Part shown: positions 1-64,000 of the stretch, one piece after another | Numbering within the stretch: the first letter of the stretch is position 1 | Layout of the letters: every line of letters starts with the position of its first letter | Made by a program: the position numbers and the translations under genes | Virus record (IMG/VR): IMGVR_UViG_3300033148_004259 | Coordinates: 1 to 64,000 of that record | Strand: one strand, 5' to 3' | From: a virus | Length of the DNA: 64,000 nucleotides | The notes under the pieces: model-generated | The model's database searches: none | Told to the model about the DNA's origin: nothing | What the model saw: the letters and a program-made list of their open reading frames with translations, nothing else

Positions 1-17
1 AGGGTGTTAGCCATAGG

Positions 18-914
18 TTATTTTCCTTGGATTTGCTTGCGCCGTCTCCTTACGTACTCTTCGATGGAGAGACCATCGAGAGAACCCGCGTCCGGGAGGT
101 CTCCTCCACCCCCCACGGCGGGCACCGGTTCGGGCGCGTTCGAAGCCTTCTTCTTGGGTTGCCGGGACGAAGCCTTCAACAGACCGCCAATTTTGCCGAT
201 CTGAGCTACCGCAGAAACAGGGTTCCGGCGCGATGCCTCGAAAATATCATCAGCAATGTCCGGATTGGAACCGAGATAGTAAGCCACTTCGTGCGCGTTA
301 TCCAGTTCAGCGATGGTCTCGCGCATCAGATCGTTGAAAAGATCCTGAGCGACTACCTCGTCGTAGTCTTTATAGACCTTTCGGCCTTCCTTGGCCGCTT
401 CTTGAAAGCGGGACTCAAGGCGACTACGCTCCCGAGCCTCTTCATCAGCCTGTCGAGCTGCCTGAATCTCGGCCTTCAGATCTTCGGTAGCTTTCTTTAT
501 GGACTGATCGATGAGAAACTGGGTTCGGGCCAAGCTGTACTCTTCAAACGTATCGAACTGGTCCTCGCGAGGGGGTCCCTTCGCTTTGCTGTCGTAGCGT
601 TCCGGGGGATCTCTTCCCTCCAAGGCAGCCAGTCGACTCTGCATTTTGTCAAGTAGGGCCTGGGCCTTCTCGGCTTTGCGTTCTGCTTCCCGCTGCTTGC
701 GGACTGCTTTGTTGATGCGCCTCTGAACTCCATCAGGAACGTCGGAATCTTTGTCCTGGTCCTGGGATTCGGGCGTGTCTTCGTCCGTTTTGGTCGGGGG
801 CGAAGTTTCGACCGGTCCTCCTGCACCCAGTTCGTCCGAGACATTGAGAGTATCCGGAAAGTCTGCCGCGTCTATAGTCGGGTCCATCCGGTCCTTCTTC
901 TCGGGTTCAGGCAT
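18..914 (-). CDS. Putative head scaffolding protein (298 aa)
   Basis: Highly charged, coiled-coil-like ORF just downstream of portal in the packaging/head operon. AAGGAGG RBS before the ATG at 914. Function inferred from position and composition only. Confidence 0.5.
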   Translation of the reverse strand: MPEPEKKDRMDPTIDAADFPDTLNVSDELGAGGPVETSPPTKTDEDTPESQDQDKDSDVPDGVQRRINKAVRKQREAERKAEKAQALLDKMQSRLAALEGRDPPERYDSKAKGPPREDQFDTFEEYSLARTQFLIDQSIKKATEDLKAEIQAARQADEEARERSRLESRFQEAAKEGRKVYKDYDEVVAQDLFNDLMRETIAELDNAHEVAYYLGSNPDIADDIFEASRRNPVSAVAQIGKIGGLLKASSRQPKKKASNAPEPVPAVGGGGDLPDAGSLDGLSIEEYVRRRRKQIQGK

Positions 915-995
915 AATAGCCTCCTTGTATGTAGCCTGGTGTTAAGCGTCGCCAGTACCGCGCCCTGTGCAAGCCACAGGTAAGCATCGTGCGCC

Positions 996-1331
996 TTACG
1001 GCTCCGTTTTGACGCCATTTGCTCTCATGGTGTCGTAGATGCCGCGAGCTAATTCCCCTCCAATCCGGCGGAGATCGGAGTGAGTGAGGACAAACTGATA
1101 GTCCCCAAGGTTGTTCTTATATCGGTAGCCGTTTTCGGCCATGCTGCATTCCATGAACTCGTGGATCAGAACCTCCAACCGATCCCAGTCGGTAGGAAGG
1201 ATTTTCGTGTCTATTCCAATTTCAGCTTCGAATCCATCAAACCAACCAGCTCCTTCTGGAGACCTGGTCGTAGACTTTTTGACCCGAAACTTTCTCCCGT
1301 CAGCGAGATAAGACTTGGGGAGCTTGAGCAT
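996..1331 (-). CDS. Hypothetical protein (111 aa)
   Basis: GGAGGAGG RBS before the ATG at 1331. Overlaps the portal stop, which suggests coupling. Lies between portal and scaffold. Confidence 0.6.
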   Translation of the reverse strand: MLKLPKSYLADGRKFRVKKSTTRSPEGAGWFDGFEAEIGIDTKILPTDWDRLEVLIHEFMECSMAENGYRYKNNLGDYQFVLTHSDLRRIGGELARGIYDTMRANGVKTEP

Positions 1332-3264
1332 TGGGGGTTCCTCCTCCCTCTGCAGCGGGCAGCTTGAACCCGGCTGCGGCTATGGCTGCGGCGGCCTCGG
1401 CCTTGCTCTTTTCGGCATTATACTGAGCGCCCTTCATACGAGCCTCGGCTTCTCCCACCTTGTACTGGAGGATTGGGTCCTCTTGCTGCTCTTCCTCCTG
1501 TTCCGGGGCGCCTCCCAGACGGGCCAGCATTGCCTGTGCAACAGGCTGGAGCCTCTTCGCGATTTGCTGAGCTCCCGGCCAGTCCATATTCTGGACGAGT
1601 ACGTCCCCGATAAGTAGAAAAATTTCGGAATTGGCCTGTGCGATCTGCATCATCGCATCGACCGCCTCTTCACGCTGCGTGGTGAAGGAAGGACCAGCTT
1701 TCACCACTACGTCGTACTTTCCTACGTCCAGAGCGTTGATCTTCTCCTGACCCTGCTGGACGTTGATTGGAACCAAAGTTTGCTCCCCCTTGATGTCGGT
1801 CACGCGGACCATCCGCTCCGTGTCGTATATTTTCGGGATCAGATCTACGAGAATCTTGCCGGTCCACCGAATGGCACGGGCCAAGTTGTCAATAAACGCA
1901 TAAGTCGCAGTGTCACCCTCACGCTGCCTGAGCAAGATTGCACGTCCGGATGTCTCGTTGGAGCGAGCCCCGAGAGAAGGGTCGTACAGTCCGGTCGTAG
2001 ATTTGATGTGCTCCGAGTTGACCTTAGCCCGTTGTTCAAGGCCTGTGGGTATGCCGGGACCGGATTGCCGCTTCGGCGGTGGCGCGTTCTCGTCATGTTC
2101 GTAGACGAGATACGGGATGGTACGCTTGTGGGCTTCCTTCCAGACCTTCTCGTGACCCCGTATCTGACGGGCTGTGATGATGTACGGAGCGAGCGGGGCC
2201 AGGGCGACCTGTTCGGTAGCCTTGGACTCCCAATAGTTGAACATCTTTTGGGGGTCTTTTGCGTACCGTACAAGACCGCGGATCTTGCGGGCGCCTGCTA
2301 TGTTTAGTTCCTTGCCCCAAACCGGAATAAGCGGAATGTACTTTCCGGCCCACCAGTTTGGACCCTCCAGGATGTCAGCCCCTGATATAACATATTGAAC
2401 TACCTTGAAGGAGTCAACTATTCTGGAGCGCGCAACGGTGGGTCCATCGGGATACTCTTCGCCGGTTATCTCGTCCTGGACCATCTGAGGCTGCTCCGGT
2501 TCGATGTCCGTGACAGTCCCGTCCGAGAGTTGGAAAATGGTCTTCCTCATCGGGACTTTGATCCAGTACCCGGCTATCCGTATCTTGTCGTCTACCCGCC
2601 AATGTGTAAAATCAGCCTGGTCTCCTACGTCTAAGGGGGCGGCGCGTTTTCCAGGGTATCGACTGTTGAACTGCTCTTCGGTCAGGAGCTCGGTAACGAA
2701 CATGTGCATGGCGTCGGAAAGGTTGCGCTTCTGGGCTCCGGCATCCCAATATACACTGAACGGGTTCGGGATGGACTCGACTACAATGTCCTGCTCGAAT
2801 ACGTCGTCGTCTGAATACTCGGTCAGTATCCGGAACCAGCCCCGACCGCAAATAACGGCAGACTCGAAGGCCATGTCGTAGACCTCTTCGGCATCCGATG
2901 TGTACTCGATGTTCCGAATCAAGCCTTCCATGGTTTCGGCCGTGTCGGGATCTGAATTACCATCCACCGGTATGATCTGAATCTGGGGGCGGTTCTGGCG
3001 CTGGTCGCCGACTACCTGATCTACCTTCTCCTGCAGCTTGTTGATGACAAGACATGGGCGTCCTTCCTGTTCCCGCTCCTTCTTTAAGGTATCAGGCCAC
3101 TGATCTCCGTTGTAGAATTTCAGATCGTCCAGGGCATCAGCCCTATTCTCCTTGTCGTTCTCCAAAGCGGCTTCGAACCTCTTGCGGGCCAAGGCCAGAA
3201 AGGCCTGCTTTGTAGCCAGCTTAGACTTCGAGGTAGGTGTGAGCTCTCCCTTTCGTCTTACCAT
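1300..3264 (-). CDS. Portal protein (654 aa)
   Basis: Portal-typical N-terminal motif (DDLKFYNGDQW...EGRPCLVINK). Size and position directly after the large terminase fit. AAGGAG RBS. Confidence 0.85.
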   Translation of the reverse strand: MVRRKGELTPTSKSKLATKQAFLALARKRFEAALENDKENRADALDDLKFYNGDQWPDTLKKEREQEGRPCLVINKLQEKVDQVVGDQRQNRPQIQIIPVDGNSDPDTAETMEGLIRNIEYTSDAEEVYDMAFESAVICGRGWFRILTEYSDDDVFEQDIVVESIPNPFSVYWDAGAQKRNLSDAMHMFVTELLTEEQFNSRYPGKRAAPLDVGDQADFTHWRVDDKIRIAGYWIKVPMRKTIFQLSDGTVTDIEPEQPQMVQDEITGEEYPDGPTVARSRIVDSFKVVQYVISGADILEGPNWWAGKYIPLIPVWGKELNIAGARKIRGLVRYAKDPQKMFNYWESKATEQVALAPLAPYIITARQIRGHEKVWKEAHKRTIPYLVYEHDENAPPPKRQSGPGIPTGLEQRAKVNSEHIKSTTGLYDPSLGARSNETSGRAILLRQREGDTATYAFIDNLARAIRWTGKILVDLIPKIYDTERMVRVTDIKGEQTLVPINVQQGQEKINALDVGKYDVVVKAGPSFTTQREEAVDAMMQIAQANSEIFLLIGDVLVQNMDWPGAQQIAKRLQPVAQAMLARLGGAPEQEEEQQEDPILQYKVGEAEARMKGAQYNAEKSKAEAAAAIAAAGFKLPAAEGGGTPNAQAPQVLSR

Positions 3265-3274
3265 TGCATTCTCC

Positions 3275-4732
3275 TTAGATCATCCAGATGTCCCGGCTTG
3301 GGATATTCTCTGACAAGGGCGGTGGAATGTAGTCGACTGGACCGTCGTTGAAGCTCATATTTCGAAACACGCCTACACAAACGTACTGGAGTGCATCATG
3401 TGGATGCGACCATTTGTTCTTCATCGGGCGAACGCCATACTGGTCGGTGCCTGGTACTTTCGGGTATGCATAACCGCCGACGAAACCGTTTATCAGACGG
3501 ACGCACACGGGGTCTATAACGAGACCGCCATGGCGGTTAATGCGCTGCTGTACCGCGTCGATGCGAACCGTCAGGTTATTCTCTGAGGGCCTCACATCCA
3601 CCTTGCACACGTCGCGCATTAGAGCTGCATTGGAGGTGAATCCGCCCTCGCGGCGACTGTAAGACGTGGAACCTGCCGGGTCGCCCCAATCAACGTAGTA
3701 GGCTCCCGGATACATCGAGTTACAGGACTCGACCACACGGGAAGTAAAGTCTACGATACCCTCGCGGTCGGTCCAGAATTCCCTGAGAACCTCGAATCTG
3801 TGCGGCTCCGGAATCTGCCCCACCACACACGCCGGGCAGTTGCCCGAATTATCCCACCCCCGAAATAGAACATCGCCTTTCCATTCAAGGGGCTCCGAAG
3901 CCACATGTATACTCTTGGAAAAGCCGGTGTAAACCATTCGGCCTTTGACGATGATTCCAGGCTTGCCTTCAACGTACATCTCGACCCAGTCGGGATTGTC
4001 GCGATAATCCTCACGGAGTCGATCATAGTAGTTGGGAGGCAGGTTTGCTTCATTCTCGAATGGAGGCTGCCAAAACCCAACATGGCCCTTTAAAGGCTGA
4101 CCTGACGGGACGGGACCAGGCGGAGGTGTAACCCACGCAAACTGGCTGTACGTATCGTGCTCTACATCAGGTGGGTTAGTCGTCTCGATGCCAAATCGCT
4201 CGGGACACCGACGAGGAAATCGCCCGATGCGGTTCTTCAGAATGCGCTTGACTTCCTCAGCCACCTCGATGCTTTCGTCAATCCAGTAGCCCGTGATTTC
4301 AAGGCTCTTGAACTTGCCGATCTCTTCCGGGCGGTCGCAAGACCGAAACATGGCCTCCACGTTCAACTTTACGCCTTTGTGACGGCCCTCTTCGATCTCC
4401 CACTTCAGAGTGTAAATGTTTTCCTGGCGCCTGAGTTCCCCATGGGGAAACCAGTCGAAGACCGTCCGTTGGGTCGTGTCTCGGAGCTCAGGATAGGTGT
4501 TTCGGAGTATAACCCACCGAGTGTTCCGAATTCCGTATGTCGCCCAAAGGTGGTCCGGGATATACTTGAAGAGTTCGACCGAAGCCCCAGAGGTCTTCCC
4601 TGAGCCAACCGCGCCCACTATACAGCGAATTTCGGCGTTCGACTCGTGGAATTTCTTCAGGGTGGGCAGCGCCCTGTACTCTATTCGGTCCTCAACCGGA
4701 CCGTCAGGAATTGCTCGTAACTGTCGCGGCAT
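3275..4732 (-). CDS. terL: Terminase large subunit (485 aa)
   Basis: Walker A (GAVGSGKTSG), Walker B-like WIDE, and a C-terminal nuclease-like region. Located upstream of portal. Confidence 0.9.
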   Translation of the reverse strand: MPRQLRAIPDGPVEDRIEYRALPTLKKFHESNAEIRCIVGAVGSGKTSGASVELFKYIPDHLWATYGIRNTRWVILRNTYPELRDTTQRTVFDWFPHGELRRQENIYTLKWEIEEGRHKGVKLNVEAMFRSCDRPEEIGKFKSLEITGYWIDESIEVAEEVKRILKNRIGRFPRRCPERFGIETTNPPDVEHDTYSQFAWVTPPPGPVPSGQPLKGHVGFWQPPFENEANLPPNYYDRLREDYRDNPDWVEMYVEGKPGIIVKGRMVYTGFSKSIHVASEPLEWKGDVLFRGWDNSGNCPACVVGQIPEPHRFEVLREFWTDREGIVDFTSRVVESCNSMYPGAYYVDWGDPAGSTSYSRREGGFTSNAALMRDVCKVDVRPSENNLTVRIDAVQQRINRHGGLVIDPVCVRLINGFVGGYAYPKVPGTDQYGVRPMKNKWSHPHDALQYVCVGVFRNMSFNDGPVDYIPPPLSENIPSRDIWMI

Positions 4733-5201
4733 CTTGCTTCTTCTTCTTAATCTTGTCTACGTTATAAGTGATCTTGACCTGAGCCTTGACGTCGTGGTCT
4801 CGCCGGTCCCGCCAGTTGCCGGGCTGTCTGTTTTTGAGCCAAAATATCTGAGCAATGGTGTCCGGTGGAATGACGCGGGTGGAAGACTTGGTTTTGACCA
4901 GATCGAAGGGCTTTCCGGCCCGTTCCCCGACTTCGCGATCCTCTACCACTTCGGTGATCTCGAAACCGGTGGCCCGGCGAAAAAGCGAGTCCCGGACTTT
5001 GGCGTCCGCCTCGGCAGAATAGTTCTCGAACATTTTGTGGAATTCGGCGTTTGAATGCAGAATGGCAAGGAAAGTCCGCTCCGTCAGACCCAACCTTTTG
5101 TAGATTTCTTTGCGGGGTACGCCGTCCAGGAGCCACCACTTGATCTCCTGGAGCCTGGGTTCTATGTGTTCCTCGTAGGAGTACTTATTAGACGTTCCCA
5201 T
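4704..5201 (-). CDS. terS: Putative terminase small subunit (165 aa)
   Basis: N-terminal HTH-like segment (GVPRKEIYKRLGLTERTF). Overlaps the terL start. AAGGAG RBS. Confidence 0.6.
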   Translation of the reverse strand: MGTSNKYSYEEHIEPRLQEIKWWLLDGVPRKEIYKRLGLTERTFLAILHSNAEFHKMFENYSAEADAKVRDSLFRRATGFEITEVVEDREVGERAGKPFDLVKTKSSTRVIPPDTIAQIFWLKNRQPGNWRDRRDHDVKAQVKITYNVDKIKKKKQDAATVTSNS

Positions 5202-5586
5202 GCTTGACTTCTCCTTTGCGTAACCGTGAATTGCTAACGGTGTTGCGTCGTCTTATCGGCTTTCCTGCATCCACCATCTGGCGCCGGGCCTCCAAGAGAG
5301 CCCCAATGATGCCGTACAAATGAGAAGGTTCCATCACGACCAAATCAAACTTGGCCTTTACCTGGCCCCTGAACAGAAGGGCAAAGACCATCCTGATTCG
5401 ATCCCACCAAGACTCCGGTAAGGAGTAGAGTTCTCCGTAGAAACTTACGGATGTAGTGCGGATCTCGTGGTCATAATCGACCTCCATGACCAAGGTGCAC
5501 CCTGGGTCACCACATCCGCACATAAGATGGTACAGTGTGTGGTCCTCACTGATCGGGACCTTTCCGGCCCCCTCGGTAACGCTCAC
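5188..5586 (-). CDS. Hypothetical protein (132 aa), GTG start
   Basis: GAGG RBS 8 nt before the GTG at 5586. Overlaps the terS start by 14 nt, so it sits in the operon. Confidence 0.55.
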   Translation of the reverse strand: MSVTEGAGKVPISEDHTLYHLMCGCGDPGCTLVMEVDYDHEIRTTSVSFYGELYSLPESWWDRIRMVFALLFRGQVKAKFDLVVMEPSHLYGIIGALLEARRQMVDAGKPIRRRNTVSNSRLRKGEVKHGNV

Positions 5587-5828
5587 GCATTTGCCTCACA
5601 ATCGCATCCAGGGCTTCCTTATCCCTGTGCATAGATTCTATAATTCCTTCGAGCCCCTTTATGGCCCTTTCAAGTGGACCGAACGCAGGAGCCTCATGTT
5701 CAAATTCGGGGGGTCTTCTATCAGTGCTTCTCAACGTTGCATCCCGGTGACCCCCCGTGAGGTGGGCCGTGTGGGCACGTCGCCTCTTCTTGTGCCGGGC
5801 TTGACAAAACGGTGAGTTCTTATGGGTA

Positions 5829-5857
5829 ATCTTATACAATTCTCGCCAATTTGTCAA
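5829..5857 (-). promoter_or_regulatory. Sigma70-like promoter facing the packaging genes
   Basis: Minus strand reads TTGACA (5857-5852), a 17-nt spacer, then TAAGAT (5834-5829). It sits immediately downstream of the tRNA at 5875. Confidence 0.45.
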
Positions 5858-5874
5858 ACGTTATACTGCATGTA

Positions 5875-5947
5875 TGGTAGCGGGGTGGAGACTCGAACTC
5901 CAAAGAATCAGGTTATGAACCTGACCGGGACACCTGTCCTCCCCGCG
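5875..5947 (-). tRNA. tRNA with CAU anticodon, initiator-like acceptor stem (73 nt, CCA encoded)
   Basis: Hand fold: CGCGGGG/CCCCGCU acceptor (C1:U72 unpaired, A73), anticodon arm UCAGG-UUCAUAA-CCUGA, T arm UGGAG-UUCGAGU-CUCCA. The D arm is unusually short (GGAC-AGGU-GUCC). Confidence 0.7.
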
Positions 5948-6003
5948 CTGAGACCCAGCGGCAACTCGCGCCCCGACTGGAGTACGGCGCGAGCATGTAC
6001 GCA

Positions 6004-6213
6004 TTATAGACACGTTTCCAAAACGCGTCCGCATTTACGGCATTTGTCGTCGTGTATGATGCCGCCGCATTTACAGAAGTCCACAAACCCGTAGGCCCGT
6101 GGAGTATTATCGTGGTGTTGATAGAGCCATTTCGGATCGACTTCGGAGGCATACTCACATTCGTCGCCTTCCAAGGTCCCTCCTGTCAGTGGCTTTATGT
6201 GCTCTTTGGCCAT
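6004..6213 (-). CDS. Small Cys-rich (zinc-ribbon-like) protein (69 aa)
   Basis: ORF between two tRNAs. C-terminal CKCGG...CRKCG motif. Purine-rich RBS. Confidence 0.55.
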   Translation of the reverse strand: MAKEHIKPLTGGTLEGDECEYASEVDPKWLYQHHDNTPRAYGFVDFCKCGGIIHDDKCRKCGRVLETCL

Positions 6214-6230
6214 TGCAATCTCTTCTTAAC

Positions 6231-6307
6231 TGGTCGGGACGCCCCAATTTGAACGGGGGACCACTCGCTTCCAAGGCGAGTACCCTACCTGACTGGGCCA
6301 CGTCCCG
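6231..6307 (-). tRNA. tRNA-Pro (UGG), CCA encoded
   Basis: Cloverleaf: CGGGACG/CGUCCCG acceptor (C1-G72, as in bacterial tRNA-Pro), anticodon arm CUCGC-CUUGGAA-GCGAG, T loop UUCAAAU. Confidence 0.85.
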
Positions 6308-6315
6308 CATACTTG

Positions 6316-6432
6316 TTAACGGCATCCATGGCAGGATGAGCATTGCTTGCAAACCGTGCCTTTGGACTCGATAAGTGCGATAGGAAACCGCATTGTGGTC
6401 TCCTTCGTAATTTTGGGCTTTTCGTACGACAT
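6316..6432 (-). CDS. Possible 38-aa Cys-rich mini-protein (MSYEKPKITKETTMRFPIALIESKGTVCKQCSSCHGCR)
   Basis: Below the ORF-track cutoff. Two in-frame ATGs are each preceded by GGAGACCA(U/C)A. CxxCxxCxxC tail. Fills the gap between tRNA-Pro and the next tRNA. Confidence 0.3.
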   Translation of the reverse strand: MSYEKPKITKETTMRFPIALIESKGTVCKQCSSCHGCR

Positions 6433-6449
6433 TATGGTCTCCCCAATGC

Positions 6450-6526
6450 TGGGGCCGCGAACCGGATTCGAACCGGTGATCACCGGCTTGAAGGGCCGGT
6501 GGCTTGGACCACTCGCCTACCGCGGC
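6450..6526 (-). tRNA. tRNA, anticodon UUC (Glu) if the loop is 7 nt; atypical
   Basis: GCCGCGG/UCGCGGC acceptor, T arm ACCGG-UUCGAAU-CCGGU, anticodon arm CCGGC-CCUUCAA-GCCGG (C at position 33). The 3-bp D stem resembles class II tRNAs but the variable loop is short. Confidence 0.6.
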
Positions 6527-6530
6527 TGAA

Positions 6531-6605
6531 TGGCTCCCGGAGGAGGACTCGAACCTCCATAGTTCTGGTTAACAGCCAGATGCCTTTCCATTAGGCCATC
6601 CGGGA
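6531..6605 (-). tRNA. tRNA-Asn (GUU), CCA encoded
   Basis: UCCCGGA/UCCGGGA acceptor, G73, anticodon arm UCUGG-CUGUUAA-CCAGA, T arm GGAGG-UUCGAGU-CCUCC. Confidence 0.9.
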
Positions 6606-6680
6606 TGGAACGGGCCTGGGGGATCGAACCCCACACTTCGGCTTGGAAGGCCGATATGTCGCCAACAACACCTTGCCCGC
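6606..6680 (-). tRNA. tRNA-Gly (UCC), CCA encoded
   Basis: GCGGGCA 5' acceptor strand (as in bacterial tRNA-Gly), U73, anticodon arm UCGGC-CUUCCAA-GCCGA, T arm UGGGG-UUCGAUC-CCCCA. Abuts tRNA-Asn with no spacer. Confidence 0.8.
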
Positions 6681-6685
6681 CGGAG

Positions 6686-6817
6686 TTAGCGTTTCTTGCG
6701 CTTTTTGGCCTCCTCGATTTTCCTCAGAGTGCCGTAGATGTAGGCCTTCTTGCGCTTACCCTTCAGGCCCTTCTTCCGGGCCTGTCTGCTTAGGGCGCGA
6801 TGTGCTTTCTTGGGCAT
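6686..6817 (-). CDS. Possible 43-aa highly basic peptide (MPKKAHRALSRQARKKGLKGKRKKAYIYGTLRKIEEAKKRKKR)
   Basis: Below the track cutoff. Clean ATG-to-TAA ORF that ends 5 nt before tRNA-Gly. Weak purine RBS. Confidence 0.4.
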   Translation of the reverse strand: MPKKAHRALSRQARKKGLKGKRKKAYIYGTLRKIEEAKKRKKR

Positions 6818-6876
6818 GTCGTTCTCTCAGGAGGGCTTCTCGATACCGCAGACGCCCTCCCATCCAGGGATTCATG

Positions 6877-7161
6877 TCACGAGTGAGCTCCCGATACGCT
6901 CGAAACCGGAGCAGCCTCCGGCTCCCATCTGTAGGTTTTGAACCAGATTTGCTGGTCGCATGGGTAGAGCTCACCTTCGACACCTCGCATGAGGAAATCC
7001 CCGTACTTGCCATCAAGGGGACCCTCTTTCGTCATCACGCGAAATGGATAGTTCATCTGCACGGCATGTACCGTGACAGGAAGTTTGCGGCAGGGACGCA
7101 TTTTCGAAGTAGCGACTTTCGTGACGTCCCGGCCCATAGAAGTAACAGTTCCAACCTTCAC
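6877..7161 (-). CDS. Hypothetical protein (94 aa), GTG start
   Basis: The GTG overlaps the upstream stop (UAGUG). GGAAGGGGG RBS. Trimmed from track ORF 6877..7269. Confidence 0.6.
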   Translation of the reverse strand: MKVGTVTSMGRDVTKVATSKMRPCRKLPVTVHAVQMNYPFRVMTKEGPLDGKYGDFLMRGVEGELYPCDQQIWFKTYRWEPEAAPVSSVSGAHS

Positions 7162-7433
7162 TACGTACCCCCTTCCAAGGAGAGAAGTTCCTCTAAAGTG
7201 TACTGGCCGACCATATCGGCAAAATTGTACCTGCCCTTCGTTTGTCCGATCTCGCCTTTCTTGCGGCAAACCCGGCAGGTTACAATTTCGGGCACGGTGT
7301 CGCCCATGCCCAGCTCAGTTCGAGTGTATTCGCCACAGTTCCAGCATCTCGAAACGAGGTCGCAATCAGAGTGGACCGGACTGCCGGGAGTGAGACAAGT
7401 GTCTTGGCTGTCGAACTCGTCAAAAATGTCCAT
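7161..7433 (-). CDS. Zinc-ribbon mini-protein (90 aa)
   Basis: CWNC...CRVC motif. GAGGA RBS 9 nt before the ATG at 7433. Trimmed from track ORF 7161..7514. Confidence 0.6.
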   Translation of the reverse strand: MDIFDEFDSQDTCLTPGSPVHSDCDLVSRCWNCGEYTRTELGMGDTVPEIVTCRVCRKKGEIGQTKGRYNFADMVGQYTLEELLSLEGGT

Positions 7434-7676
7434 TGTAGGGTCCTCACGCCAGTTCAGGGGGTCCCCACCCGTATGGGACCCAATGAGAAAACGGGTACGG
7501 AACTGCGAATCCACACGACAGAGGCCGGTGTGATGTGATCATCGGATTCGCCTTGTACGGGCTACAGAGTTCACGGTGTACCCCCCGTACCCCGGGGCTT
7601 TTCTGGGGCACGACGGTGTCGTCCGGACGCTGAGGGCACAGGGACAGAGACAACACCGCCGAAGCCCGTTACTGGC

Positions 7677-7705
7677 AATATGGGGCCTGTTGTGGCTCTT
7701 GTCAA
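7677..7705 (-). promoter_or_regulatory. Sigma70-like promoter for the leftward operon
   Basis: Minus strand reads TTGACA (7705-7700), a 17-nt spacer, then CATATT (7682-7677). Flanked by TTGTGGC repeats. Confidence 0.4.
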
Positions 7706-8140
7706 GGCCGTAGGGCGTACTGTGGCCGTGTTGTGGCCCTGGATAGCAAGCAAAGTGTCCTGTAGCGTGGCTTTTCCCCTCCAGCGAGCCGGAGTGAACT
7801 CCACGTCTTTGAGTCTATTGGCAAGTTTCGCGCCATGCGGATTTCGGCGGTTTTGGACGTTCGACCGGCAAATATTGCCGACCGCCCCCGGCAATTCTTT
7901 CCAAACCCGCGCTGCACGGGCGCTTGAACGGCACTCGACGGCGCTTGACGGGCCTTCAACCCGGCAAAATTTTCCCCTTTTCGCGACAGGCCGAATTTGG
8001 CATGGCACGCGTCAAACGCCCGGCCTGCGGGGGTTTGCGCGGTTTGGCACGAACGGCACGAAAATCGCGCTAATCGCCGTCGAATTCGCAATCGCGATGC
8101 TCGCGATAAGCTCTTTCTCAATCTCTCACTGGAGTCACAA

Positions 8141-8326
8141 ATGCGTAACTGTGAGATTCATACTTCTGGGAAGGTCTTGACGATCACTGTAGACCTCTCT
8201 AAGCCCGGTACGGAGTCTGCTTCCGGGAAGAGTGTTGTGATCGGAAGTACTCAGGGCAATCAGGCAGTTGCTGGGCCTGGTGGAAAGCAGTTTCAAGTCG
8301 GTGTCAACGTCTACACCCGGAAGTAA
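8141..8326 (+). CDS. Hypothetical protein (61 aa), first rightward gene
   Basis: TGGAG RBS before the ATG at 8141 and a terminator directly after. Trimmed from track ORF 7997..8326. Confidence 0.6.
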   Translation: MRNCEIHTSGKVLTITVDLSKPGTESASGKSVVIGSTQGNQAVAGPGGKQFQVGVNVYTRK

Positions 8327-8332
8327 CCGTCT

Positions 8333-8358
8333 GGCCCCCTAACGGGGGCCTTTCCTTT
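8333..8358 (+). terminator. Rho-independent terminator
   Basis: GGCCCCC-UAAC-GGGGGCC hairpin followed by UUUCCUUU. Confidence 0.6.
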
Positions 8359-8677
8359 ACCCCGTTCACGGTAGCGTCCTATCGGGAGCTGGGTAAAGGG
8401 AAACCGGCCGGGCCAGTGCAACCCATAGGGACTGCAACGCCGGTACTTAGCTCAGGCAAGCCGGTAAAGCTAACCTGGTTAACCGGCGGTTTCCCAGTTA
8501 CTTAACCCCGACAGCCCACAAGCCTGACAGAACGACTGGTCGAACCTGCCGCAGAACAGGAGGGCAAGTGGGCCAAGGACAACAAGTTAGCCTGCCTGAC
8601 TCCACACCTGACTTTAAGGGCCGAAGGCTATCGGTGGTCAGTACAGGGGAGTCAGGCTCCCTACCTGGAGAGGAAGA

Positions 8678-9145
8678 ATGAGACACCAAACTGTACCAGA
8701 CCGGGAAGCACTTAAGGTGCTACCGGTAGAAATACCGAAAGATGTCGTTGCCGTTTTGTCGGCAACGGTGTTGCCGTTGGACGGAGTATACATGGTGGAT
8801 ACTGTGTATACTCCAGAGCAAGCCGGGGTTTATTACTTCCCGGCGAACTTGTTAAAAGGGATGCCCCACTATATCGGGCATCCTGACACCGCCCGGTTCG
8901 TGGAGAACCTGGGCGCAAGGCCCAGCGAGTGTAAACTATTCGCTGGGCTACAGCCGGGTGAAAAGGCAGTGGTAGTAAGCCTTGCACCCGGAGTATCCCT
9001 CCGAGCCAAGGAGGGGTTTTCGGCTCCTCATGTGAGATTGACAGAGCCGAAAAAATCTCTGACTGTCCGTATTGTGGAGCGGATAGCCAGTCAGAGAATT
9101 GGCCCGCCGAACTATGACGAGCTGGCGGGTCGCTACATTGAGTAA
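8678..9145 (+). CDS. Hypothetical protein (155 aa), possibly DUF1874/B116-like
   Basis: GGAGAGGAAG RBS. The central segment HYIGHPDTARFVENLG...GEKAVVV resembles the DUF1874 pattern; this is a memory-based, weak assignment. Confidence 0.6.
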   Translation: MRHQTVPDREALKVLPVEIPKDVVAVLSATVLPLDGVYMVDTVYTPEQAGVYYFPANLLKGMPHYIGHPDTARFVENLGARPSECKLFAGLQPGEKAVVVSLAPGVSLRAKEGFSAPHVRLTEPKKSLTVRIVERIASQRIGPPNYDELAGRYIE

Positions 9146-9202
9146 GAGAGGGGATGTAGACTACGAGCGACCGCCGCCCACTGCGAGTCCCCGACCGGTT
9201 AC

Positions 9203-9276
9203 TGCGGGAAGGATTGGTTATCCCAGCGGGCCTCATAAGCCTGTCTACGTTGGTTCGATTCCAACTCCCGCTACCA
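9203..9276 (+). tRNA. tRNA with CAU anticodon, second initiator-like species (74 nt, CCA encoded)
   Basis: UGCGGGA/UCCCGCU acceptor (U1:U72 unpaired, A73), anticodon arm CGGGC-CUCAUAA-GCCUG, T arm GUUGG-UUCGAUU-CCAAC, short D arm GGAU-UGGUU-AUCC. Confidence 0.65.
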
Positions 9277-9547
9277 ACATAGCCCTTGTGCTTCCGTGCC
9301 AAAGATGCCCTTTCGTGAGGGGCAGGCACGGACAGCGCAAAGGCGGGACTAATCCACCCTGACGGATTTGGTAGCTCACCCCGCGAGAGAGGACGGGGAG
9401 CGGCGTTGTCCCCGTCCTCATAACCTTGACCCGGAGAGTCTATGCACAGACGGCACGTGATGTGGGAAGCACTATGTTACTTGGCCGCTGCGGTGGCCTT
9501 CACAATCGCCTTACTTGGGCCTATGGCCCGCTGACTGGAGCAAAACT

Positions 9548-9751
9548 ATGACAAAGGGGAGATACCTACAACAATGGTTTAGCATGGAAGATTTGCAGGG
9601 AATCGCGAAAAACGCCCGAATTGAGATCACCCCTGCGCAGATTGACCTTGCAATCCGAACCTACGAAGACGGCATCATTGAAAACGTTACCGATGCTTAT
9701 AGAGACTGCATCATAACAGCCATGCGAGACCATCTCGCAAACCCGGAGTGA
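9548..9751 (+). CDS. Hypothetical protein (67 aa)
   Basis: TGGAG RBS before the ATG at 9548. Trimmed from track ORF 9515..9751. Confidence 0.6.
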   Translation: MTKGRYLQQWFSMEDLQGIAKNARIEITPAQIDLAIRTYEDGIIENVTDAYRDCIITAMRDHLANPE

Positions 9752-9755
9752 AACA

Positions 9756-9941
9756 ATGGCACACCGTTTATCGCCTTACGAGTGGTGGCTCAGCAAAGTC
9801 TTTCTGGTACTGGAACGCCACCACTTCACCACAGCGACCGAATTGCAAACATGGCCCGCCGAAGAGTACTTCGAGCTGGGTCTCAGCCCTGCCGAAGGGG
9901 CGCGGGCGGCACTGGCTCACAGCGGCATAAAGGCCGCATGA
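9756..9941 (+). CDS. Hypothetical protein (61 aa)
   Basis: GGAGUG RBS. Preferred over the overlapping frame 9748..9930, whose product is low-complexity. Confidence 0.55.
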   Translation: MAHRLSPYEWWLSKVFLVLERHHFTTATELQTWPAEEYFELGLSPAEGARAALAHSGIKAA

Positions 9942-9957
9942 CCTGGAGCTAACTATC

Positions 9958-10137
9958 ATGGCGGTAACCAACAAGCTGGAACGGAAAGTGACCCGGTATG
10001 AAGAGGGCATTCGGCACCTGAAATCGTACCTGGACAGCGACAAGTTTACCGGGGAAGATACCACAGTTCAGGTCAAAGACGTTCTAACTCGCATAGCCGA
10101 AATGGAGTCGGACATACACGATCTCGACTTCACCTGA
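9958..10137 (+). CDS. Hypothetical protein (59 aa)
   Basis: Below the track cutoff. TGGAG RBS 9 nt before the ATG at 9958. Helical, charged product. Confidence 0.55.
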   Translation: MAVTNKLERKVTRYEEGIRHLKSYLDSDKFTGEDTTVQVKDVLTRIAEMESDIHDLDFT

Positions 10138-10413
10138 GCATTCGGGCCTTGACCGGCCTCATTCTAAACTTGCTGAACGACGTCAGAAAGTTGAAGCGTT
10201 CGCAAGCTGAAAGGCAATGACTCTCAGCCGACATTTGGGTACAGGCCTTTCGGGGTTCTGTCGGAAATCCTGGAATCTTGGCTGGTCTTGGCCCCCGGAA
10301 AAGGAACGACGAGTGGTTATCTGCTGCTCGATGCGGCAAGATTTTCCCTGCAATCGGCAAAATCTGCCGGGTACGCTGCGACTTAAGTACTTGGCACGCA
10401 AGGATTTAACATT

Positions 10414-10429
10414 TGGCATCGGAATTGCA
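10414..10429 (+). promoter_or_regulatory. Sigma54-type -24/-12 element candidate
   Basis: TGGCAT-N5-TTGCA matches the TGGCAC-N5-TTGCW spacing. Located about 65 nt upstream of a mini-ORF and the 10595 gene. Confidence 0.3.
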
Positions 10430-10594
10430 ACAATTCGCAATCGGTCGCAATTCAGCGGCCCATAACACAAGGAGCGGGCAATGGTAGTAGGAACAATCGA
10501 CAACGGGCAAGGTGAAGCCCGTCAAAGCTTCTTTGGCATGACCAAGGTGAGGCTGTGAGCATACCAGCCCCTTAACCTTCATCCGGGGTACGCA

Positions 10595-10978
10595 ATGAGA
10601 TGGAAAATCGGATATAAAGTGGTTCAGGCCACTGCTGATGGACTACGTTCCTGGGGGATCGGCGTCTCGATACCAAGTTTTGTAGCCTTAGAGTACGGAG
10701 TAGGGAAGGTGACAATCCCGAAAAAGGGACACGGACCCATAGCAGTGTTTGACTCCGAAGAGAACGCCATAGAGTTTGCAACTCGCCACACTTTGAGGGC
10801 TTCCGACGTGGCCGCATATTCCAACACAAGGATCTTCAAGTGTAGATACATACCGTCTAAGCGAAAATACTTGTACTGGCGAGATGACTGGAGTCTTCAC
10901 ACGGCGGGCAAGGGCGACCTTCTACCCCCTGGAACTGTTATCGCTACCCGTGTAGAACTGTTAAGTGAATCACACTGA
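10595..10978 (+). CDS. Hypothetical protein (127 aa), tandem paralog 1
   Basis: Shares MxWKIGYK, GKVT(I/V)P, YxPSKRKYLYW and ATRVELL with the next ORF. Confidence 0.75.
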   Translation: MRWKIGYKVVQATADGLRSWGIGVSIPSFVALEYGVGKVTIPKKGHGPIAVFDSEENAIEFATRHTLRASDVAAYSNTRIFKCRYIPSKRKYLYWRDDWSLHTAGKGDLLPPGTVIATRVELLSESH

Positions 10979-10990
10979 CCGGAGGATACC

Positions 10991-11368
10991 ATGAAATGGA
11001 AAATAGGGTACAAGATAGTCCGAAACGTATGTGGCAGGCTGTACTCATGGGGAGCCGGTGGTTTAGTGCGGTCTGAAGCGACCGTAACATACGAAGTAGG
11101 TAAGGTAACAGTACCGAATAAGAGCTGCGGGCCTCTTGCAGTGTTCTCAACGATGTGGGACGCCGTAAACTTCGACAGGGCCTTCGATGTAGAAGTCTAC
11201 AGGTGCAAGTACGTGCCGTCCAAGCGTAAGTACCTGTACTGGAGGAAGAAGAACTTCACTTTCACGGCGGGCAAACACGACCCCCTACCTCACGGCACTG
11301 TTACCGCCACCCGTGTGGAGTTGCTGGAAGTAGTCAAAAGATGGCCACAACTGGAGGGCAAATCGTGA
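10991..11368 (+). CDS. Hypothetical protein (125 aa), tandem paralog 2
   Basis: GGAGGA RBS. Paralog of 10595..10978. Confidence 0.75.
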   Translation: MKWKIGYKIVRNVCGRLYSWGAGGLVRSEATVTYEVGKVTVPNKSCGPLAVFSTMWDAVNFDRAFDVEVYRCKYVPSKRKYLYWRKKNFTFTAGKHDPLPHGTVTATRVELLEVVKRWPQLEGKS

Positions 11369-11604
11369 ACAAAACACAAGCAGTGCTGATCGTACTGAAG
11401 TCGGCCCTTAAATACTACGACGCTCATCCTACCGACAGCGGTCGGGACGGGCAAACCGCCGACACCCTGATGCTTAAGATAGAACGTGCCGTGGATATAC
11501 TTGAGGCCAAGCCTTCGGAGCCTGAAAAAGAGCATCGCCTATACACCGAAGGGCTGACCTTCGTGGATAAACTTCCCGGCCTGAAGGGTATCGGAAAGGG
11601 GTAA
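11365..11604 (+). CDS. Hypothetical protein (79 aa), GTG start
   Basis: GGAGGG RBS. GUGA start/stop overlap with the upstream gene. Trimmed from track ORF 11341..11604. Confidence 0.55.
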   Translation: MNKTQAVLIVLKSALKYYDAHPTDSGRDGQTADTLMLKIERAVDILEAKPSEPEKEHRLYTEGLTFVDKLPGLKGIGKG

Positions 11605-11608
11605 GACA

Positions 11609-11812
11609 ATGAATAGCACCCTACTCAAACTGCTGTTGCTCTACTTCGACGCCGATCTGATCGAGGCTATTCGTCATATCCAAGCTGTGATAGGACGATA
11701 CAAGGGGAGCACAGAACCGAACGACATAGCAGTTCACGCCAGGCTTTTCAAGGCTAAAGAGCACCTAATCAGCCTTCGTAAGAAAGTTAAGCAACTAACA
11801 AAGGAGCCTTAA
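11609..11812 (+). CDS. Hypothetical protein (67 aa)
   Basis: GGAAAGGGG RBS. Tight spacing in the operon. Confidence 0.65.
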   Translation: MNSTLLKLLLLYFDADLIEAIRHIQAVIGRYKGSTEPNDIAVHARLFKAKEHLISLRKKVKQLTKEP

Positions 11813-11813
11813 C

Positions 11814-12092
11814 ATGGACTTACTCTTTTCCAACATAGAAACGTACCCTCATAAAGGTACAGTAGCCGTGAAAGACGGACTTGAATGCTACGCTGCTACG
11901 GGATGGACACCAGAGGACGTGGTAGAGCGAATCACGCCGGACGACGTAGACCGCACCTACGAACTGCTCACCGAAGAGCAGGCAGTAGCATTTCTTGAAC
12001 GAAACGCCACCCATATCGTAGATGCTATGATTCAGGCCGGATACGAAGCCATAGACCAACTTTGGGCAGAACAGGAAGGAGCGGAGCCATGA
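11814..12092 (+). CDS. Hypothetical protein (92 aa)
   Basis: AAGGAG RBS. Acidic product. Confidence 0.7.
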   Translation: MDLLFSNIETYPHKGTVAVKDGLECYAATGWTPEDVVERITPDDVDRTYELLTEEQAVAFLERNATHIVDAMIQAGYEAIDQLWAEQEGAEP

Positions 12093-12418
12093 GAAAGATC
12101 ATGTCGTTCAAAGAGCTTGAGCCTATTATATGCAACGCTACGAACCGCAGGAAAGTTGCGTGTGCTACGATACGTGCCGGGTTCAAGCTCGAAGATGCCC
12201 TCAACATCAGGGAAATAGTGAAGGTAGCTCATGAATACAGACCCCGGGCACCGGGAAGAGCCCTTCACGAGCTTGTGGCTCAACTATATGAAAAGCGAAG
12301 ACCGACAAGTTGCATAGTGGCGGCTGAACTGCTGAAATACTACAAACCCACCGGGTGCATTGCATGGGACGTTATGATGTGTCCCATCTGTTCAAAACTT
12401 GCAGAGCAGGCTGTGTGA
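12089..12418 (+). CDS. Hypothetical protein (109 aa)
   Basis: AUGA overlap with the upstream stop. GGAAGGAG RBS. Trimmed from track ORF 12062..12418. Confidence 0.65.
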   Translation: MRKIMSFKELEPIICNATNRRKVACATIRAGFKLEDALNIREIVKVAHEYRPRAPGRALHELVAQLYEKRRPTSCIVAAELLKYYKPTGCIAWDVMMCPICSKLAEQAV

Positions 12419-12544
12419 GCGGTGCAGCCTTGCGAGAGACTCGTGGGTCGCTCATTTGCTCCCCGCTCCAGCCCACGAGAACTCCGGGCAGCCGGGGTCT
12501 GCAAAGGCCCCTGCCGCCTGTACTTTAACCGGGAGAACGACACC

Positions 12545-12724
12545 ATGAAATGTCCATATTGTGGAGGCCACCTCGTTATACGCTATTGGAACGGAGAACC
12601 CGTCGAACTGAAGGACGGCCTGGTCCCGGTAGAGAAGACCTACATCGTTTGTGAAGTCTGTTACCGAGACTGGGCGGAAGACAGAGGGCCAAGTCAGCCC
12701 TTAACTTTGGAAGGAGCGACATGA
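12545..12724 (+). CDS. Zinc-ribbon mini-protein (59 aa)
   Basis: CPYC...CEVC motif. GGGAGAA RBS. Trimmed from track ORF 12422..12724; the upstream 125 nt form hairpins. Confidence 0.6.
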   Translation: MKCPYCGGHLVIRYWNGEPVELKDGLVPVEKTYIVCEVCYRDWAEDRGPSQPLTLEGAT

Positions 12725-13038
12725 TGCTTAGATTCAGTCTCGAATACTGGGAAGAAATAGGCTGCTGTGTCGATGCCAAACCATTCGTGGAACGGTGGCT
12801 AAAGGATCATCCCAGGCGTCGGACTGCAACCCTTGAGGAAGCGAGAGACTTCCTGGAAGGCTGCATAGACAAATCCAAATTCAGCAACTACATGGATTGG
12901 ATTGTTTACTGCGCAATAGACGCCCCCAGAAAGTACACTGAACGGGAGTGGAAAGAGCTCCTTGAGTGGGTCAAGAAGTACGGGGACGAAGACACCTGGC
13001 AGTTATACCGGATCATTTCGAGGGGGAGGAAGAACTGA
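12721..13038 (+). CDS. Hypothetical protein (105 aa)
   Basis: GGAAGGAG RBS. AUGA overlap with the upstream stop. Confidence 0.7.
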   Translation: MMLRFSLEYWEEIGCCVDAKPFVERWLKDHPRRRTATLEEARDFLEGCIDKSKFSNYMDWIVYCAIDAPRKYTEREWKELLEWVKKYGDEDTWQLYRIISRGRKN

Positions 13039-13060
13039 ACTGTCGCATTGGAGGTCCACT

Positions 13061-13237
13061 ATGCCAAGATTTCAGAGAGAAGCAGAAATCAAGACCGCTT
13101 GCCAAGTATGCAAGAGAAAAATCCCCCAGGATGAGTGGAAGTATCAAATACCGGGTAAGCACAGGCCCCTACGGGCCTGCCACCAATGTTATTTTAACTA
13201 CACCATAAACGCTGCTTTGATTGCACCACGGAGATAG
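13061..13237 (+). CDS. Cys-rich mini-protein (58 aa)
   Basis: TGGAGG RBS. CQVC...CHQC motif. Trimmed from track ORF 12962..13237. Confidence 0.55.
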   Translation: MPRFQREAEIKTACQVCKRKIPQDEWKYQIPGKHRPLRACHQCYFNYTINAALIAPRR

Positions 13238-13238
13238 C

Positions 13239-14015
13239 ATGACAAGGTTAATGAAAGATACGCCCTACGACGCCCGTAAGAGGCTCTGGGCAAACACATG
13301 GTGGTTCACTCAAGGTAAGACTGAACGCATCCGCCTGCACGACACTGATATAGCTGTGCTGCGACGGGGCCGGTTGAGTCTGTATACCGGAGGCTGGGCG
13401 ACCCCCCTGACCAGAGACCGGCTCAATAAAATCCTTGACAAGTACGGTGTACCGTGGCAAATTTACCAGCACAAGCGCAGGTGGTGGGTCTCTCGCCTTG
13501 GACAGTACCCATGGATGTCCGGCAACCGGCAAAGCGAGATTCTCTTCCACGAAGGCATAACGTTCCTCGTCAAGGCCGGTAAGCTGGCCGCACCTGAACG
13601 ATGTCGAAAGGTGACCGACAGGGAGTTAAGGCGCAAGAAAATCCTGGACGAGCGCATCGAGGGCTACTGCGACGGCCTAAAGGCCTGGCTTAAGAAGCAT
13701 CCCGACGAATCGAGATTTCCGAACCACGGTGACTGCTGGGCCTGCTACTTTCAGGCATGTGAGCATTATCGAGAAGAAAATCCAGAGGCCCGCCAAGCCA
13801 TAGCCAGGCGAAAGGCAAAAGAATATTTCTTTGGAGACGGCCACCTGAGACGGCATCTCGACGAAGAGTACTACCATGGCAGTCTGATATACAATGCCAT
13901 GGCCTGGGCCGGACGAGATGATCCACTACTCTTCCTGGCGTATGCAGACTCTATGGCTTCTATAATTCGAGACGTCCGCCGTTACCTGCGGACGCAGCTC
14001 GGGGAGGTAGCATGA
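13239..14015 (+). CDS. Hypothetical protein (258 aa)
   Basis: ACGGAGA RBS before the ATG at 13239. Long clean ORF with no recognised domain. Confidence 0.75.
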   Translation: MTRLMKDTPYDARKRLWANTWWFTQGKTERIRLHDTDIAVLRRGRLSLYTGGWATPLTRDRLNKILDKYGVPWQIYQHKRRWWVSRLGQYPWMSGNRQSEILFHEGITFLVKAGKLAAPERCRKVTDRELRRKKILDERIEGYCDGLKAWLKKHPDESRFPNHGDCWACYFQACEHYREENPEARQAIARRKAKEYFFGDGHLRRHLDEEYYHGSLIYNAMAWAGRDDPLLFLAYADSMASIIRDVRRYLRTQLGEVA

Positions 14016-14341
14016 TGAAGTGTCCTAATTGTGGTAAAGATACTCTTGACGTTGACATCACGGACGAGAGCAAGCCTTGGAAAATCTACTGCAAGGACTG
14101 CGGTGAGACATGGGTGCGGGAAAAGAACATTCCCCGTGGGCGCTGTGTGGTGGTGGTTTCCGGAGGCATGGTCCAAGAAGTTTACAGAGACGCGGTTTTC
14201 GGGGGCCAGGTAACAGTCGTCGACTACGACACCGATGGAGTCAATGAGGGCGAATGCGAACTTGATTCCGACGGGAATCCGTTCGTTCCGGGTGATTATT
14301 TCGCCGCCGAAATGCCGCTCATCGAAGGCTCGAATTGGTGA
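14012..14341 (+). CDS. Zinc-ribbon protein (109 aa)
   Basis: CPNC...CKDC N-terminal ribbon. GGGGAGG RBS. AUGA overlap with the upstream stop. Confidence 0.7.
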   Translation: MMKCPNCGKDTLDVDITDESKPWKIYCKDCGETWVREKNIPRGRCVVVVSGGMVQEVYRDAVFGGQVTVVDYDTDGVNEGECELDSDGNPFVPGDYFAAEMPLIEGSNW

Positions 14342-14344
14342 AAG

Positions 14345-14383
14345 TCTGACATGTCAGAGTGTCAGAGTGTCAGAGTGTCAGAC
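14345..14383. repeat. Left array: palindrome TCTGACATGTCAGA followed by 4 tandem TGTCAGA(G/C) octamers
   Basis: Direct reading: tctgaca tgtcagag tgtcagag tgtcagag tgtcagac. Confidence 0.9.
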
Positions 14384-14556
14384 GGGTACATGCCTTTATG
14401 GAACAGGGGATTGCTATTACACGTATTAACTGCATTTACTTATTATTTTACTTCAACTAAAGCCTTTAACCCCTTTCCCCCCAAGGACTTGGGCGGGTCG
14501 AAATTTGGGGTCTGGATAACCGTTGCATAAGTGGGGTTCAGAGGTGTATATACGCG

Positions 14557-14588
14557 TCTGACAGTCTGACAACCTGACAGTCTGACAA
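14557..14588. repeat. Right array: 4 tandem (T/C)CTGACA(G/A) octamers, inverted relative to the left array
   Basis: Direct reading: tctgacag tctgacaa cctgacag tctgacaa. Confidence 0.9.
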
Positions 14589-14673
14589 ATTTCGGGCGCA
14601 AAGGGGCACGAACTTTCGCTGTCGAAGTGGCCCGCCGGTTTGCCCCTAACACTTTAGCTAAAAGGAGGGTCTC

Positions 14674-14997
14674 ATGTTCCGAGTAATAAGGCGTAACCCT
14701 GACACCTGGCGGGAGGTGGATGATCGCCAGGAGTATGAGATTATCGAGATCGGCAATGAGAGTGTATATTTGCGGGATGCCCTGGTCGAGATGGAGGCCC
14801 GCAACCGATTGCTCGGTGAGGGAGAGCCTCGCTGGGATATTGAGCATGATAACTGGATAAGCCTCGATCCTGGCGATAACTGGACGACCCTCGACCCTGA
14901 CGATTATCTGCGTGAGATAAATTGCTACGAGGTATACGAGTATCTTGTCGCTAAACTCGGCGTACCGGAAGCCAAGGCCGAAAAGTTAGTATCCTGA
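14674..14997 (+). CDS. Hypothetical acidic protein (107 aa)
   Basis: AAAGGAGGG RBS. First gene after the repeat-flanked gap. Confidence 0.75.
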   Translation: MFRVIRRNPDTWREVDDRQEYEIIEIGNESVYLRDALVEMEARNRLLGEGEPRWDIEHDNWISLDPGDNWTTLDPDDYLREINCYEVYEYLVAKLGVPEAKAEKLVS

Positions 14998-15009
14998 CAT
15001 TGCAGAACC

Positions 15010-15030
15010 GCCACCGTTACCCAGGAGGAA
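15010..15030 (+). repeat. Gene-junction motif, copy 1 of 5 (degenerate)
   Basis: gccaccgttacccaggaggaa, ending 4 nt before the ATG at 15035. Confidence 0.7.
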
Positions 15031-15034
15031 AGCG

Positions 15035-15220
15035 ATGAAAACCTATCATCAATACAACGGCAGAAGGACACCGGCGGCAGGACCGGTTACTATAGATATG
15101 TTTGAGTACATAATATTAGGGCCTGAGACCCGCAGGCAGGAAGCGGAATCGATGGAGCAGATAGCGACAAGTGTAGGTGAGGATATACCAGACCCCGCCA
15201 CGACAAACCAGGAGGAATAA
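15035..15220 (+). CDS. Hypothetical protein (61 aa), ends ATTNQEE
   Basis: AGGAGG RBS lies inside the junction motif. Its C-terminus is encoded by the next motif copy. Confidence 0.65.
   Translation: MKTYHQYNGRRTPAAGPVTIDMFEYIILGPETRRQEAESMEQIATSVGEDIPDPATTNQEE
15197..15217 (+). repeat. Gene-junction motif, copy 2 of 5
   Basis: gccacgacaaaccaggaggaa. Confidence 0.85.
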
Positions 15221-15222
15221 CA

Positions 15223-15573
15223 ATGGATTTTTACAAGGCAAAACCCGGCGTAAGATTTGTCGAGATTTTACACAGAAATGTAGACGAAGGGTATTTACTG
15301 GGAGAACCTGAGATAATGCCGCTTGTAGATTGCAACACTGAACTCCTGAGATTTAAAAGACTTGTTAGGGTATACGGGAGATGCACCGGGAAGGTGTATC
15401 GAGACCCTGACGGGAAGCACGTAGGATATGTATTTATCAAGCGGCAAAAATATGAAGATTGCAACGAGACTTATCTCCACGAGACATGGGTTACGTATAA
15501 CAAGGTAATCAAGCCCGCACAAATAGCCGAAGTGAAAGGTATATCACCCGCTACAATTTTCCAGGAGGAATAA
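15223..15573 (+). CDS. Hypothetical protein (116 aa), ends ATIFQEE
   Basis: Junction-motif RBS. Clean ORF. Confidence 0.7.
   Translation: MDFYKAKPGVRFVEILHRNVDEGYLLGEPEIMPLVDCNTELLRFKRLVRVYGRCTGKVYRDPDGKHVGYVFIKRQKYEDCNETYLHETWVTYNKVIKPAQIAEVKGISPATIFQEE
15549..15569 (+). repeat. Gene-junction motif, copy 3 of 5 (degenerate)
   Basis: gctacaattttccaggaggaa. Confidence 0.7.
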
Positions 15574-15574
15574 A

Positions 15575-15829
15575 ATGCCAAGATTAGAAATCAGAATTGA
15601 TCTGAATAACGCAGCGTTACAGACTGGCTGCGGACAGCAGATAAAGGATATACTTGGCTGCATAACGGGTAAATTAGAGCATATCGATTGCCCGGATGAT
15701 ATGCAAGACTATTATCAGCTTTTGCGGGACGTAAACGGCAACATTGTCGGAGATGCTATAGTCGCAGTACATACCCCCGTTGTGGTGCGGCAAGCAATCG
15801 CCACGACAAACCAAGAGGAAACACGATGA
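15575..15829 (+). CDS. Hypothetical protein (84 aa), ends ATTNQEETR
   Basis: Junction-motif RBS. Confidence 0.7.
   Translation: MPRLEIRIDLNNAALQTGCGQQIKDILGCITGKLEHIDCPDDMQDYYQLLRDVNGNIVGDAIVAVHTPVVVRQAIATTNQEETR
15800..15820 (+). repeat. Gene-junction motif, copy 4 of 5
   Basis: gccacgacaaaccaagaggaa. Confidence 0.85.
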
Positions 15830-22985: not shown

Positions 22986-23406
22986 ACCTGGAACTAACGG
23001 TTCGTGGTTCGACATCGAAGGCAGGGGAAAGTTCCTGCCACGCTGGTATCATCTATCCAGCACGCATGGTCCAGCCCTGACTGTCTGTCTGCTTATCGAC
23101 CACAAGTTCGTACCGGTGTCCCGAGGTGTGTCGATCCGGTCTCTTCTGGATAACCCTTGTCGAAAGACGGGCCGGAACAAATCCCTCGGCCGGGCAGTCA
23201 AGGCCCTCATTCATCAAGGCACCGGCGAAGAAATACACCCCAGGCCGCCCGTACGGCAGGGAAAGAGCGAGTTCAGCAGTCACAACAAGTTCGCCATCAA
23301 ACAGGGTTTTCTGTGGAAATCGGAATACATGCCCTACTTGCATCCATACGAACTCACGTTGCTTGAGGCGGCTTGCAAATTCTGGAAAGGAAGGGTGCTG
23401 GCATGA
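22975..23406 (+). CDS. Hypothetical protein (143 aa)
   Basis: AAAGGAGCA RBS. Clean ORF. Confidence 0.7.
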   Translation: MPPEPGTNGSWFDIEGRGKFLPRWYHLSSTHGPALTVCLLIDHKFVPVSRGVSIRSLLDNPCRKTGRNKSLGRAVKALIHQGTGEEIHPRPPVRQGKSEFSSHNKFAIKQGFLWKSEYMPYLHPYELTLLEAACKFWKGRVLA

Positions 23407-24068
23407 TCAAGATTCCTGTCGCAGAAATACAAACTTGGAAACCTTGCCCGGAGTCATATCGTTGGTTCGACAAGTGGGAAAAGGAGGGTGTGAAAGCCAT
23501 CACCTTCAAGGAGGTGATCCAGGCAGCGGAGAGGGACGGACATGCATATCGACACGGACTGAGACAAGATGGATCCGCGGTAGCCGAAGACCAGTCTGCA
23601 TGTTGGGTCGGATGGACAATAGCCCACCTCGTACTGCATCGGCCCCTGGCGTGGGTCAAAGAACACCGGACGGAACTGACCAAGCTCATCAACGAGTTTC
23701 CCTGTGTACTGGTGTGGACTCATGGACTGCGGCCTCCTACTCGCCATCAGATGCGCAAGTACCACACTCGCATGGTCAGTTTGCTTCCGGACATACAACC
23801 CGGACTCGAACGGATCTACCTGCAGTACCAGGAAGGGGGCGGATTGGGGGTCAGACTTATTGCCATTGCCGAAAGCCTGGAGGCTTGCGAAGAAGCGGTC
23901 GAAGGATACTCCAACGCTACCAGGCGGAAACTCTTGGCCGCCCTGGACTCTGTCAAAAAGGCGTACGTCAATCGAGAGGTGGAGTGCCTCACGGACATGG
24001 AGACCGAGACATCCTTGCTGGCCAGCTTCGCTAAGGAGATACCTGAAGATGACTTGCCCACCTCATGA
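23403..24068 (+). CDS. Hypothetical protein (221 aa)
   Basis: AUGA overlap with the upstream stop. Trimmed from track ORF 23373..24068. Confidence 0.7.
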   Translation: MIKIPVAEIQTWKPCPESYRWFDKWEKEGVKAITFKEVIQAAERDGHAYRHGLRQDGSAVAEDQSACWVGWTIAHLVLHRPLAWVKEHRTELTKLINEFPCVLVWTHGLRPPTRHQMRKYHTRMVSLLPDIQPGLERIYLQYQEGGGLGVRLIAIAESLEACEEAVEGYSNATRRKLLAALDSVKKAYVNREVECLTDMETETSLLASFAKEIPEDDLPTS

Positions 24069-24237
24069 AACCTGGGAGATCGAGACGGCCCTGTTTAGTC
24101 TCATGGCCGACGGGATCATGGAGCGAGTGCCGGGGAACCCGGACAGGTGGTATCTGACCCCCAAGGGCAAGCGGGTAGCAATGGCGATAAAACTGGCGCG
24201 AATTCGCCACAAAAAGAAAACTGAACCCTTTCATTAA
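24049..24237 (+). CDS. Small winged-helix-like protein (62 aa)
   Basis: UAAGGAGA RBS. Basic C-terminus. Trimmed from track ORF 23704..24237. Confidence 0.5.
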   Translation: MTCPPHETWEIETALFSLMADGIMERVPGNPDRWYLTPKGKRVAMAIKLARIRHKKKTEPFH

Positions 24238-24351
24238 GGGGTGGGGTGGGGTGGTCCCCGTGCGGGACTCCCATGCCGTCCACGCCGCCCGTGACGAGAG
24301 TCGTCCGGTCTGAGCTCCAGAGCTCGACCCACACCACAAAAAGGATCGAAC

Positions 24352-24570
24352 ATGAACATCACCGTACCTGTCGAAAGAGCTCCGAAAGGAGCCATGTATC
24401 TTAGGGAGTCCTGGGCCTCCGGAGTCTACGACGGAAAAGAATTCACCCTTGACCTCAACGTAGACGGTCGCACCGTAATTTTCCAGATGTCCGGAGAGAC
24501 CTATCTTCTAACGACTCACGACCTTGGAAAGGCCCTATGTGAGCTTGCTGCGAAAGGAGCACGAGAATGA
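24352..24570 (+). CDS. Hypothetical protein (72 aa)
   Basis: AAAAGGA RBS. Follows the G-rich gap. Confidence 0.65.
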   Translation: MNITVPVERAPKGAMYLRESWASGVYDGKEFTLDLNVDGRTVIFQMSGETYLLTTHDLGKALCELAAKGARE

Positions 24571-24911
24571 CCATGGAGAAGCTGACCAGCAAACTCCAGA
24601 GTCGACACGACGGAAACAAATGCCCCTTATGCCGAAGTTCGTACATTGACAGGACCGACTCTCTGCATTTCTGTGAAAGTTCTGGGTACATGTTTGCGGA
24701 CTGGAAATGCCAGGACTGCAAGACGGAGTGGACGGAAGCCTGGACATTCGTATACACGGAAATACGGGAACTTGGCCATGTTAAAGAAGGAACCTGCGTT
24801 CTCTGCTACGGGCGGGAGCGTAGCAGAGGCCCATCGTTCGTTGAACTCGCTCCTGGATACTCTGTCTGTCCAGCCTGTTATGACAAACACTTTGTAAGGA
24901 GCCGCCGGTGA
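24567..24911 (+). CDS. Multi-CxxC zinc-binding protein (114 aa)
   Basis: CPLC, CQDC, CVLC and CPAC motifs. AAAGGAG RBS. AUGA overlap. Confidence 0.7.
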   Translation: MTMEKLTSKLQSRHDGNKCPLCRSSYIDRTDSLHFCESSGYMFADWKCQDCKTEWTEAWTFVYTEIRELGHVKEGTCVLCYGRERSRGPSFVELAPGYSVCPACYDKHFVRSRR

Positions 24912-25096
24912 AACTCCCAGTTGTCAACATCGACCTCAAGCGTCTGGCCGCCTGGGTCTACGGCCCGAACCGTGACAAGACCCGGACCCGACGCGAACTC
25001 AGACGCAAACAACGCAACCGTAACAAGGCCCGCATTCAAGCCGAGAGCCGACGTCGCAACAGGCCCCGGGGCAAGCGGGTGCGGAGGACACTATGA
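24908..25096 (+). CDS. Arg-rich basic protein (62 aa), GTG start
   Basis: UAAGGAG RBS. About 40 percent Arg/Lys in the C-terminal two thirds. Confidence 0.5.
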   Translation: MKLPVVNIDLKRLAAWVYGPNRDKTRTRRELRRKQRNRNKARIQAESRRRNRPRGKRVRRTL

Positions 25097-25311
25097 GCTT
25101 CAGAGAAATGGCAAGCCGCGAAGTTCGAGGTATCGTATTCGCCCAGGACGAAACTGCCCACTTGAACACCCCAGCCAAAGGAGAAATTTGGTACTTAGAG
25201 AAGGAGGACTACGGCACGTGCTGGATCGTGGCCCTGAAAAACGACAGAGAGGTACGGCGCTTTAACGTCCAAACTCTCGAATCCATTCACTGGAAAACCA
25301 AGGAGAACTAA
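25093..25311 (+). CDS. Hypothetical protein (72 aa)
   Basis: GCGGAGGA RBS. AUGA overlap. Confidence 0.65.
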   Translation: MSFREMASREVRGIVFAQDETAHLNTPAKGEIWYLEKEDYGTCWIVALKNDREVRRFNVQTLESIHWKTKEN

Positions 25312-25631
25312 TGACGCCGGAAGGACCCAACACCGACCAGCAGCAAAAAGACCAGGACGATCTCTTCGACGACTTCCTGGAGCAGGAAGGTTCCGTATTT
25401 CCCCTCGACCTGAACCTCGGGTCCCGACGCATTGTGGTTCCGGGCATAACCATCCGGGAACTCTTTACGGGACTCCTGGCCATCGGGCTGGCTCCAAGGC
25501 TCCGCGGGGACAATCAGCATCTTTGGGCTCGCAACGTGGTCCAAACGGCCGACGCCCTGCGGAACGAGCTTCAGCACTTTCGGGAGCACCAGAAAGCAAA
25601 GGGGGAAGCAAGTCCGACGTCCGACGGATGA
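25311..25631 (+). CDS. Hypothetical protein (106 aa)
   Basis: AAGGAGAA RBS. 1-nt overlap with the upstream stop. Confidence 0.65.
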   Translation: MTPEGPNTDQQQKDQDDLFDDFLEQEGSVFPLDLNLGSRRIVVPGITIRELFTGLLAIGLAPRLRGDNQHLWARNVVQTADALRNELQHFREHQKAKGEASPTSDG

Positions 25632-25691
25632 TCGAGCCAAGGTGCTCCCCCCGGAGTCGACCCGGAACACATTAAGGGAGGATCTGACCTG

Positions 25692-25784
25692 ATGCGTAAA
25701 TGGATACATCTTGTTGTCATGGGCTTTTCGTGGTCCATCTTGTATATCTGGTTTCGCACTGTTACGAAAAGGAGGACCGAATGA
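25692..25784 (+). CDS. Possible 30-aa single-TM peptide (MRKWIHLVVMGFSWSILYIWFRTVTKRRTE)
   Basis: Below the track cutoff. AAGGGAGGA RBS. AUGA overlap with the next gene. Confidence 0.35.
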   Translation: MRKWIHLVVMGFSWSILYIWFRTVTKRRTE

Positions 25785-26059
25785 AATTCGGAGGTTACCA
25801 TGTAGATAAGGACCCTACTACAAGGGCGTTTCGTAGTATACCGAAACTAACGGTTTTCGGTAGGGTGCCGTGCAGACTCGCCGATCCGATGGTCAAGCTC
25901 GGAGACGGCATTGCCATCTGCGAGAGGGGGTTCAAGAAGCTGAATGCAGCGAGGACATCCTGCGCGGCCGTCTTCGTTCGTTCTCTGAGCGCGGTGGTCC
26001 CGATGGACGAGGAAGAACTTGTCGAACCCCGTGGAACTTTGAACCTGGAGGCATCGTGA
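25781..26059 (+). CDS. Hypothetical protein (92 aa)
   Basis: AAAAGGAGGA RBS. Trimmed from track ORF 25700..26059. Confidence 0.6.
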   Translation: MKFGGYHVDKDPTTRAFRSIPKLTVFGRVPCRLADPMVKLGDGIAICERGFKKLNAARTSCAAVFVRSLSAVVPMDEEELVEPRGTLNLEAS

Positions 26060-26412
26060 TCAGGTTCGAATTGGACCGGCTGGATCGTTGTATACTTTGC
26101 GCGGACGCGAGAGAGCTCCTTGAGGCCGAACGCCGCAAACGCCCTCGAAAGAAGTTCGTGACCATGAAAGAGGTGAACGAGCGCATTCAGCAACAGCCGG
26201 ATAGAAAGACCAGACAGTGGTGGCTGGCCTGGATGATCTACATCACGCTCATGAAGTTCCGGGAACAGGTTGCACGGCACCCGAGGGAGTTCAAAAAGTG
26301 GTGTAAAGATGTTGAAGGCTGGTACGTCGAACAATATTTGCAAGCTCGTAGAGTCACTTTGCAATACTGCCTTGATGAGATAAGGGGGGAGTATGAACAA
26401 TCTTCTCGATAA
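26056..26412 (+). CDS. Hypothetical protein (118 aa), GTG start
   Basis: CUGGAGG RBS. GUGA overlap. Trimmed from track ORF 25870..26412. Confidence 0.6.
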   Translation: MIRFELDRLDRCILCADARELLEAERRKRPRKKFVTMKEVNERIQQQPDRKTRQWWLAWMIYITLMKFREQVARHPREFKKWCKDVEGWYVEQYLQARRVTLQYCLDEIRGEYEQSSR

Positions 26413-26671
26413 GCCCGGCCACCCACGGTACGTTCGGTTCGAACACAACGGTAGGAGCGTAGTAGGACGGACGGACCTCGTAGGCAAGCACCGAAAGCAC
26501 TGTCTGTGTTACGAATGCACCCTTGGTGCGCTCCTGGACGGAACTCCGACGATCTGCCTCACCGCAAAGCAGCTTTACGAACTGTGTAAGGCAACGGGCA
26601 TCATGGCCCCGGTCTACGAATGCCCTCAGTTCATCCCAAGAGACCCAAAGCGTCCAAGAGAGGAGGCTTGA
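26393..26671 (+). CDS. Hypothetical protein (92 aa)
   Basis: AAGGGGGGAG RBS. Confidence 0.65.
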   Translation: MNNLLDKPGHPRYVRFEHNGRSVVGRTDLVGKHRKHCLCYECTLGALLDGTPTICLTAKQLYELCKATGIMAPVYECPQFIPRDPKRPREEA

Positions 26672-26673
26672 TT

Positions 26674-26892
26674 ATGATGCTTACACCGAGAACCGAAGGA
26701 TACTGGCGAACTTTCGGCGAGTGGCTCAACGCCGTGTGTGAGATCATTGGTCGGGATCCGGTGTGCCGGTCCATGATCGCCGAATTCGACCCAAAGGAAC
26801 AATGGGTCAGAGGGCCACGCACCTTTTCAGGCGGCTTGCATGTTTTTGCATTGAAAAAGCTTGACAAACTGCCCTTAACTCCTTATAATTAA
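26674..26892 (+). CDS. Hypothetical protein (72 aa)
   Basis: GAGAGGAGG RBS. Its 3' end contains a consensus promoter. Confidence 0.6.
   Translation: MMLTPRTEGYWRTFGEWLNAVCEIIGRDPVCRSMIAEFDPKEQWVRGPRTFSGGLHVFALKKLDKLPLTPYN
26861..26889 (+). promoter_or_regulatory. Perfect consensus sigma70 promoter (TTGACA-N17-TATAAT)
   Basis: ttgaca (26861-26866), a 17-nt spacer, then tataat (26884-26889). Sits 26 nt upstream of the ATG at 26915. Confidence 0.6.
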
Positions 26893-26914
26893 GCACTCAC
26901 CATGAGGGCACAAC

Positions 26915-27208
26915 ATGGAAAATTCCGAACCTAAAGTAGTCGTCTACGGCCGTGCTTCACTTACGGACCTGGCTGCCATTGCGCGTTATTACGTGGAACG
27001 CGGCAATTTGCCTAAGTCTCGGGGCGGCCTTCTGTCCCAAGTCGTCAGGGACATGGCCAGTATGGTCCTTGCAATGCAGTTAGTAGAGGGCTTCCCAGAC
27101 TATCTAACTGCCAACGCTTACCTTATGTCCATAGGACTGGGGCCGAAGTCTACAAGAGAGCGAGCCAGCCAGTTCGTCCAGGACGTAACGGGGAAGGAGG
27201 CTGAATGA
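26915..27208 (+). CDS. Hypothetical protein (97 aa)
   Basis: First gene after the consensus promoter. GAGGG RBS. Confidence 0.7.
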   Translation: MENSEPKVVVYGRASLTDLAAIARYYVERGNLPKSRGGLLSQVVRDMASMVLAMQLVEGFPDYLTANAYLMSIGLGPKSTRERASQFVQDVTGKEAE

Positions 27209-28173
27209 AAATTTCGCACGTGCCGGATCTCTCTTATCCCATAGAGGTCCATCCATCATGGCACGTATTGGACAACTCGAAGCTCACTCTATATGCACGG
27301 TGCCCCCGCAGGTTCATGTTTAAGTACCTGATGGGGTGGGGTTCTGCAAGACCCTCTGTGCACACGAAATGGGGAGAGGCGGTGCACCTCATGCTGGCTC
27401 ACTGCTACCGGCACGGCTGGGATGCCCAGAATCGCCGGACAGCAATCGACTTAGCTACTGAACTCTACCGGGCCGTATTCACGGAAATGGACGACGTGGA
27501 AAACGCCCCCAAGACAGCGGCCCAGTTCGAACCCATTATCGAGCAGTACCTTAAGTGGTATGGCGCGGAAGAAAAATTCACTGTCCTGCACACTGAGGTG
27601 GCCTTTCACATGCAGCTCACCGACGACATCTCTATCGCCGGGCGCATGGACCTCGTTGGCCAGGAAGAGGACGAGTCCATCTTCGTCTTGGACTGGAAAA
27701 CGGCCGGGCGTATGCCGAACCAGAAGGCGATCAACCAGTGGCAACTGTCCAATCAGATGGCCACGTACCTCTACGCACTGCGCAAGAAGTACCCGGACCA
27801 CCAGGTCGACCGGGCCGTGATTTCCATCATTGTGCCTTACAAGAGCGGCAAGAAACCTGCATTTCTTCGAATACCGGTCTACTTGACGGACGAGCAACTC
27901 GAACTCTGGCGTCACGAAACCATCAACATGGTTAAGAATCTTCGGAAAGACTACGTTAGCCTTGCTGACGGTTCGAACCAGCAGTTTCCCGAGTTCTTCG
28001 AGCGCCGTACCATTGCCTGTTATGACTTTGCGTCTCTTTGCCCATACTTTGACCAGTGCTGTGCTTGGATCAATCCGTTAAGCCACTTATCTGAGGGCAT
28101 ACCCCACAACATGGCCAAATCGTATTGGGATCCAACCCGCGAAAAGGCCGAGGAGGTCTGGAACCTTGAATAA
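27205..28173 (+). CDS. PD-(D/E)XK nuclease, Cas4/RecB-like with Cys cluster (322 aa)
   Basis: N-terminal CPRRF, D...VLDWKT core, and C-terminal CYDFASLCPYFDQCC (four-Cys pattern typical of Cas4/AddB-type nucleases). Confidence 0.8.
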   Translation: MKISHVPDLSYPIEVHPSWHVLDNSKLTLYARCPRRFMFKYLMGWGSARPSVHTKWGEAVHLMLAHCYRHGWDAQNRRTAIDLATELYRAVFTEMDDVENAPKTAAQFEPIIEQYLKWYGAEEKFTVLHTEVAFHMQLTDDISIAGRMDLVGQEEDESIFVLDWKTAGRMPNQKAINQWQLSNQMATYLYALRKKYPDHQVDRAVISIIVPYKSGKKPAFLRIPVYLTDEQLELWRHETINMVKNLRKDYVSLADGSNQQFPEFFERRTIACYDFASLCPYFDQCCAWINPLSHLSEGIPHNMAKSYWDPTREKAEEVWNLE

Positions 28174-28271
28174 AAGGGACATGGAGAGCTTATTGTGGAT
28201 CGCAGCGACTTTCGTGCTGTCTCTTATACTACTCTATCTGTCCTTCGTATATGGACTATAGGAGGAACTGT

Positions 28272-29192
28272 ATGGTAGCAACACCACAGAAGAAGAAAAC
28301 GGCGCAGCTTACTACCCAACAGACGACACCGCCGAGCCAAAAGTCCGGAACGGTCAAGCCCCGCGCCGCCGCTCCGGCCATTACCTGGGCCGCTCTCTCC
28401 CAGGACCTTGGCGAGCGACGGGCCGGTTCTTCGTCCAGTAAGAAGACCAACATCATTCTATATGGAGACTCAGGCTACGGCAAGACAATGACGGCAGCGA
28501 CTGGAATCAGGCCCGTACTGGTAGACTCGTGGGACCCGACCGGTGCTCTTTCCATCAGGCACTGGGAGGAAGAGGGCTGGGTCCGGGTCGACGATTCATG
28601 GGAGACCCCCAGCCTCAACCGGGCGGTCGACTGGATTCGGTATGACCGAACTCTTCGGGAAAGAATGCGCAGCCGTATTTTCGACAGCATCGGGACGTAC
28701 GTCCTGGACTCCATTACTACCCTCTCCGTTGCTCTGCTCGAATGGGGCTATATGGAGGCTGGCAAAGAGTCCTCGTCCGGTGTTCCCGATGGCCGGGCTG
28801 CCTACGGCATAGCTCAAAAAGAGCTTCAGAACTTACTCACCCGAATCTGTTCTTTGCCGTGCGACGTTGTAGTAACGGCCCATCCAGACAAAGTAATCGT
28901 CACGGATTTGGGTGTGAAGGAACTCACTCCCCAGTTCATCGGACGCGTGAAGAGTCCGATGGCCCTTTTCTCCGAAATCTATTACGTGGAGGTGAAGAGA
29001 ACACTTAAAGACGACCCGAAGCGTGGCCGCAAGATAGGGGACCCTGTACGGTCTCTTTTGATCAATCCTGATGGAATAGTGAGGGCGAAGTCACGCTTGA
29101 ACAACCGGGGCCAGATACCCATTCGGGTAGAGCCTAATCTTAGAGCCCTCAGAAAACTGGCTGGTCTTCCTACGGAGGACAAGCCTTATTAA
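28272..29192 (+). CDS. AAA_24/Sak4-like RecA-fold ATPase (306 aa)
   Basis: Walker A ILYGDSGYGKT, Walker B-like YVLDS. Sits between the nuclease and an SSB-like gene. UAGGAGGAA RBS. Confidence 0.7.
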   Translation: MVATPQKKKTAQLTTQQTTPPSQKSGTVKPRAAAPAITWAALSQDLGERRAGSSSSKKTNIILYGDSGYGKTMTAATGIRPVLVDSWDPTGALSIRHWEEEGWVRVDDSWETPSLNRAVDWIRYDRTLRERMRSRIFDSIGTYVLDSITTLSVALLEWGYMEAGKESSSGVPDGRAAYGIAQKELQNLLTRICSLPCDVVVTAHPDKVIVTDLGVKELTPQFIGRVKSPMALFSEIYYVEVKRTLKDDPKRGRKIGDPVRSLLINPDGIVRAKSRLNNRGQIPIRVEPNLRALRKLAGLPTEDKPY

Positions 29193-29239
29193 CCGGGCCG
29201 TGTGGCCATATCATTCACCTTTCTTATGGAGGTCCTCAC

Positions 29240-29728
29240 ATGAGTGAAGACACCAGAGTTGGAGTCCCGGAACAGGGAACTCCTCCTGTCGATTCGGACG
29301 GCGTATTCTCATGGGGCGACGAGGACGAAGCTGTTCCGCCCGAACTTATTGCCCCCCGTACCAGGGCTCGGATCCAGATTATCGGCGTGCCGGAAGTAAA
29401 GTGCTCCAACGATCCGTCCAAGACCTCGCTCTGGTTGGAAGTCACCGTGGTCGCCCCTGATTATCCGACTTCCGACCCCATCATTGATCGGTTGTTCTTC
29501 CCGGACGTCTCCTCGGAGCCTCGGCAGAGGAACAGGCAGCTCACCCGGCTTCAAGAGTTTAAGGGCTGCTTCGGTTGGACCCCGCCCGCGGGCAGGCCGC
29601 GTCCGGGAGATCAGTATCCCGAGCTCTCCGAGGCGGTTGGAGAAGCTACCATCGGCATCGAGAAAGACCGCCGTGGGGAGTATCCCGACCGTAACAAGAT
29701 CTCGCACTATGAGGTCTCGGCTGAATAA
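29240..29728 (+). CDS. Putative DUF669-type ssDNA-binding protein (162 aa)
   Basis: Follows the Sak4-like ATPase, as in many phage recombination modules. The family assignment rests on context and weak pattern recall. Confidence 0.5.
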   Translation: MSEDTRVGVPEQGTPPVDSDGVFSWGDEDEAVPPELIAPRTRARIQIIGVPEVKCSNDPSKTSLWLEVTVVAPDYPTSDPIIDRLFFPDVSSEPRQRNRQLTRLQEFKGCFGWTPPAGRPRPGDQYPELSEAVGEATIGIEKDRRGEYPDRNKISHYEVSAE

Positions 29729-29740
29729 CACCTGATCCAA

Positions 29741-29770
29741 GGAGGCCCCTTCGGGGGCCTCCCTTCCCTT
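29741..29770 (+). terminator. Rho-independent terminator
   Basis: GGAGGCCCC-UUCG-GGGGCCUCC hairpin followed by CUUCCCUU. Confidence 0.6.
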
Positions 29771-29858
29771 AGAGGCAACTATGTTCGGAATGAACACTTG
29801 GTCAGGACCGTAAAATGCTTCGGCCTACCCTAACAACCCTCTACATTAGGAGATTCTC

Positions 29859-30872
29859 ATGGTGTACTTTTCTACATGGCGAAAATTCGCGGACGTAGCT
29901 CAAGACGTCCTGAAGTACGATAGTGGCTGTTCGGACCGGATCGTCCCTCTCAACAAGCTGGACTTCCAGTCCTTGAGCAAGATCTGGATCAGGGACAACT
30001 TCCATTATGTCAAGCCCCAGGCACAACGGCAGCTCTGCAGGTTCCTGGGACCCAAAAACGAACAGGGCAACCATATCGCCCTGCCCCATTCGTATCTCGA
30101 AAAGTGTCCTCCGGCCCAGCAAGCCAACCACCTGAACTACTGGCTTCAGAAGGCGCGTCAGGACCGGGGCGAGTTCTTTGTTCGCTTCGACCCGAAAGAC
30201 TGCATCCGGGCTGTCTTTTCCACCCGGTATCAGCCTTTCGACAATTCGGACATTATCTCGGAACTGGGCCGTCGAATTCCAAACGATGAGGACGTGCGGA
30301 CCCGCGTCGACGACAACTTTTTTCAGATCGAGGTGCCTGCCGACGCTCCGTCCAGGCGTGCCGTTGCAGACAATCCGGACTCTGTCTTCAAGACTGGCAT
30401 CACAGTCTGGAACTCCGAGACCGGCTTAAGCTCGTATGCAGTCGCCCCCATGATCCTGGTTCTGGTATGTACCAATGGCATGGTGGGAACCCGACACGGC
30501 GAGATCTCCAAGTACCGGCATATCAGGTCTCAGCATTCCGAGAGGTTCAACGAGATCCTCACTGACGCTCTGGAACTGGCGTCCAATGGTATTGGCGACA
30601 CGTTTCAGAAGCTCCATTCCATAGTGGTTGAGGATCCTCTCGCCGTAATCGAATCCTACCGGAAGAAGTACGGTGTGACCGAGGACGAAAAGCAGTATCT
30701 CGAATATGCCTACGAGCACGAGGCTCCAACTCGTTCCGGTCAGCAGGCCACCATGTATAATGTGGTCCAGACCTTCACCCGAGTAGGCAACGATCATCGC
30801 CTGGATCCCCACCGTCAGTCCGAGTTTCAGCGCATTGGCGGCCGCATTGCCGAAAGCTTAGTGGAGGGATGA
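29859..30872 (+). CDS. DUF932-family protein (337 aa)
   Basis: VWNSETGLSSYAVAPMILVLVCTNGMV matches the NSxxGxS...CxNG core of DUF932. UAGGAGA RBS. Confidence 0.65.
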   Translation: MVYFSTWRKFADVAQDVLKYDSGCSDRIVPLNKLDFQSLSKIWIRDNFHYVKPQAQRQLCRFLGPKNEQGNHIALPHSYLEKCPPAQQANHLNYWLQKARQDRGEFFVRFDPKDCIRAVFSTRYQPFDNSDIISELGRRIPNDEDVRTRVDDNFFQIEVPADAPSRRAVADNPDSVFKTGITVWNSETGLSSYAVAPMILVLVCTNGMVGTRHGEISKYRHIRSQHSERFNEILTDALELASNGIGDTFQKLHSIVVEDPLAVIESYRKKYGVTEDEKQYLEYAYEHEAPTRSGQQATMYNVVQTFTRVGNDHRLDPHRQSEFQRIGGRIAESLVEG

Positions 30873-30947
30873 TGAACGACTGGAAACGCTGCAAGGAAGC
30901 CTAAGCCGTATGAGCATAGACATTCTTTCACAATGGGAGCATCCTTA

Positions 30948-31316
30948 ATGAGGCTTCAAGACTATAAACTCAGTCCTATCGAAATGAGTTCGGAAGACCT
31001 GACCAGCCTGGTTACTGCAATTCAGGCTTCCCGTCTGGTCGCCAAGACTAAGCCTAAGAAGGCAGCGGCCAAGCCTGGAAAGATCCACATCTGGGCTTAC
31101 ACTCAGCCTCCGCTCGACCAGGGGGAGAAAGGAACTGAGATTGCATATTGCAAGAAGCACCGTCCCGAAGGCACGCGCAAGGTCCGCATTCGCAAGATAG
31201 AGCGCGTAACCAAGAAAGACATCGAGGAATTTTGCAAGGCTTGCATAAAGGCTGCGAAGAAGGAGGGAGGTGCAACGTGGGTGCAGTTAGCCGGGCTTTT
31301 GTCACCCGCTCGGTAA
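30948..31316 (+). CDS. Lys-rich hypothetical protein (122 aa)
   Basis: GGGAG RBS before the second ATG (30948). The track start at 30933 has no RBS. Confidence 0.55.
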   Translation: MRLQDYKLSPIEMSSEDLTSLVTAIQASRLVAKTKPKKAAAKPGKIHIWAYTQPPLDQGEKGTEIAYCKKHRPEGTRKVRIRKIERVTKKDIEEFCKACIKAAKKEGGATWVQLAGLLSPAR

Positions 31317-31472
31317 GGAATACCGACCAGGCAATCGCCGTACCTGCTTGAACGATGCGACTGCGGTGCGGCGTTTGCCCTCGAAACTCATCAACACAGT
31401 AGAGTGCGCCACTGAGAAGTCGTTCCAGAACGTCCTCAAAAAGTGGTCCTCTAAATCGTAAGGAGGTTCGGC

Positions 31473-31820
31473 ATGGACATCGAATTTGCCGTCACTACCA
31501 CCATTATAATCACTCTCCTTGTGGCTCTCAGCTTAGCCTTGACAAAGCTGTTGGAGCTTCGGAGAGAGTTCGAGATGGCAGAAACCATCATTGCCGCCTT
31601 GATAGAGACGCCCATCAATACGGCTCAAGCGGCACAGAGGCTCGGAGTTTCCGCAAAGACTGTTCGCAAACTCGTGCGTGAGGGAACACTTGAGGGTTCT
31701 AAAGTAGGACGTAGAATTCGCATATCTCCGTCCTCGCTCATTAAGCTCCGAGGACAGATTAACGAGTTGAGGAGGGCACGTGGCCACATTTCGGGAACAA
31801 GTAAAATATCGTCTGAATGA
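31473..31820 (+). CDS. Membrane-anchored excisionase/MerR-type HTH protein (115 aa)
   Basis: N-terminal TM segment (TTTIIITLLVALSLAL), then TAQAAQRLGVSAKTVRKLVREGTLEGSKVGRRIRI. UAAGGAGG RBS. Confidence 0.65.
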   Translation: MDIEFAVTTTIIITLLVALSLALTKLLELRREFEMAETIIAALIETPINTAQAAQRLGVSAKTVRKLVREGTLEGSKVGRRIRISPSSLIKLRGQINELRRARGHISGTSKISSE

Positions 31821-32163
31821 CCGACTCATGGAGGCTGCCGGTACTGATTTTCTGGACGGGGTGGTTCTTGAGCTGGCTTGTGCTGCTTGTCGAGGCGCCG
31901 TCAACAAGATGAGTGCCAGCTTTCAGGCCAGCGTGCTTCGAGCCGTTAAAGCCCATCGCATTACAAAGGACGAGGCCGTAGACTTTGTCGCTACGATCAT
32001 CCTCGCTGCCTTCGCTTCTGCAGCCTCCGGTGCGCCTTTGCCGCAAGTAGACCAAGGGCGCAATCGCTGTCGAAAGTGTGGGAAGTTCTCTACCCTGTAT
32101 CTTTGTCCTGACTGCGACGAGCGCGGAAAGGGGGCAAGACATTGTCTATCCACATCCGGGTAG
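31780..32163 (+). CDS. Hypothetical protein with C-terminal zinc ribbon (127 aa), GTG start
   Basis: GGAGGG RBS. CRKCG...CPDC motif. Confidence 0.5.
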   Translation: MATFREQVKYRLNDRLMEAAGTDFLDGVVLELACAACRGAVNKMSASFQASVLRAVKAHRITKDEAVDFVATIILAAFASAASGAPLPQVDQGRNRCRKCGKFSTLYLCPDCDERGKGARHCLSTSG

Positions 32164-34619
32164 GAGGCGTAGGTCCGATAGATGCGGATCTGGCTCTGGT
32201 CGGGGAGGCCCTTGGGGAATCCGAAGACCGTAAAGGAGAGCCGTTTGTCGGGCGGGCCGGGTACGAGCTGGACATCTGGTGTGGAGCCGCCGGGATTGCC
32301 CGGGACGAGATCTACCTGACAAACGTAGTCAAAGAGCGCCCCCTGAACAACGCCATTTCGATCTTCGTAAACCTGACCGAGATCACGCAGAAGAAGCCCA
32401 TATCTGCGGCCCCTCGATACGAAGATTTTCTCGAATACGTGAACCTGCTTCGGGAAGAACTGGCCAAGACCAAGGCAAAGGTGTTTGTGGCTTTCGGAAA
32501 CACGCCCCTGTACGCACTGACCGGCAAGATCGGGATCACCACGTACCGCGGCTCCATTCTGAAATGCACGCTCGTACCAGGGCGCAAAGTCATTCCGACC
32601 TTTCACCCCGCAGCGGCCCTCAGACAATTCGACTATCGGTACTTCGGTATCCAGGACCTTATCCGGGCACGTGGAGACTCGAAGTTCCCCGAGTTGAGAT
32701 GGCCCGTACGGACTCTCAGGACGGAGTGCACGTACGAAGACATCGTGGATTTTCTGCAGGGCTTGGTAAAACAGATTCCGGGTACGGGCAGAAGGCCCTA
32801 TGAAGAGTCGGACCTGCCGATACTGGCCCTTGATATAGAGGCCATCAACGACGAGGTGAGCCACGTTGGTCTGTCTCTCGGCTCCGAAGAGGCCACCTCG
32901 ATCCACTTCTTAGAGCCCTGGCGTAATGTCTGGACTGTAGAAGAGGAAGTCCGGATCTGGAAGATGCTGGATACGATCCTCACTTGCTACCCGATAGTGG
33001 CCCAGAACGGCAACTACGATGCCTTTATGCTCTTTCGAAAGTATGGCATCCGGGTCAATCTCCAGCACGACACGAGTGTGGCCCATCACATAGCTTTTCC
33101 GGGACTTCCGAAGCGGCTTGAAGTTCTGGCCTCTCTTTATACCCGGGAACCGCATTGGAAGGAAGAGGGCAAGCAAGCCATTAAACGTGGAGACTGGAAT
33201 CAGAAGGAGTTTTCCGAGTACAATTGCAAGGACGTAGTTGTCCTTCATGACATCCTACCCAGGGTTCGTACCGAAGTAAGGAGGTATCGCAATGAAGATC
33301 TCTATCGGCGCACGATGGCTCTTGTCCGGGGTCCCATTATGGCTATTCAGGCCAGAGGAATCCGAATTGATATGGAGGTCCGTGCCAAACTTGCCGCCGA
33401 GTATCAGGATAAGGAGGACCGGGCATCCAGACGTCTACATGATCTCGTTGGATTCGAGCTCAACCCCAACTCCCACCCACAGGTCAAGAAGTACTTCTAT
33501 GAGACCTTGGGATACAAGCCTTACACGGGGAAGAAAGGGAAGTCGACGGTTGATGAGGAAGCTCTCATCAGGCTCGGCAATCAGGGTGCCGAGGCGGCGC
33601 CCATCATTCTCGAATGCCGCCGGGCACGGAAAGCTCGTTCCACCTTCGTCGAGTGTCCCCTCGACCCGGACGGGCGGCTGCGGTCGTCGCTCACTCCTTC
33701 GACCGTATCAGGGCGCTTAGCCTCGTCCCGTTGGCTTTGGGGTACGGGGACCAACCAGCAGAATTACCCGAAGTCCATAAGAGCCATGTGGATAGCGGAC
33801 CCGGACTATGCGGCCTACGGTATGGACCTGGTCGGTGCGGACAACCGCGTAGTTGCCTACCTTGCCAACGAGAAGACCCAGATAGAAGCCTTCGAGATGG
33901 GCAAGGATCTGCACTCTATAACGGCCGGAAGGATATTTGGCATACCCCCTGAGCAGGTTTCCCGAGAGGAAGGCTCGGCAGGCATCGGCAGCCCTGACGA
34001 GTCTCAGCGCGGCATTGGTAAACGGGCGAACCACGGTTTGAACTACGACATGACCCCGCGCACCGCCGCCATTGAATGGGAAATGCCGGAACGTGACGCA
34101 AAGCGGATCTGGTTTGGATACCACCAAGCCTATCCCCGGATACGAAGCACGTTCCACGCAGAAGTTCGAGCCGGGTTAGACGAGACTCGCATTTTGACTA
34201 ACCCGATGGGCAGGCACAGGAAATTCTTTGGCCGCTCCGGGCGCGAGCTCTATAAGGAAGGCTACAATTGGATGGCACAGAGTACAGTCGCCGACGTGAT
34301 CAATTGGTGGGGTCTGTTGCACATACACGAACGCCAAGACCTCTTCAAGCCAGTAGAGCTTCTTAACCAGATACATGACGAGCTGGACTTCCAACTTCCC
34401 TTGAGTCTCGGTTGGGTTTCCCATGCCGACATGATTCTTAGAATTCGGGACTCTCTTCAGCAAACCATGTACTGGAAGAGCCGCCCCTTTTATCTTCCGG
34501 TCGAGTTGAAGATCGGGCACGGGTTCTACCCCATGATTGAGATAAACATCGACAAGATCAGTTCGGCTGTCAAATTGGCCGTTATGTTAAAGGAGGCCTG
34601 GTATGGACAGACAGCCTAA
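32142..34619 (+). CDS. Family A DNA polymerase fused to an N-terminal family-4 UDG-like domain and a 3'-5' exonuclease (825 aa)
   Basis: UDG motifs GEALGESEDRKGEPFVGRAG and HPAAALR. Exo motifs LDIEA, NGNYD, YNCKD. Pol motifs DLVGADNRV, RGIGKRANHGLNYD, QIHDEL. TTG start is uncertain. Confidence 0.9.
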   Translation: MSIHIRVGGVGPIDADLALVGEALGESEDRKGEPFVGRAGYELDIWCGAAGIARDEIYLTNVVKERPLNNAISIFVNLTEITQKKPISAAPRYEDFLEYVNLLREELAKTKAKVFVAFGNTPLYALTGKIGITTYRGSILKCTLVPGRKVIPTFHPAAALRQFDYRYFGIQDLIRARGDSKFPELRWPVRTLRTECTYEDIVDFLQGLVKQIPGTGRRPYEESDLPILALDIEAINDEVSHVGLSLGSEEATSIHFLEPWRNVWTVEEEVRIWKMLDTILTCYPIVAQNGNYDAFMLFRKYGIRVNLQHDTSVAHHIAFPGLPKRLEVLASLYTREPHWKEEGKQAIKRGDWNQKEFSEYNCKDVVVLHDILPRVRTEVRRYRNEDLYRRTMALVRGPIMAIQARGIRIDMEVRAKLAAEYQDKEDRASRRLHDLVGFELNPNSHPQVKKYFYETLGYKPYTGKKGKSTVDEEALIRLGNQGAEAAPIILECRRARKARSTFVECPLDPDGRLRSSLTPSTVSGRLASSRWLWGTGTNQQNYPKSIRAMWIADPDYAAYGMDLVGADNRVVAYLANEKTQIEAFEMGKDLHSITAGRIFGIPPEQVSREEGSAGIGSPDESQRGIGKRANHGLNYDMTPRTAAIEWEMPERDAKRIWFGYHQAYPRIRSTFHAEVRAGLDETRILTNPMGRHRKFFGRSGRELYKEGYNWMAQSTVADVINWWGLLHIHERQDLFKPVELLNQIHDELDFQLPLSLGWVSHADMILRIRDSLQQTMYWKSRPFYLPVELKIGHGFYPMIEINIDKISSAVKLAVMLKEAWYGQTA

Positions 34620-35883
34620 AGACCATACAGAGCGCCGGATGCCTGATTGGATGGATGGCTTTATGGAATACACCGACCCTCTGGAACCCTGCCCCTTGTA
34701 CTTCAGGTGGACGGCTATAGCGACTCTCTCGTCCGTCCTGGAACGCAAGTGCTGGCTTCCGCACGGGGTGGACAAGACCTTCTATCCGAACTTTTACATT
34801 GCCCTGGTTGGCCCATCGGGAGCTCGAAAGACCACCGCTCTGGAGGTGGGCCAGCGGGCGCTTGAAGAAATAGGCATGACCGTTGGTAGACAGTCCTGGA
34901 CCACTCCCATCATGCTAAAAATGATGAATAAGAGCTACGAGGCTTTGAAAGAGGCTGGGAAGAAGGGGCCATACCTGCACAGCTCTCTTTCTCTCTTCGC
35001 AGGCGAGCTGGCCGTGTTTCTCAAGCCTCACAAGGTAGACGTCAAGTGGTTCGATATGTTGTGTGATCTGTACGACTGTGGATCGACCTTCGAGTATTAC
35101 ACCATGACCTCCGACATCATCCTGTGTAAGAACATCTACCTGACGATATTCGGAGGAATGACTCCAGACGGCGTGGCCAAAGCTATTCCGCGGTCCGTCG
35201 TGGGAGAGGGTTTCACTTCCCGGATGATATTTGCATGGTCCAACACGTGGGGCATGGACAAGGACCCCGACTCGTATGACACATCGGAGAGACGCTCCTT
35301 ATGGGACGACCTGCTCGACGATCTTCGAATAATTCGTTCCATGTCGGGTCCCTTCTGTCAAGGAGAAAGCTTTAAGGCTCTGTACCAGCCGTGGTATGAG
35401 CGCATCCGCAAGGAACCTAAGCTGCCCGGGCGGGAGTTCAAAGGCTACAACAGTCGGCGTCAGGTACATCTGTTGAAGCTGGCAATAATTTCTTGCGCAA
35501 GTCGTCGAGACGGTAGAATGACCCTCAATGACAGAGACTTCCGGCGAGCTCTGAGCATCCTGGAAGAAGTAGAATGTCAGATGCCACGGGCCGTAGGATA
35601 CATCACGACCGACCAGTTCGCCCGGGTACAGCAGGAAGTTATGGAGTTAATGTGCCAGGCCAAGGACAAGAGAATGACCCTTAGTCAGATCTACCGTCAG
35701 GTTCACGGGGACGTTTCACTCAAAGACCTGAAGGACCGCGTAATGTGGAGCCTTCGGGAGATACATTTCATAACTTGTGAAAATCCGGGAGCTCGGCACG
35801 GTCACGAAGAGTTGATCTACGTGGTAAACCCGGCATTTTACAAGTCCTTCTACCGGCCTATTATAGGAAAGAAAGGAGCCTAA
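34603..35883 (+). CDS. P-loop NTPase, DUF3987/helicase-like (426 aa)
   Basis: Walker A LVGPSGARKT. Immediately downstream of the polymerase. AAAGGAGG RBS. Helicase role is inferred. Confidence 0.6.
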   Translation: MDRQPKDHTERRMPDWMDGFMEYTDPLEPCPLYFRWTAIATLSSVLERKCWLPHGVDKTFYPNFYIALVGPSGARKTTALEVGQRALEEIGMTVGRQSWTTPIMLKMMNKSYEALKEAGKKGPYLHSSLSLFAGELAVFLKPHKVDVKWFDMLCDLYDCGSTFEYYTMTSDIILCKNIYLTIFGGMTPDGVAKAIPRSVVGEGFTSRMIFAWSNTWGMDKDPDSYDTSERRSLWDDLLDDLRIIRSMSGPFCQGESFKALYQPWYERIRKEPKLPGREFKGYNSRRQVHLLKLAIISCASRRDGRMTLNDRDFRRALSILEEVECQMPRAVGYITTDQFARVQQEVMELMCQAKDKRMTLSQIYRQVHGDVSLKDLKDRVMWSLREIHFITCENPGARHGHEELIYVVNPAFYKSFYRPIIGKKGA

Positions 35884-36255
35884 ATGGAATCCGAAACCGC
35901 ATCTCAGCTCCAAAGAGAGGGCGTCAAGTACGATAAGGGCAAACTCAGGTACGATCTTATTCCGCCTGCCCCTTTAGAAGAGCTGGTTGCCGTGTATACC
36001 ATGGGCGCCGAGAAGTACGACGACCGGAATTGGGAGAAGGGCATGAAGTGGGGTCGGATCTTCGGTGCCCTGATGCGTCACGCTTGGAGGTTTTGGGCCG
36101 GGGACGAGAAGGACCACGAGTCCGGACTGCATCCTCTGGCCCATGCGGCGTGGTGTTGTTTCACCCTTATGGAGTACGCCAGGACGCACAGAGAGCTGGA
36201 TGATCGTCCCAAAGCCGCAAAGGCCCAACAGAGAGGCCAGGAGGATACCAAGTGA
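35884..36255 (+). CDS. dATP/dGTP pyrophosphohydrolase N-terminal-domain-like protein (123 aa)
   Basis: KYDKGKLRYDLIP...GAEKYDDRNWEKG...RHAWRFWAGDEKDHESGLHPLAHAAW fits the phage family pattern as recalled. Confidence 0.6.
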   Translation: MESETASQLQREGVKYDKGKLRYDLIPPAPLEELVAVYTMGAEKYDDRNWEKGMKWGRIFGALMRHAWRFWAGDEKDHESGLHPLAHAAWCCFTLMEYARTHRELDDRPKAAKAQQRGQEDTK

Positions 36256-36689
36256 ACAAAGTTTATATCTCGGGTCCCATACGCACCGACTCGATGCTCG
36301 GTTGGATGGCTAACATCCTGAAAGCGTATGCAGTGGCCCGTATGTATTGGAAGAAAGGAAGCGTGGTCGTCTGTCCCCACACTAACACGGCCTTTATGGA
36401 TCGAAGAGACCTGCCGCCCAGAGTCTTCCTTACCGGGGACCTTGAGCTCGTAGGATGGGCCAACCTGGTGGTAATGCTACCGAACTGGGACCGATCCACA
36501 GGTTGTGTCGGCGAGCACGACCGCGCTGTCCGTAGCGGGAAGGAAATTCACTATCTGACCCGGGGGCAGGTGCAAGAGGCGATAGACGACTTACTTTGGG
36601 GTTCCGAAGAGGCCCCTCTATCAGGAGAGAAAGATGGACTCGAAATGCCCACTATGTGGAAGCGAGAAGGAGACGCAGGGTCTCCCTGA
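36252..36689 (+). CDS. DUF4406 / nucleoside 2-deoxyribosyltransferase-like protein (145 aa), GTG start
   Basis: KVYISGPI...CPH...DLELVGWANLVVMLPNWDRSTGCVGEHDRA matches the DUF4406 pattern. AGGAGG RBS. Confidence 0.6.
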   Translation: MNKVYISGPIRTDSMLGWMANILKAYAVARMYWKKGSVVVCPHTNTAFMDRRDLPPRVFLTGDLELVGWANLVVMLPNWDRSTGCVGEHDRAVRSGKEIHYLTRGQVQEAIDDLLWGSEEAPLSGEKDGLEMPTMWKREGDAGSP

Positions 36690-36921
36690 CTTTCCGGGGG
36701 ACGAATTCCCTGTAACCATACATGAGGGATGTCCGAACGGCTGTGACTATGTTCTGCAGTGTATGGCCCCGGAACTTTACAAAGCTCTGAATGATTGGTG
36801 GGAGGCGTGGCGAACTTGTGAGACCACCTGGACGACCGGAAATCCTCAGTACCTTGGGGAGGCAGTCCGCCGCACGACTCTGATCATGCAGAAGCTTCAC
36901 TCCAAGAAGGAGGGCAAATGA
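36634..36921 (+). CDS. Cys-rich protein (95 aa)
   Basis: CPLCGS...CPNGC motif. CAGGAGAG RBS. Overlaps the upstream gene by 56 nt. Confidence 0.5.
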   Translation: MDSKCPLCGSEKETQGLPDFPGDEFPVTIHEGCPNGCDYVLQCMAPELYKALNDWWEAWRTCETTWTTGNPQYLGEAVRRTTLIMQKLHSKKEGK

Positions 36922-38120
36922 GAACCGCAACCGCAAGAAGCATCGAAATTGCGGCTTATTCACGCGACCACGGAATTGCCGAGGCCGCCAAGTTCTTCAA
37001 CATTAAGCGAGGTTATGTCGGATCTTGCCGATTCATAGCCAGGAAGTCCGGGATGGACATTCCACATGCCAAGAGGGGACGCCCGCTGGAGCCTATACCT
37101 ATTAACGAAGGGGGCCGGGTTGACCTTGTTGCCCCCAAAACGGTCGATAGAAGGCTCCAGATAGTTCAGGATTCGAACGAGTATGGGACCGCCAAGACCG
37201 CTGAAATGCACGGTATGACGGAGCAGGCGGTAGCGATCACGCGTTCCAGGGTTTTGAAGTCCTATCGGCACTACGAGGAATTCAAGGACCTGATCACCAA
37301 GATCCGTCGGTACGCCAAGACTTGGGACACGTTTCCGGAGCTCACCGGCGACTGGATGATCTGGTTTGACGGACACGTTCCGTTCATCCACTTTGAAACC
37401 ATGCTCCGGGCCATGGAAGTGGCAGATGAGTATGGCATCGACGACCTGTTGCTTCCTGGAGACTGGTTCGACTTTGAAGACCTCTCGAAGTTTGACTTCG
37501 GCGGCTTTCAAACGGACGCGGCTGAAGAGCTCAGTACAGGCCGTGAGATGCTCGAACGTCTTCGCAGAAGATTCCGGCGCATCGTACTACTTCGGGGAAA
37601 TCACGAGGAACGCCTTGTCAAGTTCCTGAAGCGCATCCAGCGAGCTTACGAGTCCGACCCGGATCTCGCCAAGTACCAGAAGATCATCGGGCGAGAGCCC
37701 AGCCAGACTGCCTGGCACCAGTACAAGGACTTCCTGACTTCCGAGGGCATCGAAGTCTCGAACGATCCTCTGGCCTTCATCAATGACGACATCGTGGTTG
37801 TGCATCCGAGCTCGATGTCCAACATGGCCCCGAATGTCGAAGAGGTTCTGACTCAGAAGTACCATCGTCATGTCGTCGGCGGCCACGTACATAATCTTGG
37901 CATTCGAACCTGTCGAGATGGAAAGACCCTTGCCATTCGGGTAGGAGGGCTCGTCGATGCTCAACGTTGCTTCTATAAACAGAAGCGTGTTACTGTCCAC
38001 TATGAGTGGGTCAATTCGTTCGCCTGGGTCAAGGATGGGAAGATCGGCGTCTGGATGGACAACCAGAGTTGGATCAACCCGGTGGCCGAGGAAGTCCTGC
38101 AGGTTGGGAGGGAAGCATGA
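36918..38120 (+). CDS. Calcineurin-like metallophosphoesterase with extra N-terminal domain (400 aa)
   Basis: Motifs in order: DGHVPF, GDWFD, GNHE, GGHVH. GAAGGAGGG RBS. Confidence 0.8.
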   Translation: MRTATARSIEIAAYSRDHGIAEAAKFFNIKRGYVGSCRFIARKSGMDIPHAKRGRPLEPIPINEGGRVDLVAPKTVDRRLQIVQDSNEYGTAKTAEMHGMTEQAVAITRSRVLKSYRHYEEFKDLITKIRRYAKTWDTFPELTGDWMIWFDGHVPFIHFETMLRAMEVADEYGIDDLLLPGDWFDFEDLSKFDFGGFQTDAAEELSTGREMLERLRRRFRRIVLLRGNHEERLVKFLKRIQRAYESDPDLAKYQKIIGREPSQTAWHQYKDFLTSEGIEVSNDPLAFINDDIVVVHPSSMSNMAPNVEEVLTQKYHRHVVGGHVHNLGIRTCRDGKTLAIRVGGLVDAQRCFYKQKRVTVHYEWVNSFAWVKDGKIGVWMDNQSWINPVAEEVLQVGREA

Positions 38121-38209
38121 GGAGGGCCAAAATGCTGCCATACATCTTCTATATCGTAGGAAGCCTGTGTTTCCTGGTAGGATCCGTCATAGCTCTGATA
38201 CGGTCCTGA
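38117..38209 (+). CDS. Possible 30-aa single-TM peptide (MRRAKMLPYIFYIVGSLCFLVGSVIALIRS)
   Basis: GGGAGGGAAG RBS. AUGA overlap. Last ORF before the convergent terminator. Confidence 0.4.
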   Translation: MRRAKMLPYIFYIVGSLCFLVGSVIALIRS

Positions 38210-38216
38210 TACAAAA

Positions 38217-38249
38217 GGGCCCCCGACCTTTCCGGTTAGGGGCCCTTTT
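38217..38249. terminator. Bidirectional rho-independent terminator at the convergence of early and late blocks
   Basis: AAAA-GGGCCCC...GGGGCCC-UUUU hairpin, flanked by an A-tract and a T-tract. Confidence 0.65.
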
Positions 38250-38268
38250 CTTATTCAGGAAAGCTGCG

Positions 38269-38523
38269 CTATATCGTTGTGTTGCTCCCGAACAGCCCGC
38301 CCATCCGTGTCTTCAGTTCCTCCACGAATGGTACTACAGCCCGCCCGACGCGTTCGTATTCTTTCGGCTCCCACTTAGAGTCCGCTGCGCCTGAGTGGAT
38401 CGACTGTACTATCGCTGCCATCCGGAGGGCCAGCTTCTTCGCGGCCACGAACTTCCACAGGAACCCGAGTCCGAAGACGGCCGTAATAATCACGTCCAGG
38501 TGGTTCAAAACAAGGTCCATCAT
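38269..38523 (-). CDS. Small membrane protein (84 aa), last gene of the late operon
   Basis: N-terminal TM segment (VIITAVFGLGFLWKFV). Its start lies inside the upstream ORF. Confidence 0.5.
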   Translation of the reverse strand: MMDLVLNHLDVIITAVFGLGFLWKFVAAKKLALRMAAIVQSIHSGAADSKWEPKEYERVGRAVVPFVEELKTRMGGLFGSNTTI

Positions 38524-38728
38524 CGCGAGATACCTCCTTCATGAGAATTTCCCGGTGCCTCTCCATAGCCTCCAGGCGCTTTTGCTCCTGGTACAGTTTG
38601 TAGAAAGTGGCTCCGGTGTTGATTACGTCCGCGACTTTACGGGCGCGGCGGCTTCGGGTGCTTACCGCTACTTCCTGTGCCGTCGCAGACACAAGTGTAA
38701 GGGCGAATCTTTTCCAGTTGAATCCCAT
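38375..38728 (-). CDS. Hypothetical protein (117 aa); 3' third overlaps the next gene out of frame
   Basis: The N-terminal 70 aa look protein-like. The last ~50 aa are Arg/Pro/Gly-rich and overlap 38269..38523 by 149 nt. Confidence 0.45.
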   Translation of the reverse strand: MGFNWKRFALTLVSATAQEVAVSTRSRRARKVADVINTGATFYKLYQEQKRLEAMERHREILMKEVSRDDGPCFEPPGRDYYGRLRTRVPVEVRGREEAGPPDGSDSTVDPLRRSGL

Positions 38729-38757
38729 CGGATTGCCTCCATAGAACGCGTAGACTA

Positions 38758-39300
38758 TTAATGCCTATCCCAGATGATGTCTCCGGTGACGAAAGTCTGA
38801 TCGTCGTTGAGCGAGTCATTCGGCACGAACTCAAAGTAAGCCATTGGAGCGAACGTGCCAATGGACCAAGCCTTGAAATAGCTTCCGGCAGCGCCGATGT
38901 ATGCACTGTCCTGTCGGCTGAAGGAGACCAAGTCTGTAGTGTCGAGTCTTGTTTTCTGAGCATCTGCGTAGTCGGCCCAGCCGGTCCGCAGCACCATCCA
39001 GAATGCTACGTTCGGGTCCTGGGTTGGGTTATCCGTGGTCGCGTTTATGACCGAGGCCAGCTTGGATCCGGGAGTGAAGAGCGAACTCCAGGATCGGGTA
39101 GAGTGATTCCAGACCTTTATTCGGGAGGCTCCATAGGCGCTGCGCAGTTTAACAGTGCCTTCGAGCTGTTCTTCTGGGGGATCGCCCCCCGAGCCTACCG
39201 TGAAAGTGGTAGGAATCGGAGTTGTGTTCTGGCCCGTGCTGACTGCAATCCAGGCCAGCAGAGGAACCAGAAGCAGGGATGTAAAGATGAACTTTCTCAT
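38758..39300 (-). CDS. Secreted protein (180 aa)
   Basis: AGGAG RBS before the ATG at 39300. Signal peptide MRKFIFTSLLLVPLLAWIAVS. Trimmed from track ORF 38758..39420. Confidence 0.7.
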   Translation of the reverse strand: MRKFIFTSLLLVPLLAWIAVSTGQNTTPIPTTFTVGSGGDPPEEQLEGTVKLRSAYGASRIKVWNHSTRSWSSLFTPGSKLASVINATTDNPTQDPNVAFWMVLRTGWADYADAQKTRLDTTDLVSFSRQDSAYIGAAGSYFKAWSIGTFAPMAYFEFVPNDSLNDDQTFVTGDIIWDRH

Positions 39301-39319
39301 TGCGTACTCCTGGTGAAGG

Positions 39320-39766
39320 TTATGAGTGTGTTCCTCTGTATTTGAACACGTCTCTACGGAATTCGTGCATGTCGAAAGCATTGCCGGGACAGGTCTTCTT
39401 CGTGTTGTAATCCCCCTCACGGTGGCCTATGACCTGGTCGGTTATAATATGGCCGAGTTCGCACAACGAAGCTGTCAGCCGAACGGCTGCATCCCATAGT
39501 GCCTTGGGCGGCTTGTCATGATCGAAGTTCCCAACTATACATATACCCCAGGACTTTCCATTTAGACCCTTGCAGTGGGCTCCGCGCTCGGTAGGCATAC
39601 GACCAATAAGGGTCTCGACTTGGCCGTTGACCATCTCGATACCGAAGTTATACCCGATGTCCTTCCATCCGTTGTGTTCGACGTGCCACTTACGGATGCC
39701 CTGCCAATCCAAGGTCCCGTGGTCCTTTGCCTCACTATGGTGAATGACGATGAATAGCGGCTTCAT
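39320..39766 (-). CDS. N-acetylmuramoyl-L-alanine amidase endolysin (Amidase_2/PGRP, T7-lysozyme-like; 148 aa)
   Basis: IVIHHSE, GYNFGI, and GHREG...KTCPG zinc-ligand pattern. Confidence 0.9.
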   Translation of the reverse strand: MKPLFIVIHHSEAKDHGTLDWQGIRKWHVEHNGWKDIGYNFGIEMVNGQVETLIGRMPTERGAHCKGLNGKSWGICIVGNFDHDKPPKALWDAAVRLTASLCELGHIITDQVIGHREGDYNTKKTCPGNAFDMHEFRRDVFKYRGTHS

Positions 39767-40167
39767 GGAGCCTCCTGTTGAAGTAGAAACTTCAGTTCGC
39801 TTATCTGCTCCATGAGCTTCGCGTTATCGAGGTCGATCTTATGAAGTTTCTCGCGTATGTCTATTTCAAGCGTGTGCATTGTTTTGGCCTGAGTTTGGAT
39901 TTTGTCGGCCAGAGCCGCATCTCGGCCTACAAGACTCAGGAAGATGGTTATGCTCCCTCCAATCAAGCAAGCCAGCAGGATGCTGACGATCCGGCCCATG
40001 ACTTTACTGGCCTTATCCTGGAGAGCCCCTTCTACATCTTCCATCATCTCTTTACAGGCAGCGACGGTACGGAACTTCGAGGGACCATCTCGGCATTTTT
40101 CAAACCGGGTACTGATGGCCACATCAAGGTCGGCTCTGTTGATTGCGGCTGTCATAATGCCCTCCAT
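39763..40167 (-). CDS. TM plus coiled-coil protein (134 aa), holin or spanin candidate
   Basis: Central TM segment (IVSILLACLIGGSITIFLSLV) and a heptad-rich C-terminus. Directly upstream of the endolysin. Confidence 0.55.
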   Translation of the reverse strand: MEGIMTAAINRADLDVAISTRFEKCRDGPSKFRTVAACKEMMEDVEGALQDKASKVMGRIVSILLACLIGGSITIFLSLVGRDAALADKIQTQAKTMHTLEIDIREKLHKIDLDNAKLMEQISELKFLLQQEAP

Positions 40168-40414
40168 TTCGTCTCTTGGCCAGCTCCTTCAGGAGCCTTA
40201 AATCGGCCAAACCTTGTGCGTTACGTTTACTTAAGGAATCCAGTTTTGCCATTATGGCGCTGTCGATCTGCAATGTGTCCACCATTAGCGCGGCAGCAAT
40301 CGCCTTTGACTTCCCCGGCTCCAGCCATTTCTTGTGCTGCACCCGGGCCGCGACTCCGGCACAGAGGGCGAAGATTACTATCAGCGGGAGCAGTTTTGAA
40401 TAGTGACGTACCAT
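40124..40414 (-). CDS. N-terminally anchored small protein (96 aa), lysis-cassette candidate
   Basis: LLPLIVIFALCAGVAA anchor or possible lipobox. Overlaps the next gene by 44 nt. Confidence 0.5.
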   Translation of the reverse strand: MVRHYSKLLPLIVIFALCAGVAARVQHKKWLEPGKSKAIAAALMVDTLQIDSAIMAKLDSLSKRNAQGLADLRLLKELAKRRNGGHYDSRNQQSRP

Positions 40415-40446
40415 AATTTAACGGTCTCCATCGGGAGGGGCGCCGA

Positions 40447-40776
40447 CTACTTCGATACCTTTGCCGGAATAATCGCCGTCCTGATTTTGTTGGCCCTTAC
40501 TTTGATGTTCGGGAAAAGCCGTCTTAGGGCCTTGATTTTCATCGTGTCTTGCAGGGCCTTCGGTTCGTCCGTTACGTAGCCGATGATTCGGAACCTACTG
40601 TTGGTGATTATCACCTGGCCCATCAACGGGTTGATAGCCCGCACCTGCTTCTCGATGCTGTCGGCCAGAAGAGAATCTGGCCCGGTCACCGGGATTTTGA
40701 CCGTCACTTCTCGTCGTTCGGCTGCCAGCAGCGGCAGAGCCAGAACCAGCAAACAAACTGTTATCAAACGTTTCAT
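40447..40776 (-). CDS. Secreted protein (109 aa)
   Basis: Signal peptide MKRLITVCLLVLALPLLAA. Confidence 0.7.
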   Translation of the reverse strand: MKRLITVCLLVLALPLLAAERREVTVKIPVTGPDSLLADSIEKQVRAINPLMGQVIITNSRFRIIGYVTDEPKALQDTMKIKALRRLFPNIKVRANKIRTAIIPAKVSK

Positions 40777-40785
40777 GGTTCCTCC

Positions 40786-42333
40786 TTAAAATTTGGTCAT
40801 ACCCGTGGGAACAAGGAAGGCCGTCGAATCTCCATTAAGGCCAGCGGGCCAGAAAAACAGCGTGTCGCCTCGCCAGTACAAGCCCTCGACCCTGTAAGCT
40901 ACCCCGGCTCTGGCAGCGAATGAAATCGAAGAAAGCCCGGCTGCGGCCCTGCGGTTATGGTCATAGGTATATAATGCGATAGTGTTGTTACCTGAGGCCC
41001 AGGTCCCGGAGACAGCAGTCCAGTTAATCCCGTCCAGGCTGGCCCCGCCGACAGCGGATGTCCCCTGGTGGGTCAGGCGCCAGTGCACCCTGTCGCCGGG
41101 TGAGACCGCAAAAGCCGCAGTCTCATTATCGCCGGTTGTCTCCAGGGTAAGAACATTGCTGCTGATATACAGCCCCTTGCCGTGCGAGTAGAACAGTCCG
41201 ACCGTACCCGCGGAACCTACCACATCCGTGATACCATGAGCGTCCCAGTCCCCGAACGATGCCGCCGAAATGATTTTTGACAGATGATTGTCCGCACACA
41301 TCAGCCTTACTTTGTCCGATTCCTTGACAATCCATATATTTTTGTTTCCATCAAGTAACCAGTCATCGTCGAGGGGAGAGGGCCAAGCTCCGGACTCCGC
41401 CTTGCGTACCATCTGGAAATTATCCACCGTCACTTTCGCCGTGCCTTGAGGCCCGTATAACACAAAACTCAGGCCCTCGATGTCGTTCCAGTTCGGCGAA
41501 TTGTCGACAGAGAACGAACTCTTAGTCACCTTGATGTAAGTCCAGCCGTACCTGGTCACCAGGCTCTTATCGATGTCGTAAAAGTAACGGTTGGTCTCGG
41601 TGGGCGAGGCATCCGAGGTGAACGACCAGCGGAACACCGGTCCCGAGGCGGCCAGGCTGTCATACCAGATATAAGTCGCCGAGCTGTCCAGGAAGAACGA
41701 ACAAGTGAGGTAATCGGTGTCCAGTGAGGTATCCTGGTCGGCAAAATGCGTCAAGTCCCGGTTTGCGAAATCGCAATATCCGCCGTGTCCGCCGGAGCTG
41801 CCTGTAAGCTCGATGGCCTGCTTGTCAGTCTTATAATTTGTGGCATCGTCGGCGTGCGTGCCGCCACTTGCGTTGCCCCAGTTGGCGTAATCATCCGTGC
41901 CGGTGATCTGGATTGTCCGAGATTCAAAATTCTTTTTAAGATTGAGGCTCAGGCCCCGCACATCCAGCAGAGAATCACTGACGACCCGTCCGGCGCTGTC
42001 CGGCATTTCGGCCCGTGCAGCGGAAAGATCGGCCCACACTCTTACCAGGGAGTCTATCACCACCCTGGAGGCGGAGTCCGGCATTTCCCCCCGTGTGGCG
42101 GATAAGTCTGTCCACACCCTTGCCAGAGAATCTACCACTACTCTGGAAGCACTGTCCGGCATCTCACTGCGCGCAGTGTCCAAGCTGTCTCCGGCAGCAG
42201 TACCTATGGAATCCAGGGTTTCAACAAGACCCATTGGGCGCTGGTCGCCTAAGTACCCTCGGCGTTGGGCTGCGGTGTCGTGCGCAATGCCAAGCCAGCA
42301 AAGAAGTCCGATTATCCAGATGCATTTTCTCAT
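40786..42333 (-). CDS. Secreted or anchored protein with three 26-aa tandem repeats (515 aa), tail-accessory/receptor-binding candidate
   Basis: GAGGUG RBS before the ATG at 42333 (track start is GTG 42339). Signal-like N-terminus. EMPDSASRVV(V/I)DSL(A/V)RVW repeated three times. Beta-rich C-terminus. Confidence 0.75.
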   Translation of the reverse strand: MRKCIWIIGLLCWLGIAHDTAAQRRGYLGDQRPMGLVETLDSIGTAAGDSLDTARSEMPDSASRVVVDSLARVWTDLSATRGEMPDSASRVVIDSLVRVWADLSAARAEMPDSAGRVVSDSLLDVRGLSLNLKKNFESRTIQITGTDDYANWGNASGGTHADDATNYKTDKQAIELTGSSGGHGGYCDFANRDLTHFADQDTSLDTDYLTCSFFLDSSATYIWYDSLAASGPVFRWSFTSDASPTETNRYFYDIDKSLVTRYGWTYIKVTKSSFSVDNSPNWNDIEGLSFVLYGPQGTAKVTVDNFQMVRKAESGAWPSPLDDDWLLDGNKNIWIVKESDKVRLMCADNHLSKIISAASFGDWDAHGITDVVGSAGTVGLFYSHGKGLYISSNVLTLETTGDNETAAFAVSPGDRVHWRLTHQGTSAVGGASLDGINWTAVSGTWASGNNTIALYTYDHNRRAAAGLSSISFAARAGVAYRVEGLYWRGDTLFFWPAGLNGDSTAFLVPTGMTKF

Positions 42334-42340
42334 GGTCACC

Positions 42341-42595
42341 TCAGTTTGTTACTCGCTCGGGCGTCCAGATTTCGAGCAAAGTTTGATGTTTTCTGGTAAG
42401 TACGCCGACAATGTCATAGCGTGTGCTGTGCTTGCACGTAAGCATCCCTGTAATGTCAAATCGGGATTGGTGTTTTCGTGTGAAATTGGCCACAACATCG
42501 AATCGGCTTTGGTGTTTGCGTGTTTTAAATATCCGGACCGTACCTGTCGCGAGAAGATGCAGGTACGAGTATTCCGGCCAATGGCTACTGAGCAT
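42341..42595 (-). CDS. 84-aa protein with four 14-aa tandem repeats (TRKHQSRFD core)
   Basis: ATG lies 1 nt after the upstream stop. Repeat copies differ by synonymous codons (CGC/CGA, AGC/TCC, TTC/TTT, GAT/GAC). Confidence 0.5.
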   Translation of the reverse strand: MLSSHWPEYSYLHLLATGTVRIFKTRKHQSRFDVVANFTRKHQSRFDITGMLTCKHSTRYDIVGVLTRKHQTLLEIWTPERVTN

Positions 42596-42596
42596 C

Positions 42597-42941
42597 TTAA
42601 CCCCCCAACACTATGCGGTACAGCCAGTGGCCCAACAAGGCTCCGAACCCATAGACGAACGCGTCCAGAACGCACTTTTGCTGGAAGAATATGACCTGGT
42701 CGTCTCCGGCACCCCACCTGTAGGGCCTTTCTTCGGGTCCGAGCTTCCAAAGAGGTTTGCCGCACCATTTGATTGGATCCCACAGTCCCTCCTTGATTGC
42801 CGCATACACGCAGAGGGCTCCGAGATTCCATGGTCGGAGCCACGGGAAGAACCCCGCTCCGACCCCTATCAGGACGTGAATGAGTTCGCGAGTCCAAAGA
42901 GACTGGCTAAATGGGCCTTGCGGACGCGTGTGCAGTGTCAT
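42597..42941 (-). CDS. Membrane protein (114 aa)
   Basis: Hydrophobic segments (LIHVLIGVGAGFF, LGALCVYAAI, FVYGFGALLGHWLY). Confidence 0.6.
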   Translation of the reverse strand: MTLHTRPQGPFSQSLWTRELIHVLIGVGAGFFPWLRPWNLGALCVYAAIKEGLWDPIKWCGKPLWKLGPEERPYRWGAGDDQVIFFQQKCVLDAFVYGFGALLGHWLYRIVLGG

Positions 42942-42947
42942 GGTGCC

Positions 42948-43472
42948 TCACTTGTATATGCTGGCCCAGTGGTTGTGGTTGTTATACCAACTCCAGACCC
43001 GGATCTCTATGACATCATCCGTGTCCGGTGTAATAGAACTCATGGGGAAGAAAATCTGGGTGTTCTCCGGATTCGACTTTCGAATGGCCTTAATGGTGGT
43101 CCCGACCATGATTCCGTACCAGGCCTCGGTTTCGCCCCCAGCCTCGATAACACTCATGCTCTCTGCCCCCGTGAACGTGAAAGCCAAAAGCTGGGTTCCC
43201 TTGTTCAGGCGTACGTTGGCTCCATCGGCATGGGAAGCGGCTCCAGCACCGCCGCCACGGGTGCAGCCGGTGTACGTAGGCCCGCCGGTTCCTATCGTGA
43301 TGATCTCCATGTCGATGATGACCTCGTCTCCATCAGCGAAGACATCGTCGTCACACACGATAGTGGTCGTAACATCGTCGATCCCGCCGTTGAGCTGTGT
43401 TGCGTTCTGAGCTACCAGAACGCCCGGGTCCCCGGTCGATGCTACGAACAAGTCGTCAATTGCAGTGGGCAT
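42948..43472 (-). CDS. Virion structural protein (174 aa)
   Basis: AGGAGG RBS. The N-terminal segment shares a motif with 58287..58907 (LNGxIxDxVTTI...RGxxG...H(A/S)DG). Confidence 0.7.
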   Translation of the reverse strand: MPTAIDDLFVASTGDPGVLVAQNATQLNGGIDDVTTTIVCDDDVFADGDEVIIDMEIITIGTGGPTYTGCTRGGGAGAASHADGANVRLNKGTQLLAFTFTGAESMSVIEAGGETEAWYGIMVGTTIKAIRKSNPENTQIFFPMSSITPDTDDVIEIRVWSWYNNHNHWASIYK

Positions 43473-43516
43473 GTTGCGTTCCTCCTACATTAATCTATGG
43501 ATTTATCGACCCGAAG

Positions 43517-46500
43517 TCAAAAGGTTTCGGGGGCTGTGGCTCTGTCAGCCTTCCAAGCGTGATATTCCTTGATGTAATAGTCCCGGCCGAACTTTATTAC
43601 GGCTTCGGGAAGCTCGGGAGCTCGCGCTCTTCCAGACTTGATAACACCGCTTGGGCGTACACCCAGGACAAACAGAGCTTTGGCATAGTTTTCGGCCATG
43701 CCCATACTATTGGCTTTGATGGACCGCCAAAATTTCGAGTAGTAGTAAGCCTTAACCCCGGCCTCAGCTTCCCTACGGGCCTTCTTATAGTTCACGTTAT
43801 TGAGCTTACAGGCCTCTGCGATTTGCTTCTCCAGGTGTGGGGTCCCTTTCCAGAGCGTATAATGGAGCTTGGTGGTCTTACCGCGTATACCACCCATGGC
43901 GACCTTAGCCTTAGCAAAGAGAAGGTCTTCATGTGCCCGAATGGCCTTCCAGTGGGTCATGCCCTTACGCATTGGAAACGAGAGCAATGCGTTGTTCTCG
44001 CCGAACGAGTAAGGCTTGAGCTTCTCCATGGCTCCCTTCCATATAAGAGTCGCACGCTGGTAACCCTCCAGGTCCGGAGCTTCCCAAGGCATCGGAAAGT
44101 CGGAGCCAAGCTGGTGGCCAAACAGAACTTCTCCGAGGTATCGAGCAACCGGCGAGCTCTTGTGGCCCATACTTCTGAGCGGCACGAACGTCTCGTGGAT
44201 GTCCACTCCCCATCTCGGGATCTCGCGCCCGGCCTTGCCGAGAGCAATGTAGCGCCTTGCATAGTCGCCCTGCGAGTACCGGTCTTTGTTCCATGGCATG
44301 GCATCGTAGACGTTCGTGTAGTCCACATCCCACTCATGGCCATGTTCGTTTTCCCACGGAAACTTTCCGCTCAATATGTAGTTCGCGATGATCGTGGTCA
44401 ACAGCACGGTCGCTATGTAACGGCGCCAGTGCTTCCGGTAGATGCTCCGACTGAACCGAAATTTGTTTAAGTCGCGCGGGTCTATTTTACCCGCCTTAAG
44501 CAGGTTCTTTGCCTCCAGGGTCACGCCCTCGAATAGACCACCGAAAGTCTGAAGCTGGGCAAGAGTCCAATCTGGAGATAGGAGGCTCTGGGACAGCCAC
44601 CAGATAACTCTGGGATCCCGAAACACTGTGTTGTACCACTCTAAACCGCCGTAGTTTCGGTTGGCGTACTGGGCCGCGACCTCTTTTATCTTGTGGATCG
44701 GGAGATCGGTCTTCCTGATTCCATCCGTTACTATCTTCATGTATGTTATGGCCTTGACATTGTCAACGTTGTCCCACAACAGACTTTGCGTGACCCCATA
44801 GGTCTTGCGCACTCCCTTAGCTCCCATGTAAGCAAATCGCAGAGCGTCCTTCCACGCGCCAGCCTCCTGCTTGCCTACTATGGTGGCGAGGTGATTCTCC
44901 AGAGACCGGAGCATCTTTTCCATCTGGTTGATGCCTTCGGTGTGGATTCTGCCGAACTGGAGTCCCGCAAGCTGCATATCACGCTTGAACTCCGGAATGT
45001 CGATGAGAGTCCGTCCGGCCTTGAGAATCCCAATGTGGTATTTCGCGCCGAATTTTTGTGCCTGCTTGCCGTAGAATCCGCCGACGAATGGGAGTACGCG
45101 CCAACCAAGGGCACCGGCTGCAGAGAACCACTCGGCCTGATGATGAAAGCCAGAAAGCAGCGTGAGCTCGAAAGCTTTGGCCGTATAGTTCGCAGCCTGA
45201 AGAAGCCTGGCCACTTTGTTGTTTGGTGCCTCGGCAAACAAACCGTCCATGAGCCACTTGATTTCAGGGTGCACTGCCACTACGTTGGACCTGCTTATGA
45301 TTATGCGTTTGCCCTTCTGGGGCCGGACAATGTACTTCTGTATATGCTTGTAGTGCACTTGGGGCCAGCGAAGCTTGAGCTGGTCTGCCTTATTTGGATC
45401 CATAATGACAGGAAGACCTTCAGGACCGTGCACCCTGGCCAAGGTAGTCAGGAAGGCCGAGTTGATGGCCGCCCTGAAGTTGATATTGGCCCACCCTTCG
45501 AGCGCCCCATGCAGGGTTCGAACTCGGGGTACAAGACCGAGATCAACTGCCAGGCCAAGCGTTGGAAGAACGCGGTGACGTCGAGACTGCGTAAATTTGA
45601 GCCACCTTGATACACCACCCTGAGTCTTGGTACTGAATGGCCGCTCGTATAAGTGGGGCGCAAAGTGTTCGAGAAATCTGATGTACTCAGCTTCTCCGAC
45701 TGTTCGTTTATACATGTTTGCGTACTGTCGGTCAAGCTCCAACCAAGCCTCGAAGACGGCCATAGCCTTGTCTTCCTCCTTGGTGGTCCCGCGCTTCTTG
45801 ATGCTCTCGTAAGTTTCGCCAGTATAAGGGTTTCGATTACCCTTTTCAATCTTGTCTGCCCACTCCGTGAGGGCTTTCTTTTTCGCGGGGTTACGCCGAC
45901 GCGCAGCGAGGCGGCGAAGTGCCTCGACTTGGCGCACGGCCGCTGGCCCCTCGACGAGAACCATAAGATCGGCATGTCTACTTTCCTCTGGCACGAGTTG
46001 TTGAATCTTCTCCATGGCCGGGCCGGTTGCTCCGTACAGAGCCTTGAAGTGGCGGTCGTCCATCAGGCCCAGAAACTTGACCCCTTCGTAGAGATCCCGG
46101 TCGGAGCTGAACTTGAGAGGACCGGGCTTGTCCACAAGCCGAAGCGTGGACTTCTCTGCCGATGGGATCTTGAAAGCTTTACGGAGATCCTTTGCGATAG
46201 GAGGCTCTTTATAGCCCTCATTGCGGTACATGTGCATAATGGCTATAGCGTTCAAGACCTCCTTATTCTTTGCCATCTTACGGACCAGCTCTTCTGTCAT
46301 CTTCGGAGCCTTCCGCCTGGTGGCGCGGGGACTCAGGATGTAATGCGAGATGAAGTCCGCGAGTAACTCTGTATGGCGCGTAAGATACGAACGTGGCCAT
46401 GCTTTACCCAGAGCTTTGTTCTCGTCCGCCTCCTTCCAGAGAGTGGGCCTCATAATCCGACTGATCTTTTCGAGTTCGGCCCGGAGCTCACGGTCTTTAT

Positions 46501-49500
46501 ACTTGGTGCCCGGAAACCTCTTCGAGATAGCAAGCTGACCACCCGGGTAGTTCTTCTTGTTTAGGAGCCAGTCTATGTCATGTCCAATTTCGTGGGTGGC
46601 CGTGAGGACGTCTCGTATATCGTGAAGGCGTATTTCGCCTTCCGGCTTGCTTGGGTCGAACGTACCGAACAAAGTATGATGCAGGTTTTTATACCGGTAT
46701 GCGGGTCCGAGAGTACGGGCCGCCCATAATGTCCACATCCAGAAGTCGCGTCCCGTTTTCTTAATCGAACGGGGCCAAACAGGAAATCTGTCCACGTGGA
46801 TCTTCGCAAGTGACTGGATCTCCGGGACCTCCTCCTTCGGAATGTACTCGACAGGTTTGGTGGCCTGCATGATCTTGGCCGTGTTGTGCAGTTTCCAGAC
46901 GTATGAAGGCTCCTGTGAGATACCCCGCTGTAGGAAGAGAGCTCGTGGTCCCATCCATCTTTTCCAACTGGAAGAGGAAATCTCCGGATTGCCGACTTCG
47001 AGAAACACCGTATGGACGTGCGTCGGCAGATCCTTTATGGCCTGCTGAATCTTCGGTATGGCCGCTTCATTGAAGGTCAGGATCTCGGCAACGTTCTTGC
47101 CCGTGTCCTTATCGGTCAGGATCGAAAGCCGGTGATAGCCCTTTTCAAGGGCCTCGACAGTCGGGTCCCAATCCCGTGCGGGAGTGCCGCCCTCAAGGGT
47201 GATCTTGCCCATATCGTCCAGGTCGTACATGTGCTCTACGTGGAGAATTTCCGGGTCGCCGACGTGGACCTCTCCGTCCGGAAGAATCCAACCGCGGCCT
47301 TCGAGAGTCGTGCCTGGGATGAATCTCTGCTTTAAGGAGAACAGCGGTTGCGGTTTGCCGGTCAGGTCCCGAATCATCTGGGGTGTAAAGGTCAGGGAGG
47401 CCACCTGACGGGTTTCCTCTCCGAAGGGCATGGTCTCCCATTCGACCTTTGTTCCCCACTTCTTGACGTATTTGTTGGCTTCATTGATGAGCTGCTTGTT
47501 GTATAGGTTGATGGCCCACTCACCCCCCACCGCCAGATCGGTGCCTGTTACGGACGGCAACTCCATCTGGCTGTAATCTTCCTGCATGAGCTCTCTTACG
47601 AGGCCTTCTATGTAATCTTCGGCTTCCTCGAAAGTCGCGAGTTCGTCCGTTACCACTCCTCCATAAGCATCTTCCACGGTGTACGTCGTTCGTGGAATGC
47701 TCGGATCTTCCACCACCTCGATAGAAAAGGCATCTGCGTAATCTTCCAAACGCAGCCCTGCGAAATCTTCGGCCTGGGAACGCAAGTCATTGGCAATTTT
47801 CTTTTCGACGTATTGATCGAGTTTGTCCAGCGAAACGGAATACGCAGCAAGTTCGTGACCCTCGCCGTGCAAGGCCGTAAGCTCTTCTTCCACCGGATTG
47901 TAAGTGATCTCCTCGACGCCGTAGGTCCGGAGATCGTACAGGTCCGCTACCTGCTCTCCACTGGTGAAGGTGACCTTCTCATATCCATCCATGGCGGCCT
48001 GCCGGAGGAAAACCTTCAGACCCAACAGGGGCCACTTTTTCTTATGCGGGACGTCTGGGGGCACGTTGGTTGACGGTGATCTGCGTGCCAAGTTTTCCTG
48101 CTTTGCCGCACGGATGCGGTTCAGTTCTGCATGTAATGTTCGAATCAGTTCTTTCTCGGCGGGCGTGAACATCGTCGGGTCTTCTACTTGACCCATGCCG
48201 TAGAAAAGCTTTTCAAGCGCGGTTTCTATCTCATCTGGGCTGGGTACGTCTTGCTGGCCGTGAGGTCCAACGCCCTCTACAGGGTCGTACCATAGCATCC
48301 CTTCCAAGTATGGATGCTTGACGAGGTCCTTAGCCTTCTCAAATACGTTTACTAATTCTTGGTTAAGTTGCTCTGCCTCTGCTTGGAGGGCCGCTTTGTC
48401 CTTCAGGGTCAGGGATTTTGTGTATCCAAAAAGACGGCCTGACCGACGCAAATCGGATTGGAGCTCATCAAGGTGCCGGGTTGGCGTTCCTTCCGTCGTT
48501 TGCCGCTCCGTACTACGTATATGGAAGTTCAGAGAGAACTGTTCATCCGGGGTTTCAGCCGGAATCCTGAACCGGGGTTCACCAAAGTGTCCCATGAATT
48601 CGCGGCCCGGGGTTCCGATATATACCAGGTCTTCGCGATAATCAGTAAAGGGTCCGGGGGCCACGTACTTGTCCTGGTACAATGCCGTGCCCGTTTCCGG
48701 TGCATTCTCCCTGGCGACTCTCTGAGCACCGGCAACAGCATCGTATGTGTTGCTAAACCTCTCAAAGGAGCCCTCGGGATACTGCACCACGTAATAAGTA
48801 GAGGCGGCCCGGGCCGGGTCGAACAGGTCAAGATTGGCGTCCTCAACACGAGTAATGGTGTACTGTCCCCCAGATCGGTCTGTAGCCACGAAGGTATTGG
48901 GCTTGTCAGGATGGTCCTCCCATCTGAGAAAGGGACCTCGTCCGAAGCTCCGGACTATAAGTCGAGGCATGTTTTCGTCTATGTGCGCCAACAGCTCCTT
49001 GGCCGTTATCCTGGCATCGCCTTTACGGGTCTCCAGGGGACTGTCTTCCATAAACCAGGACATCTCTTCCTCGCGGAAGAAACCCTTTTTCTTCCAGGAG
49101 TCCAGGATCTTCTGAAATTGGCCAACCGTACCCTTGGCTGGCATTTTGGTCTGGATGACCTCTCGAAACTTGCTGTACCACTCACCTGCCTTCTGGGCCA
49201 TTGGAGTACGATCCAGAGGTTCGGCAGGCCGGGCCTGGCGGGCCTTGCGCAATGCGGAGGCAAACAGACCTTTGATGTCCTTGTCCGACCACTGGATCTT
49301 ACTTCCCAACTTCCGGAGCCACTTTTTGAAGAGAAAGCGCAGACGTTCCCACAGACCCGTATCCAGGTCGTCCTTATCTACATGGTCCCCGAGAACCTCT
49401 TCGGCGGCCATGCGGGGATCGGTCCAACCACGATCTCGGTAGGACTTTACTTCGGCCGGATACTTTTCCGCGACCATGTCCATGAATGGAGCATAGTCGT

Positions 49501-52318
49501 TCCCGAGAGTTTGAAAGACCCCGATGTGGAAGATCTCTTCAATGGCAGTTCGTTCGGCGTCGCGCAGACTGTGTATCTGATCGGCAATGAGATGACCTCC
49601 GGACCGATCTCGCATGGTTTGACCCATCACGTGGTATCCGGATTTGATCGTCCTCTCTGCAGACTCGCGCTCAAAGGCGGACGGTATGCTTTCGACGTTC
49701 GGATAGATGTCCAGTCGTATTCCGGCCTTTTTGAAGAGCGGATCGAGATAGGCTTCGAGGCGTTCGACGGTTTGGGTAGGGCCTGCCCGAGCCTTCGTAG
49801 TTGCCTGTGGAATATAGTCGGCGTCCGTGGGGGGCGGTATGTAGTCCGGGGCCGGAGCTTTTTTCTCAGGTTTCGTGACGACTTTGGCCACCGGCTCCAC
49901 CTTGATCCCGGACTTGCGCCATCTGGCGGTACGAGTAACTTGGCCCTTGTCGGTCTTTTCAGACCACGAAACCCGGATGAAGTCGTCCTGGACGTCCGTT
50001 ATTCGAACGTCCCGCGTAGTTTCTTTGCCTTGTGTATTGGTGAAAGAAAGCGTGGTTGTCCCTTCAGCATCGGACCGGGCCTTCAAAGATGCCCAAAATT
50101 CGCTGTCCTGTGGCGAACCTGGGACTATCTCAGTTTCGGCGATGGTTGGTATACCTTCCGGAGAAACGCCCTCTACGGCTTCGAGAACGCGTTCTGCGTA
50201 CTTGACCGCCACTCGGTCTTTGGACTTACTCCAACGAACGAGCATGTCCTTGTAGTCGTCCCGACGGGACTCTTTGAGCTCTTGGTAGTATCGAATGGAC
50301 TGCTTGACCGCTCTGTCCACGCCCTTCATAGTGGCCGGTATGTCCGGAGGAAGAGATATGCCAGCCCTCTCGAATTCCCGCTCCTGGATGAAGTTCTTCG
50401 TAGTGCCGTGCGTGTACGCAATAGCATTGTTGGCCAGGGCAAAGGCCCTGCCGGTGTCCCCGGAGCGAAGAGCCTCTTCGGCCTCCTGAATTGTGCGCAA
50501 TGCGTTAGTGACTCGGTATCCGGCCTCGATGCGGTGCCTGCGAAGTTTGAACAGATCAATCAGATGTACGGACTGGTTGATGACACTTCGAGTATCCTGG
50601 ATATGCTCCCACACGGCTTTACTGTCGTTCCTGAGATTACTCTTCTCAATTATGCCTTCGGTGGCATGTAAGTTTCGGATCTTGGCATCTACGTCCAGGA
50701 TACCGGCATTGATGTCCTCGTATGGGGCATCGACTGGTTTGCGGCCCGGAAACGAACCGGGAGGGGCTGGAGTGATGATAGGCGACTTGTCAACTGCAGC
50801 CGCTTCCTCACGGGCGGCCCGGCGTACTACGCCCTTCTCGCCGGTCACATTAGGAGGTGGGATGGCCCGGTACGGCTGATGATAAGAATCCCACTCAGTC
50901 TGGAACGTGCCGACCGGGCGGCCCTTAAATGTCATGGTGGTTTTGGTAGGATGTTCAAGAGGCCCTATAGCGATGGCCTTCTTGACGGCTCGATACCATG
51001 GCTTCTGAGTCATCTTTACGACGTTGATTGTAGGGAATTCTACAACGAGCCCTTCCTTTATGGCCCTTTGCCAGTCGGTGCCTTTGGACTTCATGCCGAG
51101 AAACTTGGCAAGATCGGCCTCATCTGCCAGGGACATCTTTCCCTCACGAACCAGCCCTTTAATCCGCTTGGGAGATACGGACACTCTGAGATGCGGCGTG
51201 CGGTATTTGACCACATCGTGGGTCATCTTACGCCACAGCTTCGGACCCCCGCCAACCACACCCGCCTTGAGCATGAATCCAAACACGTCCGCCACGTCCC
51301 GGACGCTCTGAGGCGATCCTTCCGGAGCCATGAACTCCGTGATTGCACTCCCGCCTCCGAAAGGCGCATAAGGTCGGTCGTACATGAGATTAGCTGCGAC
51401 ATTGTCCAACTCGTCCAGAGTCATGAACTTTCCAATGCCCATGAGAGTAGCTTTGGGAGCATAGGAAAGACCGGCACCTATACCAAGCATGATCGGTAGA
51501 GAGAGAATCTCCATGGTTCCGGGACCTATAGGATAGCCTTCCTCGCGGGCTCTCTTCCTGAAATTGGCAAGTACTTCAGCCTTTGCCACTTCGTAGTCAG
51601 TCCCTTGGGTGCGAGCGATGCGTACGGCAATTTCATGAGCTATGGCCTCCTGATCTATCGGATCCGCCATAGCCTCAAGAGGCTGCCGAAAGAGTACTCT
51701 TTTCAGCATTCCTCCCAGAGTCTCCGGTTCTTCTTCCGGTTGGGGTGTCAGTACCCCTCCGTATGAGCCTGTTCGAGCAAGAATGTCTTCCCGTACCTGA
51801 CGAGTCTTGAGCCCGTTGAGAACCATCATCACGCGCTGTTCGGCCTCTTCCGTAAACACCGGCGGCTTGAGTGGGAGATCTCCTACCTCCTCTTCAGTCA
51901 TTCGAAGGATGTCGACGGGTTTCTGGGCTACGGCCGTAGCGTCAGACGGGGCGATCTCTTTTGCCCGCTTCTGTTCCAGGGCTTCGGCTTCGGCTTTCAA
52001 CTTGGCCTCATGCTCACTCTGGAGCTTGGCAAGGGCGGCGTCCGTCAAACGCGTCAAAGACGGGCCTTCCCACGTAGCCGGTTCTATGAAGCTCGGATCG
52101 GGGTCTTCGCGAGGCTCCGTCTCTTCTATCTGAATGGCACCGAGAGCTTCCTCGAACTCACCGAAGGACTCTCCGATGTTGTGCGTTTCAGATACCTTGT
52201 TGTAGAACGCATGACGGCGCTGTCCATCCGTCATGGCGTCCCGAAAGGTGTCGAAGTCGCCGATGTTGTACCGGCCTCTTAGGTTGTCATGCAGCAGCTT
52301 GAGCTTGTCGATGTCCAT
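43517..52318 (-). CDS. Giant virion-associated (ejection/polyvalent-type) protein, 2933 aa, with zincin HExxH motif
   Basis: One uninterrupted ORF, coupled to the upstream gene (UAAUG). THEIGHD at about residue 1909 (nt 46577-46594). HLDELQSD segment. TM-like stretch near the C-terminus. Follows putative internal virion proteins. Confidence 0.75.
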   Translation of the reverse strand: MDIDKLKLLHDNLRGRYNIGDFDTFRDAMTDGQRRHAFYNKVSETHNIGESFGEFEEALGAIQIEETEPREDPDPSFIEPATWEGPSLTRLTDAALAKLQSEHEAKLKAEAEALEQKRAKEIAPSDATAVAQKPVDILRMTEEEVGDLPLKPPVFTEEAEQRVMMVLNGLKTRQVREDILARTGSYGGVLTPQPEEEPETLGGMLKRVLFRQPLEAMADPIDQEAIAHEIAVRIARTQGTDYEVAKAEVLANFRKRAREEGYPIGPGTMEILSLPIMLGIGAGLSYAPKATLMGIGKFMTLDELDNVAANLMYDRPYAPFGGGSAITEFMAPEGSPQSVRDVADVFGFMLKAGVVGGGPKLWRKMTHDVVKYRTPHLRVSVSPKRIKGLVREGKMSLADEADLAKFLGMKSKGTDWQRAIKEGLVVEFPTINVVKMTQKPWYRAVKKAIAIGPLEHPTKTTMTFKGRPVGTFQTEWDSYHQPYRAIPPPNVTGEKGVVRRAAREEAAAVDKSPIITPAPPGSFPGRKPVDAPYEDINAGILDVDAKIRNLHATEGIIEKSNLRNDSKAVWEHIQDTRSVINQSVHLIDLFKLRRHRIEAGYRVTNALRTIQEAEEALRSGDTGRAFALANNAIAYTHGTTKNFIQEREFERAGISLPPDIPATMKGVDRAVKQSIRYYQELKESRRDDYKDMLVRWSKSKDRVAVKYAERVLEAVEGVSPEGIPTIAETEIVPGSPQDSEFWASLKARSDAEGTTTLSFTNTQGKETTRDVRITDVQDDFIRVSWSEKTDKGQVTRTARWRKSGIKVEPVAKVVTKPEKKAPAPDYIPPPTDADYIPQATTKARAGPTQTVERLEAYLDPLFKKAGIRLDIYPNVESIPSAFERESAERTIKSGYHVMGQTMRDRSGGHLIADQIHSLRDAERTAIEEIFHIGVFQTLGNDYAPFMDMVAEKYPAEVKSYRDRGWTDPRMAAEEVLGDHVDKDDLDTGLWERLRFLFKKWLRKLGSKIQWSDKDIKGLFASALRKARQARPAEPLDRTPMAQKAGEWYSKFREVIQTKMPAKGTVGQFQKILDSWKKKGFFREEEMSWFMEDSPLETRKGDARITAKELLAHIDENMPRLIVRSFGRGPFLRWEDHPDKPNTFVATDRSGGQYTITRVEDANLDLFDPARAASTYYVVQYPEGSFERFSNTYDAVAGAQRVARENAPETGTALYQDKYVAPGPFTDYREDLVYIGTPGREFMGHFGEPRFRIPAETPDEQFSLNFHIRSTERQTTEGTPTRHLDELQSDLRRSGRLFGYTKSLTLKDKAALQAEAEQLNQELVNVFEKAKDLVKHPYLEGMLWYDPVEGVGPHGQQDVPSPDEIETALEKLFYGMGQVEDPTMFTPAEKELIRTLHAELNRIRAAKQENLARRSPSTNVPPDVPHKKKWPLLGLKVFLRQAAMDGYEKVTFTSGEQVADLYDLRTYGVEEITYNPVEEELTALHGEGHELAAYSVSLDKLDQYVEKKIANDLRSQAEDFAGLRLEDYADAFSIEVVEDPSIPRTTYTVEDAYGGVVTDELATFEEAEDYIEGLVRELMQEDYSQMELPSVTGTDLAVGGEWAINLYNKQLINEANKYVKKWGTKVEWETMPFGEETRQVASLTFTPQMIRDLTGKPQPLFSLKQRFIPGTTLEGRGWILPDGEVHVGDPEILHVEHMYDLDDMGKITLEGGTPARDWDPTVEALEKGYHRLSILTDKDTGKNVAEILTFNEAAIPKIQQAIKDLPTHVHTVFLEVGNPEISSSSWKRWMGPRALFLQRGISQEPSYVWKLHNTAKIMQATKPVEYIPKEEVPEIQSLAKIHVDRFPVWPRSIKKTGRDFWMWTLWAARTLGPAYRYKNLHHTLFGTFDPSKPEGEIRLHDIRDVLTATHEIGHDIDWLLNKKNYPGGQLAISKRFPGTKYKDRELRAELEKISRIMRPTLWKEADENKALGKAWPRSYLTRHTELLADFISHYILSPRATRRKAPKMTEELVRKMAKNKEVLNAIAIMHMYRNEGYKEPPIAKDLRKAFKIPSAEKSTLRLVDKPGPLKFSSDRDLYEGVKFLGLMDDRHFKALYGATGPAMEKIQQLVPEESRHADLMVLVEGPAAVRQVEALRRLAARRRNPAKKKALTEWADKIEKGNRNPYTGETYESIKKRGTTKEEDKAMAVFEAWLELDRQYANMYKRTVGEAEYIRFLEHFAPHLYERPFSTKTQGGVSRWLKFTQSRRHRVLPTLGLAVDLGLVPRVRTLHGALEGWANINFRAAINSAFLTTLARVHGPEGLPVIMDPNKADQLKLRWPQVHYKHIQKYIVRPQKGKRIIISRSNVVAVHPEIKWLMDGLFAEAPNNKVARLLQAANYTAKAFELTLLSGFHHQAEWFSAAGALGWRVLPFVGGFYGKQAQKFGAKYHIGILKAGRTLIDIPEFKRDMQLAGLQFGRIHTEGINQMEKMLRSLENHLATIVGKQEAGAWKDALRFAYMGAKGVRKTYGVTQSLLWDNVDNVKAITYMKIVTDGIRKTDLPIHKIKEVAAQYANRNYGGLEWYNTVFRDPRVIWWLSQSLLSPDWTLAQLQTFGGLFEGVTLEAKNLLKAGKIDPRDLNKFRFSRSIYRKHWRRYIATVLLTTIIANYILSGKFPWENEHGHEWDVDYTNVYDAMPWNKDRYSQGDYARRYIALGKAGREIPRWGVDIHETFVPLRSMGHKSSPVARYLGEVLFGHQLGSDFPMPWEAPDLEGYQRATLIWKGAMEKLKPYSFGENNALLSFPMRKGMTHWKAIRAHEDLLFAKAKVAMGGIRGKTTKLHYTLWKGTPHLEKQIAEACKLNNVNYKKARREAEAGVKAYYYSKFWRSIKANSMGMAENYAKALFVLGVRPSGVIKSGRARAPELPEAVIKFGRDYYIKEYHAWKADRATAPETF

Positions 52319-52959
52319 TATCTAAAGAACCCCGGTATTTCTTCACGTCTTGCACCAAGTTGGCTTCGAACGCGGGCCATCTCTCTGTTAATGGAGTCCA
52401 TAACGGCTCCGTATCGTCGGGCCTTATCGTAGTCCATCTGAGGACTATCCGGATCCATGAACAGATCGTACATACTTTTGGCCTGGTCGAATTCTTCTTT
52501 CAAGGCGGTAAGCCGGTTTCTGAAGTCACGATGTACTTCCGCCAGGCTGTCTTTCCTGGCAGTGGCCTTGAGCTTCATTTCGGCTCTTGCCGCAGCGGCG
52601 CTGTCTTCCTCAACCGTGTGCCTGAACTTCTCTCCAGCACGGCCGAACTTCAGCAGGTTAAGTTCGTGTCTGAGCTTGAACATCTCATCCCGAAGCGCCC
52701 GGTTGGAAGAATCGGCCTTCGCTCTGTATTCACGAGCCAAACGACGCTCCTCACGGTCCAGGCGGCGTTGCTCTAAGTTTTCGGCCCTGAATATGGAGTC
52801 CTGCCTGGTCTTGGCAAGACGATCTTCACGGGCCAGAGAGTCCTTACGGTACGCATCGTAGTCGAACCCGGCCGGATAGCGCCCAACGCCGGTCTTTTTT
52901 TCCATCCAACGAAAGAACTTCCGAGCCTCGTCTATACTCCACTCCTTGTATTTTGGCAT
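52318..52959 (-). CDS. Coiled-coil, Arg/Glu-rich protein (213 aa), internal virion protein candidate
   Basis: Charged heptad-rich sequence. 1-nt overlaps at both ends. Confidence 0.6.
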   Translation of the reverse strand: MPKYKEWSIDEARKFFRWMEKKTGVGRYPAGFDYDAYRKDSLAREDRLAKTRQDSIFRAENLEQRRLDREERRLAREYRAKADSSNRALRDEMFKLRHELNLLKFGRAGEKFRHTVEEDSAAAARAEMKLKATARKDSLAEVHRDFRNRLTALKEEFDQAKSMYDLFMDPDSPQMDYDKARRYGAVMDSINREMARVRSQLGARREEIPGFFR

Positions 52960-53672
52960 CAGAAACTCCCTGTTCGTCTGAGATAGTCTCCAAAGATGCT
53001 ATCCTGACGTCCCAAACTTGGTTCGTTTTCTTCCTCTCCCTCCTCCTCCTCGTTCCATCCGGCAATTTTCCGAGCCCAGAGCAGATCGTCGATGAGCCGC
53101 GGATCCGGCTTGATTCCAAGCAGAGACGTCTTGACGTAGTCGCCCCATGGACCGCCGAGCATGTCTTTGGCCATGCCATACTTGGCTCCGGCCGATACAA
53201 GACCGCCTACCCCCGAGGCTACCTGACCCAGGGCACGGGCTCTTTCAGCACTCTGGCGTTCTCTGTAGGCCTCTTTCGCCGTGACAAACTGTTCGGAAGC
53301 CTTGGTAGCTGCGTCGCGCTCCGAAGCTGCAAGACGCTCTTCGAAGTCCATGAGCTTGCCGCGCACGTCCCGGTAAGGTCTGTCTAAGTACCGAGCCCCG
53401 ATTATGGATTTGCCGGACGGGTCCATGGACATGAGAGCCCTGCGGACCTGATCCTCTTCCTCAGAGGCAGTGGCCATCAGCTTCTTGAAGATGCGAGCCT
53501 GAAGGGTTTCCTCCTGCTCTTCGGTCATGGCGCCTTCGGACGCACGCCGACCGAGCATACGTCCCTCCCGAGTCTCTCCAAACTTGGGTCTGCGCCTGAA
53601 CAGATCGTACAAACCAAAGCCGGTTTGGACTATGGAGGGACCCGCCATTGCCGCAAATAACGGAAAAGGCAT
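52959..53672 (-). CDS. Internal virion protein candidate (237 aa)
   Basis: Gly/Ala hydrophobic patches plus charged helices. Called by position, between a tail protein and the giant ORF. Confidence 0.6.
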   Translation of the reverse strand: MPFPLFAAMAGPSIVQTGFGLYDLFRRRPKFGETREGRMLGRRASEGAMTEEQEETLQARIFKKLMATASEEEDQVRRALMSMDPSGKSIIGARYLDRPYRDVRGKLMDFEERLAASERDAATKASEQFVTAKEAYRERQSAERARALGQVASGVGGLVSAGAKYGMAKDMLGGPWGDYVKTSLLGIKPDPRLIDDLLWARKIAGWNEEEEGEEENEPSLGRQDSIFGDYLRRTGSF

Positions 53673-53683
53673 ATTGACCTCCC

Positions 53684-54622
53684 TTACTGGCGGTTGCGGT
53701 TCTTACTACCGATGCCCATTCCAGCTTCGACCTTGAAGCGATCATTCAGAGTTTTGACGTCGAGCAAGGCCATCTCCAAGGCCGCCTTCGAGCGATCCAG
53801 CTTGCCGGTCATCTTCCAACACTCGGCCTCGGCGAATGTCACGATCAGCTCGTGTAGCGATTCGTTCAGATCGCATGTGACCCCACTCAGGTTGAGCAGG
53901 TCGAAGTCGTGGGTCAGGAAATAGATGGTATCGCCGGTGGCAAAGTTCGAGGCCGCAGCGGGCGATACCGTGAAAGCACGGTCGTCAGTGCCTGGAACGG
54001 CGCCGATAGCATCATAGTCCGTTACAACGTGGTACGATCCCTGACTGATGGAGTAGATCACGGAGTCGTTGTAGTAGTCATCGTCGTCCGCATCGTCTTC
54101 AAGACCCTGATCGTCATCAACAAGAAACGTGGTTGTAGACGGTGTACTGTGCTCCGTTATAGTAAACTTGTGGAGCAGGGTTGTCGGCGTCTTGAGGTAA
54201 TACAAATCCCAGGTGGTTTCGGAGGTCGGAAGTACATAGACCTTGTTCTGGAAAATGTAGTACAACGGGTTCTGGGACGAGGCTGCATAGAAGGTGTTCT
54301 CCTTCTTCTTCAGGTCTGTAATGTCGATCCTGGTTGCGAAAACCCCGTCTGAATTACGCCCTACTCGAAGCACCCCTTCGGCACCCCGAAGCACTTTGTA
54401 GGCAGTCGAGTTGGACCCCGAACCATCCATCTCTATCATGCCCCCGCTGTGGTCAACAGACTCCTTGTACTCAAGCTCGGTCAGATACTTGTTGTCCAGT
54501 AAGTTGGCCAGCTTGTCCTGCGCATTGTTGAGCGTCAGGAGCTTAAAGCTATCGGTGAACTCCTTCTTGTCCAGGTCCTCCAACCGGGATGCGAGTTCGT
54601 CGATCATTTCGGATACGTTCAT
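53684..54622 (-). CDS. Adaptor/connector-like structural protein (312 aa), paralog of 62911..63582
   Basis: Shares with its paralog an N-terminus (EMxDELxxRL...LNxAQ), a central YVxP...Y(L/K)xxPTT(L/M), and a C-terminal CxL...AEA. Confidence 0.7.
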   Translation of the reverse strand: MNVSEMIDELASRLEDLDKKEFTDSFKLLTLNNAQDKLANLLDNKYLTELEYKESVDHSGGMIEMDGSGSNSTAYKVLRGAEGVLRVGRNSDGVFATRIDITDLKKKENTFYAASSQNPLYYIFQNKVYVLPTSETTWDLYYLKTPTTLLHKFTITEHSTPSTTTFLVDDDQGLEDDADDDDYYNDSVIYSISQGSYHVVTDYDAIGAVPGTDDRAFTVSPAAASNFATGDTIYFLTHDFDLLNLSGVTCDLNESLHELIVTFAEAECWKMTGKLDRSKAALEMALLDVKTLNDRFKVEAGMGIGSKNRNRQ

Positions 54623-54639
54623 GGTGAACCTCCGTTATG

Positions 54640-57600
54640 TCACTCGTCGTGGACTACCCGTATGCGAGCGATCTCAGTGTTGGGTGAAATACCGCCGGAC
54701 CTGGAAGTGATGAGATAGTTGTAGCCCGTGGCCGTCTCGGCAGTAATGAGGTAGTTATCGTGGTTCTCGGTGATCTCCATGGTGAATTTCTTGGCCCGAA
54801 GCTTCGGGACAATCTTGTATGTAGTCATGACGGCTGAGGCCGGAAGTGTGTACGTGGTGCTCTCAGCGGTCGTGTTGTTTTCGGTGTAGAACGCAACGGC
54901 CAGGGCCGTAGCGGACTTGTACGTGATCCAGATGTATCGAACCACCTCAGAGCGTTCGTCCGAGACGTTGATGTTTCGAATCCGAACTTCGGCCTTTGTC
55001 TCGCAAGACACGACCTTCCCATCATCGTCGTCACCGCCCGGGGCCGTTTTATAGGTAGTTACACCGGCCACCCCCGTGAAGGTCCGGGAAGTCTTCCCAA
55101 CTCCATACTCCGTATCACCATATATGATGGCATAGGTCGTGCCGGAGACGTAGTAGTCCTGCCCCTCGATGATACTTCCAGACGGTACGTTCTCTTCGGA
55201 TTCGATCAGACGATACACACGAGCCTTCCCACCAGGTCCATCCGCGGTGCTTTCCCAAGCCAATATTTGAGCCTTTTCATCAAGGGCCAATATGGACGGC
55301 TTGACAAGGGTGCCTTGTGTGCTCCCGATGTCCACTTCACGCCATGTACCACGGCCTGTGTGATAGGCCCACGTGACCGTGTAAGTGGTCCCGCTGGTTG
55401 TATACCGAAATACGTAGAAGATCTCCTTGGTCCACTGATTATACTCTGCGAGGATCTGCTCCTTTTGGGCCTTGGTCATTGCATTGTATACATTATCGAT
55501 AGGCTCTGTAATCTTGAGTCGTTCTGTCGGAGTCTGGTCCGAAGGGGCCAGGTTGTTCGGTTGGAGCCTGTAGATCCCGTCGTAAAAGCAGACAAAGACA
55601 GAGCCCCCTGCTTCAATATAACCATACGGGGCTATGTTTCCAAGGTTATGGACAATCTCACGGGGCTTCAGGGTACTTGGATCGACCAGGCGGATGTCGG
55701 ACCTCTTCATCACAACGATATTGCCGAACATCCCGGCAATGCCCGTGATCTCACCACCCTCACGGTCCGGAAATCGTGCCACGTTGGCCATTGGCGTGAC
55801 GTCAAACTGGTTCGGCTCCGAGACGGCAATCCAGTCGCGGTGTTCTTCATTCTCCCCACCGGGGTCCAGAATGATGTTTCCCTGCACGAGGCGGTTACCG
55901 ACAATCTTGGCAAAGAGACCATTCACATTGATGGACTTCGAACCTTCAAAAGGATGAGTACTGCGAACCGGAAGGTTCGTGTCAAAGAACATGTATCCTG
56001 TATCGCCTGATACCCCGAAGTCGTCGGTAAAGTACAATCCGTCTTCCAGGGTCACAAGGTGGAATTCCTGTTCGGTTATGTATTCTCCTTCGGCGGTCTC
56101 ATGTGTTCCAAGCCGCTTTCCAACCTGTACGGCCCGGCCGTCGCTGGCACTTATCGTACAGAACTCTCCGTTGGCAGCCATCGTATCTGCAGCAGTACCG
56201 GTCCCACCATGGTTTGCAATGATGACCCCGCCAGAGAGAGTCTTCTCGTCAATAGCGGTTGCAAGAAGAAAGCAGTTGTTCCCACCATGCGCTCCGCTGG
56301 AGCCGGTATGGTCGTCAAAAGCACTTTCAACCGTCTCCTCTTCTATTTGGTAAGCCGAGTCCCAATAGTCCCGAACTAAATCGTCCTCTCCGGCGTCAAG
56401 AACCAGATCGCCCGTTGTGGTCCGTGTTGTGCTGCATGTGATGGCCGAGGTATAGTTCACCATGTCCCGACTCTTGAGCTTTATTCTGATCTTGTCCTCG
56501 CCGTTTCCTACGGGAGTTCCGACCAGCCCCGGAATGTGTATTCGCCGACGCATGGAACTTACGCCAGTACTTGCCCCAGCAGCCTTAACATGGTACTTGT
56601 TCGCCTTCCGCAGAAAATTGATGTGCATGATCTTAGCATAAGGACCTTTCTTGGCCCCGGACCGGTACACGTTCATTCCGGTGATTCGAAGGTTGTGCTG
56701 GGTCTTGGTGATGCTAAAATGGAACGCACTAAAAGAGACCGGAAAGTACTGGACTTCCAGGGCATCCGAAAGCAGAGACTCCTGGACACCGTCGTAGATA
56801 TAGGAGAACTTGTAGAAGAACACCGGACCCAAAGCATTCGGACTGTATCTGGCTTTGGCCGCCTGCATGGCCTTCACAATGGCAGCGCCCTGGCCCTCAC
56901 CGGTCGGCGTGTATCCCTCTCCCCATTGCTGTTGCCAGGCTTCGTAGATCTCGGGCGGTAGTTCGTCGTTTGGTCCAAGGCTAAGCTCCGTCTTGATGTC
57001 CGCAAGAGTAGACGCCTTCGGGACGTACTCGTCAAGAATAGCTTCGCTTTCTTGGGTCGTGCTTACCCTGGTCACCTTGGAAGAGAACCGAATGTATCCT
57101 TCCTTTTCACCCCCTGGAAGGACATCCACCAGCAGAATAGAAGTTTCGGGGGTGCCTGTGGACCAATCTACTGTCGTTCCCCAAACCTCCCACATACCAA
57201 AATTGGTCGTGTTGCCCTTAATCTCGATAAAGGATCCGGGAAAGATCTTATCGGACCAGGCTCCGGGGATAAGTATCTGAGCCTTTCCGCCCTCAGCGAA
57301 GTTCACGGTGAGGTCCGTAATTGGAATTTCCATGTCGCGCGGGGCGAAGGCACCGTCGCCTTCGAAGACCCAGGTCTGGATCGCGAGATCATTCAGGTTT
57401 GGGCGCTCCGGTGATACCGGATACTGACGGAACCCGGCCGTGTACGTGGCGGGGAGATATGTCGCGTCAAAATAATCTCGGTCAATATAACCAAGCCACA
57501 TCCCGAGAGCCACACGGTCGATAGTAATGGTCCCTTCTATGCCGTCGGCGGCAATCGCCTTAAAGCTCTCGTCCACATAGATGTGACCCTCGTTCCCGTC

Positions 57601-58290
57601 TATCTCGTACCGAAGCACTCTGTAGGTCCCGTCGTTGGCCCCGCCAGCAGACCCGGTGACGGTGAAAGTCTTTCCGGGCTGGAACAGGTACACCCAGTTC
57701 CCGCCCAAGAACTCAAACCGCTGGTTCGTGAGGTCGGCCACCTTTATGGGGCGGGTGCCGCTCTGGACGCCAAGACGTCCAGGAAGAATTCGCAATGTGT
57801 TGTCATGCGCTATAACAGGGTTCTTCGCGTTCTGTCCACTGTCGAGCTGGGCCCGGTGTACGTATTGACCGTCGGTAAAACCGTTGCGCAGAATGATAGG
57901 CTTTACACTGCCTTCCAGTTCGTCCCACTTGTTGTCTCCAGCCTTGTCCGGGTTCCACTGCCGCAGGGTCAGGAGCTTTGTCGAAGAATTGACGTTGGCG
58001 GCAATGAGAGCCCAATCCTGGGTTGCGTCAGCCGTAATGGTCCCTAAAATCTTCGGATGGAAGAACGTCACGAGGTTCTTCGCGTCCGAGATTTGGCTCG
58101 CGCCGGTGTCCGGATAATCCGGATTCATGCCGAAGGTCTTTACAAGCTTGCCCATAACGGGCTTCATGTTCTTTAGCACGACCACCTGATTGCCGCCGAG
58201 ATCCTCCAAGTCTCCATGCTGCACAACACCGCCGCTGAAGTCCTTGATGACAATCTCTTTTGTACCCGGAGGAAGGTCTGTCCGGCTCAT
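54640..58290 (-). CDS. Large tail structural protein (1216 aa)
   Basis: Beta-rich uninterrupted ORF in the late operon, upstream of adaptor-like and internal proteins. A nozzle/tubular-B-like role is inferred from position only. Confidence 0.7.
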   Translation of the reverse strand: MSRTDLPPGTKEIVIKDFSGGVVQHGDLEDLGGNQVVVLKNMKPVMGKLVKTFGMNPDYPDTGASQISDAKNLVTFFHPKILGTITADATQDWALIAANVNSSTKLLTLRQWNPDKAGDNKWDELEGSVKPIILRNGFTDGQYVHRAQLDSGQNAKNPVIAHDNTLRILPGRLGVQSGTRPIKVADLTNQRFEFLGGNWVYLFQPGKTFTVTGSAGGANDGTYRVLRYEIDGNEGHIYVDESFKAIAADGIEGTITIDRVALGMWLGYIDRDYFDATYLPATYTAGFRQYPVSPERPNLNDLAIQTWVFEGDGAFAPRDMEIPITDLTVNFAEGGKAQILIPGAWSDKIFPGSFIEIKGNTTNFGMWEVWGTTVDWSTGTPETSILLVDVLPGGEKEGYIRFSSKVTRVSTTQESEAILDEYVPKASTLADIKTELSLGPNDELPPEIYEAWQQQWGEGYTPTGEGQGAAIVKAMQAAKARYSPNALGPVFFYKFSYIYDGVQESLLSDALEVQYFPVSFSAFHFSITKTQHNLRITGMNVYRSGAKKGPYAKIMHINFLRKANKYHVKAAGASTGVSSMRRRIHIPGLVGTPVGNGEDKIRIKLKSRDMVNYTSAITCSTTRTTTGDLVLDAGEDDLVRDYWDSAYQIEEETVESAFDDHTGSSGAHGGNNCFLLATAIDEKTLSGGVIIANHGGTGTAADTMAANGEFCTISASDGRAVQVGKRLGTHETAEGEYITEQEFHLVTLEDGLYFTDDFGVSGDTGYMFFDTNLPVRSTHPFEGSKSINVNGLFAKIVGNRLVQGNIILDPGGENEEHRDWIAVSEPNQFDVTPMANVARFPDREGGEITGIAGMFGNIVVMKRSDIRLVDPSTLKPREIVHNLGNIAPYGYIEAGGSVFVCFYDGIYRLQPNNLAPSDQTPTERLKITEPIDNVYNAMTKAQKEQILAEYNQWTKEIFYVFRYTTSGTTYTVTWAYHTGRGTWREVDIGSTQGTLVKPSILALDEKAQILAWESTADGPGGKARVYRLIESEENVPSGSIIEGQDYYVSGTTYAIIYGDTEYGVGKTSRTFTGVAGVTTYKTAPGGDDDDGKVVSCETKAEVRIRNINVSDERSEVVRYIWITYKSATALAVAFYTENNTTAESTTYTLPASAVMTTYKIVPKLRAKKFTMEITENHDNYLITAETATGYNYLITSRSGGISPNTEIARIRVVHDE

Positions 58291-64000: not shown

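Follow-up and report, generated by a model that had tools for sequence, protein, structure and literature searches.

Known origins and arrays of short repeats

Iterons next to an unwinding element are a known kind of element. The O gene of phage lambda contains four iterons, which are 19-bp direct repeats, and the T4 origins ori(uvsY) and ori(34), as well as the primary origin of T7, consist of a promoter and a downstream unwinding element. Array periods are 8 bp for the MetJ metboxes, 7 bp for the omega heptads and 8 bp for ParG/parH; in the ParR/parC system of plasmid R1, two arrays are placed around a promoter. MetJ and omega, together with CopG, are ribbon-helix-helix repressors with phased 7-9-bp repeats. 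Finally, SaPI/PICI origins contain 6-12 short iterons, arranged as two opposed sets around an AT-rich centre, and the self-loading helicases of SaPI and SCCmec are of the same protein type as the DUF3987 protein of the phage studied here (PMC9371898, PMC6092414).

The DNA analysed in this work, a 64-kb stretch referred to as the window, is nearly all of the 65.8-kb contig of an uncultured phage. The group to which it belongs has ~45-66-kb genomes with a UDG-PolA fusion, a DUF3987 helicase predicted to be MCM-like and, in many cases, a Ro60 gene. Its members are abundant in metagenomes, and the group has no cultured representative, known origin or regulatory circuit.

Like the SaPI/PICI origins, the window carries opposed short iterons (here 5 + 4 TGTCAGAS) that flank an AT-rich region, in a genome that itself encodes a predicted MCM-like/SF3 AAA+ helicase with a C-terminal winged helix. 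The phage units are contiguous 8-mers, whereas those of SaPI/PICI are dispersed penta- or hexanucleotides, and the SaPI origin lies immediately downstream of rep, whereas the phage element is 20 kb from the helicase gene. Moreover, the protein that co-varies with the repeats in phage relatives is small and not a helicase, and the carrier is a ~66-kb phage of the lytic type rather than a satellite. With lambdoid ori/O and the iteron plasmids, the element shares iterons that adjoin an AT-rich unwinding region (reviewed in PMC4980987). In lambdoid O, the N-terminal domain of the initiator co-varies with the iterons and the C-terminal part is conserved, as in the phage pair L310/L311 discussed below. 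The iterons of lambda and of the plasmids are direct repeats of ~17-22 bp placed about two helical turns apart; in contrast, the phage units measure 8 bp and are contiguous and, unlike those of lambda, form two inverted arrays in an intergenic gap. No similarity to lambda O or plasmid Rep proteins was found.

The contiguity of the repeats, a period shorter than a helical turn and the use of both direct and inverted orientations are shared with the sites of MetJ, omega, ParG and ParR. As in ParR/parC, two arrays flank a core; the putative binder has a motif that looks strand-helix-helix-like by eye, with no ribbon-helix-helix detected by Pfam or a PDB profile search. Unlike in the ParR/parC, omega and ParG sites, no promoter was found in the window core, although relatives L312 and L314 partly show this feature. 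Unlike ParR/parC, the element has no partner NTPase detectable by Pfam scans of the ~80 ORFs, and its core is 173 bp long, against 39 bp in parC. The T4 and T7 origins resemble it in having an AT-rich unwinding element in an intergenic gap between early and middle genes, and in L311, L312 and L314 promoters point into or lie beside the core; they differ in that the window element has no recognisable promoter and the T4/T7 origins have no flanking iteron arrays. What is new here is the use of contiguous 8-bp units in two inverted arrays, the occurrence in a full-size uncultured phage group, and a small, possibly ribbon-helix-helix, co-varying protein with cassette-like specificity swaps between near-identical phages.

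Architecture and genomic position of the element

The gap that contains the element (14342-14673) lies between plus-strand genes and, as the original prediction had stated, holds no credible ORF: the only one present (14351-14530, 59 aa) shows no coding signal and was left uncalled by the JGI gene caller. Nine TGTCAGAS copies form two opposed arrays (14345-14383 and 14557-14588) whose coordinates, sequences and orientation were exactly as first described; read in the iteron orientation, the heptamer of this consensus is perfect in eight of the nine. The left array starts 10 nt after the stop codon of a 109-aa zinc-ribbon gene. Its outermost iteron, TCTGACA (14345-14351), is inverted (minus strand) and forms the perfect palindrome TCTGACATGTCAGA with the next copy; four contiguous 8-bp iterons follow on the plus strand and face the core (14352-14383; TGTCAGAG three times, then TGTCAGAC). 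The right array (14557-14588, minus strand) has four contiguous 8-bp iterons in the opposite orientation, likewise facing the core. It reads TCTGACAG TCTGACAA CCTGACAG TCTGACAA, which corresponds to two exact copies of the 16-mer CTGACAGTCTGACAAC, and ends 86 nt before the start of the downstream gene (14674).

The inverted arms are 156 nt apart, and the core between the arrays (14384-14556) measures 173 bp. In agreement with the AT-rich stretch noticed earlier, a duplex-stability scan of the 64 kb placed the window-wide minimum, for segments of 40, 50 and 80 bp alike, in a 74% AT part of the core (14414-14463, no strand assigned); this candidate DNA-unwinding element contains TTTACTT twice, 12 bp apart. 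The right part of the core (14464-14556) is G+C-rich and is closed by an imperfect palindrome, TCAGAGGTGTATATACGCGTCTGA (14538-14561), that overlaps the first right iteron. An 8/9 match to a DnaA box at 14511-14519 is not above chance, and DnaA-box-like sites in general were present at chance level only. The description of the element as phased, putatively protein-binding repeats around an unwinding-prone core is supported by related phages, which have the design with other repeat sequences and in which the repeats co-vary with an adjacent protein (see below).

The genome is organised in blocks of opposite polarity. Positions 1-6680 (minus strand) carry a P22-like portal, the large terminase and tRNAs; early ORFans, a Ro60/TROVE gene and the replication module occupy 6643-38120 (plus strand); and the late block (38255-64000, minus strand) includes a 2933-aa protein. 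The replication module comprises a PD-(D/E)XK exonuclease, an AAA_24 protein, the UDG-PolA fusion and the DUF3987 protein. The element lies inside the plus-strand block, among the ORFans.

This position bears on two functions that had been proposed alongside an origin, namely a centromere-like partition site and a terminase recognition (pac/cos) site, which together we consider highly improbable. Two phased arrays around a core do resemble plasmid R1 parC and the omega or ParG sites, and a small, possible ribbon-helix-helix protein co-varies with the repeats; however, Pfam scans of the ~80 window ORFs detected no ParA, ParM or TubZ-type NTPase and no integrase, and the gene content looks lytic. 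As for packaging, the terminase genes (3275-5201) are ~10 kb away on the minus strand with nothing that ties them to the element, which lies within a co-directional early block and not at a block boundary.

Comparison of the flanks with cultured phages, by DNA and protein searches, returned nothing. For the upstream 264-aa protein, neither a set of 5.8 billion proteins nor IMG/VR yielded a relative, and the single-sequence AF2 model of the downstream 107-aa protein is of low confidence (pLDDT 70) and shows no ribbon-helix-helix. Because the early genes are ORFans, flank-based comparison failed. One other contig carries the flanking genes (JGI L001), and since it is 99.96% identical to the window it was uninformative.

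Rarity of the arrays

The heptamer TGTCAGA occurs 12 times in the window, 8 of these in the element. With up to three mismatches allowed, a two-unit pattern gave 8 matches in the window, 6 of them in the element, against 1.6 expected, and none of 100 shuffles reached 8 matches. The element is by far the strongest local hexamer cluster of the window; outside the arrays, CTGACA is if anything under-represented (19 copies vs ~33 expected). The additional copy reported at about position 8521 was found as CCTGACAG at 8523-8530 and is a single copy at chance level. No other short-period arrays were detected by TRF in the non-coding DNA of the window. In 1.42 Mb of related phage DNA, arrays of at least three hexamer copies with a period of 7, 8, 10 or 11 were absent, and an inverted-repeat search gave one match in the 64-kb window and one weak match in 1.6 Mb of other DNA of the phage group.

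The exact array is absent from IMG/VR, and many unrelated contigs, of viral, metagenomic or bacterial origin, carry 8-mer arrays based on TGTCAG. Arrays of at least four TGTCAGNN units are common in bacterial genomes (more than 120 loci), and one Acidobacteria MAG contains many intergenic inverted CTGACA/TGTCAG arrays, as might be expected if the element were a selfish or neutral repeat, either a MITE-like insertion with terminal inverted repeats or functionless slippage arrays. There is very little to recommend this explanation for the phage: the element is present in single copy in 64 kb, no target-site duplication was seen on reading the flanks by eye, and 1.4-1.6 Mb of further sequence from the group contains almost no arrays or inverted repeats of this kind. 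Moreover, at least seven related phages have an element of this design, with a different sequence, in their early regions, and both arms are exchanged together with a protein domain (see below). No proteins are common to the window and the generic TGTCAGNN array-bearing loci.

In the MAG (RPQK01; L082, L083, L123, L127, L128, L143 and others), the arrays have the form (CTGACARA)n - core - (TYTGTCAG)n, with 5-20 copies per arm and a variable 30-100-nt core, and are often located at contig ends. Their hexamer is identical to that of the phage element and their arrangement is opposite; they look like a genome-wide family of hairpin-forming repeats.

In the unrelated contigs L207, L215, L018 and L030, TGTCAG/CTGACA arrays together with AT-rich stretches were found at the 3' end of a primase-helicase gene, a layout also seen in SaPI. 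This adjacency is suggestive; it is not significantly enriched relative to a control set (4/64 vs 1/50) and is therefore treated as an illustration only. When the C-terminal domains of the array-adjacent primase-helicases were compared with one another and with the ORFs of the window, no similarity was seen.

Elements of the same design in related phages

Relatives were found through syntenic homologues of the helicase, and their early regions were reached by walking upstream. Elements of the same design, with different repeat sequences, were identified in at least seven related phages. For example, in L307, which is ~50% identical in protein sequence to the window phage, 48-nt inverted arms made of 8-bp units (ATTTCAAA ATTACAAA ATTTCAAA) lie in an intergenic gap, are separated by 158 nt (156 nt in the window) and enclose the least stable 50-mer of the 19.5-kb locus. 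In both phages the gap follows a small zinc-ribbon-like ORF. No primary sequence common to the two elements was found.

Among eight further early regions, five showed arms around an AT-rich core that is the stability minimum of the locus. Analogous elements were assigned in L308, L309, L310, L311, L312 and L313, and in all six relatives scored the least stable 50-mer of the locus falls in the AT-rich core. In L310 (TGTAATGA), L311 (TAATGTCGT) and L313 (TTAATGTAT), the arms clearly contain repeats phased at 8-9 bp, and L314 has 6/12-bp arrays around an A19 tract. Across the relatives, the repeat sequence varies, the period ranges from 6 to 9 bp and the arm spacing from ~60 to 220 nt. The elements of L310 (2300-2470) and L311 (3260-3445) have in their conserved core a perfect 11-bp inverted pair (TTAACGATCTT ... 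AAGATCGTTAA) that contains GATC and is kept despite the swapped flanking iterons.

Relatives that lack the arrays had been named in the original prediction as a finding that would speak against it; the opposite was observed, in that the relatives keep the design. As at least seven of them combine the same design with varied repeats, we conclude from the sequence comparison that the design of the element is conserved and that its repeat sequence is not. A conserved and easily recognised cis element is thereby gained for the group, together with an identifiable candidate for its cognate protein.

A protein that co-varies with the repeats

The phages L310 and L311 are ~92% identical in DNA across the left flank of the element; four of their flanking proteins are 82-100% identical and the others 74-95%. 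Against this background, the repeat segments of both arms have been exchanged, along with the N-terminal two-thirds of the gene immediately downstream; the two phages retain a common C-terminal third in the downstream protein and common inner boundaries of the core. Such a joint exchange is typical of a DNA-binding specificity domain and its sites, a role that the N-terminal two-thirds may have. A co-variation pattern of this kind is known for lambdoid O proteins and their iterons. Further pairs show the same association: L311 and L313 have repeats in common and their proteins are 51% identical, and L310 and L314 have in common TGTAAT-type repeats and a V-P-V-Q-x-R strand. The element is directly upstream of the co-varying gene in L310, L311, L313 and L314. 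On the basis of these alignments, the co-variation points to a cognate binding protein, and swaps such as that between L310 and L311 are ready-made natural experiments.

An HMM of the co-varying proteins found one member per relative. The co-variation of initiator specificity and iterons is a feature of the relatives, and the window carries just a homologue, a 97-aa protein (26915-27208, plus strand) that is the candidate iteron-binding protein. It is encoded by the first gene of the replication module, behind a consensus promoter (see below), and overlaps the start of the exonuclease gene. Its match to the family HMM has an E value of 0.004 in a small search space, and it is clearly homologous to the L307 member. 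In the family alignment, a strand and a helix are followed by a G...RS.S turn and another helix, an arrangement that looks ribbon-helix-helix-like by eye and would suit a repeat period below one helical turn; neither Pfam nor a PDB profile search detected a ribbon-helix-helix in the family.

Promoters, RNA structure and base composition at the element

The CTGACA within the octamer resembles a -35 box, and a multi-operator promoter had been suggested. This was not borne out by a sigma-70 promoter scan of the gap: the best match was 8/12 and no -10 follows any CTGACA copy. The absence carries weight, since a perfect consensus promoter is recognisable elsewhere in the window (TTGACA-17-TATAAT, 12/12, at 26861-26889, plus strand), where it heads the replication module. 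TTGACT-17-TATTAT/TATATT promoters are found at the equivalent place in L216 (~585-615) and L307 (9896-9924); the host therefore uses promoters of the sigma-70 type. Similarly, no promoter better than 8/12 was found in the L307 element, and consensus promoters are clear elsewhere in that phage. Other relatives differ: TTGACA-17-TATATT is located just before the arrays of L314, 11/12 promoters are present in and after the element of L312, and convergent TGcTATAAT motifs in the inner arms of L311 face the core.

These observations bear on the main rival of an origin, an operator or roadblock for a transcriptional switch, which we regard as possible and on the unlikely side. Here, both arrays would be occupied by the co-varying protein, possibly with the intervening ~15 helical turns looped out, so as either to repress a core promoter or to stop early-gene transcription from continuing into the 14674-18314 block; in relatives the protein would also autoregulate its own gene. 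Such a role would suit the position of the element directly upstream of the co-varying gene in the four relatives named above, the promoters at the L314 and L312 elements and the TGnTATAAT motifs of L311, the arm spacings of 156 nt and 158 nt in the window and L307 (~15 helical turns), and the phasing of 7-9-bp repeats that is typical of ribbon-helix-helix repressors. The fall in GC content and rise in GC skew downstream of the locus also suggest a module boundary. However, neither the window nor the L307 element contains a promoter above 8/12, although both phages have consensus promoters elsewhere, and the neighbouring genes are all on one strand, so that divergent transcription cannot explain symmetric opposed arrays. 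In the window, moreover, the gene for the binder homologue is 12 kb away and no TGTCAG is present near its promoter (26861-26889), which makes autoregulation there unlikely. Finally, the core is the global duplex-stability minimum in every locus checked, beyond what a promoter needs. If the element is an operator, it defines the early-to-middle switch of the group. By analogy with iteron plasmids, the origin and operator readings need not be mutually exclusive.

Since the arrays are opposed, the arms pair in silico as RNA, in a 37-40-bp stem that encloses ~156 nt (-99.8 kcal/mol, z = -5.8); the opposed arrays are the sole source of this stem. An element acting at the RNA level, for example an RNase III processing site or a long hairpin RNA, is nevertheless very doubtful. 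It would agree with the folding of the L307 element, which is also better than that of shuffles (z = -3.2), with the retention of arm complementarity in relatives of differing sequence, and with the lack of any intrinsic terminator in or before the gap, from which the gap is probably transcribed. Conversely, the enclosed core shows no folding advantage over shuffles on either strand (z = +0.9), no Rfam match was found in the gap, mismatches in the arms fall at the degenerate position of the unit and are uncompensated, and RNA pairing leaves both the 8-9-bp periodicity and the co-variation with a protein N-terminus unexplained.

The GC-skew inflection that had been proposed as a check for an origin was not seen: the skew has the same, positive sign to the left and to the right of the locus.

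Helicase and neighbouring genes of the replication module

The DUF3987 protein (34603-35883, plus strand) is the candidate replicative helicase and an alternative candidate for iteron binding. Its AF2 model, built with a homologue alignment, has a pLDDT of 90.5 and gives MCM helicases, ORC/Cdc6 and RuvB as the best PDB fold matches. Residues 338-408, at the C-terminus, adopt a winged-helix topology in the predicted structure. The model places the protein among MCM-like AAA+ ATPases, with a winged helix at its C-terminus. The helicase is encoded on more than 560 IMG/VR contigs. In the window its gene is 20 kb from the element and is abutted by the next gene. In ~90 loci from relatives, the DNA within 10 kb of the helicase gene (1.4-1.6 Mb) contained no arrays and, apart from one weak match, no inverted repeats like those of the element.

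Directly after the helicase gene, 35884-36255 (plus strand) encodes a dATP/dGTP diphosphohydrolase N-terminal domain (PF18909, 6.6e-34; MazZ-like) that is kept in L216 and L227 and may point to a pathway for modified bases or the nucleotide pool. An HTH_17 (excisionase/MerR-like) protein encoded immediately before the polymerase gene (31473-31820, plus strand; 4.9e-12), also kept in L216, is another candidate site-specific DNA binder.

A candidate replication origin

The element is probably functional, given its rarity, its conserved design, its co-evolution with a protein and the presence, in every case, of the most easily melted DNA within it. With moderate confidence, we consider that it is most likely the replication origin of the phage, of the iteron/unwinding-element type. 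An origin is favoured because known origins have a comparable design, with opposed arrays on either side of an unwinding element; because the neighbouring genes are all on one strand and nothing directional explains the symmetry; because the window element has no promoter even though consensus promoters are recognisable in the phage; and because the candidate binder is encoded in the replication module, alongside an MCM-like helicase (as predicted from its model) that needs a loading site. Thus, of the original prediction, phased repeats around an unwinding-prone core were upheld and an origin fits best, with the design kept and the repeats co-varying with a protein, while partition, terminase and promoter functions were not supported. 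The RNA-level, partition, packaging and selfish-element readings are each unlikely.

From these data we infer the identity of the binder, the melting of the core and a start of replication at the element. A phage DNA-binding protein would coat both opposed arrays of 8-bp iterons (five on the left and four on the right); the 97-aa protein encoded at 26915-27208 is the leading candidate, with the winged helix of the MCM-like helicase (34603-35883) as the alternative. Given the 8-bp period, successive dimers would wind around the helix in the manner of ribbon-helix-helix proteins bound to metbox, omega-heptad or parH arrays. The two oppositely oriented nucleoprotein arrays would then strain and open the AT-rich segment (14414-14463), the MCM-like helicase would be loaded in both directions, and the UDG-PolA polymerase would take over after helicase loading.

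Several features count against an origin. There is no sign change of the GC skew at the locus, and the genes for the candidate binder and the helicase are located 12 kb and 20 kb from the element, respectively. Its position upstream of the co-varying gene in four relatives would be equally well explained by an autoregulated operator, and strong sigma-70-like promoters are present at or in the L314 and L312 elements. Furthermore, repeats phased at 8-9 bp are characteristic of ribbon-helix-helix repressors and of proteins that bind centromeres rather than of classical initiators.

If the element is an origin, the design of opposed short iterons around an AT centre extends from SaPI/PICI satellites to full-size phages, and a non-helicase, array-binding initiator is suggested. 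A more specific proposal, which we put forward only tentatively and think rather unlikely, is that the phage group uses as initiator a small ribbon-helix-helix-like array-coating protein of the ParR/omega/MetJ type (6-9-bp repeats), whose opposed arrays would melt the DNA and load the MCM-like helicase. This would make the element a hybrid of centromere-type nucleoprotein architecture and replication origin, with its specificity swapped as a cassette between near-identical phages.

Other features of the phage genome

A Ro60/TROVE homologue is encoded at 19440-20954 (plus strand; Pfam 1.9e-18; phrog_850, 'RNA-binding protein'), downstream of a tRNA-His (18322-18397) and of ~240 nt of non-coding DNA (19198-19440). 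The locus could be a phage Y-RNA locus; no Y RNA was detected there at the Rfam gathering threshold. Ro60 is also present in the relatives L219 and L220 and in 42 unrelated IMG/VR contigs. Loci anchored on Ro60 (L039-L080) were tried as relatives and rejected, as only Ro60 was common with the window.

A non-coding stretch of 350 nt (8327-8677, 59% G+C) follows a strong terminator hairpin (8333-8350), contains no ORF and no Rfam match, and might be a structured RNA. Several early genes are related to one another. Tandem paralogous genes are found at 10595-10978 and 10991-11368 (MRWKIGYK.. and MKWKIGYK..), and a three-member family (16735-17220, 17168-17539 and 17901-18314) has a C-terminal NTALILAI..A motif in common. 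Several consecutive genes in 15035-16146 end in ..TTNQEE, as part of a repeat that extends across the stop codon and RBS regions. Finally, the 2933-aa ORF of the late block (43517-52318, minus strand) has counterparts in relatives, where giant ORFs of 1486-2437 aa occupy the same place; its product is possibly a virion-associated protein.
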